From NCBI GenBank assembly GCA_034429675.1, contig DAOUFX010000230.1, positions 2,339 to 66,338 of the forward strand: 64,000 nucleotides of DNA, in the 5' to 3' direction. Positions 1 to 64,000 of the stretch are shown piece by piece. The notes below the pieces were generated by a model. It searched no databases and had not been told where the DNA came from. It was given only the letters and a program-made list of their open reading frames with translations. How positions within the stretch are numbered: position 1 is the stretch's first letter; each line of letters starts with the position of its first letter. Origin of the DNA: Anaerolineae bacterium. Lineage in GTDB: Bacteria; Chloroflexota; Anaerolineae; B4-G1; SLSP01. The translations under genes and the position numbers were made by a program.

Positions 1-418
1 GGATTCCCTGGCGTTCGCGGCAGATGCAGTTGGCGTTGATGAGAATCGTTTGCATGGCTGACGGGATGACCAGGAAGGCATCGGTGCGCGGGTTGTAAGG
101 GAACGAAATTCCCAGGCCCACGTGGATGGGCTCTTTGTGCCCCCGGCGTGTGTGGATGACGTAGACATTGGGCGTTACCACGACTGTCTGCCAGAGCCAG
201 AACCCGGTGATGCGGTAATCCGGCGGGCGTACCGAGACAGGGATGCCGTTAAACCCGTGCGGTTGCGGCGCCTGTGACGGCCCGCCGGCGGGGGCGCTCA
301 TCACTGCGGCCTGGGCAGGCGCAAGGGCGCGCCGCTTGTTTAGCTGGCGGTCCAGTTTCTCTTGTTCTTCCAACACCTGTTCCATGTAAACATTTCCGGG
401 ATTATCTTGTTTGCTCAT
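1..418 (-). CDS. hypothetical protein, N-terminal part (gene runs off the window edge); possible SPFH/band-7-like N-terminus
   Basis: Reverse-strand ORF starts at ATG 418..416 (translation MSKQDNPGNVYMEQVLEEQEKLD...) and is preceded by a GAGGAG Shine-Dalgarno (plus 424..429). The ORF stays open to position 1. The segment ...GFWLWQTVVVTPNVYVIHTRRGHKEPIHVGLGISFPYNP resembles the start of SPFH-domain proteins, but weakly. It is absent from the supplied ORF track because it is truncated. Confidence 0.45.
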   Translation of the reverse strand, partial: MSKQDNPGNVYMEQVLEEQEKLDRQLNKRRALAPAQAAVMSAPAGGPSQAPQPHGFNGIPVSVRPPDYRITGFWLWQTVVVTPNVYVIHTRRGHKEPIHVGLGISFPYNPRTDAFLVIPSAMQTILINANCICRERQGI

Positions 419-501
419 TGGTCTCTCCTCAGAAAATAGTCGAAAGTCAAAAGTCAAAAAGTTGAAAATCCATAGCCGCTTCTGACGACTGGGTTAAAGA
501 G

Positions 502-539
502 GGTATTTTTGCACACGGTATCCCGTGTGCAAAAATACC
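502..539. repeat. perfect 17-bp inverted repeat with 4-nt spacer (GGTATTTTTGCACACGG tatc CCGTGTGCAAAAATACC); candidate operator or structured RNA element
   Basis: Read directly from the sequence: 502..518 is the exact reverse complement of 523..539. It lies in the intergenic region upstream of the minus-strand gene start at 418. No U-run follows on either strand, so it is not a classic intrinsic terminator. Confidence 0.6.
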
Positions 540-697
540 TTCCTTAATCTCTGATATGTAAGGTGCGATTTTCATCCCCCGCTGGTGAACCGCCGGTTTA
601 CGATGAATTCTTCATTATTCTATATCGGATTGATAAGTCGTCCAATGATAGCTGTCACAGGGGCAATCTCATGATAGGGGCAAATCTGCATTTTTGT

Positions 698-757
698 AGA
701 GACGCAAGATCTTGCGTCTCTCTCCGCATAGAAGAAGACGCAAGATTTTGCGTCTCT
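698..757. promoter_or_regulatory. two tandem palindromic sites, AGAGACGCAAGATCTTGCGTCTCT at 698..721 and AGACGCAAGATTTTGCGTCTCT at 736..757; candidate dimeric transcription-factor operators upstream of the AAA ATPase gene
   Basis: Both sites share the half-site AGACGCAA(N4)TTGCGTCT. Their centres are ~37 bp apart (about 3.5 helical turns). They lie 90–150 bp upstream of the start codon at 849. Track ORFs 563..763 and 620..826 merely span these palindromes. Confidence 0.5.
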
Positions 758-848
758 ACTTGACCCCATGACGCTTTGGGACACAATCAGGTAAATACAG
801 TCTATGTTGTCTGACCTGGCGCACACTATGCGCCGTGCAGGAGGAAGA

Positions 849-2249
849 ATGTCATCTCAAGACCAAGCGTTGATTCAGGCGCTGCGCGCAGCGCTGGCCA
901 ATGCGCCGGAATCTGCCCCGTTGCACAAGCATCTGGGAGACTTGTTGATGGCCGAAAGCGCTTATGCTGAAGCCATCGAGGAGTACCGGGCAGCGCTCAA
1001 TCTCGATCCGGAGGATGTGCCGCTCAAGTTGGCTTTGGCCGGGGCATACGATCGCGCCGGTAAGTATCCGGTGGCGTTGGTTATTTTGGAGGAATTGTTG
1101 AATGGCGCTGCTCCGTCCGCGCCGGTTTATCTGTTGGCAGCGCGCGTTTATCTTGCGGCGGGGCAGGAGCGCCGGGCGGCGGAACTGTATCGGCAGGCGC
1201 TCCTCAAAGATGCCACATTGGGCGATGCGGAGCTGGAATCGCGTTTGCCGTTGGGCGACCTGATCCCGGCGCGCGCTTCCGGCGACGCGCCGGCGGCGGA
1301 GGCTGCGCCCGGCGAGCTGGTCTTCGTCACGGCTGAGTCGCCGGGCGGCGCGGCGGAGGTGGACATTGAACGCCCTGCGATCACCTTCAACGATGTCGGC
1401 GGGATGGAGAAGCTCAAGGAGGAGATTCGGATGAAAATTATTTATCCGATTTCTCATCCTGAAATTTACCGGGCCTATGGGAAAAAGACGGGCGGCGGCA
1501 TTTTGATGTACGGCCCGCCCGGCTGCGGCAAAACGTACATCGCGCGGGCCACCGCCGGCGAGGTGCACGCTGCTTTCATGTCGGTGGGGTTGCACGAAGT
1601 GCTCGACATGTACCTGGGCCAAAGCGAACAAAACCTGCACCGTATTTTCGATCTGGCGCGGCGCAATACCCCTTGCGTGTTGTTTTTCGACGAGGTGGAT
1701 GCGCTGGGCGCGAAACGGTCGGATATGCGCACCAGCGGCATCCGGCAGGTTATCAATCAATTTTTGGCAGAGATGGATGGCGTCAACACTTCCAACGAGG
1801 GTGTGCTGATTTTGGCCGCAACCAATGCGCCGTGGCATTTGGATTCGGCGCTGCGACGACCGGGGCGTTTCGATCGCGTGCTTTTTGTTTCTCCGCCGGA
1901 TGCGCTTGCGCGTGAAGCCATTCTGCGGCTGATGCTCTCCGGCAAGCCGGTGCAGGATATGGACTACAGCCGGTTGGCGCGGGAAACGGAGGGGTTCTCC
2001 GGGGCGGATATGCAAGGCGTCATTGATCGTGCGGTTGAGGCGAAGCTTCACGAAGCCATGAAAAGCGGGTTGCCGCGTCCGTTGAAAACGGCGGATCTGC
2101 TCGCTGTCATCAAAACCGTGCGCCCGACGACGCAGGAATGGTTCGAAACGGCGCGCAATTATGCTTTGTATGCCAACCAGGGCGGCGCTTATGATGACGT
2201 GTTGGCCTATCTCAAACAGACCGGGCGCGGCGGTTTATTCTCGCGCTAG
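849..2249 (+). CDS. AAA+ family ATPase with N-terminal TPR repeats
   Basis: A strong Shine-Dalgarno AGGAGG (838..843) lies 5 nt before ATG 849, the in-frame internal start of track ORF 804..2249. Walker A is GPPGCGKT, Walker B is VLFFDEVDALG, and the second region of homology is ILAATNAPWHLDSALRRPGRFDR. The N-terminus carries TPR-like repeats (AYAEAIEEYRAALNLDPEDVP...). Confidence 0.85.
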   Translation: MSSQDQALIQALRAALANAPESAPLHKHLGDLLMAESAYAEAIEEYRAALNLDPEDVPLKLALAGAYDRAGKYPVALVILEELLNGAAPSAPVYLLAARVYLAAGQERRAAELYRQALLKDATLGDAELESRLPLGDLIPARASGDAPAAEAAPGELVFVTAESPGGAAEVDIERPAITFNDVGGMEKLKEEIRMKIIYPISHPEIYRAYGKKTGGGILMYGPPGCGKTYIARATAGEVHAAFMSVGLHEVLDMYLGQSEQNLHRIFDLARRNTPCVLFFDEVDALGAKRSDMRTSGIRQVINQFLAEMDGVNTSNEGVLILAATNAPWHLDSALRRPGRFDRVLFVSPPDALAREAILRLMLSGKPVQDMDYSRLARETEGFSGADMQGVIDRAVEAKLHEAMKSGLPRPLKTADLLAVIKTVRPTTQEWFETARNYALYANQGGAYDDVLAYLKQTGRGGLFSR

Positions 2250-2258
2250 GAACCGGCG

Positions 2259-3560
2259 ATGACCATAGATTTGACCCGCGCGCAGATATTGCTGGATACG
2301 CAGCGTTATCAAGACGCCGAAGCCGAATTGCGCCAGGTTTTATCCCGTGAGCCGACCCACGCGCGGGCGCACGCGCTGTTAGCTTATACCCTCTACCAGC
2401 GGAATCTTCACCCGGCGGCTTTGCATGAAGCACAGGTGGCCATCGGCCTGGAGCCGACGCAGGCGCACTTCTACTATATCAAAGCGTTGATCCTTGTTGC
2501 CAGCGACAAAGATGGCCGGGCGCTGTCGGCCATCCAGGAAGCCATGCGGCTCGACCCGGAGGTCCCTGCCTACTACGCGACGTTGGCGCTGCTTTACACC
2601 AGGAAAAAGGCCTGGCAACAGGCCGTGCGCGCAGCGGAAGCCGGGTTGCAGTTGGCCCCCGACCATGTCGGGTGCGCCAATATGCGGGCGATGGCGTTGG
2701 TGAACCTGGGGAAGCCGGATGCCGCACAACAGACGCTTGCTGCAACGTTGGCGCGCGAACCGGAGAACCCGTTGACCCATGCCAATCAGGGGTGGGCCTG
2801 TTTGCATCGTGGGGATCAGGCAAAGGCATTCGAACACTTTCGCGAGGCGCTGCGGCTGGACCCGACCTCCGGCTGGGCGCGAGCTGGCATCATCGAAGCA
2901 ATGAAGGCGCGCAACCCGATCTATCGTTGGCTGTTGCGCTATTTTTTGTGGATGTCGCGTCTGACCGATGAAGAACAGTGGGGCGCCGTTGCCTTCATCA
3001 CGGGGGCGCGGCGCGCTCTGGTCATATTGGCGCGGCAGATTCCCATTCTGTATGTCATCGTCGCGCCGATTTTGCTGCTGTACTTTTTCTTCGTTTTTCT
3101 TACCTGGACGGGTCGCCCGCTTTTCGCTTTATTCCTGCGCCTGGATCGTTTTGGCCGGTTGGCATTGCCCAGAGACGAGATCGTCGCTTCGAACTGGGTG
3201 GGCGCTTGTCTGGGCGCCGGCATCTTCGGGGCAGTGATGGGCGTGTTGGCTGCCATTCCCAGCGTCTTGTGGCAATGGCCTTTTTTCACCCCGGGGTTTT
3301 TGATTCTGGCCATTGCCGGCTTTTTATTGATGATGCCGGTTGCGGGCATTTTCCGTTGTCATCCCGGCGGTTGGCGTACCGCGCTGATCATTTACACCGG
3401 GTTGCTGGCCTCGATCGGGTTGCTGGCGTCTACTCTGGCGCTTATTCCGACTCCGTGGGGCATGGGGCTGGGGTTGGGACTGGGGCTGGTGTTTCTGGTC
3501 GGGTGGGTCATCTCCTCGTGGGTGGCGAGCCTGTTCATCGTCTTCGCGCAACCTTCTTGA
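2259..3560 (+). CDS. TPR-repeat protein with C-terminal polytopic membrane domain
   Basis: The N-terminal ~230 aa hold multiple TPR-like repeats (AHALLAYTLYQRNLHPAALHEAQVAIGLEP, AYYATLALLYTRKKAWQQAVRAAEAGLQLAP). The C-terminal ~200 aa are hydrophobic with 5–6 predicted TM helices and end in a GLGLGLGL tract. The start codon lies 9 nt after the stop of the AAA ATPase gene. Confidence 0.75.
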   Translation: MTIDLTRAQILLDTQRYQDAEAELRQVLSREPTHARAHALLAYTLYQRNLHPAALHEAQVAIGLEPTQAHFYYIKALILVASDKDGRALSAIQEAMRLDPEVPAYYATLALLYTRKKAWQQAVRAAEAGLQLAPDHVGCANMRAMALVNLGKPDAAQQTLAATLAREPENPLTHANQGWACLHRGDQAKAFEHFREALRLDPTSGWARAGIIEAMKARNPIYRWLLRYFLWMSRLTDEEQWGAVAFITGARRALVILARQIPILYVIVAPILLLYFFFVFLTWTGRPLFALFLRLDRFGRLALPRDEIVASNWVGACLGAGIFGAVMGVLAAIPSVLWQWPFFTPGFLILAIAGFLLMMPVAGIFRCHPGGWRTALIIYTGLLASIGLLASTLALIPTPWGMGLGLGLGLVFLVGWVISSWVASLFIVFAQPS

Positions 3561-3639
3561 CTTTTCCGCGTATCACCTCTACAATGGTTACGGTGCAACA
3601 AACCGTATAAATCTTAGGCACTAAAAAGGAGCAGAAAAC

Positions 3640-3978
3640 ATGGATCAATCCGCTGGACTTCCTCAGATGGACATTACAGATGATGATAAGCTATGGGCAT
3701 TGTTAAGCTGGATCGGTGCGCCTATTGTTCCCATTATCATGGTACTATGGGAAGAGAAGAAGGCGCGTCCTTTCATTAAATACAATGCGATGCAGGCGTT
3801 GGTCATTGGTGCCGTTGCCTATGTTATCTCCTCTGTTTTATCCACCGTTTTAATCGGTTGTTTTACCGGCCCCTTGTCCTTTATCTATTTCATTTACCTT
3901 GGTATTCAGGCTTACGGGGGCAAGGTAGTGACGGTGCCCGTCGTCACCGACTTCTGCAAGAACCAGGGTTGGCTCTAA
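3640..3978 (+). CDS. small membrane protein, DUF4870-like
   Basis: An AAGGAG Shine-Dalgarno lies 7 nt before ATG 3640. The segment ...LLSWIGAPIVPIIMVLWEEKKARPFIKYNAMQALVIG... fits the DUF4870 pattern (membrane helix, K/D-x-F-V/I-K/R-[FY]-[HN]-A-x-Q-[SA]). There are two or three TM helices. An intrinsic terminator follows the stop. Confidence 0.6.
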   Translation: MDQSAGLPQMDITDDDKLWALLSWIGAPIVPIIMVLWEEKKARPFIKYNAMQALVIGAVAYVISSVLSTVLIGCFTGPLSFIYFIYLGIQAYGGKVVTVPVVTDFCKNQGWL

Positions 3979-4003
3979 TTTAATAGGTACGGTCATTTAA
4001 AAA

Positions 4004-4032
4004 GCGGCTTCCTTTATGGAAGCCGCTTTTTT
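4004..4032 (+). terminator. rho-independent terminator (GCGGCTTCC tttat GGAAGCCGC TTTTTT)
   Basis: Read directly from the sequence: a 9-bp GC-rich stem (4004..4012 pairs with 4018..4026), a 5-nt loop and a T6 run at 4027..4032, 26 nt after the stop at 3978. An A-run precedes it, so it could act in both directions. It overlaps the first 17 nt of track ORF 4016..5848, which argues for a later RecJ start. Confidence 0.85.
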
Positions 4033-4120
4033 GACGCCTTTATATCCGCGTGGTATACTGCCTCTCACTATAAGAATTCCAGATGGCTTCTTTGCGATAG
4101 ATCTGGACATGGAGTGCGTT

Positions 4121-5848
4121 ATGGGAATTGTGGAACGCAAGCGCTGGCAAGTGGCGCCGCCTGCCCCACCGAGTTTTTTTGAACAATTATCGCCGCTTAA
4201 TCCGCTCGTCGCTCAGGTGCTTTACAACCGTGGCATTACAAATCCTGAGACTGTGGCTATGTTTGTCAACGGCATCCTGTCCATGAACAACCCCTTCAAT
4301 TTGACGGGCGTGGATGTCGCGGTGCCCTTGATCCGACAGGCTGTGGCGAGACGATTGCCGGTGGTAGTGTATGGCGACTACGACGTGGACGGCGTGACCG
4401 CTTGCGCCGTGTTGGTGCAGGTGCTCCATGCTCTGGGCGCCACAGTGCTGACGTACATCCCCAAACGTGACGATGAAGGGTACGGCTTGAACAAAGAAGC
4501 CATCACTTCCTTATACGAGGAAGGGGTGCGGGTTCTGATTACCGTGGATTGCGGGATTCGCTCGTTAGAAGAGGTGGCTTTGGCGCGGCAATTGGGCATG
4601 ATCGTGATTGTGACCGATCACCACCACGTCGGCGAGGCTTTGCCGGTGGCTCACGCTGTGATTAACCCGCGACAACCGGGATGCCGGTATCCATTCAAAG
4701 ACCTGGCTGGCGTAGGCGTTGCCTACAAGCTGGCGCAAGCGTTGTTGCGCGCCAACCATCAGGTGCCGCTGCCCCACAGCCGGCGCGACATAGACGAGAA
4801 GAATCTGCTGGATCTGGTCGCATTGGGCACGGTGGCCGACATGGTGCCGCTGCTGGGTGAGAACCATGTGCTGGTAGCTCAGGGATTGGCGCAGATCAAT
4901 GCGGCGCGCCGCCCCGGCCTTAGCGCCTTGATGTCGGTGACCGGGACCGATCCGGGAAAGATCACCACCAATACGATCAGTTTTGCGATGGCGCCCCGGC
5001 TCAATGCGGCGGGCCGCATCAGTGAGGCGATGACGGCGCTGGATTTGCTGCTCGCGCCGGATATGACCGTGGCGTTGCCGCTGGCGCAGGAGCTAGACGC
5101 TCTCAACGCCGAACGGCGGACGATGACGTTGGAGGTTCAGGATCGAGCCAGACGGATGGTTTTGGACGCAGAGACGATACCTCCGCTGCTTTTCGCCGCC
5201 TCAGACGACTTCCCTCATGGCGTGGTGGGTCTGGCGGCCAGCCGGCTGTTGGATGATTTTTACCGTCCCTCGGTGGTGGTGGCGATTGAAGGCGAATTCA
5301 GCAAGGGATCGGCGCGCTCCATTCCCGAATTTCACATTACCCAGGCGTTGGACACAATGCCGGACTTGCTGGTGCGTTATGGCGGGCATGCGGCCGCTGC
5401 CGGGTTCACCGTGCGCACGGAGCTGCTATCGGAGTTCAAGGGGCGCCTCGTCGCGTTGGCGCAAAAGCAACTGGTCGGTTTGATGTTGAAGCCGTCCTTG
5501 TCCATAGATATTGACGCGCCACTCCAGATGCTCTCGTGGGATCTGTTTAACGAGATGGAAAAATTGCAACCGTTTGGCTATGGCAACCCGCTGCCGGTGT
5601 TTGTCAGCCGCCGGGTTTCTGTGCGCAGCGCGCGGGCCGTCGGCGCTGACGGGCGCCACCTCAAGTTGATTGTCGCCGATGAGCAGGGCAAGCAGTGGGA
5701 TGCCATTGCTTTCCGCCAGGGGGATTGGATCGGGCGTCTGCCCGCCTATATTGATCTTGTGTATACTTTGGAAGCCAATGAGTGGAACGGGCGGGTCACG
5801 CTCCAATTGAACGTGCAGGATATTCACTTCGCAGATTCATCTTCATAA
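4121..5848 (+). CDS. recJ: single-stranded-DNA-specific exonuclease RecJ (DHH/DHHA1 family)
   Basis: DHH motifs are present: VVVYGDYDVDGVTACAVL, ITVDCGIRS and VIVTDHHH. The RecJ-typical C-terminal OB-like region follows. The start is set at ATG 4121, preceded by GGAG at 4111..4114, because the track ORF start at 4016 overlaps the upstream terminator. ATG 4109 is an alternative. Confidence 0.85.
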   Translation: MGIVERKRWQVAPPAPPSFFEQLSPLNPLVAQVLYNRGITNPETVAMFVNGILSMNNPFNLTGVDVAVPLIRQAVARRLPVVVYGDYDVDGVTACAVLVQVLHALGATVLTYIPKRDDEGYGLNKEAITSLYEEGVRVLITVDCGIRSLEEVALARQLGMIVIVTDHHHVGEALPVAHAVINPRQPGCRYPFKDLAGVGVAYKLAQALLRANHQVPLPHSRRDIDEKNLLDLVALGTVADMVPLLGENHVLVAQGLAQINAARRPGLSALMSVTGTDPGKITTNTISFAMAPRLNAAGRISEAMTALDLLLAPDMTVALPLAQELDALNAERRTMTLEVQDRARRMVLDAETIPPLLFAASDDFPHGVVGLAASRLLDDFYRPSVVVAIEGEFSKGSARSIPEFHITQALDTMPDLLVRYGGHAAAAGFTVRTELLSEFKGRLVALAQKQLVGLMLKPSLSIDIDAPLQMLSWDLFNEMEKLQPFGYGNPLPVFVSRRVSVRSARAVGADGRHLKLIVADEQGKQWDAIAFRQGDWIGRLPAYIDLVYTLEANEWNGRVTLQLNVQDIHFADSSS

Positions 5849-5866
5849 GGGTCAGGTAATTCCATA

Positions 5867-6820
5867 ATGAAAATTCTTGTGACCGGCGCGGCGGGTTTTA
5901 TCGGCAGCCATCTGGCCGAGACATTGCTTCAGCGCGGCGATGTCGTGGTTGGGCTGGACAACTTCAATGATTATTACGATCCTGCGCGGAAGCGGGCGAA
6001 CGCGGCGCTTCTGGCGGCTTATCCCAACTTTGTGTTGCACACGGTAGATGTGCGGGATGAAGCATCGGTTGCGCACATCCTGGCCGATGGCAGTTTTGAC
6101 GCGGTCGCGCATTTGGCCGCTATGGCCGGAGTGCGCTATTCTATCGAACGCGCTCCGCTCTATACCGATGTGAACATTCGTGGCACGGTCAATGTGTTGG
6201 AAGGAATGCGCCATGCCGGCGTCCCGCACATCGTTTTTGCTTCAACCTCGTCCGTTTACGGTAAAACCGACCGGCTGCCGTTTCAGGAAGACGATGCGCT
6301 CGGCAAGCCATTGGCCTCTTACCCCGCCAGCAAGATCGCCGGGGAGTTGATGGGCTACACGTATCATAACCTCTTCCAGATGTCATTCACAGCAGTGCGC
6401 TTCTTTAGCGTCTACGGCCCACGTGGCCGTCCCGATATGATGCCTTACCAGATTACCGATAGCATCGTTCACGACCGGGTTTTCAAACTTTACAATAGCG
6501 GCGAAATGTACCGCGATTGGACCTACGTGGGCGATATTGTCAAAGGAATTGTGGCGGCATTGGAGCGCCCGTTGGGCTATGCCTGCATGAATCTGGGACG
6601 CGGCGAGCCGGTGCGTATGGGCGATTTCGTCTCGTTGGTGGAGCGGCTGGTCGGAAAGCCGGCCCGGATGGAGACGCCTCCCGCGCCTGCCAGCGAGCCG
6701 CCGATTACATACGCCGATATTACGAAAGCTCGTGAATCGCTTGGTTACGCTCCGCATGTGTCGGTTGAAGAGGGCATGACTCGCTTCTGGGAGTGGTATC
6801 AGGCCAATATCCTCGATTGA
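5867..6820 (+). CDS. NAD-dependent epimerase/dehydratase (SDR family, UDP-sugar 4-epimerase-like)
   Basis: The N-terminal Rossmann motif is MKILVTGAAGFIGSHL. The catalytic YxxxK is in SYPASKIAGE. Length is 317 aa, with the NFNDYYDP and STSSVYG motifs typical of UDP-glucuronate or UDP-glucose 4-epimerases. Confidence 0.85.
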   Translation: MKILVTGAAGFIGSHLAETLLQRGDVVVGLDNFNDYYDPARKRANAALLAAYPNFVLHTVDVRDEASVAHILADGSFDAVAHLAAMAGVRYSIERAPLYTDVNIRGTVNVLEGMRHAGVPHIVFASTSSVYGKTDRLPFQEDDALGKPLASYPASKIAGELMGYTYHNLFQMSFTAVRFFSVYGPRGRPDMMPYQITDSIVHDRVFKLYNSGEMYRDWTYVGDIVKGIVAALERPLGYACMNLGRGEPVRMGDFVSLVERLVGKPARMETPPAPASEPPITYADITKARESLGYAPHVSVEEGMTRFWEWYQANILD

Positions 6821-6865
6821 CATTGATTGAACGAAACCCCGTTTGGTTCTTGACCTTTCAAAGGG

Positions 6866-8422
6866 ATGGATAGCAATTCAATGGACTCCGTCATTACAAT
6901 CACCGGTGAGCACCTGACCCTTGAGGACGTTGCGGCTGTGGCGCGTGGCGCGCACGCAAAGTTGGCGTCTTATGCCGAAACGACGATGGCGCGTTCCTGG
7001 GAAGGCGTGCAGACCCTGTTGGCCAACGGCGCGATTGCCTATGGAATCACCACGGGATTTGGCGCATTCAAGGGTCGCATTATTCCCCAGCATGAGGTCT
7101 CCGCATTGCAACGCAACCTGGTATTGAGCCATGCCGCCGGTGTTGGGCCGGCTCTGGATGAAGCGACGGTGCGCGCGATCATAGCGATACGGGCCAATAC
7201 GCTGGCCATGGGTTATTCCGGTATCCGTCCCCAGGTGGTCGCGACGTTGTTGGAATTGTTGAATCGCGGCGTGATGCCGGTGATTCCGGCTTATGGATCG
7301 TTGGGGGCCAGCGGCGATCTGGCGCCGCTGGCGCATCTGGCCTGTGTTCTCATCGGCGAAGGGGAGGCGTGGTTGGCGGGGGAACGCCTGCCCGGCGGGG
7401 CGGCATTGCAGCGCGTTGGATTGGAGCCGGTGGTGTTGGCCGCGAAAGAAGGTCTGGCGTTGATCAATGGGACGGCCGTCACGACGGCGATCGGCGCTTT
7501 GGTGTTGTTGCGCGCCGAGAATCTTTCGCGCGCCGCCGACATTGCCGGAGCCCTTTCGTTGGAGGCGATGCGCGGCACGACGGCTGCTTTCGATCCACGC
7601 TTGCATTTCGTGCGACCTCATCCGCGTCAGGTGGATGCCGCCGCTTACATGCGGCGGGTGTTATCGAATAGCACCTTCGTCCGCCCGCACGATCCCCGCG
7701 ACATTCAGGACGCCTACAGCCTGCGTTGTATACCGCAGGTTCACGGCGCCGTGCGCGATACAGTTGCTTACGCGCGTTGGGCGCTGGAAATCGAGCTTAA
7801 CGCCGTCACCGATAATCCCTTGATCTTTTTTGATGAGGCCGGTGCCCCCGAAGTGCTTTCCGGCGGCAATTTCCATGCGGAACCAATAGGCCTGGCTCTG
7901 GATTATCTCAAGTTGGGAATGGTTGCTTTGGGCAATATCAGCGAGCGGCGCACGGCGCGTCTGGTGGATGAGGCCTTGAGCAACGGGTTGCCGCCATTTC
8001 TGACCCGTCACGGGGGATTGGAGAGCGGCTTTATGATTGCTCAGTACACGGCGGCGGCGCTGGCTTCGCAAAACAAAGTGCTGGCGCATCCATCCACAGC
8101 GGATTCCATTCCCACCTCGGCCAATACGGAGGATCACGTCAGCATGGCGACCAACGCGGCGCACCATGCACGTCAGGTAGCGGGGAACGTCGAGCGTATC
8201 GTTGCGGTTGAGCTGTTGACGGCGGCGCAGGGCGTGGATTTTCGGCGTGAACAGCTCGGTCCGGTCGCGCGGTTGGGTAGGGGGACGGCTGCAGCCTATG
8301 TGTTGTTGCGATCGCGGGTGCCGTTTCAAGAGCATGATGCGCCGCTGGCGCCGTTGATCGAAGCTGTGGCCGGGTTGATCGCCAGCGGGGAATTGGTGTC
8401 AGCCGTGGATGCGGCTCTGTAA
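6866..8422 (+). CDS. MIO-dependent ammonia-lyase (histidine ammonia-lyase family; His versus aromatic substrate not resolvable here)
   Basis: The MIO-forming Ala-Ser-Gly triad sits in GSLGASGDLAPLAHLA. Conserved blocks GITTGFGAF and NLVLSHAAGVG are present. The 518-aa length is typical of HAL, TAL or PAL. No hutU or hutI homologue is adjacent. Confidence 0.8.
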   Translation: MDSNSMDSVITITGEHLTLEDVAAVARGAHAKLASYAETTMARSWEGVQTLLANGAIAYGITTGFGAFKGRIIPQHEVSALQRNLVLSHAAGVGPALDEATVRAIIAIRANTLAMGYSGIRPQVVATLLELLNRGVMPVIPAYGSLGASGDLAPLAHLACVLIGEGEAWLAGERLPGGAALQRVGLEPVVLAAKEGLALINGTAVTTAIGALVLLRAENLSRAADIAGALSLEAMRGTTAAFDPRLHFVRPHPRQVDAAAYMRRVLSNSTFVRPHDPRDIQDAYSLRCIPQVHGAVRDTVAYARWALEIELNAVTDNPLIFFDEAGAPEVLSGGNFHAEPIGLALDYLKLGMVALGNISERRTARLVDEALSNGLPPFLTRHGGLESGFMIAQYTAAALASQNKVLAHPSTADSIPTSANTEDHVSMATNAAHHARQVAGNVERIVAVELLTAAQGVDFRREQLGPVARLGRGTAAAYVLLRSRVPFQEHDAPLAPLIEAVAGLIASGELVSAVDAAL

Positions 8423-8436
8423 AGGCAGTAGCTTTC

Positions 8437-9951
8437 ATGCAGTTGAAGTCGGATCGTGATCTGTATCGGCGGCGACGACAGACGCCCTGGTTCAGGATTT
8501 TTGTGTTGATGTTATTGGCGGGTATTGGCGGATATGTCGGCTATCTGGTTCTGGCGTTCAAGGAGTCGCCGGTAGTGGTTGGCGGTACACCGGTGCCAAC
8601 GCCGACGGTGACACCTGCCCCGGCCATCTATGTAGCCCAGGCGGAGGATGCATACTGGGCCGGGGATATGAGCGGCGCCATTGCGGCTTATCAACGCGCA
8701 TTGGACGTTGAACCCAATCAAGCCGAGGTGTACCTTGAGCTTTCGCGTCTCTTGACGTTTTCCGGCCAGCCGGAGCGCGGTATGTTGATGGCGCGCGAGG
8801 CGTTGCGACGCCAGCCGGAAAATGCCCGGGCCTGGGCCTTATTGGGGATGGCTTACGACTGGTTGGGGCTGCCTTATGAAGCGATTGAAGCGTGCGAGCA
8901 CGCGCGCTCCCTGGATCCGACCGTGCCTGAGGTGTACGCCTATCTGGCCGAGGCGTATATTGACGCCGGGAGTTGGGCTGCGGCCAATGAGACGATTGAT
9001 CTGGCCATGGAACTCGACGAAAACAATGTGGACGTCAAGCGCAATTATGGCTATGTCCTTGAAAGCCAGGGCAATTACTACGGCGCGATTGAAACCTACC
9101 GCGCGGCTCTGGAAATCGAGCCTAATTTGACCTTTCTGTACGCTTCAATTGGACGCAACGCCGGCGCCGTCAACGATTTGGTCACGGCGCGTGACGTCTA
9201 TAAACAGGCCATAGGGATTGATCCTCACGACGCATCCTTGCTGGATCGTCTGGGCTGGACTTATTTGTTGATAGGCGATTATGATCAGGCCAAGGAAGTC
9301 TTGCAGACCGCGCTGAAAGTGGATTCCAAATACGGCGACGCTTACGGCCATCTGGGGACGCTGTATTTTCAACAGCGCAATTATGAGGATGCTATTACCG
9401 CATTTGGCCCCGCGATCCGTTACGGTGAGGCGCGTTCCCGGCGCTCGACGGTGTTCTTCATTCTAACGGAGGAACCGATGGATGCGTTGGGCGCCGAGCC
9501 TTCCGGCCCGGAGGTGGCGCGGGCGACTTTTGTGCACCCGGTTGAGACGGATATGCCGTTGCGGGGCATCTTTGCCGGTTCCGAGACCTATCCGCAAATC
9601 CAGGGGTATATGCGCTTTGACGTTCTGAGTGGGCGATACGATATCGCATTGACCGGAATGCCGGCGGCGCCTTCCGGCAAGGTTTACGTTGGCTGGTTTG
9701 AGCCGCTCTCGTTGCCGGAACGCACGCAAGCGCGCACAGCTCCGATATTTCCGGCGCCGGATGGACAGGTGCGACTCTCGGGGGAGACGGGCGCCGTGAT
9801 GGGGCCGCCGATTGAGCATTATTACATTCTGGCGCTCAGCTACTATTATCTGGATCAATGTCCTCAGGCTTTGCCCTATATTCAGATTGCCCTCCGTCTT
9901 GATCCTGCCGATGCCAATGCTTTGCAGACGTTGCAGTGGTGTCAGCAATAA
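8437..9951 (+). CDS. TPR-repeat protein with N-terminal signal-anchor
   Basis: There is an N-terminal TM helix (FRIFVLMLLAGIGGYVGYLVLAF). Multiple TPR units follow (AIAAYQRALDVEPNQAEVYLELSRLL, AWALLGMAYDWLGLPYEAIEACEHARSLDP, YGAIETYRAALEIEPN, YEDAITAFGPAIRYG). Confidence 0.7.
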   Translation: MQLKSDRDLYRRRRQTPWFRIFVLMLLAGIGGYVGYLVLAFKESPVVVGGTPVPTPTVTPAPAIYVAQAEDAYWAGDMSGAIAAYQRALDVEPNQAEVYLELSRLLTFSGQPERGMLMAREALRRQPENARAWALLGMAYDWLGLPYEAIEACEHARSLDPTVPEVYAYLAEAYIDAGSWAAANETIDLAMELDENNVDVKRNYGYVLESQGNYYGAIETYRAALEIEPNLTFLYASIGRNAGAVNDLVTARDVYKQAIGIDPHDASLLDRLGWTYLLIGDYDQAKEVLQTALKVDSKYGDAYGHLGTLYFQQRNYEDAITAFGPAIRYGEARSRRSTVFFILTEEPMDALGAEPSGPEVARATFVHPVETDMPLRGIFAGSETYPQIQGYMRFDVLSGRYDIALTGMPAAPSGKVYVGWFEPLSLPERTQARTAPIFPAPDGQVRLSGETGAVMGPPIEHYYILALSYYYLDQCPQALPYIQIALRLDPADANALQTLQWCQQ

Positions 9952-9975
9952 TCCGGTGTAAAGGTTGGAGATACG

Positions 9976-12675
9976 GTGCGCACTTCCTCCATTGAATCAC
10001 GCAATCCCCAAAAGAACTCTCCTCAGGATGGTCGTTCCCGGTCGGCGCAATGGTTGTCGTTACTCCCGTTCGTTTTGATGTTGTCTGCTTTGGCCATTCT
10101 GTATCGGCGGTTGCTGGCCGGACGAGTACTGGCCGGTGGGGATTTGCACACATATTTCTTCCCCTATTGGGTCGCCGTAACGCGCGCCTGGCGGGAAGGA
10201 CACCTGCCGCTGTGGACGCCTTATCTCTTTGCCGGAACGCCCCTGCTGTCTAACTCCCAATTAGGAGTGTTTTACCCCCTGAATTGGCCCTTTTGGGCGC
10301 TGTGCGGGACGTCGTTGGCCGGTGTGGCTCAGGCATTGCATTGGAATTTGCTGCTGCATCTGGTGCTGGCGGCGTTTGCGAGCTATCGCCTGACTCGTCG
10401 ACTGGGTGTAGGGTCTTGGGGCGCTGCGTTGAGCGGGATTTTGTACGCGGGAAGTGGTTATCTGGGCTTGCACATCGAACATCTCAACCAGTTGCAGGCG
10501 CTTGCCTGGTTGCCCTGGGTGTTGATGCCTGCCAGGGACGCTCCGGAGAGCAAAGATGGATGGCGTGCGATATTGCCCTCGCCGATTAACATCATCGCCT
10601 TCACCTTGATCCTTCTGGCGGGACATACACAGATGGCGTTTATCACCGGGATTGCGTTGGTAGTGTGGCGTTTGGCGCTGGCCGTTCACTTGAGCCTGTT
10701 CGCTCATATCCAGGGCGGGAAGAAGTTTCGTGTTGGGATGCGCGAAGGTGGGCGCTCGCTGGTATCTTTATTTCCCTTTGTCCTGGCTGTTTTGGCGGCG
10801 GCCGTACAATTGCTGCCGACTCTGGAGTTGGCGCGTTTTTCAATGCGCAGCGGCGGATTGCCCTGGCGTGAGGCCGTGTCGTTTTCGATACGCCCGTGGG
10901 ATTTGCCGCGAGCTCTGCTGCCATTGTATGTAAGCACACCTTTATTGCCGGAGGGCGTCGCTTACGTGAGTGTGATCGGGATAGCGTTCGCCGGATGGGG
11001 AGTGTGGAATGCTATGGGCAACCGGGCCACCCGTAAGGACGATCGGTATGGGTTTGCGTTGGCCATTTTGGGGCTTGTTGGCCTGTTTTTAGCCCTGGGT
11101 GGATACAATCCGTTCTATTTGCTCGCGGCACGCCTGGGAGTGCCTGGAATTGTGCATTTCCGCGCTCCGGCGCGGTTCCTTGCCCTCTATGTGCTGGCAG
11201 CGGCATTACTGGCAGGAAAGGGTTTGGAGGCGTTGGCGAATGCCGGGATGTTGAGACGGCGGTATTGGCTGCTCGGCGGACTATGTGGATTGGCCTGGGT
11301 AGAGCTACTCGTCTCGGCTGAGTCTCTTCCGCACGCTGCCGCGACGGCGTTGCGCACGTATACGGATTTACGCCCCGCGACGGCGAATCTTGTTTCGGCG
11401 ACGCGGTTGGCCGAGAATGCCGGGGAACCTGCCGGACGGTTCCTGAGCATTTCAAAAACGCTGTTTGATGCAGGAGACGAAACCGCCGTTGCCGCTTTGT
11501 ATGGGGACCGGCTTACCGAGAAGTCTTTGTGGGCGTACAATGTCGCGGCGAAACAACGTGAAGTCCTGTCACCCAACTTCTCGTTGGCGTTCGGCGTCCC
11601 GGCCGTGGATGGATACGATGGGGGAATCCTGCCTCTGCGCCACTACGGCACTTTCTCGCGCCTGTTGCTTCCCGACGGTACTTTAGATGGACGGCTGCGG
11701 GAGAATCTGGAAACTGTGCCGGATGTGCGTTGGCTTTCCCTGATGGGCGTGCAGTTTGTGATCACCGACAAGACGGGCGATGCCTGGGCCGACGACGTTT
11801 TTTATGACCGTCAGTTCCAGCCTCAACTGAAACCGGAAGAAACCTTGACGGTGGCCTGGCTTCCGCAAGATTTTGCCGCCAATGCGCTCGGTGTGTTATA
11901 TGCCGGCGCCGGTGAGGTTGTGTTGCAATTCCATAGCGGAGAAGTGATTTCGCGCTCTTTGCCTTTGAGTACGGCTGATACGCCGGGGCGGGTGCATTGG
12001 GAGCAGGCGCAATCCGTGGAGCACATGACGTTGCGCGCCGGTGAAGGCGGATTGACTCTGACCGGCGCAAGTCTGGTTGATGAACGAACTGCCGCGTTTT
12101 ACCCATTGGTTCTCTCTCCACATTTCCGGCTGGTACATTCCGGCGATGTAAAGGTGTATGAGAATCTGGACGTTTTACCGCGAGCGTTTCTGGCGTCGGG
12201 ATATTCCTGTGTGGCTTCAGACGAGGACGGATTGCAGCAGATGCAAACCCCCGGATTTGATCCGGCGACTCAGGCGGTTGTATCCGATTGCGACGCTGCG
12301 GCACAGGCCGGGATGAAGGAGATACTCAATGCACCTTCCCAAGCGCAGGTGGACATCCTTACCTATAGTCCTACTGCCTGGGTGGTGGATGTGACCTCCG
12401 ATTCTGGCGGCTTACTGATTTTGACCGACGCCTGGTATCCCGGCTGGACGGCGACGCTGGTGCCACAACTCGGATCGGGCGCAAGGGTAGAACCCGCGCC
12501 GCTTTTGCGCGCCGACCTGCTCTTCAAAGCCGTGTTATTGGAGCCAGGAGCGTGGCGTGTGACCTTCACCTATCGCTCGCCCTGGTTATTTTGGGGTGCC
12601 GGCATTAGTGTGATCGGTCTGGGATTTCTAGTTCTGTACTATTTCTTTCTGCGGTATACGAGATTACCTCTCTGA
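9976..12675 (+). CDS. large polytopic membrane protein, YfhO-like (putative glycosyl-transfer or cell-envelope biogenesis membrane protein)
   Basis: GTG start 9976 has GGAG 5 nt upstream. The 899-aa protein has more than 10 TM helices in its first ~480 aa. A large extracytoplasmic domain follows, and a single C-terminal TM helix (GAGISVIGLGFLVLYYFFL) ends the protein. This architecture matches the YfhO/DUF2723-type family, but the assignment rests on architecture only. Confidence 0.5.
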   Translation: MRTSSIESRNPQKNSPQDGRSRSAQWLSLLPFVLMLSALAILYRRLLAGRVLAGGDLHTYFFPYWVAVTRAWREGHLPLWTPYLFAGTPLLSNSQLGVFYPLNWPFWALCGTSLAGVAQALHWNLLLHLVLAAFASYRLTRRLGVGSWGAALSGILYAGSGYLGLHIEHLNQLQALAWLPWVLMPARDAPESKDGWRAILPSPINIIAFTLILLAGHTQMAFITGIALVVWRLALAVHLSLFAHIQGGKKFRVGMREGGRSLVSLFPFVLAVLAAAVQLLPTLELARFSMRSGGLPWREAVSFSIRPWDLPRALLPLYVSTPLLPEGVAYVSVIGIAFAGWGVWNAMGNRATRKDDRYGFALAILGLVGLFLALGGYNPFYLLAARLGVPGIVHFRAPARFLALYVLAAALLAGKGLEALANAGMLRRRYWLLGGLCGLAWVELLVSAESLPHAAATALRTYTDLRPATANLVSATRLAENAGEPAGRFLSISKTLFDAGDETAVAALYGDRLTEKSLWAYNVAAKQREVLSPNFSLAFGVPAVDGYDGGILPLRHYGTFSRLLLPDGTLDGRLRENLETVPDVRWLSLMGVQFVITDKTGDAWADDVFYDRQFQPQLKPEETLTVAWLPQDFAANALGVLYAGAGEVVLQFHSGEVISRSLPLSTADTPGRVHWEQAQSVEHMTLRAGEGGLTLTGASLVDERTAAFYPLVLSPHFRLVHSGDVKVYENLDVLPRAFLASGYSCVASDEDGLQQMQTPGFDPATQAVVSDCDAAAQAGMKEILNAPSQAQVDILTYSPTAWVVDVTSDSGGLLILTDAWYPGWTATLVPQLGSGARVEPAPLLRADLLFKAVLLEPGAWRVTFTYRSPWLFWGAGISVIGLGFLVLYYFFLRYTRLPL

Positions 12676-13114
12676 TTCTCTCGGCAATCTGGCGGTGAAT
12701 TTCCTGCGGAATCTCTATCCGCCGACTGTGACTGTAGGGATTGCCAAACTCCGGATCTTCGAAAACCAAACCGTTTATTTGCACCAAGTGGTTATATCGC
12801 GGTACAACCCACCAATGAACATGAGGATTGGGTGGATTTTCACGAAACGAGAGGTTCATGTAGCAAGACCAGTTAAACATAGTTGTGTCAAATGCCATCC
12901 GTAATGCGCTTTCCAAAACTTTCACGATGGTTAACCATTCGAGCAATTCATCCGGTTTTGTATCGGCAATATCGCCACAATGCCTTTTTAAATGAAGGAT
13001 ACATCTTCCGATAAGGCTTTGATTAGGCGCCAGAACGGTCCGCCAAAATTGTGTTTCCAGTATTAACGGATAGTTGGGATTATCAGGTGACCATGAACAA
13101 ATGGGGCATGTCAT
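12605..13114 (-). CDS. HIT-like (histidine triad family) protein with variant HxHxW motif
   Basis: The start is set at the internal ATG (plus 13114..13112; translation MTCPICSW...) because a perfect AGGAGG (plus 13127..13122) lies 7 nt upstream. The N-terminus has a C-P-I-C zinc-ribbon-like motif. The C-terminal segment PHVHWWVVPRY matches the HIT signature H-phi-H-phi-H-phi-phi with the third His replaced by Trp. The gene lies in an AT-rich island, and its 3' end overlaps the convergent YfhO-like gene by ~70 nt. Confidence 0.55.
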   Translation of the reverse strand: MTCPICSWSPDNPNYPLILETQFWRTVLAPNQSLIGRCILHLKRHCGDIADTKPDELLEWLTIVKVLESALRMAFDTTMFNWSCYMNLSFRENPPNPHVHWWVVPRYNHLVQINGLVFEDPEFGNPYSHSRRIEIPQEIHRQIAERIREVISYTAERNSTELEIPDRSH

Positions 13115-13345
13115 ATTTTTACCTCCTGAGCATCTTACGAAGCAAGAGAATCCACGCTGAGTGTAAGTCAAACTTACGAAAACAGCAACGACTTGGAAAT
13201 TGGTTTTGCTTCTATTTGTATTACTTTTTGAGAACGGCTATAATGAAATTGCTCACGGTCGAGACTGTGTAAAGCGATTGTATGTGAGAACCATGAAAAC
13301 TTTTCTGTCTACTTTCTAAATCTTAACCGAATGGTTATCCTATGG

Positions 13346-13375
13346 TTTACCTTCAAAATTGTTTCGTGATATAAT
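13346..13375 (+). promoter_or_regulatory. putative sigma70-type promoter with extended -10 (TGaTATAAT at 13367..13375; weak -35 TTTACC at 13346..13351) driving the response-regulator/kinase/GAF array
   Basis: Read directly from the sequence. This is the only strong -10 consensus in the 240-bp AT-rich gap between the divergent HIT-like gene and the first response-regulator gene. It lies ~38 nt upstream of ATG 13413. Confidence 0.4.
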
Positions 13376-13412
13376 TTAGACAATTAACTGAAAATTACCA
13401 CGGAGGAGCGGC

Positions 13413-13814
13413 ATGTTCTTCGATGAACAAACATCTGGCAGAGGAGAAAAAATCCTATACATAGAAGACAATCCCGGAAATCGCATGCTGGTGCGTCGCA
13501 TTTTGATGGTAGAAGACTTCGTTGTCGTGGAGGCCGAAGACGGTCTACTCGGGGTTGAAGCTGCCTTGCGCGAGAAGCCGGACCTTATTTTGATGGACAT
13601 GAATCTCCCTGAAATGGATGGCTATGAATTAACCAAAAAACTCCGTAGTTTATCTGAGTTGGATGGAATCCCCATTATCGCGATGACGGCCAATGTGATG
13701 TTAGGGGACAAAGAGAAAACTCTGGAAGCCGGTTGCGACGGGTATATCCCCAAACCGATTGATGTGGATGAGTTGCCTCGCCAAATTCGCCGTTTTCTTG
13801 ATGCAAAGGGTTAA
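13413..13814 (+). CDS. single-domain CheY-like response regulator (receiver only)
   Basis: GGAGGAG lies 6 nt before the ATG. Receiver motifs are ILYIEDNPGN, the phospho-acceptor Asp in LILMDMNLPEMDG, the conserved T/S in IIAMTAN, and K in YIPKP. No output domain is present. Confidence 0.85.
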   Translation: MFFDEQTSGRGEKILYIEDNPGNRMLVRRILMVEDFVVVEAEDGLLGVEAALREKPDLILMDMNLPEMDGYELTKKLRSLSELDGIPIIAMTANVMLGDKEKTLEAGCDGYIPKPIDVDELPRQIRRFLDAKG

Positions 13815-13853
13815 TCAGCCACACAAGACTATCAAAATTTAGAGGCGTTAAGT

Positions 13854-14273
13854 ATGCCGTGGAAAACTACGTTGCCGCAAGAGGCCGTCATTTTAATTGT
13901 TGAGGACAATCTCAATAATTTTATTTTGATGACCCGCTTGTTGGCTTATCTTGGCGTCAAAAAATGTGAATGGAAAGCGTCTGGCTGGAAGGTTCTGGAA
14001 TTCGCCGAGACGTTAGGGATGATAGACCTGGTGTTGATGGATATGAACCTTCCCGACTCAGACGGCTATCAAGCATTGGCCTCCTTGCGTTCCCACAAAC
14101 GTTTTGAGAATGTCCCCATTGTTGCGGTGACAGCGCATGTTTCGTTGGAAAATGTGGATCGAGCGCGGCGCGCCGGATTTGATGGCTTCATCGGAAAACC
14201 ACTGGACCCAGATCGCTTTCCTGAACAAGTTCGCCGGGTTTTAGATGGTGAGGAGGTATGGGAACCGGATTAG
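13854..14273 (+). CDS. single-domain CheY-like response regulator (receiver only)
   Basis: Receiver motifs are ILIVEDNLNN, the phospho-acceptor Asp in LVLMDMNLPDSDG, VAVTAH and FIGKP. The product is 139 aa with no output domain. Confidence 0.85.
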   Translation: MPWKTTLPQEAVILIVEDNLNNFILMTRLLAYLGVKKCEWKASGWKVLEFAETLGMIDLVLMDMNLPDSDGYQALASLRSHKRFENVPIVAVTAHVSLENVDRARRAGFDGFIGKPLDPDRFPEQVRRVLDGEEVWEPD

Positions 14274-16612
14274 GTGAGAGACAAGAGGTTCTCGACGCTT
14301 CGCGTATGATTCCCACTACGGGGATGCGTGGCGGTTTGGGGAGAACGCTGTTGACTGCCTTTTTAATTCTCACTATTTTGCCGTTGACTCTGACGGTAGG
14401 GTACGCTACACAGCAGAACAGCCAAAATCTTCAACGGGAAGTTGAAAACAAGCTCCTGGCTTTGGCGACATTGAAGGGTGAAGCGCTTCGTCGTTGGTTG
14501 GATGATCTGCAAAAGTTGTTGGTGTTTTCCATAACGTTGGACGGAGGCCCTTCGCACGAGGGGTATGAATCGTGGTGGCTAACATTGCGTGAGCAATTGC
14601 CCGACTTAATGGGAGTGGTTGTCTTGGACCAAGATCAGCAACCCGTTTGGTCTGTTACTCAATGCCTGGAAATTTGGAATCAAATCTCCCCTCTTTCAGG
14701 CGACTCTTTATCCTCAACGAATTTGACTTTCTTTTATTCTGGCGTTATCTTTTTTTTACCATCTGCATACCATAATCAGACATTCGTGTTCTGTCTGGAT
14801 GGAAAAGGTTTGAATGAGGTCATTCAAGTTGGCGAGCCGGTCGAGCAAACCAATCATACTTATCTAGTCTATCGTTCATGCCTTTGGCCGGATACGACGC
14901 AGTGTGTGCTTCCTTCTATTGTGGATCAGCAAGCGGGGGGGGTAAACAGCGGTGTCTACGAGGATCATAATGGGATAACGGTTATTGGTGCTTACTACCC
15001 GTTGAATTGGTCCGAGTTGGGTGTGTTGGTGGAGCAGGATCAGGCAAAAACTCTGGAGTCATCGGACCGTATCGCGGCAACGTTTATCGCTCTGGTTCTG
15101 GCTGTGGCTCTAGCCTCAACCGCTATCTCAGCCGTGGTGATTCGTCAAATAACACAGCCGGTCATTCGACTCACCGAATCGGCGTTGGCCATGGCTGACG
15201 GTAAATTGGATCAGCATCTTGAAGTTACTTCACGGGATGAAATTGGGATCCTCACGTATGTGTTCAATGAGATGGCGGCGGATTTGAAATCCTTGTATGC
15301 GGACTTAGAGGCAAGGGTCGCCGTGAAAACTAAACAGATACGGCACTTCAACGAACAGATACAGCGAAGGTCTTTACATTTGCAGGCCAGTCAGAGTGTT
15401 AGTCAGGCGATCACTTCCATACGCGATCCCGATTTATTGTTAAGCCGTGTGACGGAGTTGATTAGAGACCGTTTTTTATATACCTCGGTAGCCATTTACA
15501 TGGTCGAACAGGGGGGCGGCGTAGCTTACATGCGCGCATTGAGCCCAGACACTCATGTAACTACGTCACAGGGCAGTGGAAATTTTTATGCGTGGCCTGA
15601 ATATGTCTACATTGGCGACGGCTCCATTGTAGATCGCGCTATTCGTAAGCGCGGTCCAGTCGTTGTGCCCAAAGAAACCGACGAAGAGATTGAGTGGTAT
15701 CGGCGCACTTTGTGTCAGGCAGTGGTTCCTTTGCGCATGGGAGACCGTGTAACGGGCGCGATTGCCGTTTTGAGTGCGGGGCGTGAAGGAATACAAGACG
15801 ATGAATTAGAGGTCTTGGGGTCGTTGGCGAATCAGGTTGCTATTGCTTTGGAGAACGCTCAGGCTTACGAACGTGAACGCTCGGCTACGCAACAGCTTGA
15901 AGAGGCCGAGGTGTTTAAGTCCCGGTTTATGGCGAATATATCCCACGAGTTACGCGAACCCTTGACCAATGTTATTGGGTTCTCGCGGGTGATTCTGAAA
16001 GAGATTGATGGCCCTTTGACCTCGCAGCAACGCGAAGATTTGGAGCGAATTTACAAGGATAGTCAGAAGCTTTTGAATTTGATCACCGACATTCTGGATA
16101 TCTCACAAATCGAAGCCGGTTTAACGGAACTGAAACTACAACCTGCGGATTTCCACGAAGTAGTCAACGATGTGATGCCTACAGCCAGCGCTCTGGTGCG
16201 CGGTAAGGATGTTAATCTGGTTCAGGAAATCCCCGCGGATCTCCCTTTTTTGCGGGTTGATTCGGCCAAAATCCGTCAGGTTTTGGTGCACCTTTTTACA
16301 AATGCTGCTAAGTTCACCGAACAGGGCGAGATCAAGATAGGCGCCCGGCGCAGCGAAGATTATGTGTATGTGAGCATAAGCGACACCGGCGTAGGAATCC
16401 AACCGGAAGATTTGAACAATATCTTTACCAGTTTCGGACGGCTTGGTCATAGAAGCATGCAGCAGGGGCCAGGATTGGGACTGGCATTGAGTAAGAAGCT
16501 TATTGAGATGCATGGGGGGGAGATTTGGGTGCAAAGTGAGGAGGGAGAAGGAACAACGTTTACCTTCTCCTTACCTTGTTATGCACCTTCAGACGCACCC
16601 GAATTAGAGTAG
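14258..16612 (+). CDS. sensor histidine kinase: TM–periplasmic Cache-like–TM–HAMP–GAF–HisKA–HATPase_c
   Basis: The start overlaps the preceding response-regulator gene by 16 nt. There are two TM helices (LLTAFLILTILPLTLTV and AATFIALVLAVALASTAISAVVI). A HAMP domain spans QITQPVIRLTESALAMADGKLDQ...DEIGILTYVFNEMAADL. A GAF domain follows. The HisKA phospho-acceptor His is in FMANISHELREPL. ATPase N, G1, F and G2 boxes are HLFTNAAKF, SDTGVGI, FTSFGR and GPGLGLALS. This is the only catalytic output domain in the whole locus. Confidence 0.9.
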   Translation: MGTGLGERQEVLDASRMIPTTGMRGGLGRTLLTAFLILTILPLTLTVGYATQQNSQNLQREVENKLLALATLKGEALRRWLDDLQKLLVFSITLDGGPSHEGYESWWLTLREQLPDLMGVVVLDQDQQPVWSVTQCLEIWNQISPLSGDSLSSTNLTFFYSGVIFFLPSAYHNQTFVFCLDGKGLNEVIQVGEPVEQTNHTYLVYRSCLWPDTTQCVLPSIVDQQAGGVNSGVYEDHNGITVIGAYYPLNWSELGVLVEQDQAKTLESSDRIAATFIALVLAVALASTAISAVVIRQITQPVIRLTESALAMADGKLDQHLEVTSRDEIGILTYVFNEMAADLKSLYADLEARVAVKTKQIRHFNEQIQRRSLHLQASQSVSQAITSIRDPDLLLSRVTELIRDRFLYTSVAIYMVEQGGGVAYMRALSPDTHVTTSQGSGNFYAWPEYVYIGDGSIVDRAIRKRGPVVVPKETDEEIEWYRRTLCQAVVPLRMGDRVTGAIAVLSAGREGIQDDELEVLGSLANQVAIALENAQAYERERSATQQLEEAEVFKSRFMANISHELREPLTNVIGFSRVILKEIDGPLTSQQREDLERIYKDSQKLLNLITDILDISQIEAGLTELKLQPADFHEVVNDVMPTASALVRGKDVNLVQEIPADLPFLRVDSAKIRQVLVHLFTNAAKFTEQGEIKIGARRSEDYVYVSISDTGVGIQPEDLNNIFTSFGRLGHRSMQQGPGLGLALSKKLIEMHGGEIWVQSEEGEGTTFTFSLPCYAPSDAPELE

Positions 16613-16651
16613 TTTGATTGGCCTGGCGTATACCCTTTTGGGGAGGCTGGT

Positions 16652-18520
16652 GTGAGCAAGAAGCAAGAGACGACTGGAAATACTGCTCGGTCATTTCAGG
16701 ATACTGAAGTATGGCGGCGAGAGCTGTTTGGAAAAACCATGCTGGTTCTTTCCATACTATCGTTTGTCGTGCTGGTGTCAGGGTTGTATTATGTCTCAGC
16801 TACTCAAAAGGCCTGGTCGGCGCCGATTCTACTGTTTTTTTATGGATTGATTGTTGCTGCTGCTTTTGTCCAGAAAATTCCTTTCACCTGGCGCGTCTGG
16901 ACGTTTTTGAGCGTTTTGCTTGCAATGAGTGTTTTCGATCTGTTGACGTATGGTTGGGGCGAAGATGGAAGGATCTATCTACTCGGAGCGACGCTGTTCG
17001 CGATTCTATTTCTGGGCGCGCGACATGGCTTCGTTGTTTTTGTGATTTCCAGTACGATTTTGCTCGCTTATGTCATCGCCGCTTCGACTGGTATTCTATC
17101 ACTGGTTAGTTCCCCGGAAGTGATTCATCCTCCTGCGACCTTGTGGATGGGTTTGGCTATCTATATGGTGATTTCCACAGGCTTATTCATTTCATTCAAT
17201 TATATTCTCCCACGCCTGCTTGACGCTCTGCAAAAGGGTGTTGATCTTTCCCATGAGTTGGAGGTCGAACGCGCTCGATTGGCCGAGCGGACGAGCACTT
17301 TGCAAAACGCCAATGTGAACCTCCAACGTCGGGCGTTTTATTTGGAGTCAAGCACTCAAATTGCTCAGGCTCTGGCGACGATGGTCGAGTTAGATACTTT
17401 GTTGGACCAGGCCGTGAATTTGATTGCCGGTGTTTTCAGCTTTTCTCACGTCGCTGTTTATCTGATGGATGGTGAAGAAGAGTGGGCGGTGCTGCGCGCG
17501 GCTTCTTCTGCCGAGGGGCATCGCTTGTTGGCAAATCAGCATCGTGTTCTTTGTGGCAGCGATTGTATGATAGGGCAGGTATCCCAGGATTCACAGCCGC
17601 GCATGGCCGGGGTGACGCCTGATCTGCCGCCCGCTCGTTCAGAGATGACGTTGCCGTTGCTGGCAGGGACTCAGCGGATAGGGGTTTTGGATATTCAGAG
17701 TACTGAGGAAGCGGCTTTTGATCAGGATGATATGCGTGCATTGCAGGGATTGTCCGGTGTTCTGGCGGCGGCAATCAGCAATGCGAAGCGTTTGGGGGAT
17801 GAAGCCTCTGTGTTGGAGGCGGCAAGTCCGCTATACCATTTGGCGCGCCGTTTGGCAACGGCGCGCATCGAGCGTGAGATTTACACTGCAATTTTGGAGT
17901 CTTTGCGCGGATTTAGTCCGACGCAGGCCTTTATTTTCCGTTTTGAAGAGGGGCTTCCTTCTGCCTACATGGTAGCCGAGATGCGGAAGGGAGAGTTGGC
18001 ATTTCACGAGCAACGCGTGTGGGCGTCGGATATGCAATACCTCAGCGAGATTGTGGCCTTCAGTATGGCCGTTAGATCTTCTGTGATGATTGGCGACCTG
18101 AAAGAATATCAGTCAGGGCAGGCTGACATTGACGCCGTTTTGGTGCATCTGGCTGAGGATCTGGGAATTCTTTCCTTAGCTTTGACGCCGATGTGGGTCG
18201 GGTCGGTGCTTGTGGGAACTTTGTTGGTCATTTATCAGGCTCCGCATTATTTCACAGCTCTGCAGGGTCAGCTCTATCGTGTTCTGGCCGATTTAGGCGG
18301 ACGCGCTCTGGAGCGTATCTGGTTGCTTCAGCAAGCCCAGGCTCATTTGGAGAGTGAGCGTTGGATTAGAGAATTTGGTGAAGCTGTGACACGTATTCCC
18401 GATTTAGAAACGATGATTGCACAGTCGGCCACTTTGTTGCAGGATGTTTCAAAATCCGATGGCGTGTTGATTTCTTTGAGCGCACCTGAGCAGGAATCCT
18501 TGGAGGCGCCCGGTGAATAA
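16652..18520 (+). CDS. GAF-array member A: polytopic membrane N-domain + S-helix + GAF-A + GAF-B; no output domain
   Basis: GTG start 16652 has GGGGAGG 8 nt upstream. There are ~6 TM helices in aa 25–195. The coiled coil is LEVERARLAERTSTLQNANVNLQRRAFYLE. GAF-A runs FSFSHVAVYLMDGEEEWAVLRAASSAEGHRLLANQHRV...PDLPPARSEMTLPLLAGTQRIGVLDIQS. A divergent second GAF follows. The C-terminal tail is ...QAHLESERWIREFGEAVTRIPDLETMIAQSATLL. Confidence 0.8.
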   Translation: MSKKQETTGNTARSFQDTEVWRRELFGKTMLVLSILSFVVLVSGLYYVSATQKAWSAPILLFFYGLIVAAAFVQKIPFTWRVWTFLSVLLAMSVFDLLTYGWGEDGRIYLLGATLFAILFLGARHGFVVFVISSTILLAYVIAASTGILSLVSSPEVIHPPATLWMGLAIYMVISTGLFISFNYILPRLLDALQKGVDLSHELEVERARLAERTSTLQNANVNLQRRAFYLESSTQIAQALATMVELDTLLDQAVNLIAGVFSFSHVAVYLMDGEEEWAVLRAASSAEGHRLLANQHRVLCGSDCMIGQVSQDSQPRMAGVTPDLPPARSEMTLPLLAGTQRIGVLDIQSTEEAAFDQDDMRALQGLSGVLAAAISNAKRLGDEASVLEAASPLYHLARRLATARIEREIYTAILESLRGFSPTQAFIFRFEEGLPSAYMVAEMRKGELAFHEQRVWASDMQYLSEIVAFSMAVRSSVMIGDLKEYQSGQADIDAVLVHLAEDLGILSLALTPMWVGSVLVGTLLVIYQAPHYFTALQGQLYRVLADLGGRALERIWLLQQAQAHLESERWIREFGEAVTRIPDLETMIAQSATLLQDVSKSDGVLISLSAPEQESLEAPGE

Positions 18521-20213
18521 AGAGAGCAGAACCGAAGCGTTGCGCGTTACTGCGCCACGCCTTCGCGAGTGGCAATTGTCATTGCTAACGCAAATTTTGA
18601 GAATATTGGTCTTTACTGTGTTGTTGGTGATGTTGCCGGCTATCATTTTTGTGAGAGGGGAGCATCACGGTGTTGAGTTTATCGTTTTCTATGGAGTAGC
18701 CTTTTCTGTTTTGCTTATTTTGCGGTTTATAAAAAACATTCCCTACACGATAAAGGTTGTGGGATTGCTGGTTTTAATTTATGCATTGGGTATCTCGGCA
18801 TTGTTACGCGCGGGTTTAGGTAGCAATGCTAAGATTTTTTTGATCGCGTTGCCGTTCACGGCAATGTTGCTTCTGGGCAAATGGGAGGGATGGATTTGCC
18901 TGGTGGGGTCGTTTCTCACGATGGTGGTGTTTGGAGTACTGTTCTCCAACAATATCCTCTCCATTCCCACCGGGGTGCAGGTGATATCGCATAAGGTGGA
19001 AGCCTGGGGCAGTTATATCTTGACGATGACGTGGGCCGGCGCGTTTTTTGTGGCGACGCAAAGTTACATGCGGTCGCGTTTGGTGAGCGAGCTGGCGCAG
19101 AGCTGGGCGATGGCGCAGGAGCTGGATGTGCAGCGTGCGCAGGCTGAACGTGACGCAGTGCGCGCTCAGTTACATGCCGAACAGATGGGATGGATTGCGA
19201 ATTTTGGCAATATCTTGACTTCATTGCGAAATCGTGATTTGTTGGTTCAACGTGTTGTGCAAGATCTGGTCCAGAATTTTTCGCTGTATCAGGTCAATTT
19301 CTTTCTGGCCGATCGTTCTGGCGACGTATTGAACCTGGTCGCTGCCGCCGGCGCGCAAGGCCAGGATGGAGTTGGGGCGATGGTGCCGGAAATGGTAGGG
19401 GGACGTTCCCTTTTGGGGCAAGTCGCTCAGACCGGAAAAGAGCAGTCCCGCGTGCTTGATGTTGGTCAGCTTGCGTTGTTGCCTGACAGTCGTTATGAGG
19501 TGGTTTTGCCATTGGTGGTACGTGGTGAGCTTTTGGGAGTGCTGGATATTCACAGTACAGATGTCACTCTCTCCGAAGCTTCGCTTCAGCTTTTCCGCAT
19601 TGTTTCCGGCTATGTGTCAGGCGCTCTGGATACATTGCGCTTATTTGAAGAATCTGAGCGGCAGACTCACGAGATGCGTATGCTCTACGCACAGCATGTC
19701 GTGGCTTCCTGGCGTTCATTGTTAGCCGTTGAGTCTCTCCCGGCGTACTCGCTCGGCGCATTGCCAGCGGACCGTGCGCGTGAAGTGGCCGAGGAGGTGT
19801 TGCGCGATCGGCAATCCCGGTTGCTCACGTTGGCGGACGATCAGGGTCATTTGTTGGTAGTTCCTTTAATTGCTCGTGACGTGGTGTTGGGTTATCTGGC
19901 TTTTGTGAGGGCTTCTTCTAAAGGAACATGGGATCAAGAGTCGCGTGCTCTTATTGAGATGGCGGCCGATCGGTTGGCGTTGGCCCTGGATAACACCCGC
20001 CTCTTGATTGAAGTGCGACGGCAGGCTTTTTATCAAGAGCAACTGCGCCGTGTAGACGATGTCATTTGGCGCAATCCCAGCCCGGACGTCATTATGGCGC
20101 AGAGTGTGCGTGAACTCGGTCGTTTTTTGGGGGCCGGCGAGGTGCAATTGTATATCGCCCCCATGCAGCAGGAAGAGGGCCCCAATGGGGATAAATCGGT
20201 TGGCGATGAGTAA
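18513..20213 (+). CDS. GAF-array member B: polytopic membrane N-domain + coiled coil + GAF + GAF; no output domain
   Basis: GTG start 18513 overlaps the previous gene by 8 nt, and GGAGG lies 6 nt upstream. There are ~6 TM helices. The coiled coil is ELDVQRAQAERDAVRAQL. GAF-A runs FSLYQVNFFLADRSGDVLNLVAAAG...VVLPLVVRGELLGVLDIHS. GAF-B and the tail run ...DNTRLLIEVRRQAFYQEQLRRVDDVIWRNPSPDVIMAQSVRELGRFLGAGEVQLYI. Confidence 0.75.
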   Translation: MNKESRTEALRVTAPRLREWQLSLLTQILRILVFTVLLVMLPAIIFVRGEHHGVEFIVFYGVAFSVLLILRFIKNIPYTIKVVGLLVLIYALGISALLRAGLGSNAKIFLIALPFTAMLLLGKWEGWICLVGSFLTMVVFGVLFSNNILSIPTGVQVISHKVEAWGSYILTMTWAGAFFVATQSYMRSRLVSELAQSWAMAQELDVQRAQAERDAVRAQLHAEQMGWIANFGNILTSLRNRDLLVQRVVQDLVQNFSLYQVNFFLADRSGDVLNLVAAAGAQGQDGVGAMVPEMVGGRSLLGQVAQTGKEQSRVLDVGQLALLPDSRYEVVLPLVVRGELLGVLDIHSTDVTLSEASLQLFRIVSGYVSGALDTLRLFEESERQTHEMRMLYAQHVVASWRSLLAVESLPAYSLGALPADRAREVAEEVLRDRQSRLLTLADDQGHLLVVPLIARDVVLGYLAFVRASSKGTWDQESRALIEMAADRLALALDNTRLLIEVRRQAFYQEQLRRVDDVIWRNPSPDVIMAQSVRELGRFLGAGEVQLYIAPMQQEEGPNGDKSVGDE

Positions 20214-20227
20214 AGGGAGACAGGGTC

Positions 20228-23068
20228 ATGTTGCCTGATTTGCGTCAAATTTTTAACCTATTGGCCTGGTTATTGGCGATCTCCCAATTGGTTTTTGGGC
20301 TTTATATTATTTTCCTAAATCGCGGTCGCCCGGCAAACCGATTGGCCGTGGGTGGAACCTTTGGACTCGTTGCGGTGAATTCGTACGCGTTTGCGCTGCT
20401 TCTGGGCGCTGACGATGTGTCCGTGGCCTTGCATGCGACGTACGTTCTGGCGGCTACTTCTCCCATGCTGGGATGGGCTTTTCTGAGCGATGCTTTGATT
20501 TTGTTGCGGCCTCGCTGGTATGCAAAACGTCTCGCTTTGTGGGTTGGCATTCTCATAGGTTTATTTGCCTTGCCGGTCTTACTTACTTTTGTTGACGTTG
20601 TTTGGGGGACTAATCTCTGGTATTCCGGCCTGGATGTTGACACCTACAAAGTGGGCTCAGTGACATTGATGATGTACACCAGGGGCTATTTCTCCCCGGT
20701 GATTCACGGTGTATTTGGGTATCTGCCCCTCGGATTGTTCCTGATTGGAGTACTGTGGTTGGGACACGTTCGCCCACACCCCGATTTTCCGCGGAGTCAC
20801 TATTGGGTGTGGCCCTTTTTATTGGTTCAGGTGCTGGCGACAGCGATGTATTTTGTCTCCTCGGCTCTATCCGCGCCGATCGTTGTCCCACTTGTTTTCA
20901 ATGGGCTGTGTGTCGGAACCTATGCCATTGCATTTTTCACCCCGGCGCTTCTGGGACACTCTATGCAACGGGGAAGTTTGCGAACACGCCTGACAATTCT
21001 CATTTTTGTCATTGCTGTGCCTATTTCGGTCTTTGGCGTTATGCTGGTAGGATACCAGGCCGTGGGGATGGTCGAGGAAAGCGAGACGCGACGGTTGGCT
21101 GCGCGCAACGATGCTTTAGCTACCAGCATCAATGTATGGCTCAATATTCACGTCAATGCTCTGGCTGAGGTTGCGAAACAACCCGCTATTGTGACAATGG
21201 ATCCTGAACAGCAGGGGCCGGTTCTTAAATTGATGGATGATATTTACTCCAGCGTGTATTTGGTCAGCACCACAGATTTGACCGGGATGAATGTCGCTCG
21301 GAGCGACATGAAAGAGCCCACGTATTACGGTGACCGGCAGTGGTTCTTAAATGCGCGCGCCGGGGTATCTCCGGCGTTGGAGATTGTGCTAGGGCGCACG
21401 AGCGGAGTGCCGGCTTTGGTTGGCGCGATGCCTATCACGCAGACAGACCAGACCATTGTGGGAATCGTGATGTTTGCCAGTACCTTGTCGGATGTCGCCG
21501 CTCAGGTCAAAACTACTGAAATAGGCGAGTCTGGATTCGCTTATATTGTGGATCAGGAAGATCAGATTCTGGCGCATTCCGACCCGGAGGTGACAGCTCA
21601 CGTGACCGATTTCAGCGCTTACCCACCTGTGATGCAGTTGCGCGCCAATGTCGAGGGATTGGTCAAGTTCCGCGACAATTCGGGGCAACGTTGGTGGGCT
21701 TATGTGCGCAGCGCCGGGCCAGGTTTGGGCGTCATTGTTCAACAGCGTGAAGAAGAAGTGTTGCGCGGGACGCGGCAATTTCAGTTGGTCTATTGGGCGG
21801 TCACGTTAGTCGGGGCCTTGTTGCTGACGACTCTGGGATTTATGGCTGTACGGCAGGCTTTCCGCCCGATTTTGACGTTGACCGAAACGGCTCAGGCCAT
21901 TGTGCAGGGGGATTTGGCCCGGCTGGCCCCCGTTGAAAGCGAAGACGAGATCGGCACGTTGGCGCAGACGTTTAATTTGATGACGGCGCAACTGCGCACT
22001 TTGATCGAGACTTTGGAAGAGCGTGTGGCAGAACGCACGAGAGCGTTGGAAAGGCGTGCCGAGTATCTGGCTGTGACGGCGCGAGTGAGCCGGGTAACGG
22101 CCTCGATTTTGGATGTGGACACTCTGCTCACGCGGGTTGCCAATCTGATTTCTGAACGGTTTGGGTTTTACCATGCGGCAATTTTCCTGATTGACGACAG
22201 CGGCGAATGGGCTGTGTTGCGCACCGTTTCTTCTGAAGATGGAAAGCGTATGTTGGCGCGAGGACATCGTTTGCGCGTTGGCGAGCAAGGGATTGTGGGG
22301 TATGTCTCAGGCGCCGGCCGTCCGCGCATTGCTTTGGACGTGGACGAAGATACCGTATGGGTCAAGAATCCCGACTTGCCGAACACCCGTTCGGAGATGG
22401 CTTTGCCTTTGCAGGTACAAAACCAGATCATTGGGGTATTGGATGTGCAGAGCGTGGAACCCAATGCTTTTTCAACCGAGGATGTGGAGACGTTGCGCAT
22501 CCTTGCCGATCAGGTAGCCATTGCGATCCAGAACGCGCGGCAGTTTCGACAGAGCCAACAGATGCTCCGGGATTTACAACATGCCTATAGCGAGCTGGGG
22601 CAGCGGAGTTGGGCGACGTGGACGGCCTCGCATGTAGGGTATCAGTATATGCCGACAGGCGTTACTGCGATTCAGGCCTCGGAAGTGGCGACAGAAACGC
22701 CATCTTCGACGCAAGTGACAGACCCGAATATTTTGTGGGTGCCGTTACAATTGATCGGCGGACGGGTTTTTGGCGCATTGCGTTTGCAACGGGACATTGC
22801 GTACCCCTGGACGGAACAGGAGATTCAATTTGTGCAACAGGCGGGGCAAGCGATTGCGCAGGCATTGGAGGTGTCGCGTTTGCTGGAAGAGGCGCAGCGG
22901 CGAACGACTCGCGATCGTCTGGTTGGGGATATTGCCAATCAGTTGCACACGACGCTCGATCCAGATGTGATTATGAAAACATTGGTGCGTGAGTTAGGCC
23001 GTGTTTTGGGCGCGCGGGTGGCCTCTGTCGAAGTGACCGGTGGGCGTCCTCCCACGGGGATCGTCTAA
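20228..23068 (+). CDS. GAF-array member C: ~8-TM membrane domain + periplasmic Cache-like + TM + HAMP + S-helix + GAF-A + GAF-B; no output domain
   Basis: The HAMP domain is RPILTLTETAQAIVQGDLARLAPVESEDEIGTLAQTFNLMTAQL. The S-helix is LEERVAERTRALERRAEYLAVTARV. GAF-A runs FGFYHAAIFLIDDSGEWAVLRTVSSEDGKRMLARGHRLRVGEQGIVGYV...PDLPNTRSEMALPLQVQNQIIGVLDVQS. The tail is RDRLVGDIANQLHTTLDPDVIMKTLVRELGRVLGARVASVEV. Confidence 0.85.
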   Translation: MLPDLRQIFNLLAWLLAISQLVFGLYIIFLNRGRPANRLAVGGTFGLVAVNSYAFALLLGADDVSVALHATYVLAATSPMLGWAFLSDALILLRPRWYAKRLALWVGILIGLFALPVLLTFVDVVWGTNLWYSGLDVDTYKVGSVTLMMYTRGYFSPVIHGVFGYLPLGLFLIGVLWLGHVRPHPDFPRSHYWVWPFLLVQVLATAMYFVSSALSAPIVVPLVFNGLCVGTYAIAFFTPALLGHSMQRGSLRTRLTILIFVIAVPISVFGVMLVGYQAVGMVEESETRRLAARNDALATSINVWLNIHVNALAEVAKQPAIVTMDPEQQGPVLKLMDDIYSSVYLVSTTDLTGMNVARSDMKEPTYYGDRQWFLNARAGVSPALEIVLGRTSGVPALVGAMPITQTDQTIVGIVMFASTLSDVAAQVKTTEIGESGFAYIVDQEDQILAHSDPEVTAHVTDFSAYPPVMQLRANVEGLVKFRDNSGQRWWAYVRSAGPGLGVIVQQREEEVLRGTRQFQLVYWAVTLVGALLLTTLGFMAVRQAFRPILTLTETAQAIVQGDLARLAPVESEDEIGTLAQTFNLMTAQLRTLIETLEERVAERTRALERRAEYLAVTARVSRVTASILDVDTLLTRVANLISERFGFYHAAIFLIDDSGEWAVLRTVSSEDGKRMLARGHRLRVGEQGIVGYVSGAGRPRIALDVDEDTVWVKNPDLPNTRSEMALPLQVQNQIIGVLDVQSVEPNAFSTEDVETLRILADQVAIAIQNARQFRQSQQMLRDLQHAYSELGQRSWATWTASHVGYQYMPTGVTAIQASEVATETPSSTQVTDPNILWVPLQLIGGRVFGALRLQRDIAYPWTEQEIQFVQQAGQAIAQALEVSRLLEEAQRRTTRDRLVGDIANQLHTTLDPDVIMKTLVRELGRVLGARVASVEVTGGRPPTGIV

Positions 23069-23082
23069 ATACGGGGCGTGGT

Positions 23083-25854
23083 ATGTTGCAAAACTTTGAA
23101 GTGCTCTTAGCGCTGTTTGCTTTCGTCTTGCTCGCGGTAATGCTGGTATGGGTACTGCGCACCCCCCGGCTGCGTGGGTTACAGCGCCGGGGTTTGCTTG
23201 TATTTTGCGCCTTGACCGTGTTCCCGACGTTGTTGGCGTCAACTCTCACTAGTTGGCTCTCCGCCAATATGGTTGAAACTCGCCGGCTAGACCAATTGCG
23301 TATGGCGGCTGACATCAAACAACAGAAGTTTGATTTGTGGTTCGGAGAGTTAGAGCAGACTCTCTTACGTGAGGCGGAACCAGTGCATACGCAACGTCTG
23401 ACGCTTTTGACATCTACACCGGATTCCACCGAATTTAAGTCAGCTTATGCGGCGCAAGCAACGCGCTTCGCCGAGATATTGGCAGCGCAGCTTGATTTTG
23501 AAGCCTTTTCCTTATTGAATGTGCAGGGAGAGGTTATTTTGTCCACTGATGTGTCTGAATTGCTGAAGCAATACTCCGATAAGGATTACTTCCGGGGGGC
23601 TTTGACGGGTGTGTATGTTCAGACGCCGCGGTATTCTGCGACGGCTGCGGCTACGCCGGGGATCATTGCTTATCCGGTATCGGATGATGCGGGCAACGTC
23701 GTGGGGGTTTTTGTGGCGCGAGTGCGCGCCGATGCCTGGTATGAGGTCGTCGGGGAGTTGCTCAAGTTGGGGGAAACAGAGGAGATTTATCTGGTTGATG
23801 CGCGCTACAATCTGGTGACGCCTATACGTCTGAGCGGTGACACGACGTTTTTGCCTTCCACTGCCATGCGAACGGCTATTGACCACCAGGGAGAATACAT
23901 TGGTCGCGTGCGCAATTCCCGTGGGCGGAATGTCTTGGCGATCTATCGTTGGTTGCCGCAATTGAATGTATTGTTGGCGATCGAGGTGGAGCGGTACGAA
24001 ATCTTAAGCGGCATTTGGTTTATCAGCACCGTCAGTCTGGGGATTGCGTTTGTGTTATTAGGGATTTCCGGTGTTTTGGCATACTTGGCGCTGCGCAGTA
24101 TTTCCGTTCCCGTCGCCGAATTGGCCGATGCTGCCAGCAGTGTTGTGCGTGGCGATTGGGCTACAGTTCGTGAATTGCGCGGCAACGATGACCTGGCGCG
24201 ATTGACTCACAAGTTCAATCATATGATCAGTTATTTTCACCAGCGTATGGGCGATTTGGAAGGGCAGGTTGCCAAGCAGATGGGGGTCCTGGAAGGACGC
24301 GCTGCACAGCTCGAGGCCACTATGCAAATTTTGCGCCAGGTGGTCATGTTACGTGATGTGGACGAGTTGCTCACTATGACAGTTACCCGGCTTTCGCAGC
24401 AATTTGGTTTCCACCATGTTGCCGTTTTTCTGTTGGATGATAGCCGTCAACAGGCTATGCTGCGCGCGGCCTCGTCGGTGGCCGGGCGGCAGATGTTAGC
24501 CGAGAAGTTCCATGTGCCGGTGGGGATGGATAACTCAGTGGGTAGTGTTGCTACTCAGAAGAAGCTTCGCATTATGTCGGATTTGAGCGCGGAGAGTGTT
24601 GATTCGGAAACAGGGCTGTTATTGCAGACCCGTTCCCGGGTTTTGATCCCACTCAGTGTGCGCGACGAAGTGATCGGCGTATTGGACGTTCAATCCAATG
24701 AGGCAACGACTTTTACCGTTAGCGGAACGGCACATCTACAAACGGTAGCCGATCAGGTCGCCCTGGCTTTGGATAACGCTCGTTTGTTGACGGCTACCGA
24801 AGAGCGTTTGGGCGAGATTCGCCAGTTGTTGAGCAAGCAGAGCGCCGAAGACTGGCAGCGGTTTTCGCAGGAACGTCCGCATTGGGGCTATACCTACGAC
24901 GGTGTAGAGGTCAAACCTCAGCCGACGACTACTTTTGCAAAGCATTCGCCGCAATTGGTCTTGCCGGTGCAGGAGGGGCAGCAGCTGATCGGCGCGTTTA
25001 GAGCTTTTTGGGATCAGGCCGAGCCCAATTCTTACGATGTAGAGTTGGCGCGGGACATTATCAATCAGGCCAGTCAGGCTTTGGAGAGCGCGCGTTTGTT
25101 TAGCCGGATGCAGGGCGCCCTGGAGGAGGTGGGAGTTTTGTATCGCAGCAGCCAGGCGCTCCTGGCTGCGCGCACGAGCGAACAAATCTTGCGCGCTTTT
25201 GTGGACTATCTGGTTGCGCCGGGGATTGACCGTTGCCTTCTGGCTTTGTTGGAGCCGTATGCTACCGAGGAAGACATGATTGTCCGGGTCGAAGCTGTCT
25301 GGGAATCTGGCCGGGCGAAATCTTCCTTGTTGGGGGATCGTTGGGCGCTTGCGCGAATTCCGGCGCTTGTGGCTGTCGTTCGCGGCGACGCCTCTGCGCG
25401 CCCCTGGGTAATTCCAGACGTCTCAAAACCCAATGTGCATCTGGACAGCACGACGCGTGAGGTTTTTGCCAGTGTCTTCCGTGTCCGCGCTTTGTTGTTG
25501 GTCCCTTTGGCCGTCGCCGGGAAGGTGCTAGGGTGGTTGTTCGTAGAATCCTTGCACGCTCCTTACGCTTTTACCGAGAGAGAAGTGCGTATGTATCGTA
25601 GCCTGGCCGATCAGGCGGCCATTGTGTTACAGAGTTTGCGCCTGTTGACTGAGGTTTCGTTGCGCGCTGACCATGAACGCCGCATCACTTCGATTGCGGC
25701 CGAAATCCGGCGCCACACCGATACTGAGGCGATTTTGCAAACCTCCATTCTTGAGTTGAGCAAGGCGCTCCAAGCCGCAGAGGGTTTTATCCAAATCGGA
25801 TTTGAAACCGATCCTGCGGTTGCGACCGATGGACCGGAGGCGGAGGACAAATGA
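23083..25854 (+). CDS. GAF-array member D: TM + Cache-like + TM + HAMP + three GAF-like domains + conserved tail; no output domain
   Basis: TM helices are at aa 5–25 and ~300–330. The HAMP domain is VPVAELADAASSVVRGDWATV...LARLTHKFNHMISYF. GAF-A runs FGFHHVAVFLLDDSRQQAMLRAASSVAGRQML. The tail is DHERRITSIAAEIRRHTDTEAILQTSILELSKALQAAEGFIQI. Confidence 0.85.
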   Translation: MLQNFEVLLALFAFVLLAVMLVWVLRTPRLRGLQRRGLLVFCALTVFPTLLASTLTSWLSANMVETRRLDQLRMAADIKQQKFDLWFGELEQTLLREAEPVHTQRLTLLTSTPDSTEFKSAYAAQATRFAEILAAQLDFEAFSLLNVQGEVILSTDVSELLKQYSDKDYFRGALTGVYVQTPRYSATAAATPGIIAYPVSDDAGNVVGVFVARVRADAWYEVVGELLKLGETEEIYLVDARYNLVTPIRLSGDTTFLPSTAMRTAIDHQGEYIGRVRNSRGRNVLAIYRWLPQLNVLLAIEVERYEILSGIWFISTVSLGIAFVLLGISGVLAYLALRSISVPVAELADAASSVVRGDWATVRELRGNDDLARLTHKFNHMISYFHQRMGDLEGQVAKQMGVLEGRAAQLEATMQILRQVVMLRDVDELLTMTVTRLSQQFGFHHVAVFLLDDSRQQAMLRAASSVAGRQMLAEKFHVPVGMDNSVGSVATQKKLRIMSDLSAESVDSETGLLLQTRSRVLIPLSVRDEVIGVLDVQSNEATTFTVSGTAHLQTVADQVALALDNARLLTATEERLGEIRQLLSKQSAEDWQRFSQERPHWGYTYDGVEVKPQPTTTFAKHSPQLVLPVQEGQQLIGAFRAFWDQAEPNSYDVELARDIINQASQALESARLFSRMQGALEEVGVLYRSSQALLAARTSEQILRAFVDYLVAPGIDRCLLALLEPYATEEDMIVRVEAVWESGRAKSSLLGDRWALARIPALVAVVRGDASARPWVIPDVSKPNVHLDSTTREVFASVFRVRALLLVPLAVAGKVLGWLFVESLHAPYAFTEREVRMYRSLADQAAIVLQSLRLLTEVSLRADHERRITSIAAEIRRHTDTEAILQTSILELSKALQAAEGFIQIGFETDPAVATDGPEAEDK

Positions 25855-28541
25855 TGAGTTTCTGGTCAAAGAACTTCGCCCGGCGGTTGGTCACTTATTT
25901 TGCGATTTTGCTTGTGTCAACCATGGCTTTGCTGGGGATTCTTGTCTATCCCCTGGTGCGTTCCAGCATGATTGAAGCGCTTTATGCGCGTTTGGATACC
26001 GCACTGGATTTGAAACTGGTCACGATGCGCTATTGGATTCAGGATCAACGCCAGGAAGTGGCCATGCTCGCTGGAAACGCAACGGTTCAGAACCAGGTCG
26101 CTGTGTTGATGAAGAATGACGCCAACAGCGCCGCTTACAAGAAAGCTTATCGTGAACTCTCTTTGAACTTTAATGCGGTAGTATTGCAGAAGGGCGGGTT
26201 ACAGGAGATTTTTGTTTTAACCGAACCGGATGCGCGCGTGTTGATTTCCACAGATACGACCCAAGAGGGTGTTTATCATTCGGATGACGCCTATTTTGTG
26301 CAAGGACGCTCGCAGCTTTATGTTCAAAGTGTCTATGTTGATCCGGATGTTGATGTCCCGATGATGACGGCGTCTTCCCCCATATTTCAAGACGGCAAGT
26401 TGATGGGGGTGCTGGTGGCGCATCTGGATCTCGATCGCATGCACGAGATGCTTTTGGAGCAGCCCGGGTTGGGATCGCGCGGCGATATGTATTTGATGGC
26501 GCGCCCTGGTCGTTTCATTGTTACATCACGCGAGGAATCGCAGACGACCGCGCCTGAGGTAACTTCAGAGGGCATTCAGGCGGCTCTGAGCGGTCAAGAT
26601 GGTCATAGTGTTTATAGGAATTATGCGGGTCGTTCGGTGGTGGGCGCCTATCGTTGGTTAAAGGAATACAATGTGGCCTTTCTGGTCGAGATGGAGGAAC
26701 GTGAATCCATTGTCAAACCATTGCAGCGTATTTTACTGATTTTGCTGGGATGCGGCGCTCTCTTTGGTGTTCTTGCGGTCGGGGTGGGATATGTATTGGT
26801 GCGGCGAAGTATGCGGCCATTGCAGATGTTGAATACCCTGGCGCGACGGATTGCCGACGGCGATTTGCAGCAGACGGCCCCGATTTTGTACGAGGATGAA
26901 GTAGGAACCCTTGCGCGCACATTTAACACGATGACTCAGGAATTGCGTCGTCTGTACGCTGGTCTCGAACAGGAAGTGGCGGCACGTACGCAGACCCTTG
27001 AACAGCGCAATCGCCAATTGGAAGTTGCCGCGCAGGTTGCCAGTGCGGTGTCGGCTATCTATGAGATTGATCGTTTATTGAATGAGACCGTGCGTCTGAT
27101 TGTCACCTATTTTCATTTTGATTATGCTGCGATTTTCATCCTCGATGAAATCGGCGACTCGGTGGCGCTTCAGGCCGCTGCTTCTGGGGGCGAACATTTG
27201 TTGTTGAATCAGCGCTACAAACAGCGACTAGGACAGGGTATCATCGGACGGGTGGCGCAAACCGGGGCTGCGCGGGTCGTGCCGGATGTTGAGATGGATG
27301 CGGATTTTATCCCTAACCCGGATATGCCCGCGATTCGCTCGGAGCTGGCTGTTCCGCTTCTGGGACGTGAGGGAGTCCTGGGAGTTTTGGATGTGCAGTC
27401 TCTCAAACCGGGAGCTTTTACCGAGGAAGACGCCGGGATCTTGCAGATGATGGCCGAACAGATTGCTTTGGCGATTCAGAATGCCCGGTTGCTCAAGGAC
27501 AGCGAGCGAGTCGTGCATGAACTTGAAAGGCGTTATGGCGAGCATACTCGCGATTCCTGGCAATCCCGATTGGCGCGGCAACGTCTGGCCTATCGCTATA
27601 CCGGTATGTCGGTGGAGCCGTTAGCGCCGGAGTCGCCAGCGGCCACTGCCGATGTGTCGGTAGCGCAAACCAGGTTGGTTTGGGATGATGAGCGGGGTCG
27701 CCAGTTGGTGGCGCCTATCCGATTGCGGGACCAGGTGTTGGGTTCCATTGTATTGCGTCAGGGAGTGGGCGACGCCGCCTGGACCGAGGCTGATGTGGCG
27801 ATGTTGGCTTCTACTTGCGAACAGATTGGTCTGGCACTGGACAACGCCCGTTTGTTGGATGAATCCGCCGCGCGCGCCATCCGCGAGAGGGTGTCGAGTG
27901 AGGTCAGCGCGCGGATTCGCGATGCGGCGCTTGATGTCGCATCGGTGTTACAAGTGACGGCCTATGAAATGGCGAAGTTGTCGCAGGCTGCCAGTACCGT
28001 GCATGTGCGCGGCGGCGAGATTGGCGCGACGTATTTGGAGTCTTGCGCTTATGCCTATGATGCCATGTCGGCGCAGCAGCCGGTAGACTCGAGCCTGTTG
28101 TCTTTGACCCGCCTGGTTAGCTCGCATTGTTTGGTTATCCCGTTGATGTTGCGTGAGCAAATCGTGGGCGCCGTGCGTTTGGAACGGGCTCCCGAACAAT
28201 TCTCCTGGCTGCCGGAAGAAGTTCAGATGGTGGAGGAGATCAGTGTACAGGTGGGTTTGGCCCTGGAAAACGCACAATTGCTGGTTGAGAGCCGGCAGCG
28301 TGCTGCACGTCAGCAGCAACTTAACGAGATTTCTCGGAATTTTTCTCAGTCTTTGGATATGGACGTTATGTTGCGCACCGCAGCGCGCGAGCTTGGTCGA
28401 ATACCAGGGGTTACTGAGGCCGGTATTCACATAACGGCGCCGGTGATGCAAGGCACAGCGCAAGGGGTGGCGCCAGAAGCGGCGCAAGAGACTGCGCCGG
28501 AAGCCGCGCCGGGCGCGGCAACCACGGAGAGTCAGGAATAG
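25851..28541 (+). CDS. GAF-array member E: TM + Cache-like + TM + HAMP + S-helix + GAF-A + GAF-B + GAF-C + tail; no output domain
   Basis: An ATGA start/stop overlap joins it to the previous gene. The HAMP domain is RPLQMLNTLARRIADGDLQQT...EVGTLARTFNTMTQEL. The S-helix is LEQEVAARTQTLEQRNRQLEVAAQV. GAF-A runs FHFDYAAIFILDEIGDSVALQAAASGGEHLL...PDMPAIRSELAVPLLGREGVLGVLDVQS. The tail is ERVSSEVSARIRDAALDVASVLQV...LNEISRNFSQSLDMDVMLRTAARELGRIPGV. Confidence 0.85.
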   Translation: MMSFWSKNFARRLVTYFAILLVSTMALLGILVYPLVRSSMIEALYARLDTALDLKLVTMRYWIQDQRQEVAMLAGNATVQNQVAVLMKNDANSAAYKKAYRELSLNFNAVVLQKGGLQEIFVLTEPDARVLISTDTTQEGVYHSDDAYFVQGRSQLYVQSVYVDPDVDVPMMTASSPIFQDGKLMGVLVAHLDLDRMHEMLLEQPGLGSRGDMYLMARPGRFIVTSREESQTTAPEVTSEGIQAALSGQDGHSVYRNYAGRSVVGAYRWLKEYNVAFLVEMEERESIVKPLQRILLILLGCGALFGVLAVGVGYVLVRRSMRPLQMLNTLARRIADGDLQQTAPILYEDEVGTLARTFNTMTQELRRLYAGLEQEVAARTQTLEQRNRQLEVAAQVASAVSAIYEIDRLLNETVRLIVTYFHFDYAAIFILDEIGDSVALQAAASGGEHLLLNQRYKQRLGQGIIGRVAQTGAARVVPDVEMDADFIPNPDMPAIRSELAVPLLGREGVLGVLDVQSLKPGAFTEEDAGILQMMAEQIALAIQNARLLKDSERVVHELERRYGEHTRDSWQSRLARQRLAYRYTGMSVEPLAPESPAATADVSVAQTRLVWDDERGRQLVAPIRLRDQVLGSIVLRQGVGDAAWTEADVAMLASTCEQIGLALDNARLLDESAARAIRERVSSEVSARIRDAALDVASVLQVTAYEMAKLSQAASTVHVRGGEIGATYLESCAYAYDAMSAQQPVDSSLLSLTRLVSSHCLVIPLMLREQIVGAVRLERAPEQFSWLPEEVQMVEEISVQVGLALENAQLLVESRQRAARQQQLNEISRNFSQSLDMDVMLRTAARELGRIPGVTEAGIHITAPVMQGTAQGVAPEAAQETAPEAAPGAATTESQE

Positions 28542-28546
28542 AGACT

Positions 28547-31336
28547 ATGGCGCCAAAAAAAGCACGATACGGCAAAAAACAAGACCGACCTCCAACGATT
28601 GGTTTGTTGATCGCCCATTCCCGTGATACTTATGAGAATTCTCTGGTGGTTGATATGTCAGCTGCAGCCGGCAAGTTGGGCGCTCGATTGATTTGTTATG
28701 TTGGCAGTGAGCTCTATCGTGAAATGCCGGAAAATGTGATCTTCGATCTGGTTTCATCGGAAAGAATAGATGGGCTTATTATCAGTCCCTCTCTCGGCCA
28801 CAATTTTGACAAGGAGCGTTTGCGCGCGTTTTGTCAGCGTTATGCTCCTTTGCCTATTGTAAGCGGCGCATTGGGTCTTGAGGAGATTCCTCAGGTGATT
28901 CCTGATGGCTACAGAGGAATGCGCCAGTTGGTGGATCACATGATCGAAGTACATGGATGCCGGCGTATGGTTTTTATCCGTGGCCCTGAAGGTCAGGCCG
29001 AGGCGACTGAGCGTTATCGCGCTTATACCGAGTCGTTGGATGCTCATAAGATAGCTCTCGATCCGGCATTGATCCTCCCCGGCAATTTTACCGAAAGGAT
29101 GGCCTACCGCACCCTGGAAGGACTGTTGGCGAGCGGCGTATCCTTTGATGCGGTTGTCGCCGTCAATGATGATTCAGCTTTGGGCGCGCTGCGAGCTTTG
29201 CAGGATCGCCACATTCGCGTCCCGGAGGATGTCGCCCTTACCGGTTTCGACGATGTGGAGGCTTCTCGTAATCGGAGCGTACCCTTTACCACGGTACGCC
29301 AGTTGTTTACGATGTCCGCTGAATGTATGATAAACCTGCTGATGCAGCAAATCCAGGGCGAGGATGTTCCCCCCGTCGTCGTTATACCGACCGAGTTGGT
29401 CATTCGTCGTTCATGTGGTTGTGTGGCCGATTCGATTCGTCAGGTTACAGTTGACGCGCCTTCTCGCATCATAGACTCGTCGCAGCCGGAGATGCCGCTT
29501 CCTGACAGAATCCCATCGGATTTGTGGACTGCGTTTTTGAATGATTTGATGAGTGAGGAGCATGCTAATTTCCTGGGTATCTTGGATCAGAAGGTGCGCC
29601 AGGTTTATGATGAGCGCGGTGATGTTGCGGCCTGGCAAGACACGTTGACGGAGCTGCGACGTTATGCATTGTCTTACATCGCCCTTCAGCAAATTCGCGA
29701 CCCTGGCTGTTTTGACGATCAGGTGAATCTACAAGCCGAGAATTTGCTCCAGCAGGGGCGAGTGTTGGTCAGCGAGGCGGCGCAACGACTTGGCAGCTTG
29801 TTGCACTACGCAGATACTCGCGCTCTGGTAGATTTCCAATATCTTGACCAGGCCCTGGCGACGGTTCTGGATTTGCACGAGTTGCCCGACGCAATCCGCA
29901 CACACTTGCCGTCCTTGGGAGTTCAATACTGTTATTTGGTTTTGCTTGAAGAAACTCGTTCCCTGCAATCGGCCCGACTGTTGTTGGCGTACTCCGATAG
30001 GGTGGCGCATTTTTATGCGGAAAGCCCGACGTTTGATGCGCGATGGTTGTTACCCGATGAGCTATGGGCCGGCAGTCAGCACCAGCATAGCATTGTGGTT
30101 CCGCTTGTGTTGCGAGAGCGGGTATATGGATTTGCCTATATGGATTTTGGAACGTCGCAGGGAAGGATTTACGAGCGACTGGGCAATCAAATCGGCGGGG
30201 TTATTTCTCGTGCACAGTTGATGGCTCAACAGCAGAAGGTGCAACATGAGGTCGAGCGGCTGTTAACCGATGTCCAACGTCGCGCAGCGCTGTTGACCGG
30301 CGCCGCTGAAATCTCGCGAGCGACCACCTCATTGACGAATTTATCCGATCTGCTCACAGAAGCCGTCAACTTGATGTATGACCGTTTCCATTTGTATTAT
30401 GCGGGCATTTTTCTGGTAGACGAGAACCGTCAGTGGGCTGTTTTGAGCGCCGGCACCGGTGAGGCTGGCCGTTTGATGTTGAAGCAAGGGCACAAATTGG
30501 AGATCGGCGGGACTTCAATGATTGGAATGTGCATTACGCAGCGACAAGCGCACATCACGTTCGACGTTGCGCACGATGTGCGGCTGCGTCGCAATCCGTT
30601 GCTGCCGGAGACGCGCTCGGAAATGGCGTTGCCGTTGATCAGCCGCGACCGTGCGATTGGCGCGATGACCATTCAATCTGCACAGCCCAATGCTTTTTCG
30701 GAAGATGATGTTACCGCCTTGCAGACAATGGCCGACCAGTTGGCGAATGCTATTGAGAATGCGCGGCTGTTTGAACAAATGGAACAGAGCCGCCGTGAAT
30801 TGGAGATCGCCTCCGGGCATTATACGCAGGAGGCCTGGCAACAATTTGTCAGCGGAACCGGGCAGTTGGGATATCGCTCGCACCTTTTGGGCGTTAAACC
30901 GGCGGCTGAGATGCACCTTGAAGCGCAAGAAGCCCTGCGACAGAACGCGCCGGTGGTCACTAATCTGATCGCCGAGACCGGCGCGTCGTCCGGCAGCGCC
31001 CTGGGAGTCCCGGTGCGGTTGCGCAATCAAGTGTTGGGCGTATTGAATTTGCGCTTTGAAAGCGAATCTGTCCCGCCGGAAACGGTGGCCTTAGTTGAGC
31101 AGATTGCAGATCGCCTGGCGATTTCCCTGGAAAGCGCGCGGTTGTTGCAGGAAACGTTGAGCACTGCCGAGCGGGAGCAACGCATCGGTCAAGTCACCGG
31201 GCGGATGCGCGAGAATTTGGATGTAGATGCGGTGGTGCGAACTGCTGCCGAGCAGATTCGCGAGGCCATGGATTTGTCGAGTGTGACGATTCGCCTGTCC
31301 CCTCATTCACGACTATCGGACGAGGATGACGCATGA
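28547..31336 (+). CDS. GAF-array member F: LacI/PurR-type periplasmic-binding-protein-fold (type I) ligand-binding domain, without HTH, + helical region + GAF-A + GAF-B + tail; no output domain
   Basis: The N-terminal ~290 aa carry sugar-binding-domain motifs (TIGLLIAHSRDTYENSL, IDGLIISPSL, RRMVFIRGPEGQAEATERYRAY, VVAVNDDSALGALRALQDRHIRVPEDVALTGFDD). No N-terminal HTH is present. GAF-A runs FHLYYAGIFLVDENRQWAVLSAGTGEAGRLMLKQGHKLEIGGTSMIGMCI...PLLPETRSEMALPLISRDRAIGAMTIQS. The tail is REQRIGQVTGRMRENLDVDAVVRTAAEQIREAMDLSSVTIRL. Confidence 0.8.
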   Translation: MAPKKARYGKKQDRPPTIGLLIAHSRDTYENSLVVDMSAAAGKLGARLICYVGSELYREMPENVIFDLVSSERIDGLIISPSLGHNFDKERLRAFCQRYAPLPIVSGALGLEEIPQVIPDGYRGMRQLVDHMIEVHGCRRMVFIRGPEGQAEATERYRAYTESLDAHKIALDPALILPGNFTERMAYRTLEGLLASGVSFDAVVAVNDDSALGALRALQDRHIRVPEDVALTGFDDVEASRNRSVPFTTVRQLFTMSAECMINLLMQQIQGEDVPPVVVIPTELVIRRSCGCVADSIRQVTVDAPSRIIDSSQPEMPLPDRIPSDLWTAFLNDLMSEEHANFLGILDQKVRQVYDERGDVAAWQDTLTELRRYALSYIALQQIRDPGCFDDQVNLQAENLLQQGRVLVSEAAQRLGSLLHYADTRALVDFQYLDQALATVLDLHELPDAIRTHLPSLGVQYCYLVLLEETRSLQSARLLLAYSDRVAHFYAESPTFDARWLLPDELWAGSQHQHSIVVPLVLRERVYGFAYMDFGTSQGRIYERLGNQIGGVISRAQLMAQQQKVQHEVERLLTDVQRRAALLTGAAEISRATTSLTNLSDLLTEAVNLMYDRFHLYYAGIFLVDENRQWAVLSAGTGEAGRLMLKQGHKLEIGGTSMIGMCITQRQAHITFDVAHDVRLRRNPLLPETRSEMALPLISRDRAIGAMTIQSAQPNAFSEDDVTALQTMADQLANAIENARLFEQMEQSRRELEIASGHYTQEAWQQFVSGTGQLGYRSHLLGVKPAAEMHLEAQEALRQNAPVVTNLIAETGASSGSALGVPVRLRNQVLGVLNLRFESESVPPETVALVEQIADRLAISLESARLLQETLSTAEREQRIGQVTGRMRENLDVDAVVRTAAEQIREAMDLSSVTIRLSPHSRLSDEDDA

Positions 31337-33711
31337 GCAAGCTGTTAAAACGCCTTCTGGCCTTTCAACAATGGCCATTATTTACGAAGTCGTATGCCGC
31401 CATTCTGCTCATTGGCTGGGGGACGTTGCTTTTCATGACGTTCATGGACGCCCGTTCCTTGTATGTGCGTTTGGGCGATCAGATCCGTGAGAATTTTGCG
31501 GCTTTGTCAACGCAGCAGATGTCCAAGATTGTGGACGTTTTGGTCCATCATATAGCTCTGGTTCGCACCGTTGCGTTGAATGCGACCGTGATCGAGGAAG
31601 CGGCGGCATCCTCTGAGCGTTATTCGGGGGATCCGGTTGCCGAACTGGCTGCTTTGAACCAGACCTGGCAGAATGCCGCCGTGGACGATCCGGTGGTGCA
31701 AGATGTGATCAATCCGGATAAGAATGCTCTGACGGCACAGTTGTTGGGCTATATGAAAGGATTCCCCGACTATGACAGCCTTCTGGTTACTGATCGGTAT
31801 GGCGGGGTGATCGCCGCCACGTACCGTCCGACGGATTATGCTTGCACTGATCAGCCCTGGTGGCAGGCTGCTTATGGAGAAGGAACGGGGCATTTAAGCG
31901 TCGCTGTCCTCGATGAAGTTACCGGAATGAAGGTGTCGGTGGCTTTGCCCATCCTCGGGGAAGATAGTGCGACGGTAATGGGTGTTGTGCGAGCAACTTT
32001 TCATTTTGAGAGCATCAAGGATCTGCTGGATGAGTTGTTTGCCAGTTATCATGTCGGCGCGGCGTTGTTTGACGCCAACCGGACCATGCTTGTAGCCAGC
32101 CTGCCCCCCACTACCGGCGCTTACGTCAATTCGGATTGGTTAACATCGGAGGCTTACAATCGTCGGCGTTCCTGGCAGGAGTTGTCGTTCGAGAACGGCG
32201 AGCCTGCTTTGGTGGGGTACAGTTTCATCAAGAAGTTGACGGCAGCTTCTCGCGACGTTGTAGATGAGGCCCTTTATGAACTGGATTGGTCGTTGTTGGT
32301 TTATGCGCCACGGTCCGATGTGTATCTTCCGTTGATTCGTGCTCTATGGGGTGTCTATCTTCGGGCCGCAGTTTGGGGCGTGGGATTGATGGTAGCGGGG
32401 TTCTTCCTCGTGCGCTTCTTTAGCGGGCCGCTTTTGCAGCTATTGGGCGTGGTTGCCCAGGAGGCTACCGGTGATCGTAATGTGCGCGCCTGGATTTATG
32501 CTGCGGATGAGGTCGGTAAATTAGCGCAACATATCAATCGTCTGATTGAAGAGAAGCAGGCTTTGCAACAAGGTGTAGAGCAGCGCTCCATTGAACGTGA
32601 GCTTGAGCAGAAGCGTCGCCAACGCGAGCTTGAAACGACTGCGGCTATCGGCGCCGTCACGTCGGCGACGTTGGAGCTGAACGCTTTGATTGCTCAGGCT
32701 GTAGAAATTGTCCACGATAGTTTTGGATTGTATTTTGTGGGCGTATTCCTGCTCAATGAAACTCGCTCCTGGGCCGTATTACATGGCGGCACCGGCGAAG
32801 CCGGGCAGCTGTTATTGTCCAGAGGGTATCGCGCGCGCGTTGACATCGGGAGTATTGGCCAATGTATCACAGAAGGCCGGGCAGTGGTAGATCGTGATGT
32901 GAGTGCTTCTGTCGCCACAGGATTGCCGGAATTGCCCTATACGCGTTCAGAACTGGCCTTGCCGCTGCGTTCTCGCGGCGATGTTTGGGGCGCGCTCTCC
33001 GTTCACAGTTATCATCAGGATACCTTTGATGGCGACCTGGCCGTGGTTTTGCAAATTATTGCCGACCAAATTGCTGTTGCCATTGATAGTATTCGTCTCT
33101 TCGATGCACGTCAGGAAGCGATGCGCAGCCTCCAGCGTGCGTATGGGGAGGCCAGCCGTGAGGCGTGGGAATCCCTGTTGAAAACCCGCGACAGTCTGGG
33201 GGGTGGCTATCAGGCCAAGCGCGCCGGATCGGTCAAGTTGACGCCGACTTCGCCGGAGTCCTGGCGTCCTGACGTGCAGAACGCCTGGCAAGAGGAATGC
33301 ATGGTTCAAAGCGACGATGCGGCTTCCCAAGAGCATCGCATGGCTTTGCCGGTTGTCGTGCGCGGCGTGGTTATTGGTGTGATTGACGTCGCGAAACCGT
33401 TTGCCGCCGGGGCATGGACGCCGGTTGAAATTGCGGAATTGGAGACGTTGACCTATGAGATCGGCGTGGCTTTGGAGAATGCTCGTCTGTATGAAGATGC
33501 GCGCAGTCGCGCGGTGCGGCAGCGCTTGTTGAGCGATGTTTCCAGCCGCATTCGCTCCCCGTTGACCATAGATGCTGTCTTGCAGACTGCGGCGCGAGAA
33601 ATGCGCGATCTGTTGGGTCTGGATGAGGCCGAGGTACGATTGGCCGAACAGTTTGACGCCCGGACCGGGACCGGGCCTTTGGCAGATACGGCAACGCATC
33701 AGCATAAGTAA
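31333..33711 (+). CDS. GAF-array member G: TM + Cache-like + TM + HAMP + S-helix + GAF-A + GAF-B + tail; no output domain
   Basis: An ATGA overlap joins it to the previous gene. The N-terminal TM helix is ILLIGWGTLLFMTFM and the second TM is ~LRAAVWGVGLMVAGFFLV. The HAMP domain is FSGPLLQLLGVVAQEATGDRNVRAWIYAADEVGKLAQHINRLIEE. GAF-A runs FGLYFVGVFLLNETRSWAVLHGGTGEAGQLLL...GSIGQCI...LPELPYTRSELALPLRSRGDVWGALSVHS. The tail is RQRLLSDVSSRIRSPLTIDAVLQTAAREMRDLLGLDEAEVRL. Confidence 0.85.
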   Translation: MSKLLKRLLAFQQWPLFTKSYAAILLIGWGTLLFMTFMDARSLYVRLGDQIRENFAALSTQQMSKIVDVLVHHIALVRTVALNATVIEEAAASSERYSGDPVAELAALNQTWQNAAVDDPVVQDVINPDKNALTAQLLGYMKGFPDYDSLLVTDRYGGVIAATYRPTDYACTDQPWWQAAYGEGTGHLSVAVLDEVTGMKVSVALPILGEDSATVMGVVRATFHFESIKDLLDELFASYHVGAALFDANRTMLVASLPPTTGAYVNSDWLTSEAYNRRRSWQELSFENGEPALVGYSFIKKLTAASRDVVDEALYELDWSLLVYAPRSDVYLPLIRALWGVYLRAAVWGVGLMVAGFFLVRFFSGPLLQLLGVVAQEATGDRNVRAWIYAADEVGKLAQHINRLIEEKQALQQGVEQRSIERELEQKRRQRELETTAAIGAVTSATLELNALIAQAVEIVHDSFGLYFVGVFLLNETRSWAVLHGGTGEAGQLLLSRGYRARVDIGSIGQCITEGRAVVDRDVSASVATGLPELPYTRSELALPLRSRGDVWGALSVHSYHQDTFDGDLAVVLQIIADQIAVAIDSIRLFDARQEAMRSLQRAYGEASREAWESLLKTRDSLGGGYQAKRAGSVKLTPTSPESWRPDVQNAWQEECMVQSDDAASQEHRMALPVVVRGVVIGVIDVAKPFAAGAWTPVEIAELETLTYEIGVALENARLYEDARSRAVRQRLLSDVSSRIRSPLTIDAVLQTAAREMRDLLGLDEAEVRLAEQFDARTGTGPLADTATHQHK

Positions 33712-33725
33712 AAGGGAGAGACCAG

Positions 33726-35444
33726 ATGTTTTCCTGGATTGCACGCTTATTGAATCCACCGACCTTCAGCAGGGATGAGGAAAAGTCGCGGCAGGCGCGT
33801 TTGTTAGCCATGGTGGTGCGGATTGTTTTGGCGATGGCCATACTCCTGATCCTGGCCGGATTGGTTGCGATGGGACTAAGCTGGCGCGCCGGAGAGCCGG
33901 TGTGGTCTTCGACGGTGTTTTGGTGGTACGTGTTTGCCCTGCTCCTTTTTGTGCTGTCGGGAATCGTGCAGTTTCTGTCCCATGCCGGGCATGTGCGTCC
34001 TGCCAGCATTGTTTTAACCGTGACGATAGGGTGCCTGTTCATATACGGACATTGGTTGACCAGAGTGGGCATCCGTTCTCCGCTTTTCTTAGGCTATATC
34101 CTGGTCGCCTTTGTCGCCGGGTTGTTGTTGGGACGCCGTTGGACGGTGATTGTGGCGGGCGTAAGTATACTTCTGGCCGGCTTCTTGCTTTTTGCCGAGC
34201 ATACCGGTTTGTGGGGCGTGCGCGATATTGCTGAGTTGCCCTGGTTAGCTTCAGGCGGGAGTATGAGCCTTTACGTGGTCGCTGTGGCGCTTTTCTATGT
34301 CGCGTTGAGCAACTTTGACTTGTCTCTAAAGCGGGCAAGGGAGGTTAACCAGGAGTTGGATATTTTCCGAGCCTCGCTTGAGGCGCGTGTTGAGGCGCGC
34401 ACCCGTGATTTGTCGCGGCGCGCGCGATACCTGGAAGCTACGGCGGAAGTGGCGCGTTACGTTAGCTCGGAACTGGCGATGGCTGAATTGCTTATGCGTA
34501 TCGTCAGATTGATCAGTGAACAGTTTGGGTTCTATCACGCCGGTGTTTTTCTGTTAGACCCTACCGGCGCGTGGGCTGAGTTGCAGGCAGCCTCCAGTCC
34601 GGGGGGGCAGGCGATGTTGGCCCGTGGTCATCGTCTGGGTGTAGGACAACAAGGACTTGTGGGATACGTGACTGCCCGTGGTGAGCCACGGGTGGCTTCG
34701 GATATCGGGGACGACGCGGTGTTCTTTGATAATCCCGACTTACCGGAGACCCGTTCGGCGATGGCGCTCCCCTTGCGTGTTGGCGGGCGCATCATCGGGG
34801 CGCTCGATGTGCAGAGCAAGGAATCGGCGGCTTTTAGCCAGGAAGATGTCGCCGTCCTGCAAATTTTGGCCGACCAGGTTGCCGTCGCGATTAGCAATGC
34901 CCGGCTTTTCGAGCGTCTGCAAGAGAGTGTTGCTGCCGAACGTCGCGCCTATGGGGAATTGAGCTATCAAGCGTGGGCTGAAGTACTCAAAGAACAAGGC
35001 GAGTTGGGTTACATTGACAATGTCGCCGGGACTTCCATCGTGAAAGGCGCGCCGATGCCCGATGCTATGCAGTTGGCGGGCAGGGAGGCCACGATTGTCC
35101 AGGAGGAAGAAACCGTGTCCATTCCGGTTACCGTTCAGGAGGGAGAAGGCGTGTTGGGGGTGGTGCGGCTGCGCAAACCCGAGGGCACAGGCGCCTGGAC
35201 GCCGGATCAGGTGTCATTGATGCAGGACATTGTCCAGCAGTTAGGCGTCGCGTTGGAAAGAGCGCGGCTGTATCAGGATTCGCAGCAGGTGGCGATTCGT
35301 GAGCGGTTGGTCAGTGAGGCGACCAGCCGTATGCGGCAGACGTTGGATGTAGAAGCCGTCTTGAAAACGGCGGCGGACGAAATCTATCAGGCATTGCAGT
35401 TGGATGAAATTGTCGTGCGCCTGGCGACTAAACACGACGAGTAG
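33726..35444 (+). CDS. GAF-array member H: polytopic membrane N-domain + S-helix + GAF-A + GAF-B + tail; no output domain
   Basis: GGGAGAG lies 6 nt before the ATG. There are ~6 TM helices. The S-helix is LEARVEARTRDLSRRARYLEATAEVAR. GAF-A runs FGFYHAGVFLLDPTGAWAELQAASSPGGQAMLARGHRLGVGQQGLVGYV...PDLPETRSAMALPLRVGGRIIGALDVQS. The tail is RERLVSEATSRMRQTLDVEAVLKTAADEIYQALQLDEIVVRL. Confidence 0.85.
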   Translation: MFSWIARLLNPPTFSRDEEKSRQARLLAMVVRIVLAMAILLILAGLVAMGLSWRAGEPVWSSTVFWWYVFALLLFVLSGIVQFLSHAGHVRPASIVLTVTIGCLFIYGHWLTRVGIRSPLFLGYILVAFVAGLLLGRRWTVIVAGVSILLAGFLLFAEHTGLWGVRDIAELPWLASGGSMSLYVVAVALFYVALSNFDLSLKRAREVNQELDIFRASLEARVEARTRDLSRRARYLEATAEVARYVSSELAMAELLMRIVRLISEQFGFYHAGVFLLDPTGAWAELQAASSPGGQAMLARGHRLGVGQQGLVGYVTARGEPRVASDIGDDAVFFDNPDLPETRSAMALPLRVGGRIIGALDVQSKESAAFSQEDVAVLQILADQVAVAISNARLFERLQESVAAERRAYGELSYQAWAEVLKEQGELGYIDNVAGTSIVKGAPMPDAMQLAGREATIVQEEETVSIPVTVQEGEGVLGVVRLRKPEGTGAWTPDQVSLMQDIVQQLGVALERARLYQDSQQVAIRERLVSEATSRMRQTLDVEAVLKTAADEIYQALQLDEIVVRLATKHDE

Positions 35445-35458
35445 ACGAGGCAGAGTTT

Positions 35459-37246
35459 ATGCAAGACCGGCAACGAAGAACGTCAGGAAGCCTGGGTGGA
35501 ATACGCGATCGCACTCTGGCGGCATCCGATCTACAAGTATGGCGCGCGCAGTTGGTGCAATATGTGCTGTGGATCATGTCCGCGGTCGGGGTGTTGCCGA
35601 CGTTTTTTGGGGCTTATTATCGTTTTTCGCAGCAGCGTTATGGCGCAGTCCTGTTTTTTATTCTGGCCTATGCCCTGCTTCTTTCCCTTGCCTTTGCGCG
35701 CCGATTGAATTATGTCATCCGGGTCCGCGCGATGTTGTTTCTGCTTTACAGTTTGGCGGTTATTGACTTTTTTGCGGATGGACCGGCCGGCGGCGCGCGC
35801 GTGATGCTGTTGGCGGCGGTTTTCGTCGCCGCGATTTTCCTGGGCGGGCGCGCCGGTCTTTACTCATTATTGCTTGCCCTGGCCATCAATGGGTTCTTTG
35901 CTTACCTTTATCTGACCAGTTTTTTGCCGGCGCCGGCGCCGATTGATTTTGTAGACCCCCGGCGTTGGGGCAGCGGCTTTTTTGTGCTGGCGATGTTGAG
36001 CGGATTGGTTGTCGCCAGTATTGACTACCTCATTCCACGGCTGATTGAGGCGATGTCGCAAAGCGGGCGGTTGGCGCGTGAGCTGACCGACTCTCAGACC
36101 CGTTTGGAAGAGTTGGTGGCGCAACAGGGGATGAATCTGGAGCGCCGTGGCATGCAATTGCAGGCCGCCGCCCAGCTGGCTCGCGAAGCCACCGGGTTTC
36201 AGGACGTGAGGCAGATTCTAAACGAGACGGTCCAGCTGATTTCGGAACGGTTTGGATTTTACCAGGCCGGTATCTTTTTGTTGGACAAGGAGCGCGAGTA
36301 TGCTGAGTTGCGCGCGGCCTCTTCTGAAGGGGGGCGTCTGTTACTGGCGCGCGGCTACCGGCAACAGGTAGGCGTAGGTATTGTCGGTTATGTGGCGCAA
36401 AGCGGCGAACCCCGCATGGCGCTGGATGTGGACAATGACGCTGAATTTCTCAGTACGCCCGACTTGCCCGACACTCGTTCGGAGATCGCTTTGCCGTTGC
36501 GTACCAGAGAGGGCGTTATTGGGGTGTTGGACGTGCAGTCTTTGGAATCTGAGTCATTTACTGATGATGACATGGTCATTCTCCAGACGCTTGCCGATCA
36601 GATTGCTCTGGTGATTTCCAATGCCCAACTTTTGCAGCAGGTAGAATCGCAAGTCGAGGCCGAACGGCAGTTCTATCAGCAGCTGAGCAATCGCGCCTGG
36701 GCGGATCTCATCGCGACGGCGCGGACGCCGGGATTTGCGCGGAATTCCGCGGGCGTTTTCCCGGCGGCGAATATCTGGCGTCCCCGTATGGAGCAGGCCG
36801 TGCAGTCCGGCGCGCTGACCTTTGATGAGCAGGAAGCGGCGGCGGTTTCTGTGCCGATTCGGGTGCGCGGACAGGTCGTGGGCGTGATTGATGCGCGAAA
36901 ACGTGGCGGAACCAGCGCCTGGACTCAAGACGAACTTGAGTTGTTGGAGACGCTGAGTGCGCAGTTGGACCCGGCATTGGATAGCGCGCAATTGTATCAT
37001 AATAGCCAGTTGCTTGCCAAGCGGGAGCAGGTGACGCGTGAAATTGCATCGAGGATGCGAGAAACTTTGGATGCGGACATGATCCTGCAAACGGCCGCCC
37101 GCGAGATCGGCGATGCGTTGGGGCTGGCCGATTTTGTGATTCGGGTGGGGACCTCCGATCAGCTTTTGTCGCGGAGTACTTATTCTGACGTTGAATCGGA
37201 TGTGGATGGTAATCCCGAAGCGAGGGGGATGAAGGATGTTGCGTAA
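35459..37246 (+). CDS. GAF-array member I: polytopic membrane N-domain + coiled coil + GAF-A + GAF-B + tail; no output domain
   Basis: There are ~6 TM helices. The coiled coil is LARELTDSQTRLEELVAQQGMNLERRGMQLQAAAQLAR. GAF-A runs FGFYQAGIFLLDKEREYAELRAASSEGGRLLLARGYRQQVGVGIVGYV...PDLPDTRSEIALPLRTREGVIGVLDVQS. The tail is REQVTREIASRMRETLDADMILQTAAREIGDALGLADFVIRV. Confidence 0.85.
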   Translation: MQDRQRRTSGSLGGIRDRTLAASDLQVWRAQLVQYVLWIMSAVGVLPTFFGAYYRFSQQRYGAVLFFILAYALLLSLAFARRLNYVIRVRAMLFLLYSLAVIDFFADGPAGGARVMLLAAVFVAAIFLGGRAGLYSLLLALAINGFFAYLYLTSFLPAPAPIDFVDPRRWGSGFFVLAMLSGLVVASIDYLIPRLIEAMSQSGRLARELTDSQTRLEELVAQQGMNLERRGMQLQAAAQLAREATGFQDVRQILNETVQLISERFGFYQAGIFLLDKEREYAELRAASSEGGRLLLARGYRQQVGVGIVGYVAQSGEPRMALDVDNDAEFLSTPDLPDTRSEIALPLRTREGVIGVLDVQSLESESFTDDDMVILQTLADQIALVISNAQLLQQVESQVEAERQFYQQLSNRAWADLIATARTPGFARNSAGVFPAANIWRPRMEQAVQSGALTFDEQEAAAVSVPIRVRGQVVGVIDARKRGGTSAWTQDELELLETLSAQLDPALDSAQLYHNSQLLAKREQVTREIASRMRETLDADMILQTAAREIGDALGLADFVIRVGTSDQLLSRSTYSDVESDVDGNPEARGMKDVA

Positions 37247-38708
37247 ACTTTATCGGGCCATTATGTCTAGTATTCGCGCCAAAGTGCTGGTAGTGATGTT
37301 GTCCATTGCGCTGCTGCCGCCGGCCGTGATGTCAGGATATACGGCGCTGCAGGCGATTTTCCCTTCCTTTCCCCGCAGCCAGTGGTTGACCCTCGGCATC
37401 GTGGGGGGATTGGTGTTGTTCGTGATAGTTTTGGAACAATGGAGCGCCACCCGTTTGGCGCATCCTTTGCAGCAGTTGCAGATTCGAGCCGTCCAGATGG
37501 GTGCGGGAGACTTGGAAACCGAAATTGCGCTGACGAAGACGGCGCACCCCGATGAAATCGAACTGTTGGCCGACGCCTTGAACCGGACCCGTCTTGCTCT
37601 TTTGCGGACACGCGAGGAATTGGAATTGCAGGTGGAGTCGGCGGAGAGGCGGGCCGAAGATTTGCGCACGGCGGCTGAGGTGGCGGCTTCGGCGGCGGCG
37701 ATTCTTAATCCACAGGAGTTGTTGAGCAACGTTGTGAGCCTTATCAGCGAGCGATTTGGTTTCTATCACACCGGCGCGTTTTTGTTGGACGAAACCGGCG
37801 CCTGGGCCAATTTGCAGGCCGCTTCCAGTGTGGGCGGGCAACGGATGTTGTCGCGCGGACATCGCCTGCGGGTTGGCGAGCAGGGGATTGTGGGGTATGT
37901 GGCGGCGACAGGCGAGCCGCGAATTGCGCTGGATGTTGGCGTGGACGCGGCGCATTTCGCCAATCCCGATCTTCCTGATACGCGCTCGGAAATGGCTTTG
38001 CCATTGCAGTCGCGCAACCGTATTTTGGGCGTGTTGGATGTACAATCGGTTGAGGCGGAAGCTTTTGGCAGTGAAGATATTGTGACCCTACAAATTTTGG
38101 CCGACCAGGTGGCGATGGCCCTCAGCAATGCGCAATTGTTCCAGGCTGCGCAAGAAAACCTGGTGGCCTTACAGCGCGCGCGGGGCGAGTATAGCTTTCA
38201 GGGCTGGGTTGAACTGGCGCGCACGTTGGAGGGCGGCGGATACCGGTATCATCAGAAGACGCTCTCGCCGGCCAAGGATGTCTGGCGTCCGGAAATGGCT
38301 CGCGCCGTTCGGGAGGGTCAGGTGGTGCAGGGCTCCGGGCGATCCGATACGGTGGCGATTCCGTTGCGCGACCGCGACCAGATTATCGGAGTGATGGATG
38401 CGCGTAAACCCGATGGCGCGGGGACCTGGAGCGAAGATGAGATCGCGCTGCTTGAAACCCTGGGGCGCCAATTGGAGGTCGCTTTAGGCAGCGCCCGGTC
38501 CTATCAGGAGACCCGAATTCGCGAAGCTCGCGAGCAGACCGTGCGCCGCATCGCCGACAGCATGCGGCGTTCTTTGGAAGTGGATATGGTTGCGCAGCGA
38601 GCTGTCCAGGAGTTGGGGCAAGCACTTGGCGCAGGGACCGTGGCAATCCGGTTGGGCACTCTCGAAAAGCTGTTGCCGCCGGATGATCAGTCAGAGGATA
38701 AGGGCTAA
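37236..38708 (+). CDS. GAF-array member J: 2 TM + HAMP + S-helix + GAF-A + GAF-B + tail; no output domain
   Basis: It overlaps the previous gene by 11 nt. TM helices are VLVVMLSIALLPPAVM and LTLGIVGGLVLFVIV. The HAMP domain is RLAHPLQQLQIRAVQMGAGDLETEI. GAF-A runs FGFYHTGAFLLDETGAWANLQAASSVGGQRMLSRGHRLRVGEQGIVGYV...PDLPDTRSEMALPLQSRNRILGVLDVQS. The tail is REQTVRRIADSMRRSLEVDMVAQRAVQELGQALGAGTVAIRL. Confidence 0.85.
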   Translation: MLRKLYRAIMSSIRAKVLVVMLSIALLPPAVMSGYTALQAIFPSFPRSQWLTLGIVGGLVLFVIVLEQWSATRLAHPLQQLQIRAVQMGAGDLETEIALTKTAHPDEIELLADALNRTRLALLRTREELELQVESAERRAEDLRTAAEVAASAAAILNPQELLSNVVSLISERFGFYHTGAFLLDETGAWANLQAASSVGGQRMLSRGHRLRVGEQGIVGYVAATGEPRIALDVGVDAAHFANPDLPDTRSEMALPLQSRNRILGVLDVQSVEAEAFGSEDIVTLQILADQVAMALSNAQLFQAAQENLVALQRARGEYSFQGWVELARTLEGGGYRYHQKTLSPAKDVWRPEMARAVREGQVVQGSGRSDTVAIPLRDRDQIIGVMDARKPDGAGTWSEDEIALLETLGRQLEVALGSARSYQETRIREAREQTVRRIADSMRRSLEVDMVAQRAVQELGQALGAGTVAIRLGTLEKLLPPDDQSEDKG

Positions 38709-38711
38709 AGT

Positions 38712-40484
38712 ATGAGCGAACCATCGTTGACCGATTGGGTACAGGAACGCGACCGCCAGCGGTTAAAGGTTCTGAATATCCTGATGCTGGTTGCGACGGT
38801 TGCCGGCGGGGCGGCAACTTTGCCGTCGTTCATTGCTGCTTTGCAAGACTCGCGCCGCTTTGCGACCGAGGCGCCGGTGTTTTTCTCCTACTTGATCATT
38901 GTATTGGCGACTGTTCTGCCACGATTGGACTATCGGCTACGGTTGGGAGTGTTGGTGACGGCCCTTTATTTTGTGGGAATTGCTACGGTGCGCACCTACG
39001 GGATTGCCAGTCACGGCGTCTGGTATCTGCTGGTGGTGCCCCTGGTGATGTTTCCCTTGATCGGCTGGCGCATGGGAGCCTTTTCGTTGGGCTTGAGTGC
39101 TGTGCTGTTTTTCTTTTTCGCGGCAGGGCATCTAATGGGATGGCTCTCGCTGGATTCGTTGCCCGATCCGCGCACTCAGGCGATTGTATCCAGGTTCTCT
39201 GCTGTTTTCATAGCCTTGCTATCAGGCGTTGGAATCATTCAGGGATTTTTTAATCACCATCAGGAGCAGGCCTTGCAGGAGACTTCCGCGCGGGCGTCCG
39301 AGCTAACTCGAGCGCGAGAGAAGTTACAGGAGCACACTACCGAGTTATTACACACCAATGAGCGTTTGCGCACGCAATCGTGGTTGTTGAATACGGCGGC
39401 GTATCTTATCGGTGAGATCTCAGGGTTGGATGATCTGGAGACATTGCTCACCCAAGTCGTGCAGATTCTGCAAAGACGTTTCCAACGCTTTGGTGTTGAG
39501 TGCGTGGGAATTTTCATGCAAGACCTGGAAACGTTGACCACGCAGTCCGTTGCGACTGCCCCCTTGATTTTGCGGGCATTGAGCGGTAGGGAAATTTTCC
39601 CATTGCGCTCGGTGAATGTTTCGACGGTTGTGGCGCAGGCGATACATTCGGGGGAGGTGACTTTCGGGCCATGCACTGTGCGGTCGGAGACAGGCACCCT
39701 CCCGGCTTATGAACTCGCAGTTCCTTTGCGTTTGTACTTGCATAGTGGACGCGCCGATGTCATTTCTCGCGGCGTTTTATATTTTTGCAATACCACTCAG
39801 GCGCTTTTTGAGGATTTGGATGAAGCCGTGTGGCTGACGTTGGCCAGCCAGTTGTCGGTGGCAATACAGAATGTGGGTTTGCTACAAAAGGCTCGCGGCG
39901 AGGTCCAGGAAATGCGGCGGCTACAACAACAATATATGGAACAGTCATGGCGCGACCTCTTCGCCGATGCGGCGGTTTTTGCTTACCATGCCGATGAGAC
40001 GCAGGCGGATAAATCCTGGCAATTTGCTCCAGAGGTTGCGGCAGCATTGCGCGAGGAACGTGTGGTGGTTCGCGGCGGGTCCAAGCATACGCGCGGCGCT
40101 ATCATCGTCCCTGTCAAGGTGCGCGACACGATTTTGGGCGTTGTTGAGATCCAGAGCGCGGAGCCGGGGGCGATGTGGTCCCGTGAGCAATTGGACCTGG
40201 TGGATACGGTGGTGGATCAGCTGGGGGTAGCTTTGGACAGCGCCCGGCTGTACCAAGAATCACTGCGCCGGGCATCCCGTGAGCAATTGACCCGTGAGAT
40301 TACCGATGAAATGCGTCGTTCCATTACGATGGAGACAATTTTGCGGACTGCGGTCGAGAAGCTAGGGCAAGCTATTGGGGTTCCACAGGCTTATGTGCAG
40401 TTGAAATTGAACGAGGGCCCGGAACCGGCGCCGGAGGCGCCGGTTGCGAGCGGAGAGGGAGAAGAGTCTCATGCGTCACAATAA
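38712..40484 (+). CDS. GAF-array member K: polytopic membrane N-domain + coiled coil + divergent GAF + GAF-B + tail; no output domain
   Basis: There are ~6 TM helices. The coiled coil is ETSARASELTRAREKLQEHTTELLHTNERLR. The first GAF is divergent (FQRFGVECVGIFMQDLETLTTQSVA...). GAF-B runs AIIVPVKVRDTILGVVEIQSAEPGAMWSREQLDLVDTVVDQLGVALDSARLYQ. The tail is REQLTREITDEMRRSITMETILRTAVEKLGQAIGVPQAYVQL. Confidence 0.8.
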   Translation: MSEPSLTDWVQERDRQRLKVLNILMLVATVAGGAATLPSFIAALQDSRRFATEAPVFFSYLIIVLATVLPRLDYRLRLGVLVTALYFVGIATVRTYGIASHGVWYLLVVPLVMFPLIGWRMGAFSLGLSAVLFFFFAAGHLMGWLSLDSLPDPRTQAIVSRFSAVFIALLSGVGIIQGFFNHHQEQALQETSARASELTRAREKLQEHTTELLHTNERLRTQSWLLNTAAYLIGEISGLDDLETLLTQVVQILQRRFQRFGVECVGIFMQDLETLTTQSVATAPLILRALSGREIFPLRSVNVSTVVAQAIHSGEVTFGPCTVRSETGTLPAYELAVPLRLYLHSGRADVISRGVLYFCNTTQALFEDLDEAVWLTLASQLSVAIQNVGLLQKARGEVQEMRRLQQQYMEQSWRDLFADAAVFAYHADETQADKSWQFAPEVAAALREERVVVRGGSKHTRGAIIVPVKVRDTILGVVEIQSAEPGAMWSREQLDLVDTVVDQLGVALDSARLYQESLRRASREQLTREITDEMRRSITMETILRTAVEKLGQAIGVPQAYVQLKLNEGPEPAPEAPVASGEGEESHASQ

Positions 40485-43400
40485 AACCAGTTCCCGGCGA
40501 ACCGGGGACGCCCGGAGGCCATTGGCAGGAATTGTGCCCGGTCCTTCTGCGCCTGAGGCCAATCCGTTGTTCTCAGAGGCCGAATCCCGATTTGCCGATA
40601 TGGCTGCGTTGAGCGCCGATTGGCTTTGGGAAACGGATGTCGTAGGGCGTTATGTTTATTCGTCGGCGCGGGTAACGGATATTTTAGGTTATACCGCCGA
40701 CGAAGTGGTGGGAAAGACTCTATTTGATTTGTTGCCTGCCGAAGAGGCTTCACGCCTGCGTGACACGCTTGGCGAGGTGATGGTGGCCCGGCATCCCATT
40801 GAAAATCTGGTGCATCAAAAGATCGCTAAAGATGGGCGCTCCGTGTGGGTACAAACTCAGGCCAGACCGGTTTTTGCTGCGGATGGCGGGTTGTTGGGCT
40901 ATCGGGGCGTTGATCGCGATATTACGGCGCAACGACAGACTGAAGAAGCGCAACGACAATTGCGGGAGCAGGAAGCTTTTTTGCGACAGGTGTTGGATAT
41001 CAACCCGAATTTTGTATTTGTCCGGGATCGTGAAGGGCGCTTTGTCCTGGCGAATCAGGCTATCGCCGACGCTTATGGTACGACTGTGGACGGCTTAATC
41101 GGCAAGACCGATGCCGATTTTACGCTGAGTGGTGCGGATGTGGAAGCGATTCGGCGCAGTGACCTGGGCGTGATGGAGTCTCTGAAGGAGAAATTCATCC
41201 CTGAGAGCCACATCGCTTATGGCGGGGCGCATCCGCGCTGGGTTCAGACCATCAAACGCCCGTTGGTGGACGAAGATGGCGTTGCGCGCCGGGTGCTGGG
41301 AGTTTCGAGTGACATCACCGAGCGCAAATTGATGCAGCAGGCGATCGAGGCTTCCCTGGAGCGACGTGGGCGTCAGGTACAGACGAGCACCGAGATTGCG
41401 CAGGAGATCGCGGGTATAGCGGCGCTGGATGAATTATTCCGCAAGGTGGTGACGCTGGTAAAGGAACGATTTGGCTATTATCATGCCCAAATTTTCCGTT
41501 ACGATGCGGCGACCCAGGCGATGCGGTTGGTGGTCGGCTATGGCGACACCGGACAGGCGATGTTGGAGGCCGGACATTACCTGCCGATGGGGCGAGGCGT
41601 GGTAGGGACGGCCGCAGAGACCGGACGACCGGTCATGGCGAGCGACGTGTCGCAGGATTCGGATTGGATTCCCAATAAATTTCTGCCCAAGACGCAAGGC
41701 GAACTGGCCGTTCCTATCCGGCTGCGGGACGAAATCCTGGGGATTCTTGACGTGCAAAGCGAGACGGCAGGAGCGCTGACCGGGGAGGATCAATTGCTGT
41801 TGGAGGGCCTCTGCGGTCAGATTGCCATTGCTATGGAGAGCACCCAGTTGCTCGAGTTTACCGGCGCTTTCCGGCAAGTGATTGAGGCATCGGGGCAGGG
41901 GATCGGTTGGGCAACCCTGGATGGCACGATGGTGTACGTCAATCCTATGATGTGCCGTATGCTCAATGTGCCCGATTCGTCCGCTCTGGTGGGGCGATTG
42001 TCGCAGAGCTTTTACCCGCCGGAAGTCCAACGACGCCTTGCGGAGGAGATTCTGCCGGCGGTGTTGCAGGAAGGACAATGGCAAGGCGAGTTACCTCTGC
42101 TTTGCTCCGATGGAAAAGTGATCCCAACGTTGGCAAACATCTTCATCATTCGTGACAAAGAGGGCACGCCTCTCTATTTCGCGAATCAAATTGCCGACAT
42201 CACCGCGCGAAAACAAGTCGAAGTGTCTCTGTTGCATAGTGAACAGCGCTACCGGGTGCTATTCGAGCAGGCCAACGATGCAATTCTGCTGGAAAACGAA
42301 AAGGAGCTGATTGTTGACGTAAACCAGCGCGCTTGCGAGTTGTTCGGATACACGCGAGATGAATTGCTTACGATGAAGACATCCGATTTGCAGCCGCCCT
42401 CAACAAGTTCCCTGCCTATTTATTCGGACCCGGGCATGCCAACGAATATCTTCGAACTGAAGGCCTCAAAGCGAGATGGCACGCCTCTCTATATTGAGGT
42501 GCACATTACGCCTCTTGAGATCGGTGGGGAGTCTTTGTTCCTGTCAATTGTGCGAGACATCACCGGGCGCCGGCAAACTGAGCTGGCGTTGGAACAGGAA
42601 CGTTACTTGTTGAATTCCCTGATGGAGAATACCCCGGATCACATTTATTTCAAAGATGTCGAGAACCGTTTCGTTCGCGTTAATCGTTCGATGGCCGAGT
42701 GGCTCCAATTGAGTTCACCTGAAGAGGCGGTTGGCAAGACCGATTTCGATTTTTTCTCCGAAGAACATGCCCGGCAAGCTTTTGACGATGAAAAGATTTT
42801 GATGGAAACCGGACAGTCATTGATCGGGCTTGAGGAGAAGGAAACCTGGCAGGATGGTCATGTGACCTGGGTTTCAACCACCAAATTGCCGATGTACGAT
42901 CGTCAGGGCGTCGCGAGTGGCACGTTTGGAATTTCGCGGGATATTACCGAGAGTCGTCAGGCGCAAGAGCAACTGCGTGAGACGCAGCGTTTGTTGCAAG
43001 GGATTCTGGATAATACTACGGTGGTTATCTACATCAAAGATTTGCAGGGACGCTATTTGCTGGTGAACCGGCGTTATGAGACCTTGTTTAGCGTCAAGCA
43101 ACCTGACATTGTCGGAAAAACTTTCAGAGAGGTTTTCGCGAATTTGGAATTCGCCGGACTGGGGGTTGAAACTGAGACGGTTTTGGAAAGCGGGCAATCG
43201 CTGGAGCAGATTGAAACGATCCGGCGTGAGGATGCGGTGCATACTTATCTCTCGCTCAAGTTCCCTCTCTGCGCCGATGATGGTGCACCCTATGCGATCG
43301 GTTGCATTTCTACCGATATTACCGAACGTGAGTCAGCGGAGACTGAGCGCAAGCGATTGCTGAGCGATCTGGAAAGCCATGCGAAACAATTGGAGGTGGC

Positions 43401-45024
43401 TCTGGAGGATACGGCGGCGCTCTATCGCGCCAGCCAGGCCATTAACACGGCGACTTCCCCTGATGAGATTGCGCACGCGTTGATTGTAGGCCTGCATCTG
43501 CCGGAAGTTTACCGGGTCACATTGAACCTGTTTGAGCATCCCTGGTTGCCGGAGAATTTGCCGGAACAGATTGAAACGGTTGCGATATGGGATAAGCGTG
43601 TGGAGGACGGCGAAATTCAACCTACAGGATCCGGTCAACGTTTTGAATTGCGTCAGTACCCGGCGGCGCATTTGTTTACGCCCGATGTTCCTCTGGTCTT
43701 TTCTGACATCACCACCGATTCCCGAATGGATGGGTTTTCTCGCGCATTGTTTCGCGATGTCTTTGGCGCGCGCGGCGCCGCTTTTCTGCCTATGGTCATC
43801 AGTGGACAATGCATTGGCTTTATCAGCGTTATGACGCACAGTGGAGCGGTCTTTGACGAACGCCGCTTGCGCCGGTTGACGGCGTTATCCAGCCAGGCTG
43901 CCGCTGCCATTCAGAGTATGCGTTTGCTCAAGTCGGCGCAGGATCGCGCGCGTCGTGAGCGTGCCTTGCGTGAGATAGCGCTGGCGGTCGGCGCCAGCGA
44001 GACTATCACTGGATTGCTTAATGAATTGCCGTTGATTGTGGCCCCCTTGCGTCAGTTGGTGCCGGTGGATTCTCTCGTGTTGACTACCCATACACCGGGT
44101 GAGACGGAACTGACGCTTTTTGCTATTCTGGCCGAGGCGACGACGGGACGTTACACCCAGGGGATGCGCTTACCTCTGGAAGGGACTGCCACCGCCTGGG
44201 TGATTGAGCACGACGAACCCTGGATAGATGTTGATATTCGCGAGAATCCTGCCTTTACGCAGGATCAACGCTTGTCGGATGAGCGGTTTGTGTCGCGGGC
44301 GACATTGCCGTTGCACTTTGGCGATCAAGTGGTGGGGACTCTCATCATTGGTTGCCAGCAGGTCGGGGCGTATACCCAAGAGGATGTGTCCGTTTTGCAG
44401 CGTGTCGCCGATCAATTGGCCCAGGCGTTGGAGCGCACACGCTTGTTGGAGACCACTCGCGCCGCTCGCGACGAAGTCACCGCAGTTCACCGTAGTTACT
44501 TGCGGCAGGGATGGCAGGAGTATCTGGAAAAGGAGCGGCAGTTGAGCCAGGCCACTTTCGTGTACGATGGAGGGAATGTCACCGTGCAGCGTGATTTTTC
44601 TCGCCCGGAAATTGAGCAATCGCTGAAGACCGGGGAAGCGGTGACCCAGGCCAGCGTATCGTCGCAGACTGAGGAATCACAACGCACGGCCCTGGCTGTC
44701 CCGATTGAGGTTCGCGGTCAGGTTTTGGGGGTGTTGGGGCTTGAGGACCCCGAGGGAAAGTGGCATTGTAATGCCGAGCAGCTGATGCTGATTCAGGCGG
44801 TGGCGCAGCAGTTGGGTCAAGTTCTTGAAAACTCCCGGTTGATTGAGGCGACGCAAAATCAGGCCGAACGCGAGCGTTTGGTGGATGAAGTGTCGTCGCG
44901 GGTGCGCGCTTCTCTGGAGTTGGATACAGTTTTGCGCACGGCAGTGGCTGAGTTACGCGATGCGTTGCAACTGGCCGAAATTGAGGTGCGCATCGGCGCC
45001 GAGACTTTGTCTCAAAGAAGGTAA
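40471..45024 (+). CDS. GAF-array member L: ~1518-aa cytoplasmic multi-PAS (5–6 PAS/PAC) + multi-GAF protein with the conserved tail; no output domain
   Basis: The start is set at ATG 40471, with GGAGAGGGAGAAGAG upstream and a 14-nt overlap with the previous gene; the track ORF begins at 40444. PAS blocks include SADWLWETDVVGRYVYSSARVTDILGYTADEVVGKT, NPNFVFVRDREGRFVLANQAIADAYG, GIGWATLDGTMVYVNPMMCRML, NDAILLENEKELIVDVNQRACELFGYTRDEL, TPDHIYFKDVENRFVRVNRSMAEW and TVVIYIKDLQGRYLLVNRRYETLF. GAF blocks include FGYYHAQIFRYD...LPKTQGELAVPIRLRDEILGILDVQS. The tail is RERLVDEVSSRVRASLELDTVLRTAVAELRDALQLAEIEVRI. Confidence 0.85.
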   Translation: MRHNKTSSRRTGDARRPLAGIVPGPSAPEANPLFSEAESRFADMAALSADWLWETDVVGRYVYSSARVTDILGYTADEVVGKTLFDLLPAEEASRLRDTLGEVMVARHPIENLVHQKIAKDGRSVWVQTQARPVFAADGGLLGYRGVDRDITAQRQTEEAQRQLREQEAFLRQVLDINPNFVFVRDREGRFVLANQAIADAYGTTVDGLIGKTDADFTLSGADVEAIRRSDLGVMESLKEKFIPESHIAYGGAHPRWVQTIKRPLVDEDGVARRVLGVSSDITERKLMQQAIEASLERRGRQVQTSTEIAQEIAGIAALDELFRKVVTLVKERFGYYHAQIFRYDAATQAMRLVVGYGDTGQAMLEAGHYLPMGRGVVGTAAETGRPVMASDVSQDSDWIPNKFLPKTQGELAVPIRLRDEILGILDVQSETAGALTGEDQLLLEGLCGQIAIAMESTQLLEFTGAFRQVIEASGQGIGWATLDGTMVYVNPMMCRMLNVPDSSALVGRLSQSFYPPEVQRRLAEEILPAVLQEGQWQGELPLLCSDGKVIPTLANIFIIRDKEGTPLYFANQIADITARKQVEVSLLHSEQRYRVLFEQANDAILLENEKELIVDVNQRACELFGYTRDELLTMKTSDLQPPSTSSLPIYSDPGMPTNIFELKASKRDGTPLYIEVHITPLEIGGESLFLSIVRDITGRRQTELALEQERYLLNSLMENTPDHIYFKDVENRFVRVNRSMAEWLQLSSPEEAVGKTDFDFFSEEHARQAFDDEKILMETGQSLIGLEEKETWQDGHVTWVSTTKLPMYDRQGVASGTFGISRDITESRQAQEQLRETQRLLQGILDNTTVVIYIKDLQGRYLLVNRRYETLFSVKQPDIVGKTFREVFANLEFAGLGVETETVLESGQSLEQIETIRREDAVHTYLSLKFPLCADDGAPYAIGCISTDITERESAETERKRLLSDLESHAKQLEVALEDTAALYRASQAINTATSPDEIAHALIVGLHLPEVYRVTLNLFEHPWLPENLPEQIETVAIWDKRVEDGEIQPTGSGQRFELRQYPAAHLFTPDVPLVFSDITTDSRMDGFSRALFRDVFGARGAAFLPMVISGQCIGFISVMTHSGAVFDERRLRRLTALSSQAAAAIQSMRLLKSAQDRARRERALREIALAVGASETITGLLNELPLIVAPLRQLVPVDSLVLTTHTPGETELTLFAILAEATTGRYTQGMRLPLEGTATAWVIEHDEPWIDVDIRENPAFTQDQRLSDERFVSRATLPLHFGDQVVGTLIIGCQQVGAYTQEDVSVLQRVADQLAQALERTRLLETTRAARDEVTAVHRSYLRQGWQEYLEKERQLSQATFVYDGGNVTVQRDFSRPEIEQSLKTGEAVTQASVSSQTEESQRTALAVPIEVRGQVLGVLGLEDPEGKWHCNAEQLMLIQAVAQQLGQVLENSRLIEATQNQAERERLVDEVSSRVRASLELDTVLRTAVAELRDALQLAEIEVRIGAETLSQRR

Positions 45025-45027
45025 TGT

Positions 45028-46806
45028 ATGAAAAGGAGATGGAATAGCCTGGTTTTGAAGATTGGAGTCGCCATCGTCCTGGTTGAGGCGGTGGCGCTTG
45101 CAATCGTTGGCGCCATTTATGTTGATCAAGTTTCGGGCGCCCTGGATGGCGCTTTCGAAAGCCGAATTCAGGTTCCGGCTACACTGATGGATAGACAGTT
45201 GTTGTCTTATGATATGGCTGGGGATCGCGACCTTTTGGAATCGCTGGTCGGCGATCGAGTTTTGCGAAGTTTTATGGTGGACATCAATGGGCAGGTACTT
45301 TTTACATACGCTGATGACTATTTGGGACAACCCTTATCCGACGTGCCCGGCATTGAGGCGCCCGACCGGTTTGACCCGACTCAGGTGCAATTGATCAAAG
45401 TATCCGACGCTGTTATCATTGTTTCTCCACTGAGCTCCGGTCCGCAACGTCAAGTTTTGGGATATTTGTATCTTAAGGTAGCAACTACGCAGTTGCGTCA
45501 GCAAAAGGCCGTCGTTGCATCCATCTTTGGCATAGGGTCTGTGGTTGCGGTGGTGACGACATCGGGGCTGTTGATTTACCTGCTGAACTCACTGGTCTTG
45601 ACGCGCATCGGATCTTTGTTGGGGGTTTCACGGCAAGTGCTTGCCGGAGATTTGACGGCGCGGTTGAGCGGGACATTTTCATCCGACGAGATTGGTGTTT
45701 TGCAGAGTGACATCAATGCCATGGTGGTGCAGTTGGAAGACACCGTCCGCACTTTGGAGTCACGTGTAACCGAGCGCACTTCTGATTTGGAACGCCGGTC
45801 ACGCCAGCTTCAAGTCGTGACCAAAGTCGGAAGCGCTATTGTTTCGATCCGCGAATTCGATACCTTGTTGGCCGAAGTTACCCGGTTGATCAGCGATCAA
45901 TTCGGATTTTATCATGTAGGAATCTTCTTGTTGGATGCATCCGGCAAACGTGCGGTGTTGCGTGCGGCAAATAGTGAGGGTGGGCAGCGTATGCTGGCCC
46001 GTGGCCATACCCTGGAGGTCGGCGGCGTAGGCATCGTGGGATATGTGTCTCGTGAACATCAACCGCGTATTGCGGCGGATGTTGGCGAAGATGCCGTCTA
46101 TTTCGATAACCCGGATTTGCCTGAAACGCGATCAGAGATGGCGTTGCCGTTACTTGCGGGCGGGCGTTTGCTGGGAGTGCTGGATATTCAAAGTAAGGAA
46201 GAGGTTGCCTTCTCTCAGGAAGACGTAGAGACGTTGCGTGGTTTAGCCGATCAGGTAGCGGTTGCTCTCGATAATGCGCGTTTGCTAGGAGAGATTCAGG
46301 CGGCCATCGAAGCGCAACAGCGCGCGTATGGTGAGATCAGCCGCCGGGCGTGGGAGGAACTGTCACGTTCGGAAATTTTAGCCTATCATAGTGAATCTAG
46401 CGGTGACGTTGCGCCACTTGCTGACGAATGGCCGCCCGAAATGATCCAGGCCAAGCAGGAAGGTCATATTGTGCAGATGGACGACTTTACGGTGGCTGTG
46501 CCGGTCAAATTGCGCGGCGAGACGGCGATCGGGGTTGTGAAGCTGCGCCGGCCTGATGACGCTGGGATATGGACACCTCAACAATTGGCATTATTGGAGA
46601 CTTTGAGCGACCGGTTGGGGCAGGCGTTAGAGAGCGCGCGTTTTTACCGGGATTCGCAGCGCGTTGCTTCACGGGAGCAGACCTTACGCGAAATTGTGGA
46701 GCAGGTGCGCGGCGTAGTAGATGTGGATTCGGTTATGCGTACCGCTGTGCGCGAAGTTGGACAGGCGCTCGGTCGTGAGGTTTTTATTTACCTGACGGAG
46801 GAATGA
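45028..46806 (+). CDS. GAF-array member M: TM + extracytoplasmic sensor domain (~150 aa) + TM + HAMP + S-helix + GAF-A + GAF-B + tail; no output domain
   Basis: TM helices are IGVAIVLVEAVALAIVGAIYV and VVASIFGIGSVVAVVTTSGLLIYLL. The HAMP domain is LTRIGSLLGVSRQVLAGDLTARL...EIGVLQSDINAMVVQL. The S-helix is LESRVTERTSDLERRSRQLQVVTKV. GAF-A runs FGFYHVGIFLLDASGKRAVLRAANSEGGQRMLARGHTLEVGGVGIVGYV...PDLPETRSEMALPLLAGGRLLGVLDIQS. The tail is REQTLREIVEQVRGVVDVDSVMRTAVREVGQALGREVFIYL. Confidence 0.85.
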   Translation: MKRRWNSLVLKIGVAIVLVEAVALAIVGAIYVDQVSGALDGAFESRIQVPATLMDRQLLSYDMAGDRDLLESLVGDRVLRSFMVDINGQVLFTYADDYLGQPLSDVPGIEAPDRFDPTQVQLIKVSDAVIIVSPLSSGPQRQVLGYLYLKVATTQLRQQKAVVASIFGIGSVVAVVTTSGLLIYLLNSLVLTRIGSLLGVSRQVLAGDLTARLSGTFSSDEIGVLQSDINAMVVQLEDTVRTLESRVTERTSDLERRSRQLQVVTKVGSAIVSIREFDTLLAEVTRLISDQFGFYHVGIFLLDASGKRAVLRAANSEGGQRMLARGHTLEVGGVGIVGYVSREHQPRIAADVGEDAVYFDNPDLPETRSEMALPLLAGGRLLGVLDIQSKEEVAFSQEDVETLRGLADQVAVALDNARLLGEIQAAIEAQQRAYGEISRRAWEELSRSEILAYHSESSGDVAPLADEWPPEMIQAKQEGHIVQMDDFTVAVPVKLRGETAIGVVKLRRPDDAGIWTPQQLALLETLSDRLGQALESARFYRDSQRVASREQTLREIVEQVRGVVDVDSVMRTAVREVGQALGREVFIYLTEE

Positions 46807-47005
46807 GTTATCGTTTCAATAAAGGTGGGGATTTGGGGGCGGGCGCAGCCCACCCCCCCAGATTTTGAGAAGATACTGAGCATATATCTTTGATTTGACT
46901 TTGTTGGCTATCTGAGCAACGATAGGGTAGAATATGGTAAGGTTATAGAGAAATCTTTTCTCATAACCCCGGACAAAGAGAGACATTTGAGGTAGAGGTG
47001 ATGTT
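46807..47005 (+). promoter_or_regulatory. 199-bp low-GC intergenic region, the largest gap inside the array; probable internal promoter/regulatory region for the downstream cassette
   Basis: GC content drops here. The region contains TTGACT (about 46896) and TAGAAT (about 46929) hexamers, though their spacing is not canonical. An imperfect hairpin GGTTATAGAGAAATCTTTTCTCATAACC at ~46945..46972 lies just upstream of the GAGGTAGAGGTGA ribosome-binding site of gene 47006. Confidence 0.35.
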
Positions 47006-47587
47006 ATGACACAGATTTTTGGTAACTATGTCGAACCGTCCGATGACATCGAACATTTGGTGATCCATTTTTCGCCAACGGCGATCCCTTTACAGCAACG
47101 CTGGCGCAACAATGGGTTGTCGGCGGACTTCCTGGCGGAATATTGGACGACTTTCTTCCCAACGTCCGATACACTTTTCGAAAGCCGTCGAAAAGCGATG
47201 AAGGGCGCGGTTGCTTACATTGCCAATGAGTTGTTGGAAAACATTATGAAATTCAACTACAACCCGGCGCAGTGCGCGGTCAACCTGGGGTTATATTTGC
47301 ATAAAGACGAATTACGTTTTTATACATCCAATGCCATTATCCCCGAGAACTACACCTCGTTTCGTGAGCGCATTCGACAATTGTTGACCGAAGACCCAGA
47401 AGAGTTGTACATTCGCCAGATCGAACAGAATGCTCTGAATGTGGATAAAGGTGGATCGTGCCTGGGACTATTGACAATGATTCACGATTATGAAGCCCAA
47501 CTGGCCTGGAAATTTGAGGATGTGCAATGCGGTACAGCCTCTTCGGAACTGGTGCTTGTCTATACTTTAGTGCGGTTGAATATTTGA
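47006..47587 (+). CDS. GHKL-fold (anti-sigma-factor/RsbW/SiaB/slr1658-like) putative partner-switching pseudo-kinase, copy 1
   Basis: A strong ribosome-binding site is present. An N-box-like IANELLENIMKF fits E-x-x-x-N-x-x-x-[H/F] with Phe at the usual His position. A G2-box-like segment is KGGSCLGLLTM. No G1 box (DxGxG) is recognisable. The product is 193 aa. It is immediately followed by a STAS-like gene, the classic partner-switching pair arrangement. Confidence 0.5.
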   Translation: MTQIFGNYVEPSDDIEHLVIHFSPTAIPLQQRWRNNGLSADFLAEYWTTFFPTSDTLFESRRKAMKGAVAYIANELLENIMKFNYNPAQCAVNLGLYLHKDELRFYTSNAIIPENYTSFRERIRQLLTEDPEELYIRQIEQNALNVDKGGSCLGLLTMIHDYEAQLAWKFEDVQCGTASSELVLVYTLVRLNI

Positions 47588-47601
47588 GGAGGATTGAGGC
47601 T

Positions 47602-47952
47602 ATGAAACAGGTACAGGGTGAGGATTACAGTATTTCCTATGATGATTCTACTGCCACGATTGTGTTTCGGGGACAGATGCGTTTACAAGGAACCGCAGAG
47701 TATGCCAGCATTGAGGAATTACTGGAAGAAGTTTTGACTACCAGTTCCAAGTTAATTTCATTGGATATGTGCGACCTGGAGTTCCTGAACAGCTCCGGTA
47801 TTAATGTGATCTTGAAATTTGCCTTCAAAGTACGGGACTTGCCGATGCGATTTTCTTTATTGTTGCGTGCTAATTCGCAGGTCATGTGGCAATCCCGTAT
47901 GTTGAGCAACTTGCAGCGTTTGATGCCCAATGTGAAGGTGCAATACAACTAG
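47602..47952 (+). CDS. STAS-fold / SiaC (DUF1987, slr1659)-like anti-sigma-antagonist-type protein, copy 1
   Basis: ATG 47602 has GAGGAGGA 7 nt upstream; the track ORF starts earlier at 47527 and overlaps the previous gene. The core LISLDMCDLEFLNSSGINVILKFAFKV matches the STAS/SiaC motif (L-D-[LM]-x-x-L-x-[FY]-[LI]-N-[ST]-S-[SG]-I). The candidate phospho-acceptor is the Ser/Ser pair in LNSSGIN. Confidence 0.55.
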   Translation: MKQVQGEDYSISYDDSTATIVFRGQMRLQGTAEYASIEELLEEVLTTSSKLISLDMCDLEFLNSSGINVILKFAFKVRDLPMRFSLLLRANSQVMWQSRMLSNLQRLMPNVKVQYN

Positions 47953-47988
47953 GCGGTAAAGGGTGCACCATAGTGAAAGAAGGCGATT

Positions 47989-48567
47989 ATGACTGAAATC
48001 TATGGAGATTTTAGGGAGCCTGAAGATGTGGGCGAGTACCTGATTATCCGTTTTTCGCCTAGTTCCATTCCATTGAAGCAACGTTGGCGCAATAATGGGT
48101 TGTCAGCAGACTTTTTGGCCGAGTATTGGGCGACTTTTTTTCCCGCTTATGATATTGCCTCACAGCAACGACAAGCGGAGATCAAGAATGCTATTGATTA
48201 TGTCGCCAATGAGTTGTTGGAGAATATCATGAAGTTTAGCTATTCTCCTTCCAATTACCCTGTAGACATCGGCCTGTATTTATTTGAGGATGAGTTCCGC
48301 TTTTATGCGCGCAATCCGATAGACCCGGTGAGTCTGCAGGGGTTTCGTGAGCTTATTCAGAAATTGCTGGTAGCGGATCCGCTGGAACTTTATCTTCAGC
48401 AAATTGAACATAATGCTGTTTCTGAAGATGGGAATGTCTCGCAGTTGGGTCTGTTGACCATGATGACCGACTACAATGCGACATTGGCCTGGAAATTTGA
48501 ATCGCTTGAGCCGTCTCCCGGAATGGAGATTTTGATTGTGACAACGATGGTGAGTCTATCTTTGTAG
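47989..48567 (+). CDS. GHKL-fold SiaB/slr1658-like putative partner-switching pseudo-kinase, copy 2 (paralogue of 47006..47587)
   Basis: It is collinear with copy 1: PSSIPLKQRWRNNGLSADFLAEYWATFFP versus PTAIPLQQRWRNNGLSADFLAEYWTTFFP. The N-box-like segment is VANELLENIMKFSY and the G2-like segment is SQLGLLTMM. Confidence 0.5.
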   Translation: MTEIYGDFREPEDVGEYLIIRFSPSSIPLKQRWRNNGLSADFLAEYWATFFPAYDIASQQRQAEIKNAIDYVANELLENIMKFSYSPSNYPVDIGLYLFEDEFRFYARNPIDPVSLQGFRELIQKLLVADPLELYLQQIEHNAVSEDGNVSQLGLLTMMTDYNATLAWKFESLEPSPGMEILIVTTMVSLSL

Positions 48568-48608
48568 ATGTCAGATGTTTATTGAAAGCTGAGTGAGGAG
48601 TGCCCATA

Positions 48609-48953
48609 ATGAAAATCGAAGATGAAAATTATGAAGTGACTTATGATCAAGAAACAATGACCATAGTTTTTCATGGAACTTTGCGTCTACGCGGGGTAGC
48701 CGAATACGAGCCCATTACGCATTTGCTGGACGATGTGATCGCCCAGACGCCGGAGAAAGTGACCCTTGATTTGCGCGATCTGCATTTTCTCAACAGTTCT
48801 GGTATCAATATCCTGTTCCGATTTGTGATCAATATGCGTGAAAAGGCAACCACCGTTGTGGTAGTGCGGGGAGCTTCCGAGATTCCATGGCAGACGAAAT
48901 CGTTGAAGAATTTGCAACGGCTGATGCCCGCTTTGCAGTTGGAGTTTGATTGA
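48609..48953 (+). CDS. STAS-fold / SiaC (DUF1987)-like protein, copy 2 (paralogue of 47602..47952)
   Basis: ATG 48609 has GAGGAG 8 nt upstream; the track uses GTG 48600. The core is VTLDLRDLHFLNSSGINILFRFVINM. It is collinear with copy 1 (YEVTYDQETMTIVFHGTLRLRGVAEYEPI versus YSISYDDSTATIVFRGQMRLQGTAEYASI). Confidence 0.55.
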   Translation: MKIEDENYEVTYDQETMTIVFHGTLRLRGVAEYEPITHLLDDVIAQTPEKVTLDLRDLHFLNSSGINILFRFVINMREKATTVVVVRGASEIPWQTKSLKNLQRLMPALQLEFD

Positions 48954-48965
48954 GTTTGGAGGAAC

Positions 48966-49607
48966 ATGGAGCAAGAAGAACCTACCCTTGAGGCTTTGTT
49001 GTCCGAGATTGCTGCTCTGCGTCAGGAAGTCGCCACTTTGCAACAGGAGAGGGACGACATTCAAACCATTATGGATATAACCGTCGAACATTCCGATGGT
49101 GTGACGGCAGAAATGGAGGAGCGCCTGCGGATGATGGAAATGCTGCAGCGAGCGCAGACGCGCGAGGGTTGGGATATTTTGCGGGCGCGACGTGCGGGAT
49201 TGTGGGGGTATGCTTTTGATCGTCAGAAGGTGCGGCGATTGACATCGCTGCCTGCCCCTGATTCGGAAACCCACATGCTTCCGATGGTGATACAGCAAGA
49301 TAAGGTGGGGATGATCGGGGTTCGGGATGACGCGCAACATCCGTTGACTGCGGAAGAGCGAGCTCTGTTGACTTCTCTCTCTGAGCAAATTGCCGCTGCT
49401 CTCGATCGCGCGCGTTTGTTCGAGGTTACTCGTCGCAACGCGGCGCGCGATCAGATTATCAGTGAAATCAGCGCTCAAATGCGGGCATCTTTGGACATTG
49501 ATACAATCTTGCAAACAACGGTCCGTGAAATCGCGGAAGCTCTCAATATTGCACGGGTGGAAGTGCGCCTGGGCAGCGATGAGGATGGAATCGAAGTCGG
49601 ATCTTGA
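48966..49607 (+). CDS. minimal GAF-array member R (213 aa): coiled coil + GAF-B + conserved tail only, with no sensor domain and no GAF-A
   Basis: GGAGGAA lies 6 nt before the ATG. The coiled coil is LEALLSEIAALRQEVATLQQERDDIQ. GAF-B runs MLPMVIQQDKVGMIGVRDDAQHPLTAEERALLTSLSEQIAAALDRARLFE. The tail is RDQIISEISAQMRASLDIDTILQTTVREIAEALNIARVEVRL. Confidence 0.75.
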   Translation: MEQEEPTLEALLSEIAALRQEVATLQQERDDIQTIMDITVEHSDGVTAEMEERLRMMEMLQRAQTREGWDILRARRAGLWGYAFDRQKVRRLTSLPAPDSETHMLPMVIQQDKVGMIGVRDDAQHPLTAEERALLTSLSEQIAAALDRARLFEVTRRNAARDQIISEISAQMRASLDIDTILQTTVREIAEALNIARVEVRLGSDEDGIEVGS

Positions 49608-49624
49608 GTGGCTGAGGTGCGCCC

Positions 49625-51979
49625 ATGGCTGAGAAACAAAAGCTAAATGTGTCCGGTGAAGAAGTCGTTTCTGCTACCCCCGGTGGAATGTCCGCGCAGG
49701 GCAGTTATCGGTGGAAAGGCAGGTGGCTTTCGATCCGTACCCGTTTGGTCGGTTCCTTTGTAATATTGGTGCTTCTGGCGACGTTAGCCGTTGGAATTAC
49801 ATCGGTGGTGTTCGGCTGGCAGAACGGACGGCAGCGGGTTAATGAACGGCTTGAATTTGAGGTGAGATTAAAGGAATCCGAAATCAACGCCTGGCTGGAC
49901 AGACTGGAGACCAATCTCGAAGCATCGGCCTCTGATCAGGATATTACCGATCTTGCCGATTTTCTTTTGCTGCGTTATGCGGAATTTCCGAATGACGCGG
50001 ACTTGACGCCGAAAAACATCCCGGTGGATATGCGCACCAGTCTGAAGTCGCGGATGCAGATGCATATTAACCAAACTCAACTCTTCAACTATTTGGCCGT
50101 GGTGGATGTATTAGGACGGGTGGTGGTGACGACGGATGTATTGCCGGAAGGCTTAATTCCTAACATCTTATCTTCTGTGGATCCGAAGTTACAATCAGCC
50201 ACGACTACACTCTTTCTCTCTAATGATCCTCAAGTGATTGTGGTGATCCCCGTTTTTGGCGCCGCTTCGGTCCTTGACAACGTGACGTCGCTCCCTTTGG
50301 GGTACATGATCGGCGGTGTTGATTTGAATCCGCTCAATTCAATCATGTTCGATAAATCTGGTCTGGGCGACACCGGCGACATCTATCTTGTTGGCGAGAA
50401 CCGTGTCGCTCTTACAGAATTGCGTTTTGGGGTGCAGGGGCAACTGATGCAAACGTCCGCGGTAGATCGGGCATTTTCTACCAGGAAAAGTGGATCAAGT
50501 GGTTACCGCAATGACCGGAATGAATCGGTGGTGGGTGTTTATTATTGGTTACCTCGATTGAACGCGGTTTTGTTGGCCGAGCAGGCGCGCGCAGAAGCCT
50601 TTGGAGCGATTTACGCAACGCTGATTTTGAATATTGTGATTACTGTGGTTGCTGTAATGTTAGCAGTGGTGGCTGCTTCGTTTATTACGCGCAGCATTGT
50701 GAATCCGTTGGCGCATCTGTCTGAGACTGCGCGGCAGGTCGCCGCCGGGCGGCTTGATCATGTCGCCCGGGTCAATTCTCAGGATGAAGTCGGCCAGCTT
50801 GCTCAGACATTCAATTTGATGACAGAACAGTTGCGCGAACTGTTTGCTAATCTGGAACAGCGTGTTGTTGAACGCACCCATGATTTGGAGCGCCGTTCTG
50901 CGTATTTGGAAGCCTCGGCTGAGGTGGCGCGTGCAGCTTCTTCGATCCTTTCTGTGGATGATCTTATTCAACAAGTTGTTGAACTTATTCGATCACGGTT
51001 TTCCTTTTACTATGTCGGTTTGTTTCTGGTGGAGGGCGATTGGGCTGTTTTGCGCGCCGGCACCGGCGATGCGGGGCGGGCGATGTTGTCCCGGCATCAC
51101 CGTATTCGGGTAGGAGAAGGAATGATCGGATGGAGTATCGCTAATCTGCAACCTCGAATCGCCTCACGGGCGGAGGCCGATGCAGTTCGTGTGGTTAACC
51201 CTGAGTTGCCGGACACCCGCTCCGAAGTGGCATTGCCGCTGCGTTCCCGTGGACAGGTTTTGGGCGCATTGAGTGTGCAGAGTACACGTCCCGATGCATT
51301 TGATGAAGATGTGCTCACGACATTGCAGATTATGGCGGATCAGGTCGCCGTGGCGTTGAATAATGCCAGTTTGTTTGCCGCTTCTCAGGAAGCATTGGAA
51401 GCGGAACGGCGTGAGTATGGTGAACGCACTCGACAAAGTTGGGCCGATTTGTTGCGGACGCGCAAATCATGGGGTTATGTCTATGAGCGTGCTCCCGATC
51501 CTGAAATCGCGTCAGCGACGTTGGTGGAGGCGCAAGGTAAGTGGAGCGCTGAACTACGGGAGGTCAAGCGGTCCGGTCATCATATTCAGAATATTGTGTC
51601 CAATATGCGGCGTTTGTCCGTCCCGATATGGGTGGGGAGTGATGTGATTGGAGCGCTGTCTTTTGACCGCAGTGAATCCGATGTGCCCTGGACAGATGAA
51701 GAGGTTCTGTTGCTTGAGACGTTGACGGATCAGTTGGGACAAACCCTGGAACGGGCTCAGTTGTATTGGAATACTCAGCGACGCGCGGCGCGTGAACAGT
51801 TGACGCGCGAAATTACCGACACCATGCGGCGTACGCTGAATTGGGATGATTTGATGCAAGCGGCGATTCGTGAGGTGGGCGGTGTGTTGGAGGCATCCCG
51901 CGCCTTCGTCCAGTGGACGCCTGCCGGGATGATGGCGCCAGGCACAGACCGCCTACACCCGGTTGAGGACCAGGAATGA
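49625..51979 (+). CDS. GAF-array member S: TM + Cache-like periplasmic domain + TM + HAMP + S-helix + GAF-A + GAF-B + tail; no output domain
   Basis: TM helices are LVGSFVILVLLATLAVGITSVVF and IYATLILNIVITVVAVMLAVVAASFI. The HAMP domain is RSIVNPLAHLSETARQVAAGRLDHV...EVGQLAQTFNLMTEQL. The S-helix is LEQRVVERTHDLERRSAYLEASAEV. GAF-A runs FSFYYVGLFLVEGDWAVLRAGTGDAGRAMLSRHHRIRVGEGMIGWSI...PELPDTRSEVALPLRSRGQVLGALSVQS. The tail is REQLTREITDTMRRTLNWDDLMQAAIREVGGVLEASRAFVQW. Confidence 0.85.
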   Translation: MAEKQKLNVSGEEVVSATPGGMSAQGSYRWKGRWLSIRTRLVGSFVILVLLATLAVGITSVVFGWQNGRQRVNERLEFEVRLKESEINAWLDRLETNLEASASDQDITDLADFLLLRYAEFPNDADLTPKNIPVDMRTSLKSRMQMHINQTQLFNYLAVVDVLGRVVVTTDVLPEGLIPNILSSVDPKLQSATTTLFLSNDPQVIVVIPVFGAASVLDNVTSLPLGYMIGGVDLNPLNSIMFDKSGLGDTGDIYLVGENRVALTELRFGVQGQLMQTSAVDRAFSTRKSGSSGYRNDRNESVVGVYYWLPRLNAVLLAEQARAEAFGAIYATLILNIVITVVAVMLAVVAASFITRSIVNPLAHLSETARQVAAGRLDHVARVNSQDEVGQLAQTFNLMTEQLRELFANLEQRVVERTHDLERRSAYLEASAEVARAASSILSVDDLIQQVVELIRSRFSFYYVGLFLVEGDWAVLRAGTGDAGRAMLSRHHRIRVGEGMIGWSIANLQPRIASRAEADAVRVVNPELPDTRSEVALPLRSRGQVLGALSVQSTRPDAFDEDVLTTLQIMADQVAVALNNASLFAASQEALEAERREYGERTRQSWADLLRTRKSWGYVYERAPDPEIASATLVEAQGKWSAELREVKRSGHHIQNIVSNMRRLSVPIWVGSDVIGALSFDRSESDVPWTDEEVLLLETLTDQLGQTLERAQLYWNTQRRAAREQLTREITDTMRRTLNWDDLMQAAIREVGGVLEASRAFVQWTPAGMMAPGTDRLHPVEDQE

Positions 51980-52055
51980 AGGCAACTGAAACGCTTATGT
52001 CAGGGGACCGCCAGCGGATTACCGCGATTATTTTGGGCATGGATAGGTGTCGTTG

Positions 52056-54761
52056 ATGGAAAAAGAGAGCAACTTGCCGCTGCAATCTGAAGATGAAGCT
52101 TTGTTGATTCAGTTAAAACGAGACGCTTCGTTTGCTCGTTTATCTTTGCTGACGGCTGCATCATGTTTTGCGGTAGCGGGTGTGCATTTCCTCGCCGCCT
52201 GGTACCTGTCCCTTTGGCAATATTGGGTCACCGGCGCTTTGACAGTTTTAGCCGGAGGGGGATACCTTTGGATTCGCCATTTGGTTCCCTCTCATCGTTT
52301 TACTTTGACTAGAACGCTGGCCTGGCTCATTCCATTCTTGTTGTTCCCGCCGATGGCTTTCTTCTGGTCTCATGCTACAGTGCCATTGATCATATCTGTT
52401 TCTTCCGTGCAGATTTTTCTGGGGGTCTTGTTGTACGGACGTAAGCGGATGCCCCTGGCTTTTGCGCAAGCGGTTGTCGGCGTTGTTCTGGTGCTCGTGA
52501 TAAACGCCTTTCCTCTATGGCCGCGCCATGATGTGACAACGACCTGGCTGTCACGTCTTATTTTGGGGATTGTTCCGGCCGGCGCGTTTCTCGTCATTTT
52601 GATGACATTGATTCGGGGTTTGCGACGTTTTAGGACCATTCGCTCCCGTTTGACGGTGGCGTTTGTGGTAGCGGTTCTACTGGGAGCCGGCATCGTCATT
52701 TTGGGTTCTGTCACACTTACCTGGCAGAGTATGATTGGACAGGCCTATGCGCGATTGGGCACCGTTTTGTCGCTTAAAGAAGAATCGCTGAATGCCTGGA
52801 TGAAGAATTTGCTGCTGGACCTGGATGTCATTGTGACTGATGAGCGTGAAGTGGAGCGTATACAGGTGCTTTTGTCTGAAACAGGTTCAGAGTCATTGGT
52901 TTATGAGAAGCGGCAGGATTTGCGCGCGCGCCTCAACCAATTGATTGACCAGGTGCAGCGTTTCGATGTGCTATTTTTGATGGATCCCGCCGGCAAAGTG
53001 GTGCTCTCGTCCGATCCGACGCAAGAGGGGGTGCTTTTTACTGACGAAACTTCTTTCCAGGAGGGTTTACGCGGGCCCTACATTTCTCCACCGATTTATT
53101 CACCTTCGGCAGAAAGAGCCGCCATTTTTGTGACCCGGCCTTTGACCGATAGGGATGGAAATCTGCTAGGAGTTTTTGGGGGGCGCGCCAATATCGCCAG
53201 CCTGGATGACACCATCGCGGGCGTTACTTCATTGGATCAAAGCAGCGAGGTTTATCTGGTGGGGGCCAATCATGCGCGATTGACTGATTCGGATGGAGGG
53301 ACGGGCGACTACCTTCAAAGTCCGGGTATTGACGCCGTGTTGCGCGATCAGAATCTCGGTCAGGGCATGTATAAAGGCTACCGGGGCAATCAGGTAGTGG
53401 GTGTGTATAAATGGATACCTGAATTACAGGTAGCGCTGTTGGTCGAGATGGACCGCGCGAAGGCTTTTCAGGGAGTCCAACAGGTGATATTGCTCAATGT
53501 TATTTTGGCTGTGGTTGCTACCGGATTTGCTGTTGTTATTGCGACTTTCTTTACGCAGGATATATCTTCCGCTTTGACATATCTTTCGGAGATGGCGGTG
53601 CGCATTGCCAGAGGGGAACACGGACTTGTTGCCAGAGTGGATCGTGAGGATGAGATCGGTGTGTTGGCGCAAGCTTTCAACAGTATGACCGGGCAAATGC
53701 GCGACTTGATCGGTGGATTGGAACGTCGCGTGGAGGAACGCACGCAAAGTTTGGAGGCTGTGGCTGAGGTTTCGCGCGCGACGACCTCGGTGCTCGATCC
53801 TGATAAATTGTTGCCTCAAGTAGTTACTCTAGTCCGAGAACGGTTCAATTTGTATTATGTGGGTTTGTTTTTGGTCAATGAAACCGGCGATCAAGCTGTT
53901 TTGCGCGCGGGCACCGGGGAAGCCGGGCGGCAGATGATAGAGCATACCTGGCAACTTGAGATCGGCGGCGAGTCTATGATTGGGCAATGTGTCGCCACCG
54001 GGCGTCCGGGTGTTCGCCAGACAGAGGGCGATATCGTAGTGCGTTTTGAGAATCCGTTCCTGCCGTTGACACGCTCGGAATTGGCGCTCCCTCTACGGTA
54101 CGGGACTCAGGTTATTGGGGCGATGACCGTACAAAGTGTGCAGGAATCGGCCTTTGACAAGACTTCCATTGCCCTGCTGCAAAACATGGCTGACCAGGTC
54201 GCGGTCGCGGTAGAAAATGCGCGGCTCTTTACGACAACCCAGAAGGCTCTGGCGCGGGCGTATGATGTGCAACGACGGTATCAGGCGCAGGCGTGGGAGG
54301 ACTACATGAGCGCGCGTCCGACGACCGGATACGAGTTGCAGGCGAATGAACTGCGACCTTTGACCGAAGAGTTGTTGCCGGATGTTCGCCAGATGCTGCG
54401 CGATCGTCGCCCTTTCGTAGAGGGCGGGAAGCTGATCGTCCCAATTTTTCAGGATGATCGCATTGTAGGCGTTTTAGGATTTGAGGGACGAGCGGGGCAA
54501 ACTGAGTGGGGTGCGGAGGAGATTGCCATGGTCCAGTCTCTTTCCGAACAATTGCTGTTGGCCGCCGAAAATCAGCGCTTGTTGGATCAAACGCAACGCA
54601 GCGCGGCGCGCGAACGAACGATCAGTGAGGTCACCGGTCGTGTGCGTCAGGCATTGGATGTGCAGGGTGTGTTAAGAACGGCTGCCGATGAGCTCCAACA
54701 GGTGCTAAGTCTTGAACGGGTTGTGGTGCGGATGGTGCCTCAGGACGAGTCGGAGCCATGA
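52056..54761 (+). CDS. GAF-array member T: ~6-TM membrane domain + Cache-like + TM + HAMP + S-helix + GAF-A + GAF-B + tail; no output domain
   Basis: The start is set at ATG 52056 (MEKESN...); the track begins at GTG 52047. The HAMP domain is ISSALTYLSEMAVRIARGEHGLV...EIGVLAQAFNSMTGQM. The S-helix is LERRVEERTQSLEAVAEV. GAF-A runs FNLYYVGLFLVNETGDQAVLRAGTGEAGRQMIEHTWQLEIGGESMIGQCV...PFLPLTRSELALPLRYGTQVIGAMTVQS. The tail is RERTISEVTGRVRQALDVQGVLRTAADELQQVLSLERVVVRM. Confidence 0.85.
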   Translation: MEKESNLPLQSEDEALLIQLKRDASFARLSLLTAASCFAVAGVHFLAAWYLSLWQYWVTGALTVLAGGGYLWIRHLVPSHRFTLTRTLAWLIPFLLFPPMAFFWSHATVPLIISVSSVQIFLGVLLYGRKRMPLAFAQAVVGVVLVLVINAFPLWPRHDVTTTWLSRLILGIVPAGAFLVILMTLIRGLRRFRTIRSRLTVAFVVAVLLGAGIVILGSVTLTWQSMIGQAYARLGTVLSLKEESLNAWMKNLLLDLDVIVTDEREVERIQVLLSETGSESLVYEKRQDLRARLNQLIDQVQRFDVLFLMDPAGKVVLSSDPTQEGVLFTDETSFQEGLRGPYISPPIYSPSAERAAIFVTRPLTDRDGNLLGVFGGRANIASLDDTIAGVTSLDQSSEVYLVGANHARLTDSDGGTGDYLQSPGIDAVLRDQNLGQGMYKGYRGNQVVGVYKWIPELQVALLVEMDRAKAFQGVQQVILLNVILAVVATGFAVVIATFFTQDISSALTYLSEMAVRIARGEHGLVARVDREDEIGVLAQAFNSMTGQMRDLIGGLERRVEERTQSLEAVAEVSRATTSVLDPDKLLPQVVTLVRERFNLYYVGLFLVNETGDQAVLRAGTGEAGRQMIEHTWQLEIGGESMIGQCVATGRPGVRQTEGDIVVRFENPFLPLTRSELALPLRYGTQVIGAMTVQSVQESAFDKTSIALLQNMADQVAVAVENARLFTTTQKALARAYDVQRRYQAQAWEDYMSARPTTGYELQANELRPLTEELLPDVRQMLRDRRPFVEGGKLIVPIFQDDRIVGVLGFEGRAGQTEWGAEEIAMVQSLSEQLLLAAENQRLLDQTQRSAARERTISEVTGRVRQALDVQGVLRTAADELQQVLSLERVVVRMVPQDESEP

Positions 54762-54787
54762 GCGCTTTAGACTAGGGAGTCAGGTAT

Positions 54788-56506
54788 ATGGAGAGTCAAA
54801 AGTTGCGACCTGGTAATGCATCACGAGAGGAAACGTCCCTGGAACTGACGACCTTGCAGCGCTCTTTTATGCAAGTTCTACTCAGGATTATAACCATAAC
54901 TGTTCCTGTCTCGTTGGGAATATCTGCATACGCTGCATGGAATGTGGGGCAAAAGGCGCTTACCTTCGTTTTGGGAGCGATTTACGTTGTGCTTTTGGTT
55001 TGTTACTTTTGGCAGAGCGCTGCTTTCCGTTTACGGACATGGGTGTTATTAGGGCTATTGGCAGCAAATGCTTTTATCACTTTGGCGAGAGGCGAACCTA
55101 ACGGAACTGCGCGAATGTTCTTGATTCTCATTCCCTTTCTGGCCCGGCTATTTTTGAACCGTAGGGATGGGATTGTGAGCATTGCCTTATGTCTGGTGCT
55201 GGATGGTCTGGCGGGGTTTCTACTCGATATCGGCGTTTTACCGCCTCCTATGGGGAGAGGGGACTTTGATATTCGCATGTGGCTGCTGCCGGGGACGCTG
55301 GTGTTGTTTACTGTGGATGTTCTGATTGTGATCGGCGTGGACTACTTTCTGCAAAACTTTGACGTTCTGTTGAACCGTAGCCGTTTGTTAGCCGACGACC
55401 TGAAATCACAGCGAGCGCATTTGGAAGCGCAGGTCAATGAGCGCACGACGACGATAGCTCGGCGTGCCAAGTATCTGGAGGCGACTGCCAAGATTGCGCG
55501 TGGAGCTTCTATTTCCCTGGATAATCCTGAGATGTTGTATGCGCACCTGGTGAATTTGATCGCCGAGCAACTGGGCTTCTCCAATGTCTCGTTATTTTTG
55601 GTGGATTCAAGCAACGAGTGGGTTGACTTGCGTGCTGCCTCCAGTGATGCCGGGAAGCACTTATTGGAACAAGGGCATCGTTTGCGTGTGGGAGGACAGG
55701 GTTTGGTGGGCTATGCCGCCGATCGGGGTGAAGTCAGAGTGGTGTCAGATGTGCTTGCAGATGTTCTGTTCAAGGCTCACGGGGTTTTGCCGACGACTCG
55801 CTCCGAAGTCGCTTTGCCGTTGCGTGTGGCCGATGCGATTATCGGCGTGCTGGATGTTCAGAGTGTAGACCCGCACGCTTTCAGTGAGGAAGACGTTGCC
55901 GTTTTACAATCGTTGGCCGATGAGGTTGCCGTGGCGGTAAGCAATGTACGTTTGTTCCAGCAACTACAGGAAAGTATTCAGGCCGAACGCCGTGCGCGCG
56001 GTGAGTCGTCGTTTGACGCCTGGCGCGAACAGCTTCAGGTACAAAGTGGTTTGGGGTTTGTGAAGCAGAGAAATGTTATGACCCTATCCGGCGATTTTTG
56101 GCAACAAGAGATGGCTTCGGCGGTGAAGTCGGGGCGCCCGGCATTGTCCCTCGCCGACCCGCGCACTCTGGCGGTGCCGATCAAAGCGGGTGGGCATGTT
56201 GTGGCCGTGATTGATGCGCGGCTCCCCGATGCGTTTAGTAAGTGGCAACCTGAGCAGATTTCTCTGTTAGAGGCTCTTTCCGATGAATTGGGTGAGGCGT
56301 TGGAGCGTGCGCGACTCTACGAGGAGACCCAACGCCGCGCTACGCGCGAACAACTTTCACGCGAAGTGACCACTCGTGTTCGTGAATCTCTGGATATTGA
56401 GACGATTCTGTTGACGGCAGTGAATGAGATTGGTAGCCGTTTGGGGGTAGAGACTGAGGTGTGGATGGGGATGGATCTGGCGTCTGATGAACATGCCGGC
56501 GGTTAG
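54788..56506 (+). CDS. GAF-array member U: polytopic membrane N-domain + S-helix + GAF-A + GAF-B + tail; no output domain
   Basis: There are ~6 TM helices. The S-helix is LEAQVNERTTTIARRAKYLEATAKIAR. GAF-A runs LGFSNVSLFLVDSSNEWVDLRAASSDAGKHLLEQGHRLRVGGQGLVGYA...LPTTRSEVALPLRVADAIIGVLDVQS. The tail is REQLSREVTTRVRESLDIETILLTAVNEIGSRLGVETEVWM. Confidence 0.85.
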   Translation: MESQKLRPGNASREETSLELTTLQRSFMQVLLRIITITVPVSLGISAYAAWNVGQKALTFVLGAIYVVLLVCYFWQSAAFRLRTWVLLGLLAANAFITLARGEPNGTARMFLILIPFLARLFLNRRDGIVSIALCLVLDGLAGFLLDIGVLPPPMGRGDFDIRMWLLPGTLVLFTVDVLIVIGVDYFLQNFDVLLNRSRLLADDLKSQRAHLEAQVNERTTTIARRAKYLEATAKIARGASISLDNPEMLYAHLVNLIAEQLGFSNVSLFLVDSSNEWVDLRAASSDAGKHLLEQGHRLRVGGQGLVGYAADRGEVRVVSDVLADVLFKAHGVLPTTRSEVALPLRVADAIIGVLDVQSVDPHAFSEEDVAVLQSLADEVAVAVSNVRLFQQLQESIQAERRARGESSFDAWREQLQVQSGLGFVKQRNVMTLSGDFWQQEMASAVKSGRPALSLADPRTLAVPIKAGGHVVAVIDARLPDAFSKWQPEQISLLEALSDELGEALERARLYEETQRRATREQLSREVTTRVRESLDIETILLTAVNEIGSRLGVETEVWMGMDLASDEHAGG

Positions 56507-56528
56507 TGTGTTTGTGGAGAACGAGCGT

Positions 56529-56777
56529 ATGAAAAGATTTAAAGCATTTTTGCGACAGCCAGAACTGATGGCCTTGCTTTTTATCCTGGGGGGCCTTGCC
56601 TTTTTTTACCCGGTTCTATTGATGTTGGAAGCTGCGCCGCCACGAACCACGATGCTTGCTGTCTATCTCCCTTGGGGTTTGATCACACTGGCGTTGATTT
56701 TTATTGGACGCGCCAGCTTCGCGGACTCCTCTTCTCCGGAAGCTACGTCGCAGGATGAAGGGGGGCGTGATGGCTAA
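56529..56777 (+). CDS. small 2-TM membrane protein, DUF4212-like (sodium:solute symporter-associated small subunit)
   Basis: ATG 56529 has GGAGAA 8 nt upstream; the track begins at 56487 and overlaps the previous gene. The 82-aa product has two TM helices (LMALLFILGGLAFFYPVLLML and LAVYLPWGLITLALIFIG). Its stop overlaps the downstream SSS-family start by 8 nt, the typical pairing of the DUF4212 small subunit with an SSS permease. Confidence 0.55.
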   Translation: MKRFKAFLRQPELMALLFILGGLAFFYPVLLMLEAAPPRTTMLAVYLPWGLITLALIFIGRASFADSSSPEATSQDEGGRDG

Positions 56778-59700
56778 TCCCTGGGGTGTCATCCTGGCCA
56801 TATCTGCTTACATTGCCCTGATGTTTGTGGCCGCACTCCTGGTCGAGCGCGGTGTTTGGAAGCGCCAGCTCACAGCTTACGGCGGCATGGTCTATGCTTT
56901 GGCTCTGACCGTTTATTGTACATCGTGGACTTTTTACGGCAGCGTGGGCAGCGCGGCCACCACAGGAATGCGTTTTGTCGCCGTCTATCTCGGCCCGGTC
57001 TTATCCGTCATTTTGTGGGGCAGCGTTCTGCGCCGTATGGTGCGCATTAAGAATTTGTACCGGATTACAACCATTGCCGATTTTATCTCGGCGCGTTATG
57101 CCAAATCCGAGGCTCTGGCCGTTGTGGCGACTCTTTTGGCCGTGGTGGGCGTCTTGCCGTATATTGCGCTACAGCTCAAAGCGGTCACCGACTCTTTTGC
57201 AGTGATTACAGCTGCCGATGTCGCTTTTAGCGCCTGGGCGACCGGTTATATTGCTCCGGTGGTGTTGGTTTTCATGATCGCTTTCACTGTTTTGTTTGGG
57301 GCGCGGCGTTTGGATCCCACCGAGCGGCATCCCGGCATGGTTTTTGCGTTGGCCGTTCTGGGCGTTGTGAGACTGGTTGCGTTTTTGGCCGTGGGAATTT
57401 TTGTCACCTATGGGTTGTTGGGGGGCTTCGGACAATTCTTCCAGACCTTAGAGACCAGTTCTTTTGCCGGATTGACCGACATGGCCGGCGGCGCGTCGGG
57501 GCCGTTGGTTTGGATGACTCACATCCTTTTGTCTATGTCTGCGATTTTGTTTTTGCCCCGGCAGTTCCACATGGCCGTTATAGAAAATGAGAATGAGAAG
57601 CATATCGGTACCGCCATGTGGGTTTTGCCGCTGTACATGATTTTGATCACGATTTTTGTTCTTCCAATTGCAGCCGGAGGACTGTTGTTGGGACAATCGG
57701 TAACGGTGGCCGATACTTTCGTCTTACGCCTGCCCATGCAGTATGGCCCCGGTTGGTTGACCATGTTGGTGTTTTTGGGCGGCCTTTCTGCGTCTTCGGC
57801 GATGGTCATGCTTACATCTTTGGCGGTCTCGACGATGATCGCCAATCACTTACTGTTGCCGTTGCTGATGAGGATACCCTCTTTGGGGTTTTTGCGACGC
57901 AATTTGTTGCCGGTGCGTTGGGGCGTGATCGCCATTGTGTTGGTGTTGGGGTATGTGTTCAACGCGCGTTTGGGCGAGTCCTACACGTTGGTGAACATGG
58001 GATTGATTTCCTTCGCAGCCGTCATGCAATTTGCCCCGGTTATTTTGGGAGGATTGTTCTGGCGACGTGGCAGTAAGGTCGGCGCCTTGATGGGATTGAT
58101 TGCCGGGTTCGCGATGTGGATGTACACATTGTTGATTCCTTCGTTTGTTAGAAGCGGTTGGCTTTCTTCATCCCTTCTCGACAACGGGCCTTTGGGCATC
58201 GGCTGGCTGCGTCCGGAGCAATTTTTGGGATTGCGCGGATTGGACAACTTGACGCACGCGGTGTTTTGGTCTCTGTTGTTGAATGTCGGTTTATACGTCT
58301 TGGGCTCGCTGTTTTTCCCTCAAAGTCAAGACGAGAAGGTTCAGGCTGATCGTTTTGTGGATATCCTGGCCCACAAAGGCGTGACGTTTGCCGCGGTGTA
58401 TGGGCACGCCCAGGTAAGTGTCGTGCTGAAAACAGACCAGCTGGAGCAAATTCTGAATAACTATTTCTTTGTTTCGGAATCCAGGGCTATGATTGCCCGC
58501 TGTTTGGAAAGAGTTGGGCTCAAAGATCAGCGTGAAACTACCGTGAATAAACTCGTCGAGTTTTATGATGAAGTGGAACGCGAACTGGCCGGTTCGCTTG
58601 GCACGGCAGCTGCGCATCGCACGATTGACCGGAAATCCCTTTTCACAGCAGAGGAGTCGGCGGAGTTGTCACGCACTTATGGCGAAATCCTGGCCGATTT
58701 GCAAATCGCGCCTGACGATCTGATGAAGCGGATTGATTATTACCGCGAGCGCGAAAATTTGTTGGCAGAACAGGCGTCCGGGTTGGAATCGCGGGTGGCG
58801 GCTCGCACTCGCGCGCTGGCGATGGCTGCAGAAGTGGGGCGTGCTGCGGCTTCAATCTTGGACCCTGAACGCCTGGTTAAGCAGGTGGTGGAGTTAATCC
58901 GCGAACGTTTTGATTTGTATTATGTCGGTCTGTTTTTGCTGGATGAGCTCCGCGAATGGGCGGTTTTGCGTGCCGGCACCGGAGCCGCCGGACAGATGAT
59001 GCTGGCGCGTGGGCATCGTTTGAAGTGTGACGAGGGTTCAATGGTGGGCTGGTGCATTGTGAATGCCCGGGCGCGCATCGCTCTGGAAGCCGAAAAAGAC
59101 GAAGTGCGCCATGTCACTGCCGAGTTGCCGGATACGCATTCCGAAGTAGCTGTGCCTTTGCGCTCGCGCGGACAGGTGCTCGGTGCGTTTACCATTCAAA
59201 GTACGCAGCTAAACGCCTTTGACGAAGCCGCCATCACGGTTTTTCAGATGGTGGCTGATCAAGTAGCGGTGGCTCTGGACAATGCGCGTTTGTTCGCCGA
59301 TGCCCAGGCCGCTATTGAAACCGAGCGGCGCGCCTACGGTGAGATCAATCGCCAGGCGTGGAAAGAGATGTTGCGCAGCCGGCCTGAGTTGCGTTACCGT
59401 CGCGATGCGCGCGGTGCTGTGCATTCAACATCTGGATCGCCGGCGCAAGAGATCGTGCGGGCGGTTCAGACTGGGGATGCAGTCTATTCCGAGGCCGCCA
59501 CTCTGGCGTTGCCCATCAGGATTCGTGACAATGTGGTGGGCGCGCTGCGTTTTCGCAAGCCGGAAACCAATGAGGCGTGGACGCCGGAGGAAGTGACCCT
59601 GTTGGAGACTCTCATTGAGCAACTGGAAGGAGCGTTGGAACGCGCCCGTCTTTATGACAATACACAACGTAGCGCCGCTCGCGAACGCACCATCGGTCAG

Positions 59701-59898
59701 GTTTCTGCAAGGATGCGCGAGCCGTTGGAATTGGAAGATGTCTTGAAAACGGCTGCGGATCAGATGCGTGAAGCTCTCGGCCTGGAAGAACTGGTGGTGC
59801 GCCTGGCTACCGGTCAGACGCTGGCGCAGTGGGCCGGAGACACTGCTTCGGGAGAGCCGGAGACCGACGATTCACCGATGGGAGATCAAAGCTTATGA
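56770..59898 (+). CDS. GAF-array member W: sodium:solute symporter (SSS family, ~13 TM) fused to S-helix + GAF-A + GAF-B + tail; no enzymatic output domain
   Basis: ATG 56770 has GAAGGGGGG upstream; the track begins at 56704. The SSS N-terminus is VILAISAYIALMFVAALLVERG...YGGMVYALALTVYCTSWTFYGSVGSAATTGMRF with ~13 TM helices to aa ~560. The S-helix is LESRVAARTRALAMAAEV. GAF-A runs FDLYYVGLFLLDELREWAVLRAGTGAAGQMMLARGHRLKCDEGSMVGWCI...ELPDTHSEVAVPLRSRGQVLGAFTIQS. The tail is RERTIGQVSARMREPLELEDVLKTAADQMREALGLEELVVRL. Confidence 0.85.
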   Translation: MANPWGVILAISAYIALMFVAALLVERGVWKRQLTAYGGMVYALALTVYCTSWTFYGSVGSAATTGMRFVAVYLGPVLSVILWGSVLRRMVRIKNLYRITTIADFISARYAKSEALAVVATLLAVVGVLPYIALQLKAVTDSFAVITAADVAFSAWATGYIAPVVLVFMIAFTVLFGARRLDPTERHPGMVFALAVLGVVRLVAFLAVGIFVTYGLLGGFGQFFQTLETSSFAGLTDMAGGASGPLVWMTHILLSMSAILFLPRQFHMAVIENENEKHIGTAMWVLPLYMILITIFVLPIAAGGLLLGQSVTVADTFVLRLPMQYGPGWLTMLVFLGGLSASSAMVMLTSLAVSTMIANHLLLPLLMRIPSLGFLRRNLLPVRWGVIAIVLVLGYVFNARLGESYTLVNMGLISFAAVMQFAPVILGGLFWRRGSKVGALMGLIAGFAMWMYTLLIPSFVRSGWLSSSLLDNGPLGIGWLRPEQFLGLRGLDNLTHAVFWSLLLNVGLYVLGSLFFPQSQDEKVQADRFVDILAHKGVTFAAVYGHAQVSVVLKTDQLEQILNNYFFVSESRAMIARCLERVGLKDQRETTVNKLVEFYDEVERELAGSLGTAAAHRTIDRKSLFTAEESAELSRTYGEILADLQIAPDDLMKRIDYYRERENLLAEQASGLESRVAARTRALAMAAEVGRAAASILDPERLVKQVVELIRERFDLYYVGLFLLDELREWAVLRAGTGAAGQMMLARGHRLKCDEGSMVGWCIVNARARIALEAEKDEVRHVTAELPDTHSEVAVPLRSRGQVLGAFTIQSTQLNAFDEAAITVFQMVADQVAVALDNARLFADAQAAIETERRAYGEINRQAWKEMLRSRPELRYRRDARGAVHSTSGSPAQEIVRAVQTGDAVYSEAATLALPIRIRDNVVGALRFRKPETNEAWTPEEVTLLETLIEQLEGALERARLYDNTQRSAARERTIGQVSARMREPLELEDVLKTAADQMREALGLEELVVRLATGQTLAQWAGDTASGEPETDDSPMGDQSL

Positions 59899-61847
59899 GC
59901 ATTCGAGTGAGTCTGGTCATATTGATTGTGTTGGTGGGAATTTTGCCGCTGGGGATTGCCGTTTTTGCGGCTACCAACCAGATGGAGACTCTGGCTATTG
60001 ACAGCGGCAAGGCCGCGCTGGAACAGATTGGCCGGGCTACCATTTACGATCAAGCCACTACGACGGCGCAACAGCTCGCCGCGTATTTCCACGCAAATCC
60101 TGAGATTGACCTGGCTCATTTGTTAGACTACGCCGACGATGAGACGATGCGATCTCTGGCGGTGCAGCCTGTTGGGAAAACCGGTTACACTGCCATCCTC
60201 GACGCCGATGGTGTGGTTTATTTTCATCCCAATCCTGCTTTGATTGGCATCAATATGGCTGTCCTGTCGGAGAAGTTGCCGGACTTTTGGCGCATTCTCT
60301 CTCGCGGCCTGGATGGGACCCTATCGTCCGGGGATTACGATTGGATCGAACCCGATGGAAGCACTCGCCAGAAATACATGGTGGTGATGCCTGTGGGCGA
60401 TACTCAATTCCGGGTGGCGGCCACCACCTATTTGGATGAGTTCTCTGAATCTACTCGCCAGATCGAGACCGCTTTGCGTGACGTGGCGACACTGACACGC
60501 CAACGTTTTTTCGGCACAATCTTGCTGGTTGCCCTGGGGGTTCTGATCCTTGCCTTGCTGACCAGTGTGTGGGTGACCACGCCTCTGCGCGAAATGGCCG
60601 AGGCTGCTGTTCTGGTCAGCGCGGGCAAGTGGGACGCTATCCAACCATCGCGGCGCCGTGATGAATTGGGAATACTGAATCAGGCATTTTACAACATGAC
60701 CGCTCAAGTACGCGGGCTGGTAAGCGGGCTGGAAAAACAGGTCGCCGAACGCACCCAACATTTGGAACGGCGGGCGCGCTATCTGGAAGCGACTTCGGCG
60801 GTTGCGCGGGGGGCGGCTTCAATTCTCGACCTGGAAGCTTTGTTGTCTGACATTGTTAATCTGGTCGGCCAGCAATTTGGCTTCTATCATGTTGCACTAT
60901 TCTTGCTCGGTGCGGACAATGAGTGGGTTGAGTTGCGCGCAGCATCCAGTGAGGGTGGGCGGCAGCTGCTCATTCAGGGACATCGTTTGCGGGTGGATGA
61001 TCCCGGACTTGTCGGGAGTGTTATCCGCGCCAGCGAATCACGCCTGGCGGTGGACGTCGAAGGTGAAGCGTCGCCATTTCGCGATGCCTATATGCCGGAG
61101 ACTCGCTCCGAGCTGGTTCTCCCGTTGCATGCGCGTGATCAGGTCATTGGCGTGCTGGATGTCCACAGTCGTGAGGCTGAGGCCTTTGATTCGGAAGATG
61201 TGACGGCTTTGCAGTCCCTGGCCGACCAGATAGCGGTCGCGATCAGTAATGCTTATCTCTTCCGGCAGGTCGAGGCCAGCGCTGAAGCAGAGCGTCGCGC
61301 CCGTGGCGAAGCTGAATTGGAAGCCTGGCAGGGTTTGTTGCACTCACGGATGAATCTGGCTTTCCGCAGTACCTCGCGTGGAACGGTTCCTGTCCCCGAT
61401 TTGTGGTATCCAGAGATGGTTCAAGCTATTCGGACGGCTCAACCGGTACAAGATAAGGAAGATGGCACGCGCTTTGCCGTCCCGATCCAGGTAGCCGGGC
61501 AGGTCATCGGCGTGATCGAGGGGCGCAAACCGCAGGCGACGGGCCCCTGGACGTCCGATGACATTGTTCTGATGGACACGTTAGCCGCGCAGTTAAATGC
61601 GGCTGTCGAGCGCGCCCGGCTCTACCATGAAACACAGCGCAGCGCAGCGCGTGAACGTGCGATTGCCGACGTTACTTCGCGTATGCGAGAACCGTTGGAG
61701 CTGGAAGATGTGCTGAAGGCTGCGGTCTCCGAAATCCGTCAGGCATTGGATATGGACGAACTGGCAGTGCGCCTGACGATGTCCGGGCCGTTGAAGCTCG
61801 ATGCCCATATGGAAGAAGGATTGGAAGATCATGAAAACCATAGGTAA
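59895..61847 (+). CDS. GAF-array member X: TM + Cache-like + TM + HAMP + S-helix + GAF-A + GAF-B + tail; no output domain
   Basis: ATG 59895 forms an ATGA overlap with the previous stop and has GGGAGA 8 nt upstream; the track begins at 59829. TM helices are VSLVILIVLVGILPLGIAVFAA and FGTILLVALGVLILALLTSVWV. The HAMP domain is TTPLREMAEAAVLVSAGKWDAI...ELGILNQAFYNMTAQV. The S-helix is LEKQVAERTQHLERRARYLEATSAVAR. GAF-A runs FGFYHVALFLLGADNEWVELRAASSEGGRQLLIQGHRLRVDDPGLVGSV...AYMPETRSELVLPLHARDQVIGVLDVHS. The tail is RERAIADVTSRMREPLELEDVLKAAVSEIRQALDMDELAVRL. Confidence 0.85.
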   Translation: MSIRVSLVILIVLVGILPLGIAVFAATNQMETLAIDSGKAALEQIGRATIYDQATTTAQQLAAYFHANPEIDLAHLLDYADDETMRSLAVQPVGKTGYTAILDADGVVYFHPNPALIGINMAVLSEKLPDFWRILSRGLDGTLSSGDYDWIEPDGSTRQKYMVVMPVGDTQFRVAATTYLDEFSESTRQIETALRDVATLTRQRFFGTILLVALGVLILALLTSVWVTTPLREMAEAAVLVSAGKWDAIQPSRRRDELGILNQAFYNMTAQVRGLVSGLEKQVAERTQHLERRARYLEATSAVARGAASILDLEALLSDIVNLVGQQFGFYHVALFLLGADNEWVELRAASSEGGRQLLIQGHRLRVDDPGLVGSVIRASESRLAVDVEGEASPFRDAYMPETRSELVLPLHARDQVIGVLDVHSREAEAFDSEDVTALQSLADQIAVAISNAYLFRQVEASAEAERRARGEAELEAWQGLLHSRMNLAFRSTSRGTVPVPDLWYPEMVQAIRTAQPVQDKEDGTRFAVPIQVAGQVIGVIEGRKPQATGPWTSDDIVLMDTLAAQLNAAVERARLYHETQRSAARERAIADVTSRMREPLELEDVLKAAVSEIRQALDMDELAVRLTMSGPLKLDAHMEEGLEDHENHR

Positions 61848-63561
61848 GTGGATCAGATGGTTTTGGGCAGCGCCGGTTTTCGCGGACGATGAAGAGAAAA
61901 CGCGAATGGCGGAGATACTCAATCCTTTGTTGGTGGGTCTGATGGGGTTGTTGGTATTCGCTGCATTCGCCAGTTTTTTTGTTTTTGCTCAGAAGGTAGC
62001 CAGCGGCATTGTGGTTGCGATTTTGTTCTTTATTTTGTTGCTTTCTCGATGGAGCATGTACCGCGGAAATTTGCGTTTTGCCGGCGCGCTCTTTGCGTGG
62101 GGGACGTGGCTCCCTTGTCTGCTCGTTGTCATTCTGTCCAACATGCGCAGCCTTCTTTCCGTCTCTCTGGTAGCGATTATTGTGATTGCTGGGGTGCTTT
62201 TGGGCCGGCGAACGGCCATTGTGATGGGAATTTCGACCAGTGCGGCGGTCCTGGTTCTGGCCATAGCGGTAATCCTGGGATACCAACTGCCGGATATGTT
62301 CCCTTCTCCAGTTCCGGCAAGTTGGGTCGTGATGACGGTGGGATTGGTGATGGTTTTGTTGCCGCTGAACATTGCACTGCGAGGAATGGGTGAGGCGTTG
62401 TCGCGATCGAAAATTTACGCGACCGAGTTGGAAGGCCAGCGGGAACAATTGGAAGTATTGGTGCGTGAGCGCACTCGCGATTTGATGCGCCGTACCAGCT
62501 ATTTGGGCGCGACCGCCATTGTAGCGCAAGAGGCAGCGATGGTAGTGGGCGATCTGGACAAACTGCTCGCGCGGGTGGTACAGATTGTGAGCGAACAGTT
62601 TGATTTTTACCATACCGGGCTTTTTTTGTTGAACGACAGCGGCGAGTGGGTAGAATTGTGCGCCGCTTCCAGTGAAGGTGGACGGCGGATGTTGGCGCGT
62701 GGGCATCGCCTACGCGTGGGAGTGGAAGGTATCGTCGGGTACGTCGCGCTCCATGGCGAACCACGGGTATCTTTGGATGTGGGTGAGGATGCCGTGTTTT
62801 TCAACAATCCCGACCTGCCGGCTACCCGTTCTGAGGTGGCTTTGCCCTTGCAACTGAGCCGCGAAATGATCGGGGTATTGGATGTACAGAGTACCGAGCC
62901 GGAGGCTTTCAGCAATGAAGATGTGCGTGTTTTGCAATCTCTGGCCGATCAGGTTGCCGTCGCCATCAATAACGCGCGTTTGCTGCGGCAGGTCCAACAA
63001 GTGGCCGAAGGAGAACGTCGCGCACGTAGCGAATTGATTCAGCAAGCCTGGGCTCGCTTTTTGCGGACGCAGTCGCAAGTTGCCTATTTGAGCAACCGCC
63101 GGGGAGTTTTCTCGGCGCAAAGCAAGTGGCAGCCTGAGATGGAAGTCGCGGTGCGTTCTGGCCGACCGGTAGTTAGTGAAGACGACCCTAATTATCTGGC
63201 AATTCCACTTCAAGTGGGCGGACAGGTTATTGGAATTCTGGATGGGCGCAAACCCGATGGTTGGACGACAGACGAAATTGCCATGGTGACTACTTTGACC
63301 GAGGAATTGGGCGATGCCCTGGATCGCGCTCGACTTTATCGTGAGACTCAACGCCGCGCTGCCCGTGAGCAAATGGCCGGGCAGGTAACGGCCAATATTC
63401 GCGAATCGCTGGATTTGGATACTGTTTTGCAGACGGCGGCGCGTGAGGTGGCTAAAGCTCTGAATTTGCCCAAGGTGGAAGTGTGGTTGGGGGCCGGCCC
63501 GCAGAATGTGCCGTCATCCCGGCCGGGAGGAAATGCGGATGGCGTTAACTCGAAATCTTAA
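61831..63561 (+). CDS. GAF-array member Y: polytopic membrane N-domain + S-helix + GAF-A + GAF-B + tail; no output domain
   Basis: The start is set at ATG 61831 (MKTIGKWIRWFWAAPVFADDEEKTR...), whose N-terminus parallels member H; the track begins at 61801. There are ~6 TM helices. The S-helix is LEVLVRERTRDLMRRTSYLGATAIVAQ. GAF-A runs FDFYHTGLFLLNDSGEWVELCAASSEGGRRMLARGHRLRVGVEGIVGYV...PDLPATRSEVALPLQLSREMIGVLDVQS. The tail is REQMAGQVTANIRESLDLDTVLQTAAREVAKALNLPKVEVWL. Confidence 0.85.
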   Translation: MKTIGKWIRWFWAAPVFADDEEKTRMAEILNPLLVGLMGLLVFAAFASFFVFAQKVASGIVVAILFFILLLSRWSMYRGNLRFAGALFAWGTWLPCLLVVILSNMRSLLSVSLVAIIVIAGVLLGRRTAIVMGISTSAAVLVLAIAVILGYQLPDMFPSPVPASWVVMTVGLVMVLLPLNIALRGMGEALSRSKIYATELEGQREQLEVLVRERTRDLMRRTSYLGATAIVAQEAAMVVGDLDKLLARVVQIVSEQFDFYHTGLFLLNDSGEWVELCAASSEGGRRMLARGHRLRVGVEGIVGYVALHGEPRVSLDVGEDAVFFNNPDLPATRSEVALPLQLSREMIGVLDVQSTEPEAFSNEDVRVLQSLADQVAVAINNARLLRQVQQVAEGERRARSELIQQAWARFLRTQSQVAYLSNRRGVFSAQSKWQPEMEVAVRSGRPVVSEDDPNYLAIPLQVGGQVIGILDGRKPDGWTTDEIAMVTTLTEELGDALDRARLYRETQRRAAREQMAGQVTANIRESLDLDTVLQTAAREVAKALNLPKVEVWLGAGPQNVPSSRPGGNADGVNSKS

Positions 63562-64000
63562 TCTTCGTTCGCGCGTGGGACGCTTTTTGCGTTGGCTGTG
63601 GAACATTGCCATTAAGCCGCATCTTTCGATTACGGAGAGCGGCCAGAGGCGTCAGGCGCAGTCGCTGTTGGTTTTGGCGTTGGCATTCTCACTGCTCCTT
63701 TTAGTAGGGTTGACGGTTGCGTTTTTTCTGTCTGGGACAGGGCTTAACCCGGTAATGGCGGCTCTCTTTGTGTTGTCTCTGCTGGTGTATGGCATTGGCC
63801 GTACCCGGTTTTTTACGTGGGGAGCCTTTTTCTTGGTGGTGGCGCTTCCGGTTGTGGTGCATTTCCAAATACTGACAAGAGGGGTTGAGCCGATTGGCGC
63901 TCTTTATTTCACGGTGCCGCTGGTCCTGATTGTTGGTAGCGTTTTCTTCTCTATCCGCGTTCAAATTTTTATGGCTGTGATCAATGCGATTGCCGCGTTT
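63539..64000 (+). CDS. GAF-array member Z (5' part; continues beyond the window): polytopic membrane N-domain of the same family
   Basis: ATG 63539 has GGGAGGA 7 nt upstream and overlaps the previous gene by 23 nt. The frame stays open to the window end. The N-terminus (MALTRNLNLRSRVGRFLRWLWNIAIKPHLSITESGQRRQAQSLLVLALAFSLLLLVGL...) follows the pattern of members H and Y: an amphipathic W-rich leader, then an R/Q-rich segment, then successive TM helices. It is absent from the ORF track because no stop occurs in the window. Confidence 0.65.
   Translation, partial: MALTRNLNLRSRVGRFLRWLWNIAIKPHLSITESGQRRQAQSLLVLALAFSLLLLVGLTVAFFLSGTGLNPVMAALFVLSLLVYGIGRTRFFTWGAFFLVVALPVVVHFQILTRGVEPIGALYFTVPLVLIVGSVFFSIRVQIFMAVINAIAAF

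Follow-up and report, generated by a model that had tools for sequence, protein, structure and literature searches.

The RsbV/RsbW partner switch controls sigma-B, which is sequestered by RsbW and released through RsbV. In SiaABCD of Pseudomonas aeruginosa, which consists of a PP2C phosphatase (SiaA), a kinase (SiaB), a STAS-like protein (SiaC) and a diguanylate cyclase (SiaD), the stalk of SiaD is a coiled coil with conserved motifs to which SiaC docks, and SiaC can no longer do so once SiaB has phosphorylated T68 (PMC8457831; PMC7647112). In Synechocystis sp. PCC 6803, disruption of slr1658 was reported to deregulate pgr5 about 1000-fold, the mechanism and the effector of slr1658/slr1659 not being described (PMC6525291, PMC7555055).

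The window, that is, the whole stretch of 64,000 nucleotides analysed here, comes from an Anaerolineae bacterium (contig DAOUFX010000230.1) and contains a duplicated slr1658/slr1659-like cassette within a large array of sensor genes. We were interested in the short gene directly behind this cassette, called R in the following, which probably encodes the target of the switch.

The cassette and the sensor array around R

The genes that the following analysis refers to are:

13413..16612, forward strand: head of the array, two receiver genes and a histidine kinase (Pfam)
13413..13814 and 13854..14273, forward strand: single-domain receiver genes (Pfam)
14258..16612, forward strand: HAMP-GAF-HisKA-HATPase histidine kinase (Pfam)
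45028..46806, forward strand: HAMP-GAF-GAF-B-tail protein directly 5' of the cassette (Pfam; conserved neighbour)
47006..47587, forward strand: slr1658-like kinase/anti-sigma-like protein, copy 1, 193 aa (NCBIfam match)
47602..47952, forward strand: slr1659-like STAS protein, copy 1 (slr1659_superfam 123.9 bits, cut-off 100)
47989..48567, forward strand: slr1658-like protein, copy 2, 192 aa (slr1658_cyano 226.6 bits, slr1658_superfam 221.3 bits)
48600..48953, forward strand: slr1659-like STAS protein, copy 2, directly 5' of R (slr1659_superfam 157.2 bits)
48957..48964, forward strand: purine-rich TGGAGGAA, resembling a ribosome-binding site, just 5' of the ATG of R (from reading the sequence)
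48966..49607, forward strand: gene R, ATG-initiated open reading frame of 213 aa plus stop codon
49625..51979, forward strand: dCache-HAMP-GAF-GAF-B-tail sensor directly 3' of R (Pfam; conserved neighbour)

All four cassette proteins scored above the cut-offs of the slr1658 (NF047703) and slr1659 (NF047705) superfamilies and thus resemble the pair from Synechocystis; copy 1 of the slr1658-like protein reached 218.6 bits with slr1658_cyano (cut-off 200) and 205.8 bits with slr1658_superfam (cut-off 100). The initial annotation had described the cassette as SiaB/SiaC-like, an assignment that had to be given up: the slr1658-like proteins scored 24.4 and 19.9 bits with SiaB_fam_kinase (NF038262; cut-off 85), and STAS copy 2, which passes the Pfam STAS model (26.9 bits vs 22.6), remained below the cut-off for Pfam SiaC (PF09345; 18.7 bits vs 24.5). 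As the cassette proteins fail both family thresholds, the parallel to SiaABCD is an analogy. Apart from the distant SiaB match, the slr1658-like proteins matched Pfam DUF6272 (30.4 bits), and a search of the slr1658 profile against the PDB found nothing. The longest reading frame of STAS copy 1 opens at 47527, and an alignment of orthologues places their start at M26 (47602). The STAS protein of a relative with a single cassette (L002) was 57.5% identical to copy 2 and 42.9% identical to copy 1. An FLNSSGI motif was invariant in 12 STAS sequences and aligns with the MDSSGL region of SpoIIAA, its phospho-serine region; judged from the alignment, the (D/N)SSG motif of the STAS proteins holds a conserved serine that is putatively phosphorylatable, and the STAS-like protein of SiaABCD likewise conserves a Ser/Thr in its N(S/T)S.

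In 60 of 77 cassette loci, among them the R-bearing L006 and L093, a PP2C (SpoIIE) gene ends no more than 400 nt 5' of the cassette, so that the order of phosphatase, kinase, STAS protein and effector is that of siaABCD. Unlike SiaABCD, the window has a duplicated kinase/STAS pair and lacks a phosphatase gene, none being found in six frames; two cassette copies stand against one motif-bearing protein. The (D/N)SSG antagonist, the small kinase-like protein paired with it and the PP2C phosphatase of relatives are also features of RsbV/RsbW and SpoIIAA/SpoIIAB, from which the present case differs in having, in R, a putative target other than a sigma factor. The G+C content of the cassette genes (44-47%) is lower than that of the array (53-60%). 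A foreign origin of the cassette was considered and discarded, since third-position G+C is similar, and the difference is therefore attributed to amino-acid composition.

Over residues ~60-207, R can be aligned with the module found at the C-terminal end of about 20 paralogues in the window. A phmmer search with R gave 18 clear paralogues (best-stretch E 4e-7 to 4e-24), and an HMM of the tail only gave 19 strong matches including R, one per protein end, that of R having an E value of 1.2e-25. This agrees with the earlier claim that GAF-B and the conserved tail are shared with the family. The histidine kinase at the head of the array has the HAMP-GAF-A part in common with the array members (E down to 2e-34), and HisKA-HATPase takes the place of their GAF-B and tail. 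Orthologues of the dCache sensor directly follow R in L001, L092, L002 and L006.

In the relative L095, which has neither cassette nor motif, the slot of cassette and R is occupied by a 767-aa sensor of the periplasmic-binding-protein (PBP) type. The genes on both sides are orthologues of those flanking cassette and R (57% and 51% identity): the orthologue of the 45028..46806 protein (57%) abuts the PBP-type sensor, and the dCache sensor orthologue directly follows it. The last 157 residues of the PBP-type sensor align with R residues 48-204, as part of a BLASTP alignment of 180 residues with 57% identity to R. The slot of R in the array is therefore equivalent to that of a full-length sensor in this relative. 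In L097 both cassette and motif are missing and a 177-aa R-like remainder persists, a joint loss that speaks for a link between cassette and motif, and in the relatives P0006, P0007 and P0039 a GAF-A is fused to an R-type end.

Gene R and its two modules

R lies immediately 3' of the duplicated cassette, as had been described: the TGA stop codon of the second STAS gene (48951..48953) is followed by a gap of 12 nt and the ATG of R, and 17 nt separate the stop codon of R from the start of the next gene. Promoter and terminator scans of 46500..50100 gave site counts not above those of shuffled sequence. The STAS gene and R share a frame, with the TGA and four codons in between; a fusion of both by read-through of the stop codon was rejected, as R and the STAS gene are in different frames in L001 and L002, which makes the common frame a coincidence. 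Orthologues of R with 210-215 aa were found in five other Anaerolineae assemblies (L001, L092, L002, L006 and L093), with identities of 58-87% and a dN/dS of 0.12-0.13. In all six assemblies seen, that of R included, R is placed directly 3' of the cassette, and this place is kept with a single cassette, a duplicated cassette or a cassette with PP2C phosphatase. R is a real gene under purifying selection and not a pseudogene. The initial annotation had raised the concerns that R might be a truncated pseudogene or missing from the syntenic loci of relatives. The first is contradicted by the dN/dS of 0.12 and the short orthologues in six assemblies, and a GAF-A remnant is absent 5' of R because the DNA there is the STAS gene; the second is answered by the presence of R directly behind the cassette in the six assemblies. 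An origin of R by recent shortening of one of the paralogues nearby was also considered and rejected, the best paralogue being only ~40% identical over the common module.

R is a chimera of two modules, residues 1-47 and residues 48-213, with the following parts:

48966..49106 (residues 1-47), forward strand: switch-effector motif, a heptad helix ending in DIQTIMDITVEHSDGV (HMM matches)
49107..49205 (residues 48-80), forward strand: helical linker, EMEERLRMMEMLQRAQTREGW..., homologous to the pre-GAF-B linker of array members
49206..49349 (residues 81-128), forward strand: reduced form of the GAF-B core, predicted to have four strands (81-85, 88-92, 102-109 and 112-120)
49350..49424 (residues 129-153), forward strand: terminal GAF helix alpha5, TAEERALLTSLSEQIAAALDRARLF, together with the tail the best-conserved region of R
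49425..49574 (residues 154-203), forward strand: the 'tail', RDQIISEISAQMRASLDIDTILQTTVREIAEALNIARVEVRLG, the alpha1-alpha2-beta1 start of a further GAF that is never completed

According to Pfam, the N-terminal part of the array family (sensor, HAMP or signalling helix, GAF-A) is absent from R, and no sensor, HAMP or complete GAF-A was detected, in line with the earlier description of R as a minimal 213-aa member without sensor and GAF-A. R passed the Pfam gathering thresholds of the GAF models tested (PF13492, PF13185 and PF01590), namely GAF_3 (33 bits vs 27), GAF_2 (30 vs 28.6) and GAF (26.8 vs 22.4), the GAF_3 match (E 9e-8) running from residue 77 to 148 and covering the C-terminal 60% of the model (positions 54-129 of 129). 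A complete GAF domain, in which the whole model is matched and a sheet of five to six strands comes with pocket helices, was not found. AlphaFold predicted four strands between two long helices (pLDDT 83.8), with the first helix extending over residues 8-75 and thus partly including the linker, in which W69 is nearly invariant. Foldseek with this model gave only weak matches, to phytochrome GAF/PHY domains (E no better than 0.09). In the alignment, a PEMxxAxxxGxxV segment of ~25 aa present in all window paralogues is missing from the GAF-B of R. The claim that R retains GAF-B is therefore correct with regard to the GAF match and has to be modified with regard to the form, which is a reduced, four-stranded one.

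Mean pairwise identity among the R orthologues was 0.84 for alpha5 and 0.85 for the tail, and 0.52 for the sheet. AlphaFold joined alpha5 and alpha1 to a single helix (129-174), followed by a helix at 178-193 and an unpaired final strand, and the long alpha5-alpha1 helix of ~45 residues was seen in both monomer models. Long helices of this kind are dimer-spine elements in tandem-GAF and phytochrome structures. Among 1.84 billion representatives searched, the tail stretch matched junctions between GAF domains in the interior of giant multi-GAF proteins; alpha5 and tail of R match the junctions in multi-GAF proteins of cyanobacteria with 10-20 GAF stretches. A degenerate DHp helix of a histidine kinase was ruled out as an explanation of the tail by these matches, found in thousands of multi-GAF proteins. 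Unlike in tandem-GAF proteins, the chain in R and its paralogues ends after alpha1-alpha2-beta1 of the next GAF, and the four-stranded GAF-B of R has no ligand-pocket elements. The fragment protein P0111 shows a repeated hairpin-alpha5-tail unit, hinting at a tail that closes GAF-B as a circular permutation. Such a closure was unsupported by both AlphaFold monomers, in which the last tail strand is unpaired and alpha5 and alpha1 make up a single straight helix.

The N-terminal motif and its association with the cassette

The N-terminal helix of R carries L, I, V or M at 13 of 20 a/d positions in one heptad register, and its profile matched coiled coils of the PDB, some of them designed and others natural. 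The family consensus of the motif is LRxEVxxLxxEKxDLExLLEMTTEHSDxV, from which the version in R, DIQTIMDITVEHSD, is somewhat divergent. An HMM of the motif was built from the first 62 residues of R and its orthologues only. It matched the N-terminus of the gene directly 3' of the slr1658/slr1659 cassette (start no more than 700 nt downstream) in 71 of 83 cassette-seeded loci, many of which are from closely related Microcoleus genomes, so that they represent closer to ten independent lineages; a motif-bearing neighbour was absent at the other 12 loci. Independent effectors were matched with E values of 1e-7 to 2e-17, and the loci span Cyanobacteria, Chloroflexia, Anaerolineae, Deinococcota and Entotheonella. 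Among the 2260 ORFs of the cassette-seeded search, no motif was found away from the cassette, and in six frames of the window only the segment in R carries it. The outputs following the motif are diverse (PAS-cyclase, PAS-HisKA-HATPase, PAS-STAS, GGDEF, kinase-receiver-cyclase and PAS-ParA). What travels with the cassette is therefore the motif and not the output.

The reverse search of metagenomes, seeded with the motif from six sequences, led to only nine confirmed loci, and in all eight that had upstream sequence an slr1659-like gene was located directly 5', with the STAS gene alone being detected at L088 and L090. Motif and cassette are thus associated in both directions. A protein search with the motif alignment returned only proteins of up to 118 aa, uninformative on architectures. 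With respect to the initial annotation, which had seen a retained family coiled coil at the N-terminus, the heptad helix is real, and it is a separate motif module instead of a leftover of the family.

As in SiaABCD, the effector begins with a long helical coiled coil, and the motif is doubled in some effectors (L011, L075 and L080), comparable to the repeated motifs on the SiaD stalk. Sequence similarity between the motif and this stalk was not detectable, the PDB profile search yielding generic coiled coils. In contrast to SiaD, R has no GGDEF or any other enzymatic domain in Pfam; in contrast to Synechocystis, the effector here ends in GAF-B and tail and is located in a sensor array of Anaerolineae, not in a cyanobacterium. 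The conserved motif is a concrete candidate for the means by which slr1658/slr1659 switches of several phyla contact their targets. In Synechocystis, slr1658 has a strong effect on the expression of photosynthetic genes, and the motif may serve as a starting point for work on this switch.

Proposed position of R between switch and array

Since the N-terminal motif marks the effector gene behind such cassettes, R would be the target of the switch in the position of SiaD, and as it joins a switch-target docking helix to the end shared by the sensors, it most likely feeds the signal of the switch into the array. On balance we favour this reading, by analogy with SiaABCD, of R as a two-module protein and a member of the array fed by a partner switch. 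The products of the cassette would be a kinase resembling RsbW and SiaB and a STAS protein open to phosphorylation. The slr1658-like kinase would determine the phosphorylation state of the STAS protein, together with the adjacent GAF-PP2C phosphatase in relatives. This state would decide whether a switch protein binds the N-terminal helix of R; binding may then alter the pairing or conformation of R, comparable to SiaC on the coiled-coil stalk of SiaD, and R would offer the GAF-B and tail end of the sensors to whatever reads this module. In effect, a partner switch would replace the sensor domain in this array member. Physical binding, the binding partner, its effect on R and a reader of the GAF-B/tail module are parts of the model that we infer, and the module is a putative 'output' by its position in the sequence. 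The adaptor between cassette and sensors proposed in the initial annotation is close to this reading and correct in tying R to the cassette, and R is more specifically described as the target of the switch.

The alternative in the initial annotation was a dominant-negative or titrating subunit. R would form dead-end heterodimers via alpha5 and the tail helices, or compete for a downstream partner, and so damp the array, in which case the switch may decide the timing of the damping. It is consistent with this that R holds the common module with no sensor, HAMP or GAF-A before it, that alpha5 and tail are its most conserved parts (identity 0.84-0.85), and that alpha5 and alpha1 form one helix in both AlphaFold models. 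The same slot in L095, however, is filled by a signalling-type full-length sensor with an R-type module, the motif is joined to active outputs (cyclase, kinase or GGDEF) in other genomes, and the tail of R mimics no particular neighbour, with 20-54% identity to the paralogue tails compared to a mean of 34% between paralogues. We consider this alternative unlikely.

A second alternative concerns which cassette protein contacts R. Following anti-sigma logic, the slr1658-like kinase would hold the N-terminal helix of R, and the unphosphorylated STAS protein would release R. The slr1658 proteins are distantly related to SiaB-type kinases, the STAS proteins align with the anti-sigma-factor antagonists SpoIIAA and RsfB, and the neighbourhood data are silent on the protein that contacts the motif. 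Against it, the STAS-like protein itself binds the effector in SiaC-SiaD, the one relative with a coiled-coil effector that has been characterised, and at L088 and L090 the STAS gene was the only one detected 5' of the motif gene. This arrangement in full is rather improbable for R, and with regard to the contact itself, direct binding of the STAS protein to the effector, as in Sia, and sequestration by the kinase appear equally likely by analogy.

That R is what remains of a full-length gene of the array in decay, or a chance neighbour of the cassette without joint function, would fit its being the shortest member with a missing GAF-B segment, the motif-less 177-aa ORF of L097 and the GAF-A fusions in P0006, P0007 and P0039, and is nevertheless very improbable given the low dN/dS, the length of 210-215 aa kept in six assemblies down to 58% identity, the conserved N-terminal module in place of a GAF-A remnant, the STAS gene itself upstream and the conserved place behind single, duplicated or PP2C-associated cassettes.

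Taking R as the target of the switch, we tentatively suggest that GAF-B and tail could be a transmitter of an undescribed kind, through which some 20 'output-less' sensors and, via R, the switch reach a common reader. The module has the same position as HisKA-HATPase in the one histidine kinase of the array, and in R it takes the place of the cyclase, kinase or GGDEF of other switch effectors, both of which point to such a function. The TEHSD-type helix would then be a portable socket that allows slr1658/slr1659 switches to be wired to any output. Partner switches with an effector are already known as a kind, and the variant with a non-enzymatic GAF output appears to be new; R is an indication that the output position can be filled by a GAF-B/tail module without enzymatic function. 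It also offers a way into the large sensor arrays of Anaerolineae that have no recognisable output domain and, being small (213 aa) and soluble-looking, an experimental handle on the reader of the tail and on STAS docking.

Gene R and the upstream cassettes

Gene R directly follows two copies of a cassette that pairs a kinase gene with a STAS gene:

47006..47587 with 47602..47952, + strand, kinase/STAS pair 1 (slr1658/slr1659 NCBIfam)
47989..48567 with 48600..48953, + strand, kinase/STAS pair 2 (slr1658/slr1659 NCBIfam)
48966..49607, + strand, R, ATG-initiated ORF of 213 aa

The initial annotation had described R as a minimal family member behind this cassette, which the gene arrangement bears out: preceded by a TGGAGGAA stretch, R begins 12 nt past the TGA of the slr1659-like STAS gene (48600..48953), and the downstream gene (49625..51979) starts 17 nt beyond its end. 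Orthologues of R are 210-215 aa long, with identities of 87, 81, 61 and 58% and a fifth (215 aa) in assembly L006; the closest source with a name is a MAG labelled Anaerolineae bacterium. Wherever assemblies show its context, R stands directly after the cassette. That cassette is duplicated in L001 and L092 and single in L002; in L006 and L093 it is also single, with a GAF-SpoIIE (PP2C) gene immediately before it. With a dN/dS of 0.12-0.13, R is a genuine gene that selection maintains, and its conservation is about the same as that of neighbouring genes. Within it, alpha5 (0.84) and tail (0.85) exceed the N-terminal region (0.62) and the sheet (0.52). A truncated pseudogene, with an in-frame GAF-A remnant upstream, had been raised as an argument against a function; the remnant was looked for and is absent, as the DNA upstream is occupied by the STAS gene, and together with the conserved orthologue lengths and the dN/dS this led us to reject a pseudogene. 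Copy-2 STAS gene and R share a reading frame (48951..48968; TGA and four codons between), probably a coincidence since in L001 and L002 the two genes are in different frames.

Both pairs score above the NCBIfam cut-offs for the slr1658 and slr1659 superfamilies and below those for SiaB and SiaC. The proposed likeness to SiaABCD, the nearest known system, therefore holds for logic and gene order but not for family membership. An FLNSSGI motif, invariant in the STAS proteins, aligns with the phospho-serine region of SpoIIAA (MDSSGL). No PP2C phosphatase gene was found anywhere in the window; the GAF-SpoIIE gene of the single-cassette lineage encodes 606 aa (L006:4139-5959, L093:2230-4050), and is absent from the window and from the nearest relatives, L001 and L092, all of which have the duplicated pair instead. 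The longest copy-1 STAS ORF (47527..47952) shares 61 nt with the kinase-like gene before it, and a start at M26 (47602) appears likelier because orthologues start there. Copy 1 is the more diverged, being 43% identical to the STAS of the single L002 cassette versus 57.5% for copy 2. A G+C content of 44-47% in the four cassette genes (47006..48953), compared with 53-60% in array genes, was considered as a clear sign of foreign origin and rejected: third-position G+C is similar (0.51-0.56), so that the difference reflects protein composition.

A cassette-linked N-terminal motif

The N-terminal coiled coil of R had been regarded as retained from the sensor family. A helix is indeed predicted, but it belongs to a separate, widely shared module linked to cassettes, and R is a chimera. 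An slr1658 alignment was scanned against species-representative genomes (80 loci kept), and the ORFs were searched with HMMs derived exclusively from sequences of the window, L001 and L002. Among the 83 cassette loci that extend downstream, 71 had a gene beginning no more than 700 nt away with an N-terminal match to the first 62 residues of R (E 1e-7 to 2e-17); no match away from a cassette occurred among 2260 ORFs. The consensus is PSxExLLxExAxLRxEVxxLxxEKxDLExLLEMTTEHSDxVxxEL. The linkage runs both ways, as a metagenome scan seeded by the motif only gave nine loci, and all eight with upstream sequence carry an adjacent upstream slr1659-like gene. In the window, R is the sole motif-bearing sequence in six frames. 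In 60/77 loci a PP2C gene precedes the cassette, its end at most 400 nt away; the common unit therefore consists of phosphatase, kinase, STAS protein and motif-bearing effector, in the same gene order as siaABCD.

Outputs behind the motif include PAS-adenylate/guanylate cyclases (Microcoleus, Chloroflexia), HisKA-HATPase-receiver (Deinococcota), PAS-ParA-like ATPase (Entotheonella), PAS-HisKA-HATPase, PAS-STAS, GGDEF and kinase-receiver-cyclase hybrids. Some effectors (L011:7447-10179, L075:3723-5183, L080:6990-7895) carry DLExLLEMTTEHSD twice in tandem, reminiscent of the SiaD stalk, which has two motifs bound by SiaC. No Pfam or NCBIfam model matches the motif, and neither it nor a GAF-type effector is described in the searchable papers. 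The slr1658/slr1659 pair itself, as named NCBIfam families, has been linked genetically to pgr5 regulation in Synechocystis without a known signalling chain (PMC6525291, PMC7555055).

The C-terminal module and the sensor array

As previously proposed, R has neither sensor nor GAF-A (Pfam detects no sensor, HAMP or complete GAF domain) and keeps GAF-B and tail, residues ~60-207 aligning with the C-terminal module of its paralogues (phmmer, alignment). The sole Pfam domain match is the C-terminal 60% of GAF (model positions 54-129, residues 77-148), by three GAF models each barely above cut-off. R and its paralogues share a W-containing linker, a GY strand, an LxVPI...G..IGVL hairpin, the alpha5 pattern W...E..LL..L..QL..ALE.ARL and the tail pattern R.SLD.D.VL.TA..E...AL....V.VRL; among the window paralogues, R alone misses a ~25-aa segment (PEMxxAxxxGxxV) before the hairpin. 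Its GAF-B is without the parts that normally build the ligand pocket. A tail-only HMM gave 19 strong window matches including R, each at the very end of its protein.

The AlphaFold model of R (25 aligned sequences, mean pLDDT 83.8) predicts helices at 8-75, 129-174 and 178-193, strands at 81-85, 88-92, 102-109 and 112-120, and coil at the end, with helix 129-174 representing alpha5 continuing straight into tail alpha1. Foldseek matches were weak throughout (E 0.09 or worse) and fell on phytochrome GAF/PHY modules. For the last 345 residues of the protein encoded at 45028..46806, the predicted model comprises a canonical GAF-A, a smaller GAF-B, and an R-like long terminal helix plus short helix, here too with the last strand left unpaired. 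Among 1.84 billion representatives, R is matched end to end by one 50%-identity cluster only, and its alpha5 and tail correspond to junctions inside proteins that have 10-20 GAF stretches; the tail is thus the beginning of a GAF left unfinished. In P0111, a 366-aa fragment among the representatives, a second hairpin-alpha5-tail unit without N-terminal GAF-B strands follows ~14 residues past one tail, and these elements may form one structural unit.

All genes from 13.4 kb to the window end lie on the + strand, the uninterrupted array spanning 13413..63561. It is headed by two single-domain receivers and a HAMP-GAF-HisKA-HATPase kinase, followed by about 20 proteins with a sensor (dCache, MASE11, periplasmic-binding-protein-like or PAS), HAMP, GAF-A, GAF-B and tail, none with a recognised output domain; mid-array stand the two kinase/STAS pairs and then R. 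The kinase shares its HAMP-GAF-A part with the sensors (E down to 2e-34) and has HisKA-HATPase in the position of their GAF-B and tail. Longest ORFs overlap the preceding gene by 41-70 nt at 40444..40484, 59829..59898 and 61801..61847 (TTG/GTG starts), the true starts probably being further downstream; for 40444..45024, for instance, alignment of the L001 orthologue begins at its residue 10. An NMT1-type substrate-binding-protein gene lies between sensors in L001:13043-14134, L092:5099-6154 and L002:16376-17341, and is absent between window 51979 and 52047. At the start of the array (12-14 kb) G+C falls from 58% to 48%; 804..12675 is unrelated to the array (TPR-AAA+ ATPase, TPR proteins, RecJ, NAD-dependent epimerase/dehydratase, aromatic amino acid lyase, large YfhO-like membrane protein).

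The slot of R and its putative role

R-type ends combine the short GAF-B with a tail whose identity to that of R is 68-72% (P0006, P0007). Such ends also close two proteins with a PBP-like sensor, P0039 (961 aa, with GAF-A; L094:7795-10680) and P0028 (767 aa, without GAF-A; L095:8001-10304). Syntenic loci had been suggested as a check on R, and its place behind the cassette held wherever context was readable. In L095 (GCA_016931185.1), P0028 lies between orthologues of 45028..46806 (57%) and 49625..51979 (51%), with neither cassette nor motif in the slot. An alignment of P0028 to R over 180 residues (R residues 25-204) shows 57% identity, nearly all identities falling from residue 48 on. From these flanking orthologues the slots are equivalent, and L095 has a sensor joined to this end module where the window has cassette and R.

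In Sia, SiaC binds conserved motifs on the SiaD coiled-coil stalk, phosphorylation of T68 by SiaB blocks binding (PMC8457831), and SiaA is the opposing PP2C (PMC7647112). By analogy, we consider it somewhat more probable than otherwise that R is the effector of a partner switch. Occupancy of the N-terminal helix would depend on whether the slr1659-like protein is phosphorylated, and would in turn control pairing or conformation of R. With a GAF-B/tail end matching those of the sensors, R would then act as an array member with a partner switch in place of a sensor. The binding of R, the cassette protein that binds, the consequence for R and the reader of the tail are points that we infer. A dominant-negative or titrating role of R is unlikely, and RsbW-style sequestration by the kinase is a little more doubtful still. 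That R is a decaying or unrelated gene is highly improbable.

In the related array of L097 (5581-6534), cassette and motif are both lost and replaced by 420 nt of non-coding DNA, including a CATTCGT tandem repeat (x10.9, ~x11; 5897-5972), and a 177-aa R-like ORF remains that starts at the equivalent of R residue 57.

What the first reader, a model, noticed from the sequence alone, without database searches (positions are those of the whole stretch)
56529..59898. Sodium:solute symporter (with DUF4212-like small subunit) fused to the S-helix–GAF–GAF–tail module: a transporter used as a sensor input
A full ~13-TM SSS-family permease is preceded by, and translationally coupled to, a 2-TM DUF4212-like small subunit. 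It continues without interruption into the same S-helix (LESRVAARTRALAMAAEV), GAF-A, GAF-B and tail found in all other array members. Fusions of SSS to histidine kinases or GGDEF domains are known, such as the CbrA type. Here the transporter is fused to an output-less GAF module. This implies the array senses substrate flux or binding at a permease and relays it through the common, unknown output.
Basis: partly seen in the sequence, partly recalled or inferred. Interest (0 to 1): 0.7.

Follow-up and report, generated by a model that had tools for sequence, protein, structure and literature searches.

The report
Kinase-less CbrA-type transporter-sensor with GAF tail
This is a real, conserved gene pair from an uncultured Anaerolineae bacterium in which a CbrA-like transporter-type sensor, with its small membrane partner peptide, carries a tandem-GAF module with no known output where its relatives carry a histidine kinase, so a known kind of nutrient sensor has been rewired into an unexplained signalling array.

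Summary
A single uninterrupted ORF (ATG 56770 to TGA 59898, 1042 aa) follows an 82-aa two-TM ORF (56529-56777) that overlaps it by 8 nt.

The N-terminal part is not a generic permease. It is the complete input module of the CbrA-type SLC5/STAC "transceptor" sensors. This is supported by phmmer E 1.7e-66 to the CbrXA cryo-EM chain 10ED, by SLC5-only Foldseek top hits, and by a linker+STAC profile match (hhalign 87 %, E 4e-6).

The small ORF is CbrX-like in position, size, topology and overlap. It gives no DUF4212 HMM hit.

At the exact point where the closest Anaerolineae relatives continue into HisKA-HATPase_c, this protein has GAF-B plus a ~55-aa tail. The tail is the start (helix + strand) of a further GAF repeat.

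The fusion recurs in at least 12 protein clusters (45-87 % identity) and on 10 contigs, so it is not an artefact.

Candidate downstream partners exist in the array: REC-REC-HK at its head, and two slr1658/slr1659 partner-switch pairs plus a 213-aa stand-alone GAF-B+tail protein in its middle.

One oddity: the conserved proton/Na2-site lysine is Arg here, alone among 75 relatives.

Verdict: a new variant of a known kind. The output mechanism is inferred, not shown.

The parts
56529..56777 (+). CbrX-like small membrane ORF: 82 aa, two hydrophobic helices, basic N-terminus, acidic C-terminus.
   Evidence: ORF. Two TM segments by hydropathy. Conserved upstream of homologues in L001, L003, L004, L005, L006 and L089 at 24-45 % identity, with invariant M1, E12, P28, L30, W49, L56 and R61. 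No Pfam or PDB sequence hit.
56770..56777 (+). 8-nt overlap ATGGCTAA: start codon of the sensor gene and stop codon of the small ORF (translational-coupling arrangement).
   Evidence: Sequence. The same ATGnnTAR or GTGnnTGA overlap is found in L001, L004, L005, L006 and L089. cbrX-cbrA overlap and coupling were shown experimentally in P. putida (PMC6591292).
56770..59898 (+). Main ORF, 1042 aa: SLC5 - STAC - S-helix - GAF-A - GAF-B - tail. TGA stop at 59896-59898.
   Evidence: Identical protein P0001 in the database. The next gene starts at 59895 (ATGA overlap).
56770..58317 (+). SLC5/SSS LeuT-fold domain, 13 TM helices (aa 1-516).
   Evidence: phmmer to 10ed_A (CbrA SLC5-STAC) E 1.7e-66. AF2 model pLDDT 81.9, pTM 0.81. 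Foldseek top hits are SGLT2, SGLT1, NIS, SMCT1, CHT1, DUR3, SiaT and vSGLT, TMt 0.6-0.72. Pfam SSF aligns end to end but is sub-threshold.
57370..57372 (+). Codon AGA = Arg201, at the position of CbrA Lys196 (Na2/proton-coupling site).
   Evidence: Mapped through the phmmer alignment. The position is K in 74 of 75 family members and R only here. The same AGA is present in contigs from two JGI samples, and the 81 %-identical L089 orthologue has K.
58318..58698 (+). Post-TM13 amphipathic helix, flexible linker and STAC-like four-helix region (aa 517-643).
   Evidence: AF2 shows H520-530, low confidence at 537-543, and helices 551-562, 568-582, 592-610 and 612-643. hhalign of this region's family profile against the linker+STAC region of CbrA-like proteins (residues 495-597) gives prob 86.8 %, E 4.3e-6, 102 columns. 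The layout matches the 10ED description.
58711..58854 (+). S-helix / coiled-coil connector (aa 648-695), including LESRVAARTRALAMAAEV. It has an A-R-T core where the paralogues have E-R-T.
   Evidence: One continuous helix in both models (H648-697; H2-35). The motif is aligned across paralogues in A4 and across SLC5 kinases in A1.
58858..59280 (+). GAF-A (aa 697-837).
   Evidence: Pfam GAF_2 E 1e-20 and GAF E 1.4e-18. AF2 pLDDT >90. Foldseek matches to GAF domains at TMt up to 0.88.
59302..59649 (+). GAF-B, a short GAF (aa 845-960), preceded by a 52-residue connecting helix.
   Evidence: Pfam GAF 32 bits, above the 22.4 cut-off, on its C-terminal third. AF2 shows five strands plus flanking helices.
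59650..59811 (+). Conserved tail (aa 961-1014): continuation of the GAF-B C-terminal helix, a break, a 16-residue helix (LELEDVLKTAADQMREAL) and a strand-like VVRLA. This is the first helix and strand of a further GAF repeat, after which the domain stops.
   Evidence: A4 consensus. AF2 H279-323 and H328-343. It occupies the position of the DHp/H-box in the kinase relatives (A1). Paralogue 25851-28541 continues from the same motif into a whole extra GAF. Profile hits include giant proteins with 6-21 repeats.
59812..59895 (+). Acidic, low-complexity, predicted-disordered C-terminal extension (aa 1015-1042).
   Evidence: pLDDT <60. Variable among paralogues.
47006..48953 (+). Candidate partners (inferred). 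Two tandem pairs: slr1658-family proteins (SiaB/RsbW-like kinase fold) at 47006-47587 and 47989-48567, and slr1659-family proteins (STAS/SiaC-like) at 47599-47952 and 48609-48953.
   Evidence: NCBIfam scores are above the curated cut-offs. The same cassette is embedded in the related arrays L010, L089 and L090.
48966..49607 (+). Candidate adaptor (inferred): 213-aa protein made of a coiled coil, GAF-B and the tail, with no sensor domain.
   Evidence: Orthologues are found in L089, L010 and L090, and the tail is their most conserved part. Its N-terminal coil (aa 4-57) matches the N-terminus of the PAS-cyclase or PAS-STAS genes that follow slr1658/slr1659 in other phyla.
13413..16612 (+). Candidate partners (inferred). 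Two single-domain receiver proteins (13413-13814, 13854-14273) and the only histidine kinase of the array (14258-16612; HAMP-GAF-HisKA-HATPase_c).
   Evidence: The kinase shares the S-helix/GAF-A part with the target (blastp E 2e-10).

Best explanation
The two genes encode a CbrXA-type 'transceptor' input with its kinase replaced.

The parts, in order:
- An ~80-aa two-helix membrane peptide is made in fixed ratio with the sensor through overlapping stop and start codons. By analogy with CbrX, it is bound to the sensor.
- A 13-TM SLC5 domain has a conserved central ligand pocket.
- A STAC four-helix bundle is docked under the SLC5 domain.
- An S-helix coiled coil follows.
- Where the nearest relatives carry HisKA-HATPase_c, this protein carries the array's shared kinase-less module: GAF-A, GAF-B and a truncated-GAF tail.

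Proposed mechanism:
1. Ligand binding, or the transport cycle, in the SLC5 domain shifts the STAC/S-helix register. This is inferred from CbrA.
2. The shift is passed along the long helices of a parallel tandem-GAF dimer. This is inferred from the tandem-GAF fold.
3. It changes how the conserved tail is presented.
4. The tail has no catalytic or phospho-acceptor feature, so output must be a protein-protein contact shared by all ~20 tail-bearing paralogues.

My preferred partner (about 0.3) is the 213-aa stand-alone GAF-B+tail protein together with the slr1658 (kinase-like) / slr1659 (STAS) partner-switch pairs embedded in the array. The alternative (about 0.2) is the REC-REC-HK set at the head of the array.

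Shown here: gene structure, homology of every domain, conservation of the fusion, and the junction where kinase and tail are swapped.

Inferred: ligand sensing, dimerisation, direction of signal flow, and the identity of the partner.
For: Input module:
- 10ed_A E 1.7e-66. 10ED is the P. putida CbrXA SLC5-STAC structure, with the CbrX hairpin bound to TM3/TM8.
- SLC5-only Foldseek top hits.
- STAC profile match, 87 %, E 4e-6.
- Pocket residues Y49, T51, W53, T54, F69, Y73 and F415 are invariant or nearly so across 75 relatives and correspond to the CbrA histidine-pocket residues.

Small ORF:
- It is conserved, with the same overlap, upstream of tail-type relatives, GAF-kinase relatives and the Syntrophobacter fumaroxidans PAS-kinase relative.

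Output swap:
- In A1 the tail begins exactly where P0011, P0014 and P0016 enter the H-box.
- Tail forms and GAF-kinase forms interleave in one clade of the SLC5 tree.

Shared module:
- 19 other ORFs carry it behind dCache, HAMP, MASE11, PBP or PAS inputs.

The fusion is real:
- It occurs in 12 clusters at 45-87 % identity and on 10 contigs from at least 2 samples. There is also a syntenic NCBI MAG.

Candidate partners:
- slr1658/slr1659 plus the short tail protein are embedded in four related arrays: the window, L089, L010 and L090. L010 has a GAF-PP2C (Pfam SpoIIE) just upstream; the ORF at the same position in L090 was matched only by blastp and was not scanned.
- The tail is the most conserved part of the short protein.
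Against: - No experiment bears on any step.
- The tail has no known interaction function. In the monomer model its strand-like end is unpaired.
- slr1658/slr1659 are not generally linked to tail proteins. Only 1 of 80 genome loci found with slr1658 has them, and elsewhere the cassette's third gene is a PAS-cyclase or PAS-STAS.
- The 20-kb views of L001, L003, L004 and L005 show no slr1658/slr1659. L004 and L005 instead end in PALP-REC or REC genes.
- Arg201 at the coupling-Lys site may mean the SLC5 domain no longer cycles like CbrA.
- For CbrA itself, published data suggest the key signal may be intracellular and that the TM domain only modulates the kinase.
Confidence: 0.55

Rival explanations
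1. Two-component route. The kinase-less sensors, including this one, form mixed dimers or higher oligomers with the single array kinase (14258-16612) through the shared S-helix/GAF-A. They tune its phosphorylation of the two adjacent receiver proteins, and the tail is only a structural cap.
For: - REC, REC and HK open the array.
- The kinase shares S-helix/GAF-A with the target.
- In L005 the SLC5-GAF-GAF protein itself is the kinase. It closes an array of tail proteins and is followed by PALP-REC and REC. L004 also ends with PALP-REC.
- Kinase and tail are exchanged at one junction.
Against: - The kinase is only ~29 % identical in GAF-A and lacks GAF-B and the tail.
- A mere cap would not need the strong conservation seen in the tail.
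- This rival does not explain the embedded slr1658/slr1659 plus short-tail cassette.
Confidence: 0.2
2. Reverse flow. The protein is primarily a working solute transporter, and the cytoplasmic GAF-GAF-tail is a regulatory appendage through which a cytosolic ligand or partner gates uptake.
For: - The transport pocket is fully conserved.
- CbrA does transport histidine.
- There is no output domain.
- Regulatory cytoplasmic domains on LeuT-fold carriers exist (KimA with c-di-AMP is among the Foldseek hits).
Against: - The same module sits behind about 19 non-transporter sensor domains (dCache, MASE11, PBP, PAS), so it is the common element, not a transporter-specific regulator.
- All nearest SLC5 relatives are kinases.
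- The coupling Lys is lost in this protein.
Confidence: 0.1
3. Decayed kinase. The protein is a remnant of an SLC5-GAF histidine kinase that lost its catalytic half and is now non-functional, or merely a ligand sink.
For: - Close relatives are complete kinases.
- The tail looks like a truncated domain.
- Arg201 is a unique substitution.
Against: - The ORF is intact, and the architecture is kept across 45-87 % identity in 12 clusters.
- The tail is conserved in 20 window ORFs. The GAF-B+tail profile finds about 95,000 representative proteins, several of which end in the module.
- Tight translational coupling is kept on both sides.
Confidence: 0.07
4. Assembly or frameshift artefact that joins a permease gene to a GAF gene.
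For: None found.
Against: - An identical protein is in the database, and the small ORF next to it lies on 10 contigs. The first 1008 nt of the sensor gene are 1008/1008 and 1006/1008 identical in two JGI samples.
- An 81 %-identical syntenic copy is present in an NCBI MAG.
- Eleven further full-length homologues have the same domain order.
Confidence: 0.01

Closest known systems
CbrX/CbrA of Pseudomonas putida (SLC5-STAC-PAS-DHp-CA 'transceptor'; PDB 10ED; PMC13488458, PMC6591292, PMC7096432)
   Same: - A small two-helix peptide gene overlaps the sensor gene.
- The SLC5 domain has 13 TM helices (E 1.7e-66).
- The substrate pocket is largely conserved.
- An amphipathic helix, a flexible linker and a STAC bundle follow TM13.
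- A helical connector leads to the cytoplasmic signalling domains.
   Different: - There is no PAS, DHp or catalytic domain. GAF-A, GAF-B and the tail stand in their place.
- The overlap is 8 nt rather than 17 nt.
- The small peptide shows no detectable sequence similarity to CbrX.
- Arg replaces the coupling Lys196.
- The phylum is Chloroflexota.
- The gene sits in a ~50-kb array of paralogues rather than next to a cognate response regulator.
SLC5/STAC histidine kinases in general (CrbS/MxtR, RpuS, and thousands of 'Na+/proline symporter/signal transduction histidine kinase' proteins, e.g. Syntrophobacter fumaroxidans P0036)
   Same: About 50 % identity over the first ~690 residues, the same small upstream ORF with an overlapping stop and start, and the same S-helix.
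   Different: Those proteins end in HisKA-HATPase_c (with or without PAS or REC). This one has no phospho-acceptor His and no ATPase.
Anaerolineae SLC5-STAC-GAF-GAF-HisKA-HATPase_c proteins (P0011, P0014, P0016, P0017)
   Same: Collinear through GAF-B (42-46 % identity over the whole length), the same small ORF (L005), and the same kind of array neighbourhood.
   Different: After the GAF-B C-terminal helix they enter the H-box (SMSHELRTPLN), whereas the target enters the tail.
SSS-domain proteins with GAF, PP2C_SIG and HATPase_c domains noted in Actinobacteria (review PMC7918813)
   Same: This is a precedent for SSS domains wired to non-canonical signalling domains, including GAF.
   Different: Those proteins still carry recognisable output enzymes (PP2C phosphatase, HATPase_c). 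The present one has none.
Tandem-GAF regulatory modules (PDE5A/PDE2A GAF-A/B, cyanobacterial CyaB2, phytochrome GAF-PHY)
   Same: The predicted fold has two GAF domains joined by long helices. Foldseek gives E 1e-8 to 1e-9.
   Different: In those proteins the final helix leads into a catalytic domain. Here it leads into about a quarter of a further GAF and then the protein stops.
Partner-switching hubs: SiaABCD of P. aeruginosa and the RsbR/S/T stressosome of Bacillus (a functional analogy drawn from general knowledge, not from homology of the target)
   Same: - Many paralogues with different sensor heads share one C-terminal module.
- A SiaB/RsbW-like kinase (slr1658) and a STAS protein (slr1659) are encoded among them.
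- In L010 a GAF-PP2C is present too.
   Different: - The shared module is GAF-GAF-tail, not STAS.
- No complex has been shown.
- slr1658/slr1659 usually accompany PAS-cyclases, not tail arrays.

Membership tests
Solute:sodium symporter family (SSS / SLC5; Pfam PF00474, TC 2.A.21) | Sequence match to the family profile above the curated threshold. | tested here: inconclusive
   Pfam SSF gives E 1.4e-3 and 18.0 bits against a cut-off of 22.8, but it aligns aa 38-446 to profile positions 9-406 of 406. Several close relatives do carry a precomputed PF00474 hit.
Solute:sodium symporter family (SSS / SLC5) | LeuT-type fold with 13 TM helices, homologous to solved SLC5 members. | tested here: met
   13 hydropathy segments. 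phmmer E 1.7e-66 to the SLC5 domain of 10ED. The AF2 model (pTM 0.81) has its first 38 Foldseek PDB hits all in SLC5, with TMt up to 0.72.
Solute:sodium symporter family (SSS / SLC5) | Ion-coupling site (Na2 site, or the Lys that replaces Na+ in proton-coupled CbrA). | tested here: not met
   The residue equivalent to CbrA K196 is R201 (codon AGA). It is K in 74 of 75 relatives. Whether Arg supports transport is unknown.
Solute:sodium symporter family (SSS / SLC5) | Demonstrated solute transport. | not testable with these tools
   This needs uptake assays.
SLC5/STAC sensor ('transceptor') family (CbrA, CrbS/MxtR, RpuS) | STAC four-helix domain directly after the SLC5 domain. | tested here: met
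   Profile-profile hhalign against the linker+STAC region of CbrA-like proteins gives prob 86.8 %, E 4.3e-6 over 102 columns. AF2 predicts an amphipathic helix, a disordered linker and four helices at aa 520-643, as described for 10ED. Single-sequence and HMM searches of PDB found nothing.
SLC5/STAC sensor ('transceptor') family | C-terminal histidine-kinase core (HisKA/DHp with a phospho-acceptor His, plus HATPase_c). | tested here: not met
   No HisKA or HATPase_c hit. In A1 the tail replaces the H-box and has no conserved His.
CbrX-like accessory peptide | Small ORF immediately upstream, overlapping the sensor gene's start (translational coupling). | tested here: met
   There is an 8-nt overlap. 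It is conserved in 5 of 6 related loci across two phyla. Coupling itself was not measured.
CbrX-like accessory peptide | Two-helix membrane hairpin with both ends on the same (cytoplasmic) side. | tested here: inconclusive
   Two hydrophobic segments with a short loop. The basic N-terminus and the Arg after TM2 are compatible with an in/in topology, but no topology program or structure was available.
CbrX-like accessory peptide | Sequence similarity to CbrX, or physical binding to TM3/TM8 of the SLC5 domain. | tested here: not met
   There is no PDB hit with the sequence or with the 5-member profile. Binding is not testable here.
DUF4212 (small subunit of some SSS permeases) | Match to the Pfam/NCBIfam model. 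| tested here: not met
   No hit at E<=10 for any of 5 members. No NCBIfam hit. All 41 related clusters have no precomputed Pfam domain.
S-helix (signalling helix; Anantharaman, Balaji and Aravind 2006, recalled from memory) | A ~40-residue heptad helix between modules, with a central (D/E)-R-T motif. | tested here: inconclusive
   A continuous 48-50-residue helix in both models. The target has A-R-T, while most paralogues and SLC5 kinases have E-R-T. No dedicated model was available.
GAF domain (PF01590 / PF13185) | Profile match above threshold, and the GAF fold. | tested here: met
   GAF-A scores 74.8 and 68.2 bits. GAF-B scores 32 bits, above the 22.4 cut-off. Foldseek to solved GAFs gives TMt up to 0.88.
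slr1658/slr1659 regulator cassette (context genes only, not the target) | NCBIfam superfamily models above cut-off. | tested here: met
   slr1658_superfam scores 205.8 and 221.3 bits (cut-off 100). slr1659_superfam scores 124.8 and 157.4 bits (cut-off 100).

The most novel reading that the evidence does not exclude
The ~50-kb array is a multi-sensor hub of a kind not yet described.
- About twenty kinase-less receptors (dCache, MASE11, PBP, PAS and this SLC5 transceptor) converge through their truncated-GAF tails on a 213-aa GAF-B+tail adaptor.
- That adaptor takes the place that a PAS-adenylate cyclase occupies elsewhere as the client of the slr1658 (kinase-like) / slr1659 (STAS) partner switch.
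- Nutrient flux through, or binding to, a transporter would then be integrated with many other inputs into one partner-switching output. This would be a GAF-based analogue of the stressosome.
Probability: 0.2. Interest if true: 0.8.

Novelty: new variant of a known kind. Interest (0 to 1): 0.55.

Why it matters
SLC5/STAC transceptors (CbrA, CrbS) control carbon use and virulence in proteobacteria, yet how the transporter half talks to the signalling half is unresolved.

This lineage offers a natural domain-swap series. The same small peptide + SLC5 + STAC + S-helix + GAF-GAF chain ends either in a histidine kinase or in a ~55-residue truncated-GAF tail. The position of the swap is defined to the residue.

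That makes two questions testable. What does the tail bind? Does the SLC5/STAC input drive unrelated outputs by the same helical mechanism?

It also gives the large kinase-less GAF array its one member whose input domain has a solved, ligand-bound homologue. This is a practical entry point for finding a ligand and reading out the array's unknown output.

Tried and rejected
- **DUF4212.** Pfam and NCBIfam scans of the small ORF and its homologues found nothing. The label was rejected.
- **Sequence link from the small ORF to CbrX.** None was found in PDB, with either the single sequence or the profile.
- **STAC by direct PDB search.** The single sequence and a 10-sequence HMM both gave no hit. 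The link appeared only with profile-profile hhalign, after CbrA-like sequences had been fetched.
- **NCBIfam on the N-terminal 700 aa.** No family matched.
- **Foldseek against 10ED itself.** The structure library ends in April 2026 and lacks that entry. The afdb50 library was not available.
- **Fold search for the tail.** Only generic tandem-GAF matches were returned.
- **A general genomic link between slr1658/slr1659 and tail proteins.** Only 1 of 80 genome loci shows it, so the link is lineage-specific. A metagenome scan with the 213-aa protein returned a single locus.
- **Promoter and terminator scan of 46.7-60.1 kb.** Counts were at chance level.
- **Literature.** Searches for slr1658/slr1659 and for GAF arrays in Anaerolineae found nothing on this architecture.
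- **Alternative TTG start at 56704.** Rejected because all homologues begin at the ATG 56770 position.

Full report
**Observation**

The + strand carries one open frame from 56704 to the TGA at 59896-59898. All homologues begin at the residue encoded by ATG 56770, so the product is 1042 aa (A1). Database protein P0001 is identical to it.

Upstream lies a small ORF. Homologues support the start at 56529, giving 82 aa. Its TAA stop falls inside the string ATGGCTAA, so the two genes overlap by 8 nt. The next gene downstream starts at 59895 in an ATGA overlap. There is no stop or frameshift between the membrane part and the GAF part.

Hydropathy gives 13 TM segments in aa 1-516 and two in the small ORF.

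**What the N-terminal part is**

Pfam's SSF model matches only below threshold (18.0 against 22.8 bits), although it aligns end to end. NCBIfam has no hit. Other evidence is decisive:

- A phmmer search of PDB gives a single hit, 10ed_A, at E 1.7e-66 over aa 7-459. 10ED is the 2026 cryo-EM structure of the P. putida CbrX/CbrA SLC5-STAC fragment (PMC13488458).
- An AF2 model of aa 1-700, built on 75 relatives (pLDDT 81.9, pTM 0.81), has its first 38 Foldseek PDB hits all in SLC5: SGLT1/2-MAP17, NIS, SMCT1, CHT1, DUR3, SiaT and vSGLT.
- After TM13 the model shows a short amphipathic helix, a low-confidence linker and four helices. This is the layout described for CbrA's linker and STAC bundle.
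- Direct PDB searches with this region failed. A profile-profile comparison between the family's aa 517-628 and residues 495-597 of CbrA-like proteins gives 86.8 % probability and E 4.3e-6 over 102 columns.

The module is therefore the SLC5-STAC input of the 'transceptor' sensor class, not a generic PutP/ActP-type permease.

The database search agrees. The first ~65 % of the protein is about 50 % identical to thousands of proteins that sources call 'Na+/proline symporter/signal transduction histidine kinase'.

**Pocket and coupling site**

I mapped the residues that line the histidine pocket in CbrA through the phmmer alignment:

| CbrA residue | Target residue |
|---|---|
| Y51 | Y49 |
| S53 | T51 |
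| W55 | W53 |
| A56 | T54 |
| F71 | F69 |
| Y75 | Y73 |
| F406 | F415 |
| F248 | S255 |

All but the last are invariant or nearly so in 75 relatives, whatever their output domain. So the family keeps one pocket, close to but not identical with CbrA's.

The Lys that occupies the Na2 site in CbrA (K196) is Lys in 74 of 75 relatives but Arg (AGA) in the window protein. The same codon is present in contigs from two different JGI samples, while the 81 %-identical orthologue in an NCBI MAG has Lys. The substitution is therefore real and recent. Its effect is unknown.

**The small ORF**

A 78-88-aa ORF precedes the homologues in every locus I fetched:

- tail-type relatives: L001, L003, L004, L089;
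- a GAF-kinase relative: L005;
- the PAS-kinase relative of the cultured Syntrophobacter fumaroxidans: L006.

In five of these six loci the stop overlaps the sensor's start codon in the same ATGnnTAR (or GTGnnTGA) pattern. The proteins align at 24-45 % identity with invariant E12, P28, L30, W49, L56 and R61.

None of them, and none of the 41 related database clusters, has any Pfam domain. 'DUF4212-like' is thus not supported.

The arrangement is that of cbrX-cbrA. There, overlap and translational coupling were shown experimentally (PMC6591292), and the peptide is a two-helix hairpin bound to the SLC5 domain. No sequence similarity to CbrX is detectable, so equivalence is positional and topological only.

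**The C-terminal module and the tail**

An AF2 model of aa 661-1042, built on 20 window paralogues, has pLDDT 87.5. It shows, in order:

- a long helix (the S-helix);
- GAF-A;
- a 52-residue connecting helix;
- a short GAF-B;
- a 45-residue helix;
- a break, then a 16-residue helix;
- a strand-like VVRLA;
- a disordered acidic end.

Foldseek finds tandem-GAF modules such as PDE5A, CyaB2 and phytochrome.

The tail has the sequence pattern of the first helix and strand of a GAF domain. Three observations support this:

- One paralogue (25851-28541) continues from the same motif into a whole extra GAF and then ends in a second tail.
- A profile of GAF-B+tail finds about 95,000 representative proteins.
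- The best of these are giants of 1100-3950 aa with 6-21 copies, and several end in GAF-B+tail.

In alignment A1 the tail starts exactly where the closest Anaerolineae relatives (P0011, P0014, P0016; 1226-1231 aa) enter the H-box of HisKA. It has no conserved His.

**Is the fusion real and conserved?**

Twelve clusters, including the window's own, have the same order and length (1024-1057 aa, 45-87 % identity) with a C-terminal tail hit at E 1e-12 to 1e-25. The small ORF that adjoins and overlaps the sensor gene occurs on 10 contigs. A syntenic copy exists in GCA_016931835.1. An assembly artefact is excluded.

On a neighbour-joining tree of the SLC5-STAC part, tail forms and GAF-kinase forms interleave within one clade. 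The output was therefore exchanged within this lineage.

**Context**

Twenty ORFs of the window carry the tail. Their inputs are dCache, HAMP, MASE11, a LacI-type periplasmic-binding domain, PAS arrays, or none.

The array opens with two receiver-only proteins and its single histidine kinase (13413-16612).

In its middle lie three elements:

- Two slr1658-family (SiaB/RsbW-like) and slr1659-family (STAS) pairs.
- A 213-aa protein made of a coiled coil plus GAF-B+tail.

This cassette is embedded in the related arrays L089, L010 and L090. L010 also has a GAF-PP2C directly upstream. The tail is the best-conserved part of the 213-aa protein.

Elsewhere slr1658/slr1659 are followed by a PAS-adenylate/guanylate cyclase or a PAS-STAS protein. 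This holds for cyanobacteria and other Chloroflexota. The N-terminal coil of these proteins matches that of the 213-aa protein. Only 1 of 80 such genome loci has tail proteins nearby.

**Mechanism**

Shown:

- the gene structure;
- homology of each domain;
- the conserved pocket;
- the conserved peptide gene;
- the residue-level junction where kinase and tail are swapped.

Inferred:

- The SLC5 domain reports ligand binding or its transport cycle through STAC and the S-helix, as proposed for CbrA.
- The signal runs along a parallel tandem-GAF dimer.
- Because the tail has no catalytic or phospho-acceptor feature, the output is a protein contact common to all tail-bearing paralogues.

I rank the 213-aa adaptor with slr1658/slr1659 first (about 0.3) and the REC-REC-HK set second (about 0.2). 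A transporter regulated by its GAF module, a decayed kinase and an artefact are less likely, for the reasons given under the rival explanations.

**Comparison and novelty**

The input belongs to the known SLC5/STAC sensor class. The family's defining kinase core is absent, so this is not a member of the SLC5/STAC histidine kinases, although its input should work like theirs.

SSS domains joined to GAF and PP2C domains have been noted in Actinobacteria (PMC7918813), but those proteins retain output enzymes. I found no description of an SLC5-STAC-GAF-GAF protein ending in a truncated-GAF tail, or of the array that holds it. I rate it a new variant of a known kind.

**Limits**

- There is no experimental data.
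- No multimer modelling was possible.
- The topology of the small ORF rests on hydropathy only.
- STAC homology rests on one profile-profile score plus the predicted secondary structure.
- The tree is a simple distance tree.
- The partner assignment is based on gene neighbourhood in four related arrays.

Noticed in passing
window 47006-48953: Two tandem slr1658-family (SiaB/RsbW-like) and slr1659-family (STAS/SiaC-like) pairs sit in the middle of the GAF array. This stretch has a lower G+C (0.50 against 0.54-0.58 around it). The proteins are 51-62 % identical to cyanobacterial, Caldilineaceae, Chloroflexia and Deinococcota homologues.
   Followed up: partly
window 48966-49607: A 213-aa protein has no sensor domain: coiled coil + GAF-B + tail. 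Its first ~55 residues match the N-terminus of the PAS-adenylate/guanylate cyclase or PAS-STAS genes that follow slr1658/slr1659 in other phyla (L046, L018, L007). It therefore seems to occupy the 'effector' slot of that cassette.
   Followed up: partly
window 13413-16612: The array begins with two receiver-only response regulators (133 and 139 aa). They are followed by its only true histidine kinase (HAMP-GAF-HisKA-HATPase_c), whose start overlaps the second receiver gene.
   Followed up: partly
window 57370-57372 (Arg201 of the sensor): This protein alone has Arg at the coupling-Lys position (CbrA K196). The other 74 of 75 relatives, including an 81 %-identical orthologue, have Lys. The AGA codon is confirmed in two independent samples.
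   Followed up: yes
window 25851-28541 and 23083-25854: Two paralogues carry an extra domain between GAF-B and the final tail. In 25851-28541 the first tail motif runs on into a complete additional GAF, which shows that the tail is a GAF start.
   Followed up: partly
proteins P0121-P0270: The GAF-B+tail profile finds giant proteins of up to 3952 aa with up to 21 tandem copies of this GAF repeat. It finds about 95,000 representatives at E<=1e-3. Several of the listed proteins end in the same GAF-B+tail.
   Followed up: no
window 28547-31336 and 40444-45024: Two unusual inputs are present in the same array. One is a LacI-type periplasmic-binding-protein domain (Peripla_BP_1/3) fused to GAF-GAF-tail. 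The other is a 1526-aa protein with six or more PAS domains and four GAF hits that ends in the tail.
   Followed up: no
L010 8061-9956; L090 7148-8968: In L010 a GAF-SpoIIE (PP2C phosphatase) gene lies directly upstream of slr1658/slr1659, which would complete a classical partner-switch set. A 607-aa ORF sits at the same position in L090, but it was matched only by blastp to a window GAF paralogue and was not scanned for PP2C. No PP2C gene was seen in the window.
   Followed up: partly
L004 15992-18190; L005 13728-16386: Related arrays end with a PALP (pyridoxal-phosphate enzyme) domain fused to a receiver domain. In L005 this is followed by a single-domain receiver. This is an unusual response-regulator output next to the SLC5 sensors.
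   Followed up: no
L001 6026-7015 and 17514-18689; L003 20965-22137; L089 4405-5496: Stand-alone periplasmic binding proteins (NMT1, Peripla_BP_4) are interspersed in related arrays. This suggests that some neighbouring sensors are binding-protein dependent.
   Followed up: no
window 12605-13171 (- strand): A 188-aa ORF on the opposite strand lies between the housekeeping block and the array. It contains a HIT-like HVHWWVVPR motif. It was recognised by eye only.
   Followed up: no
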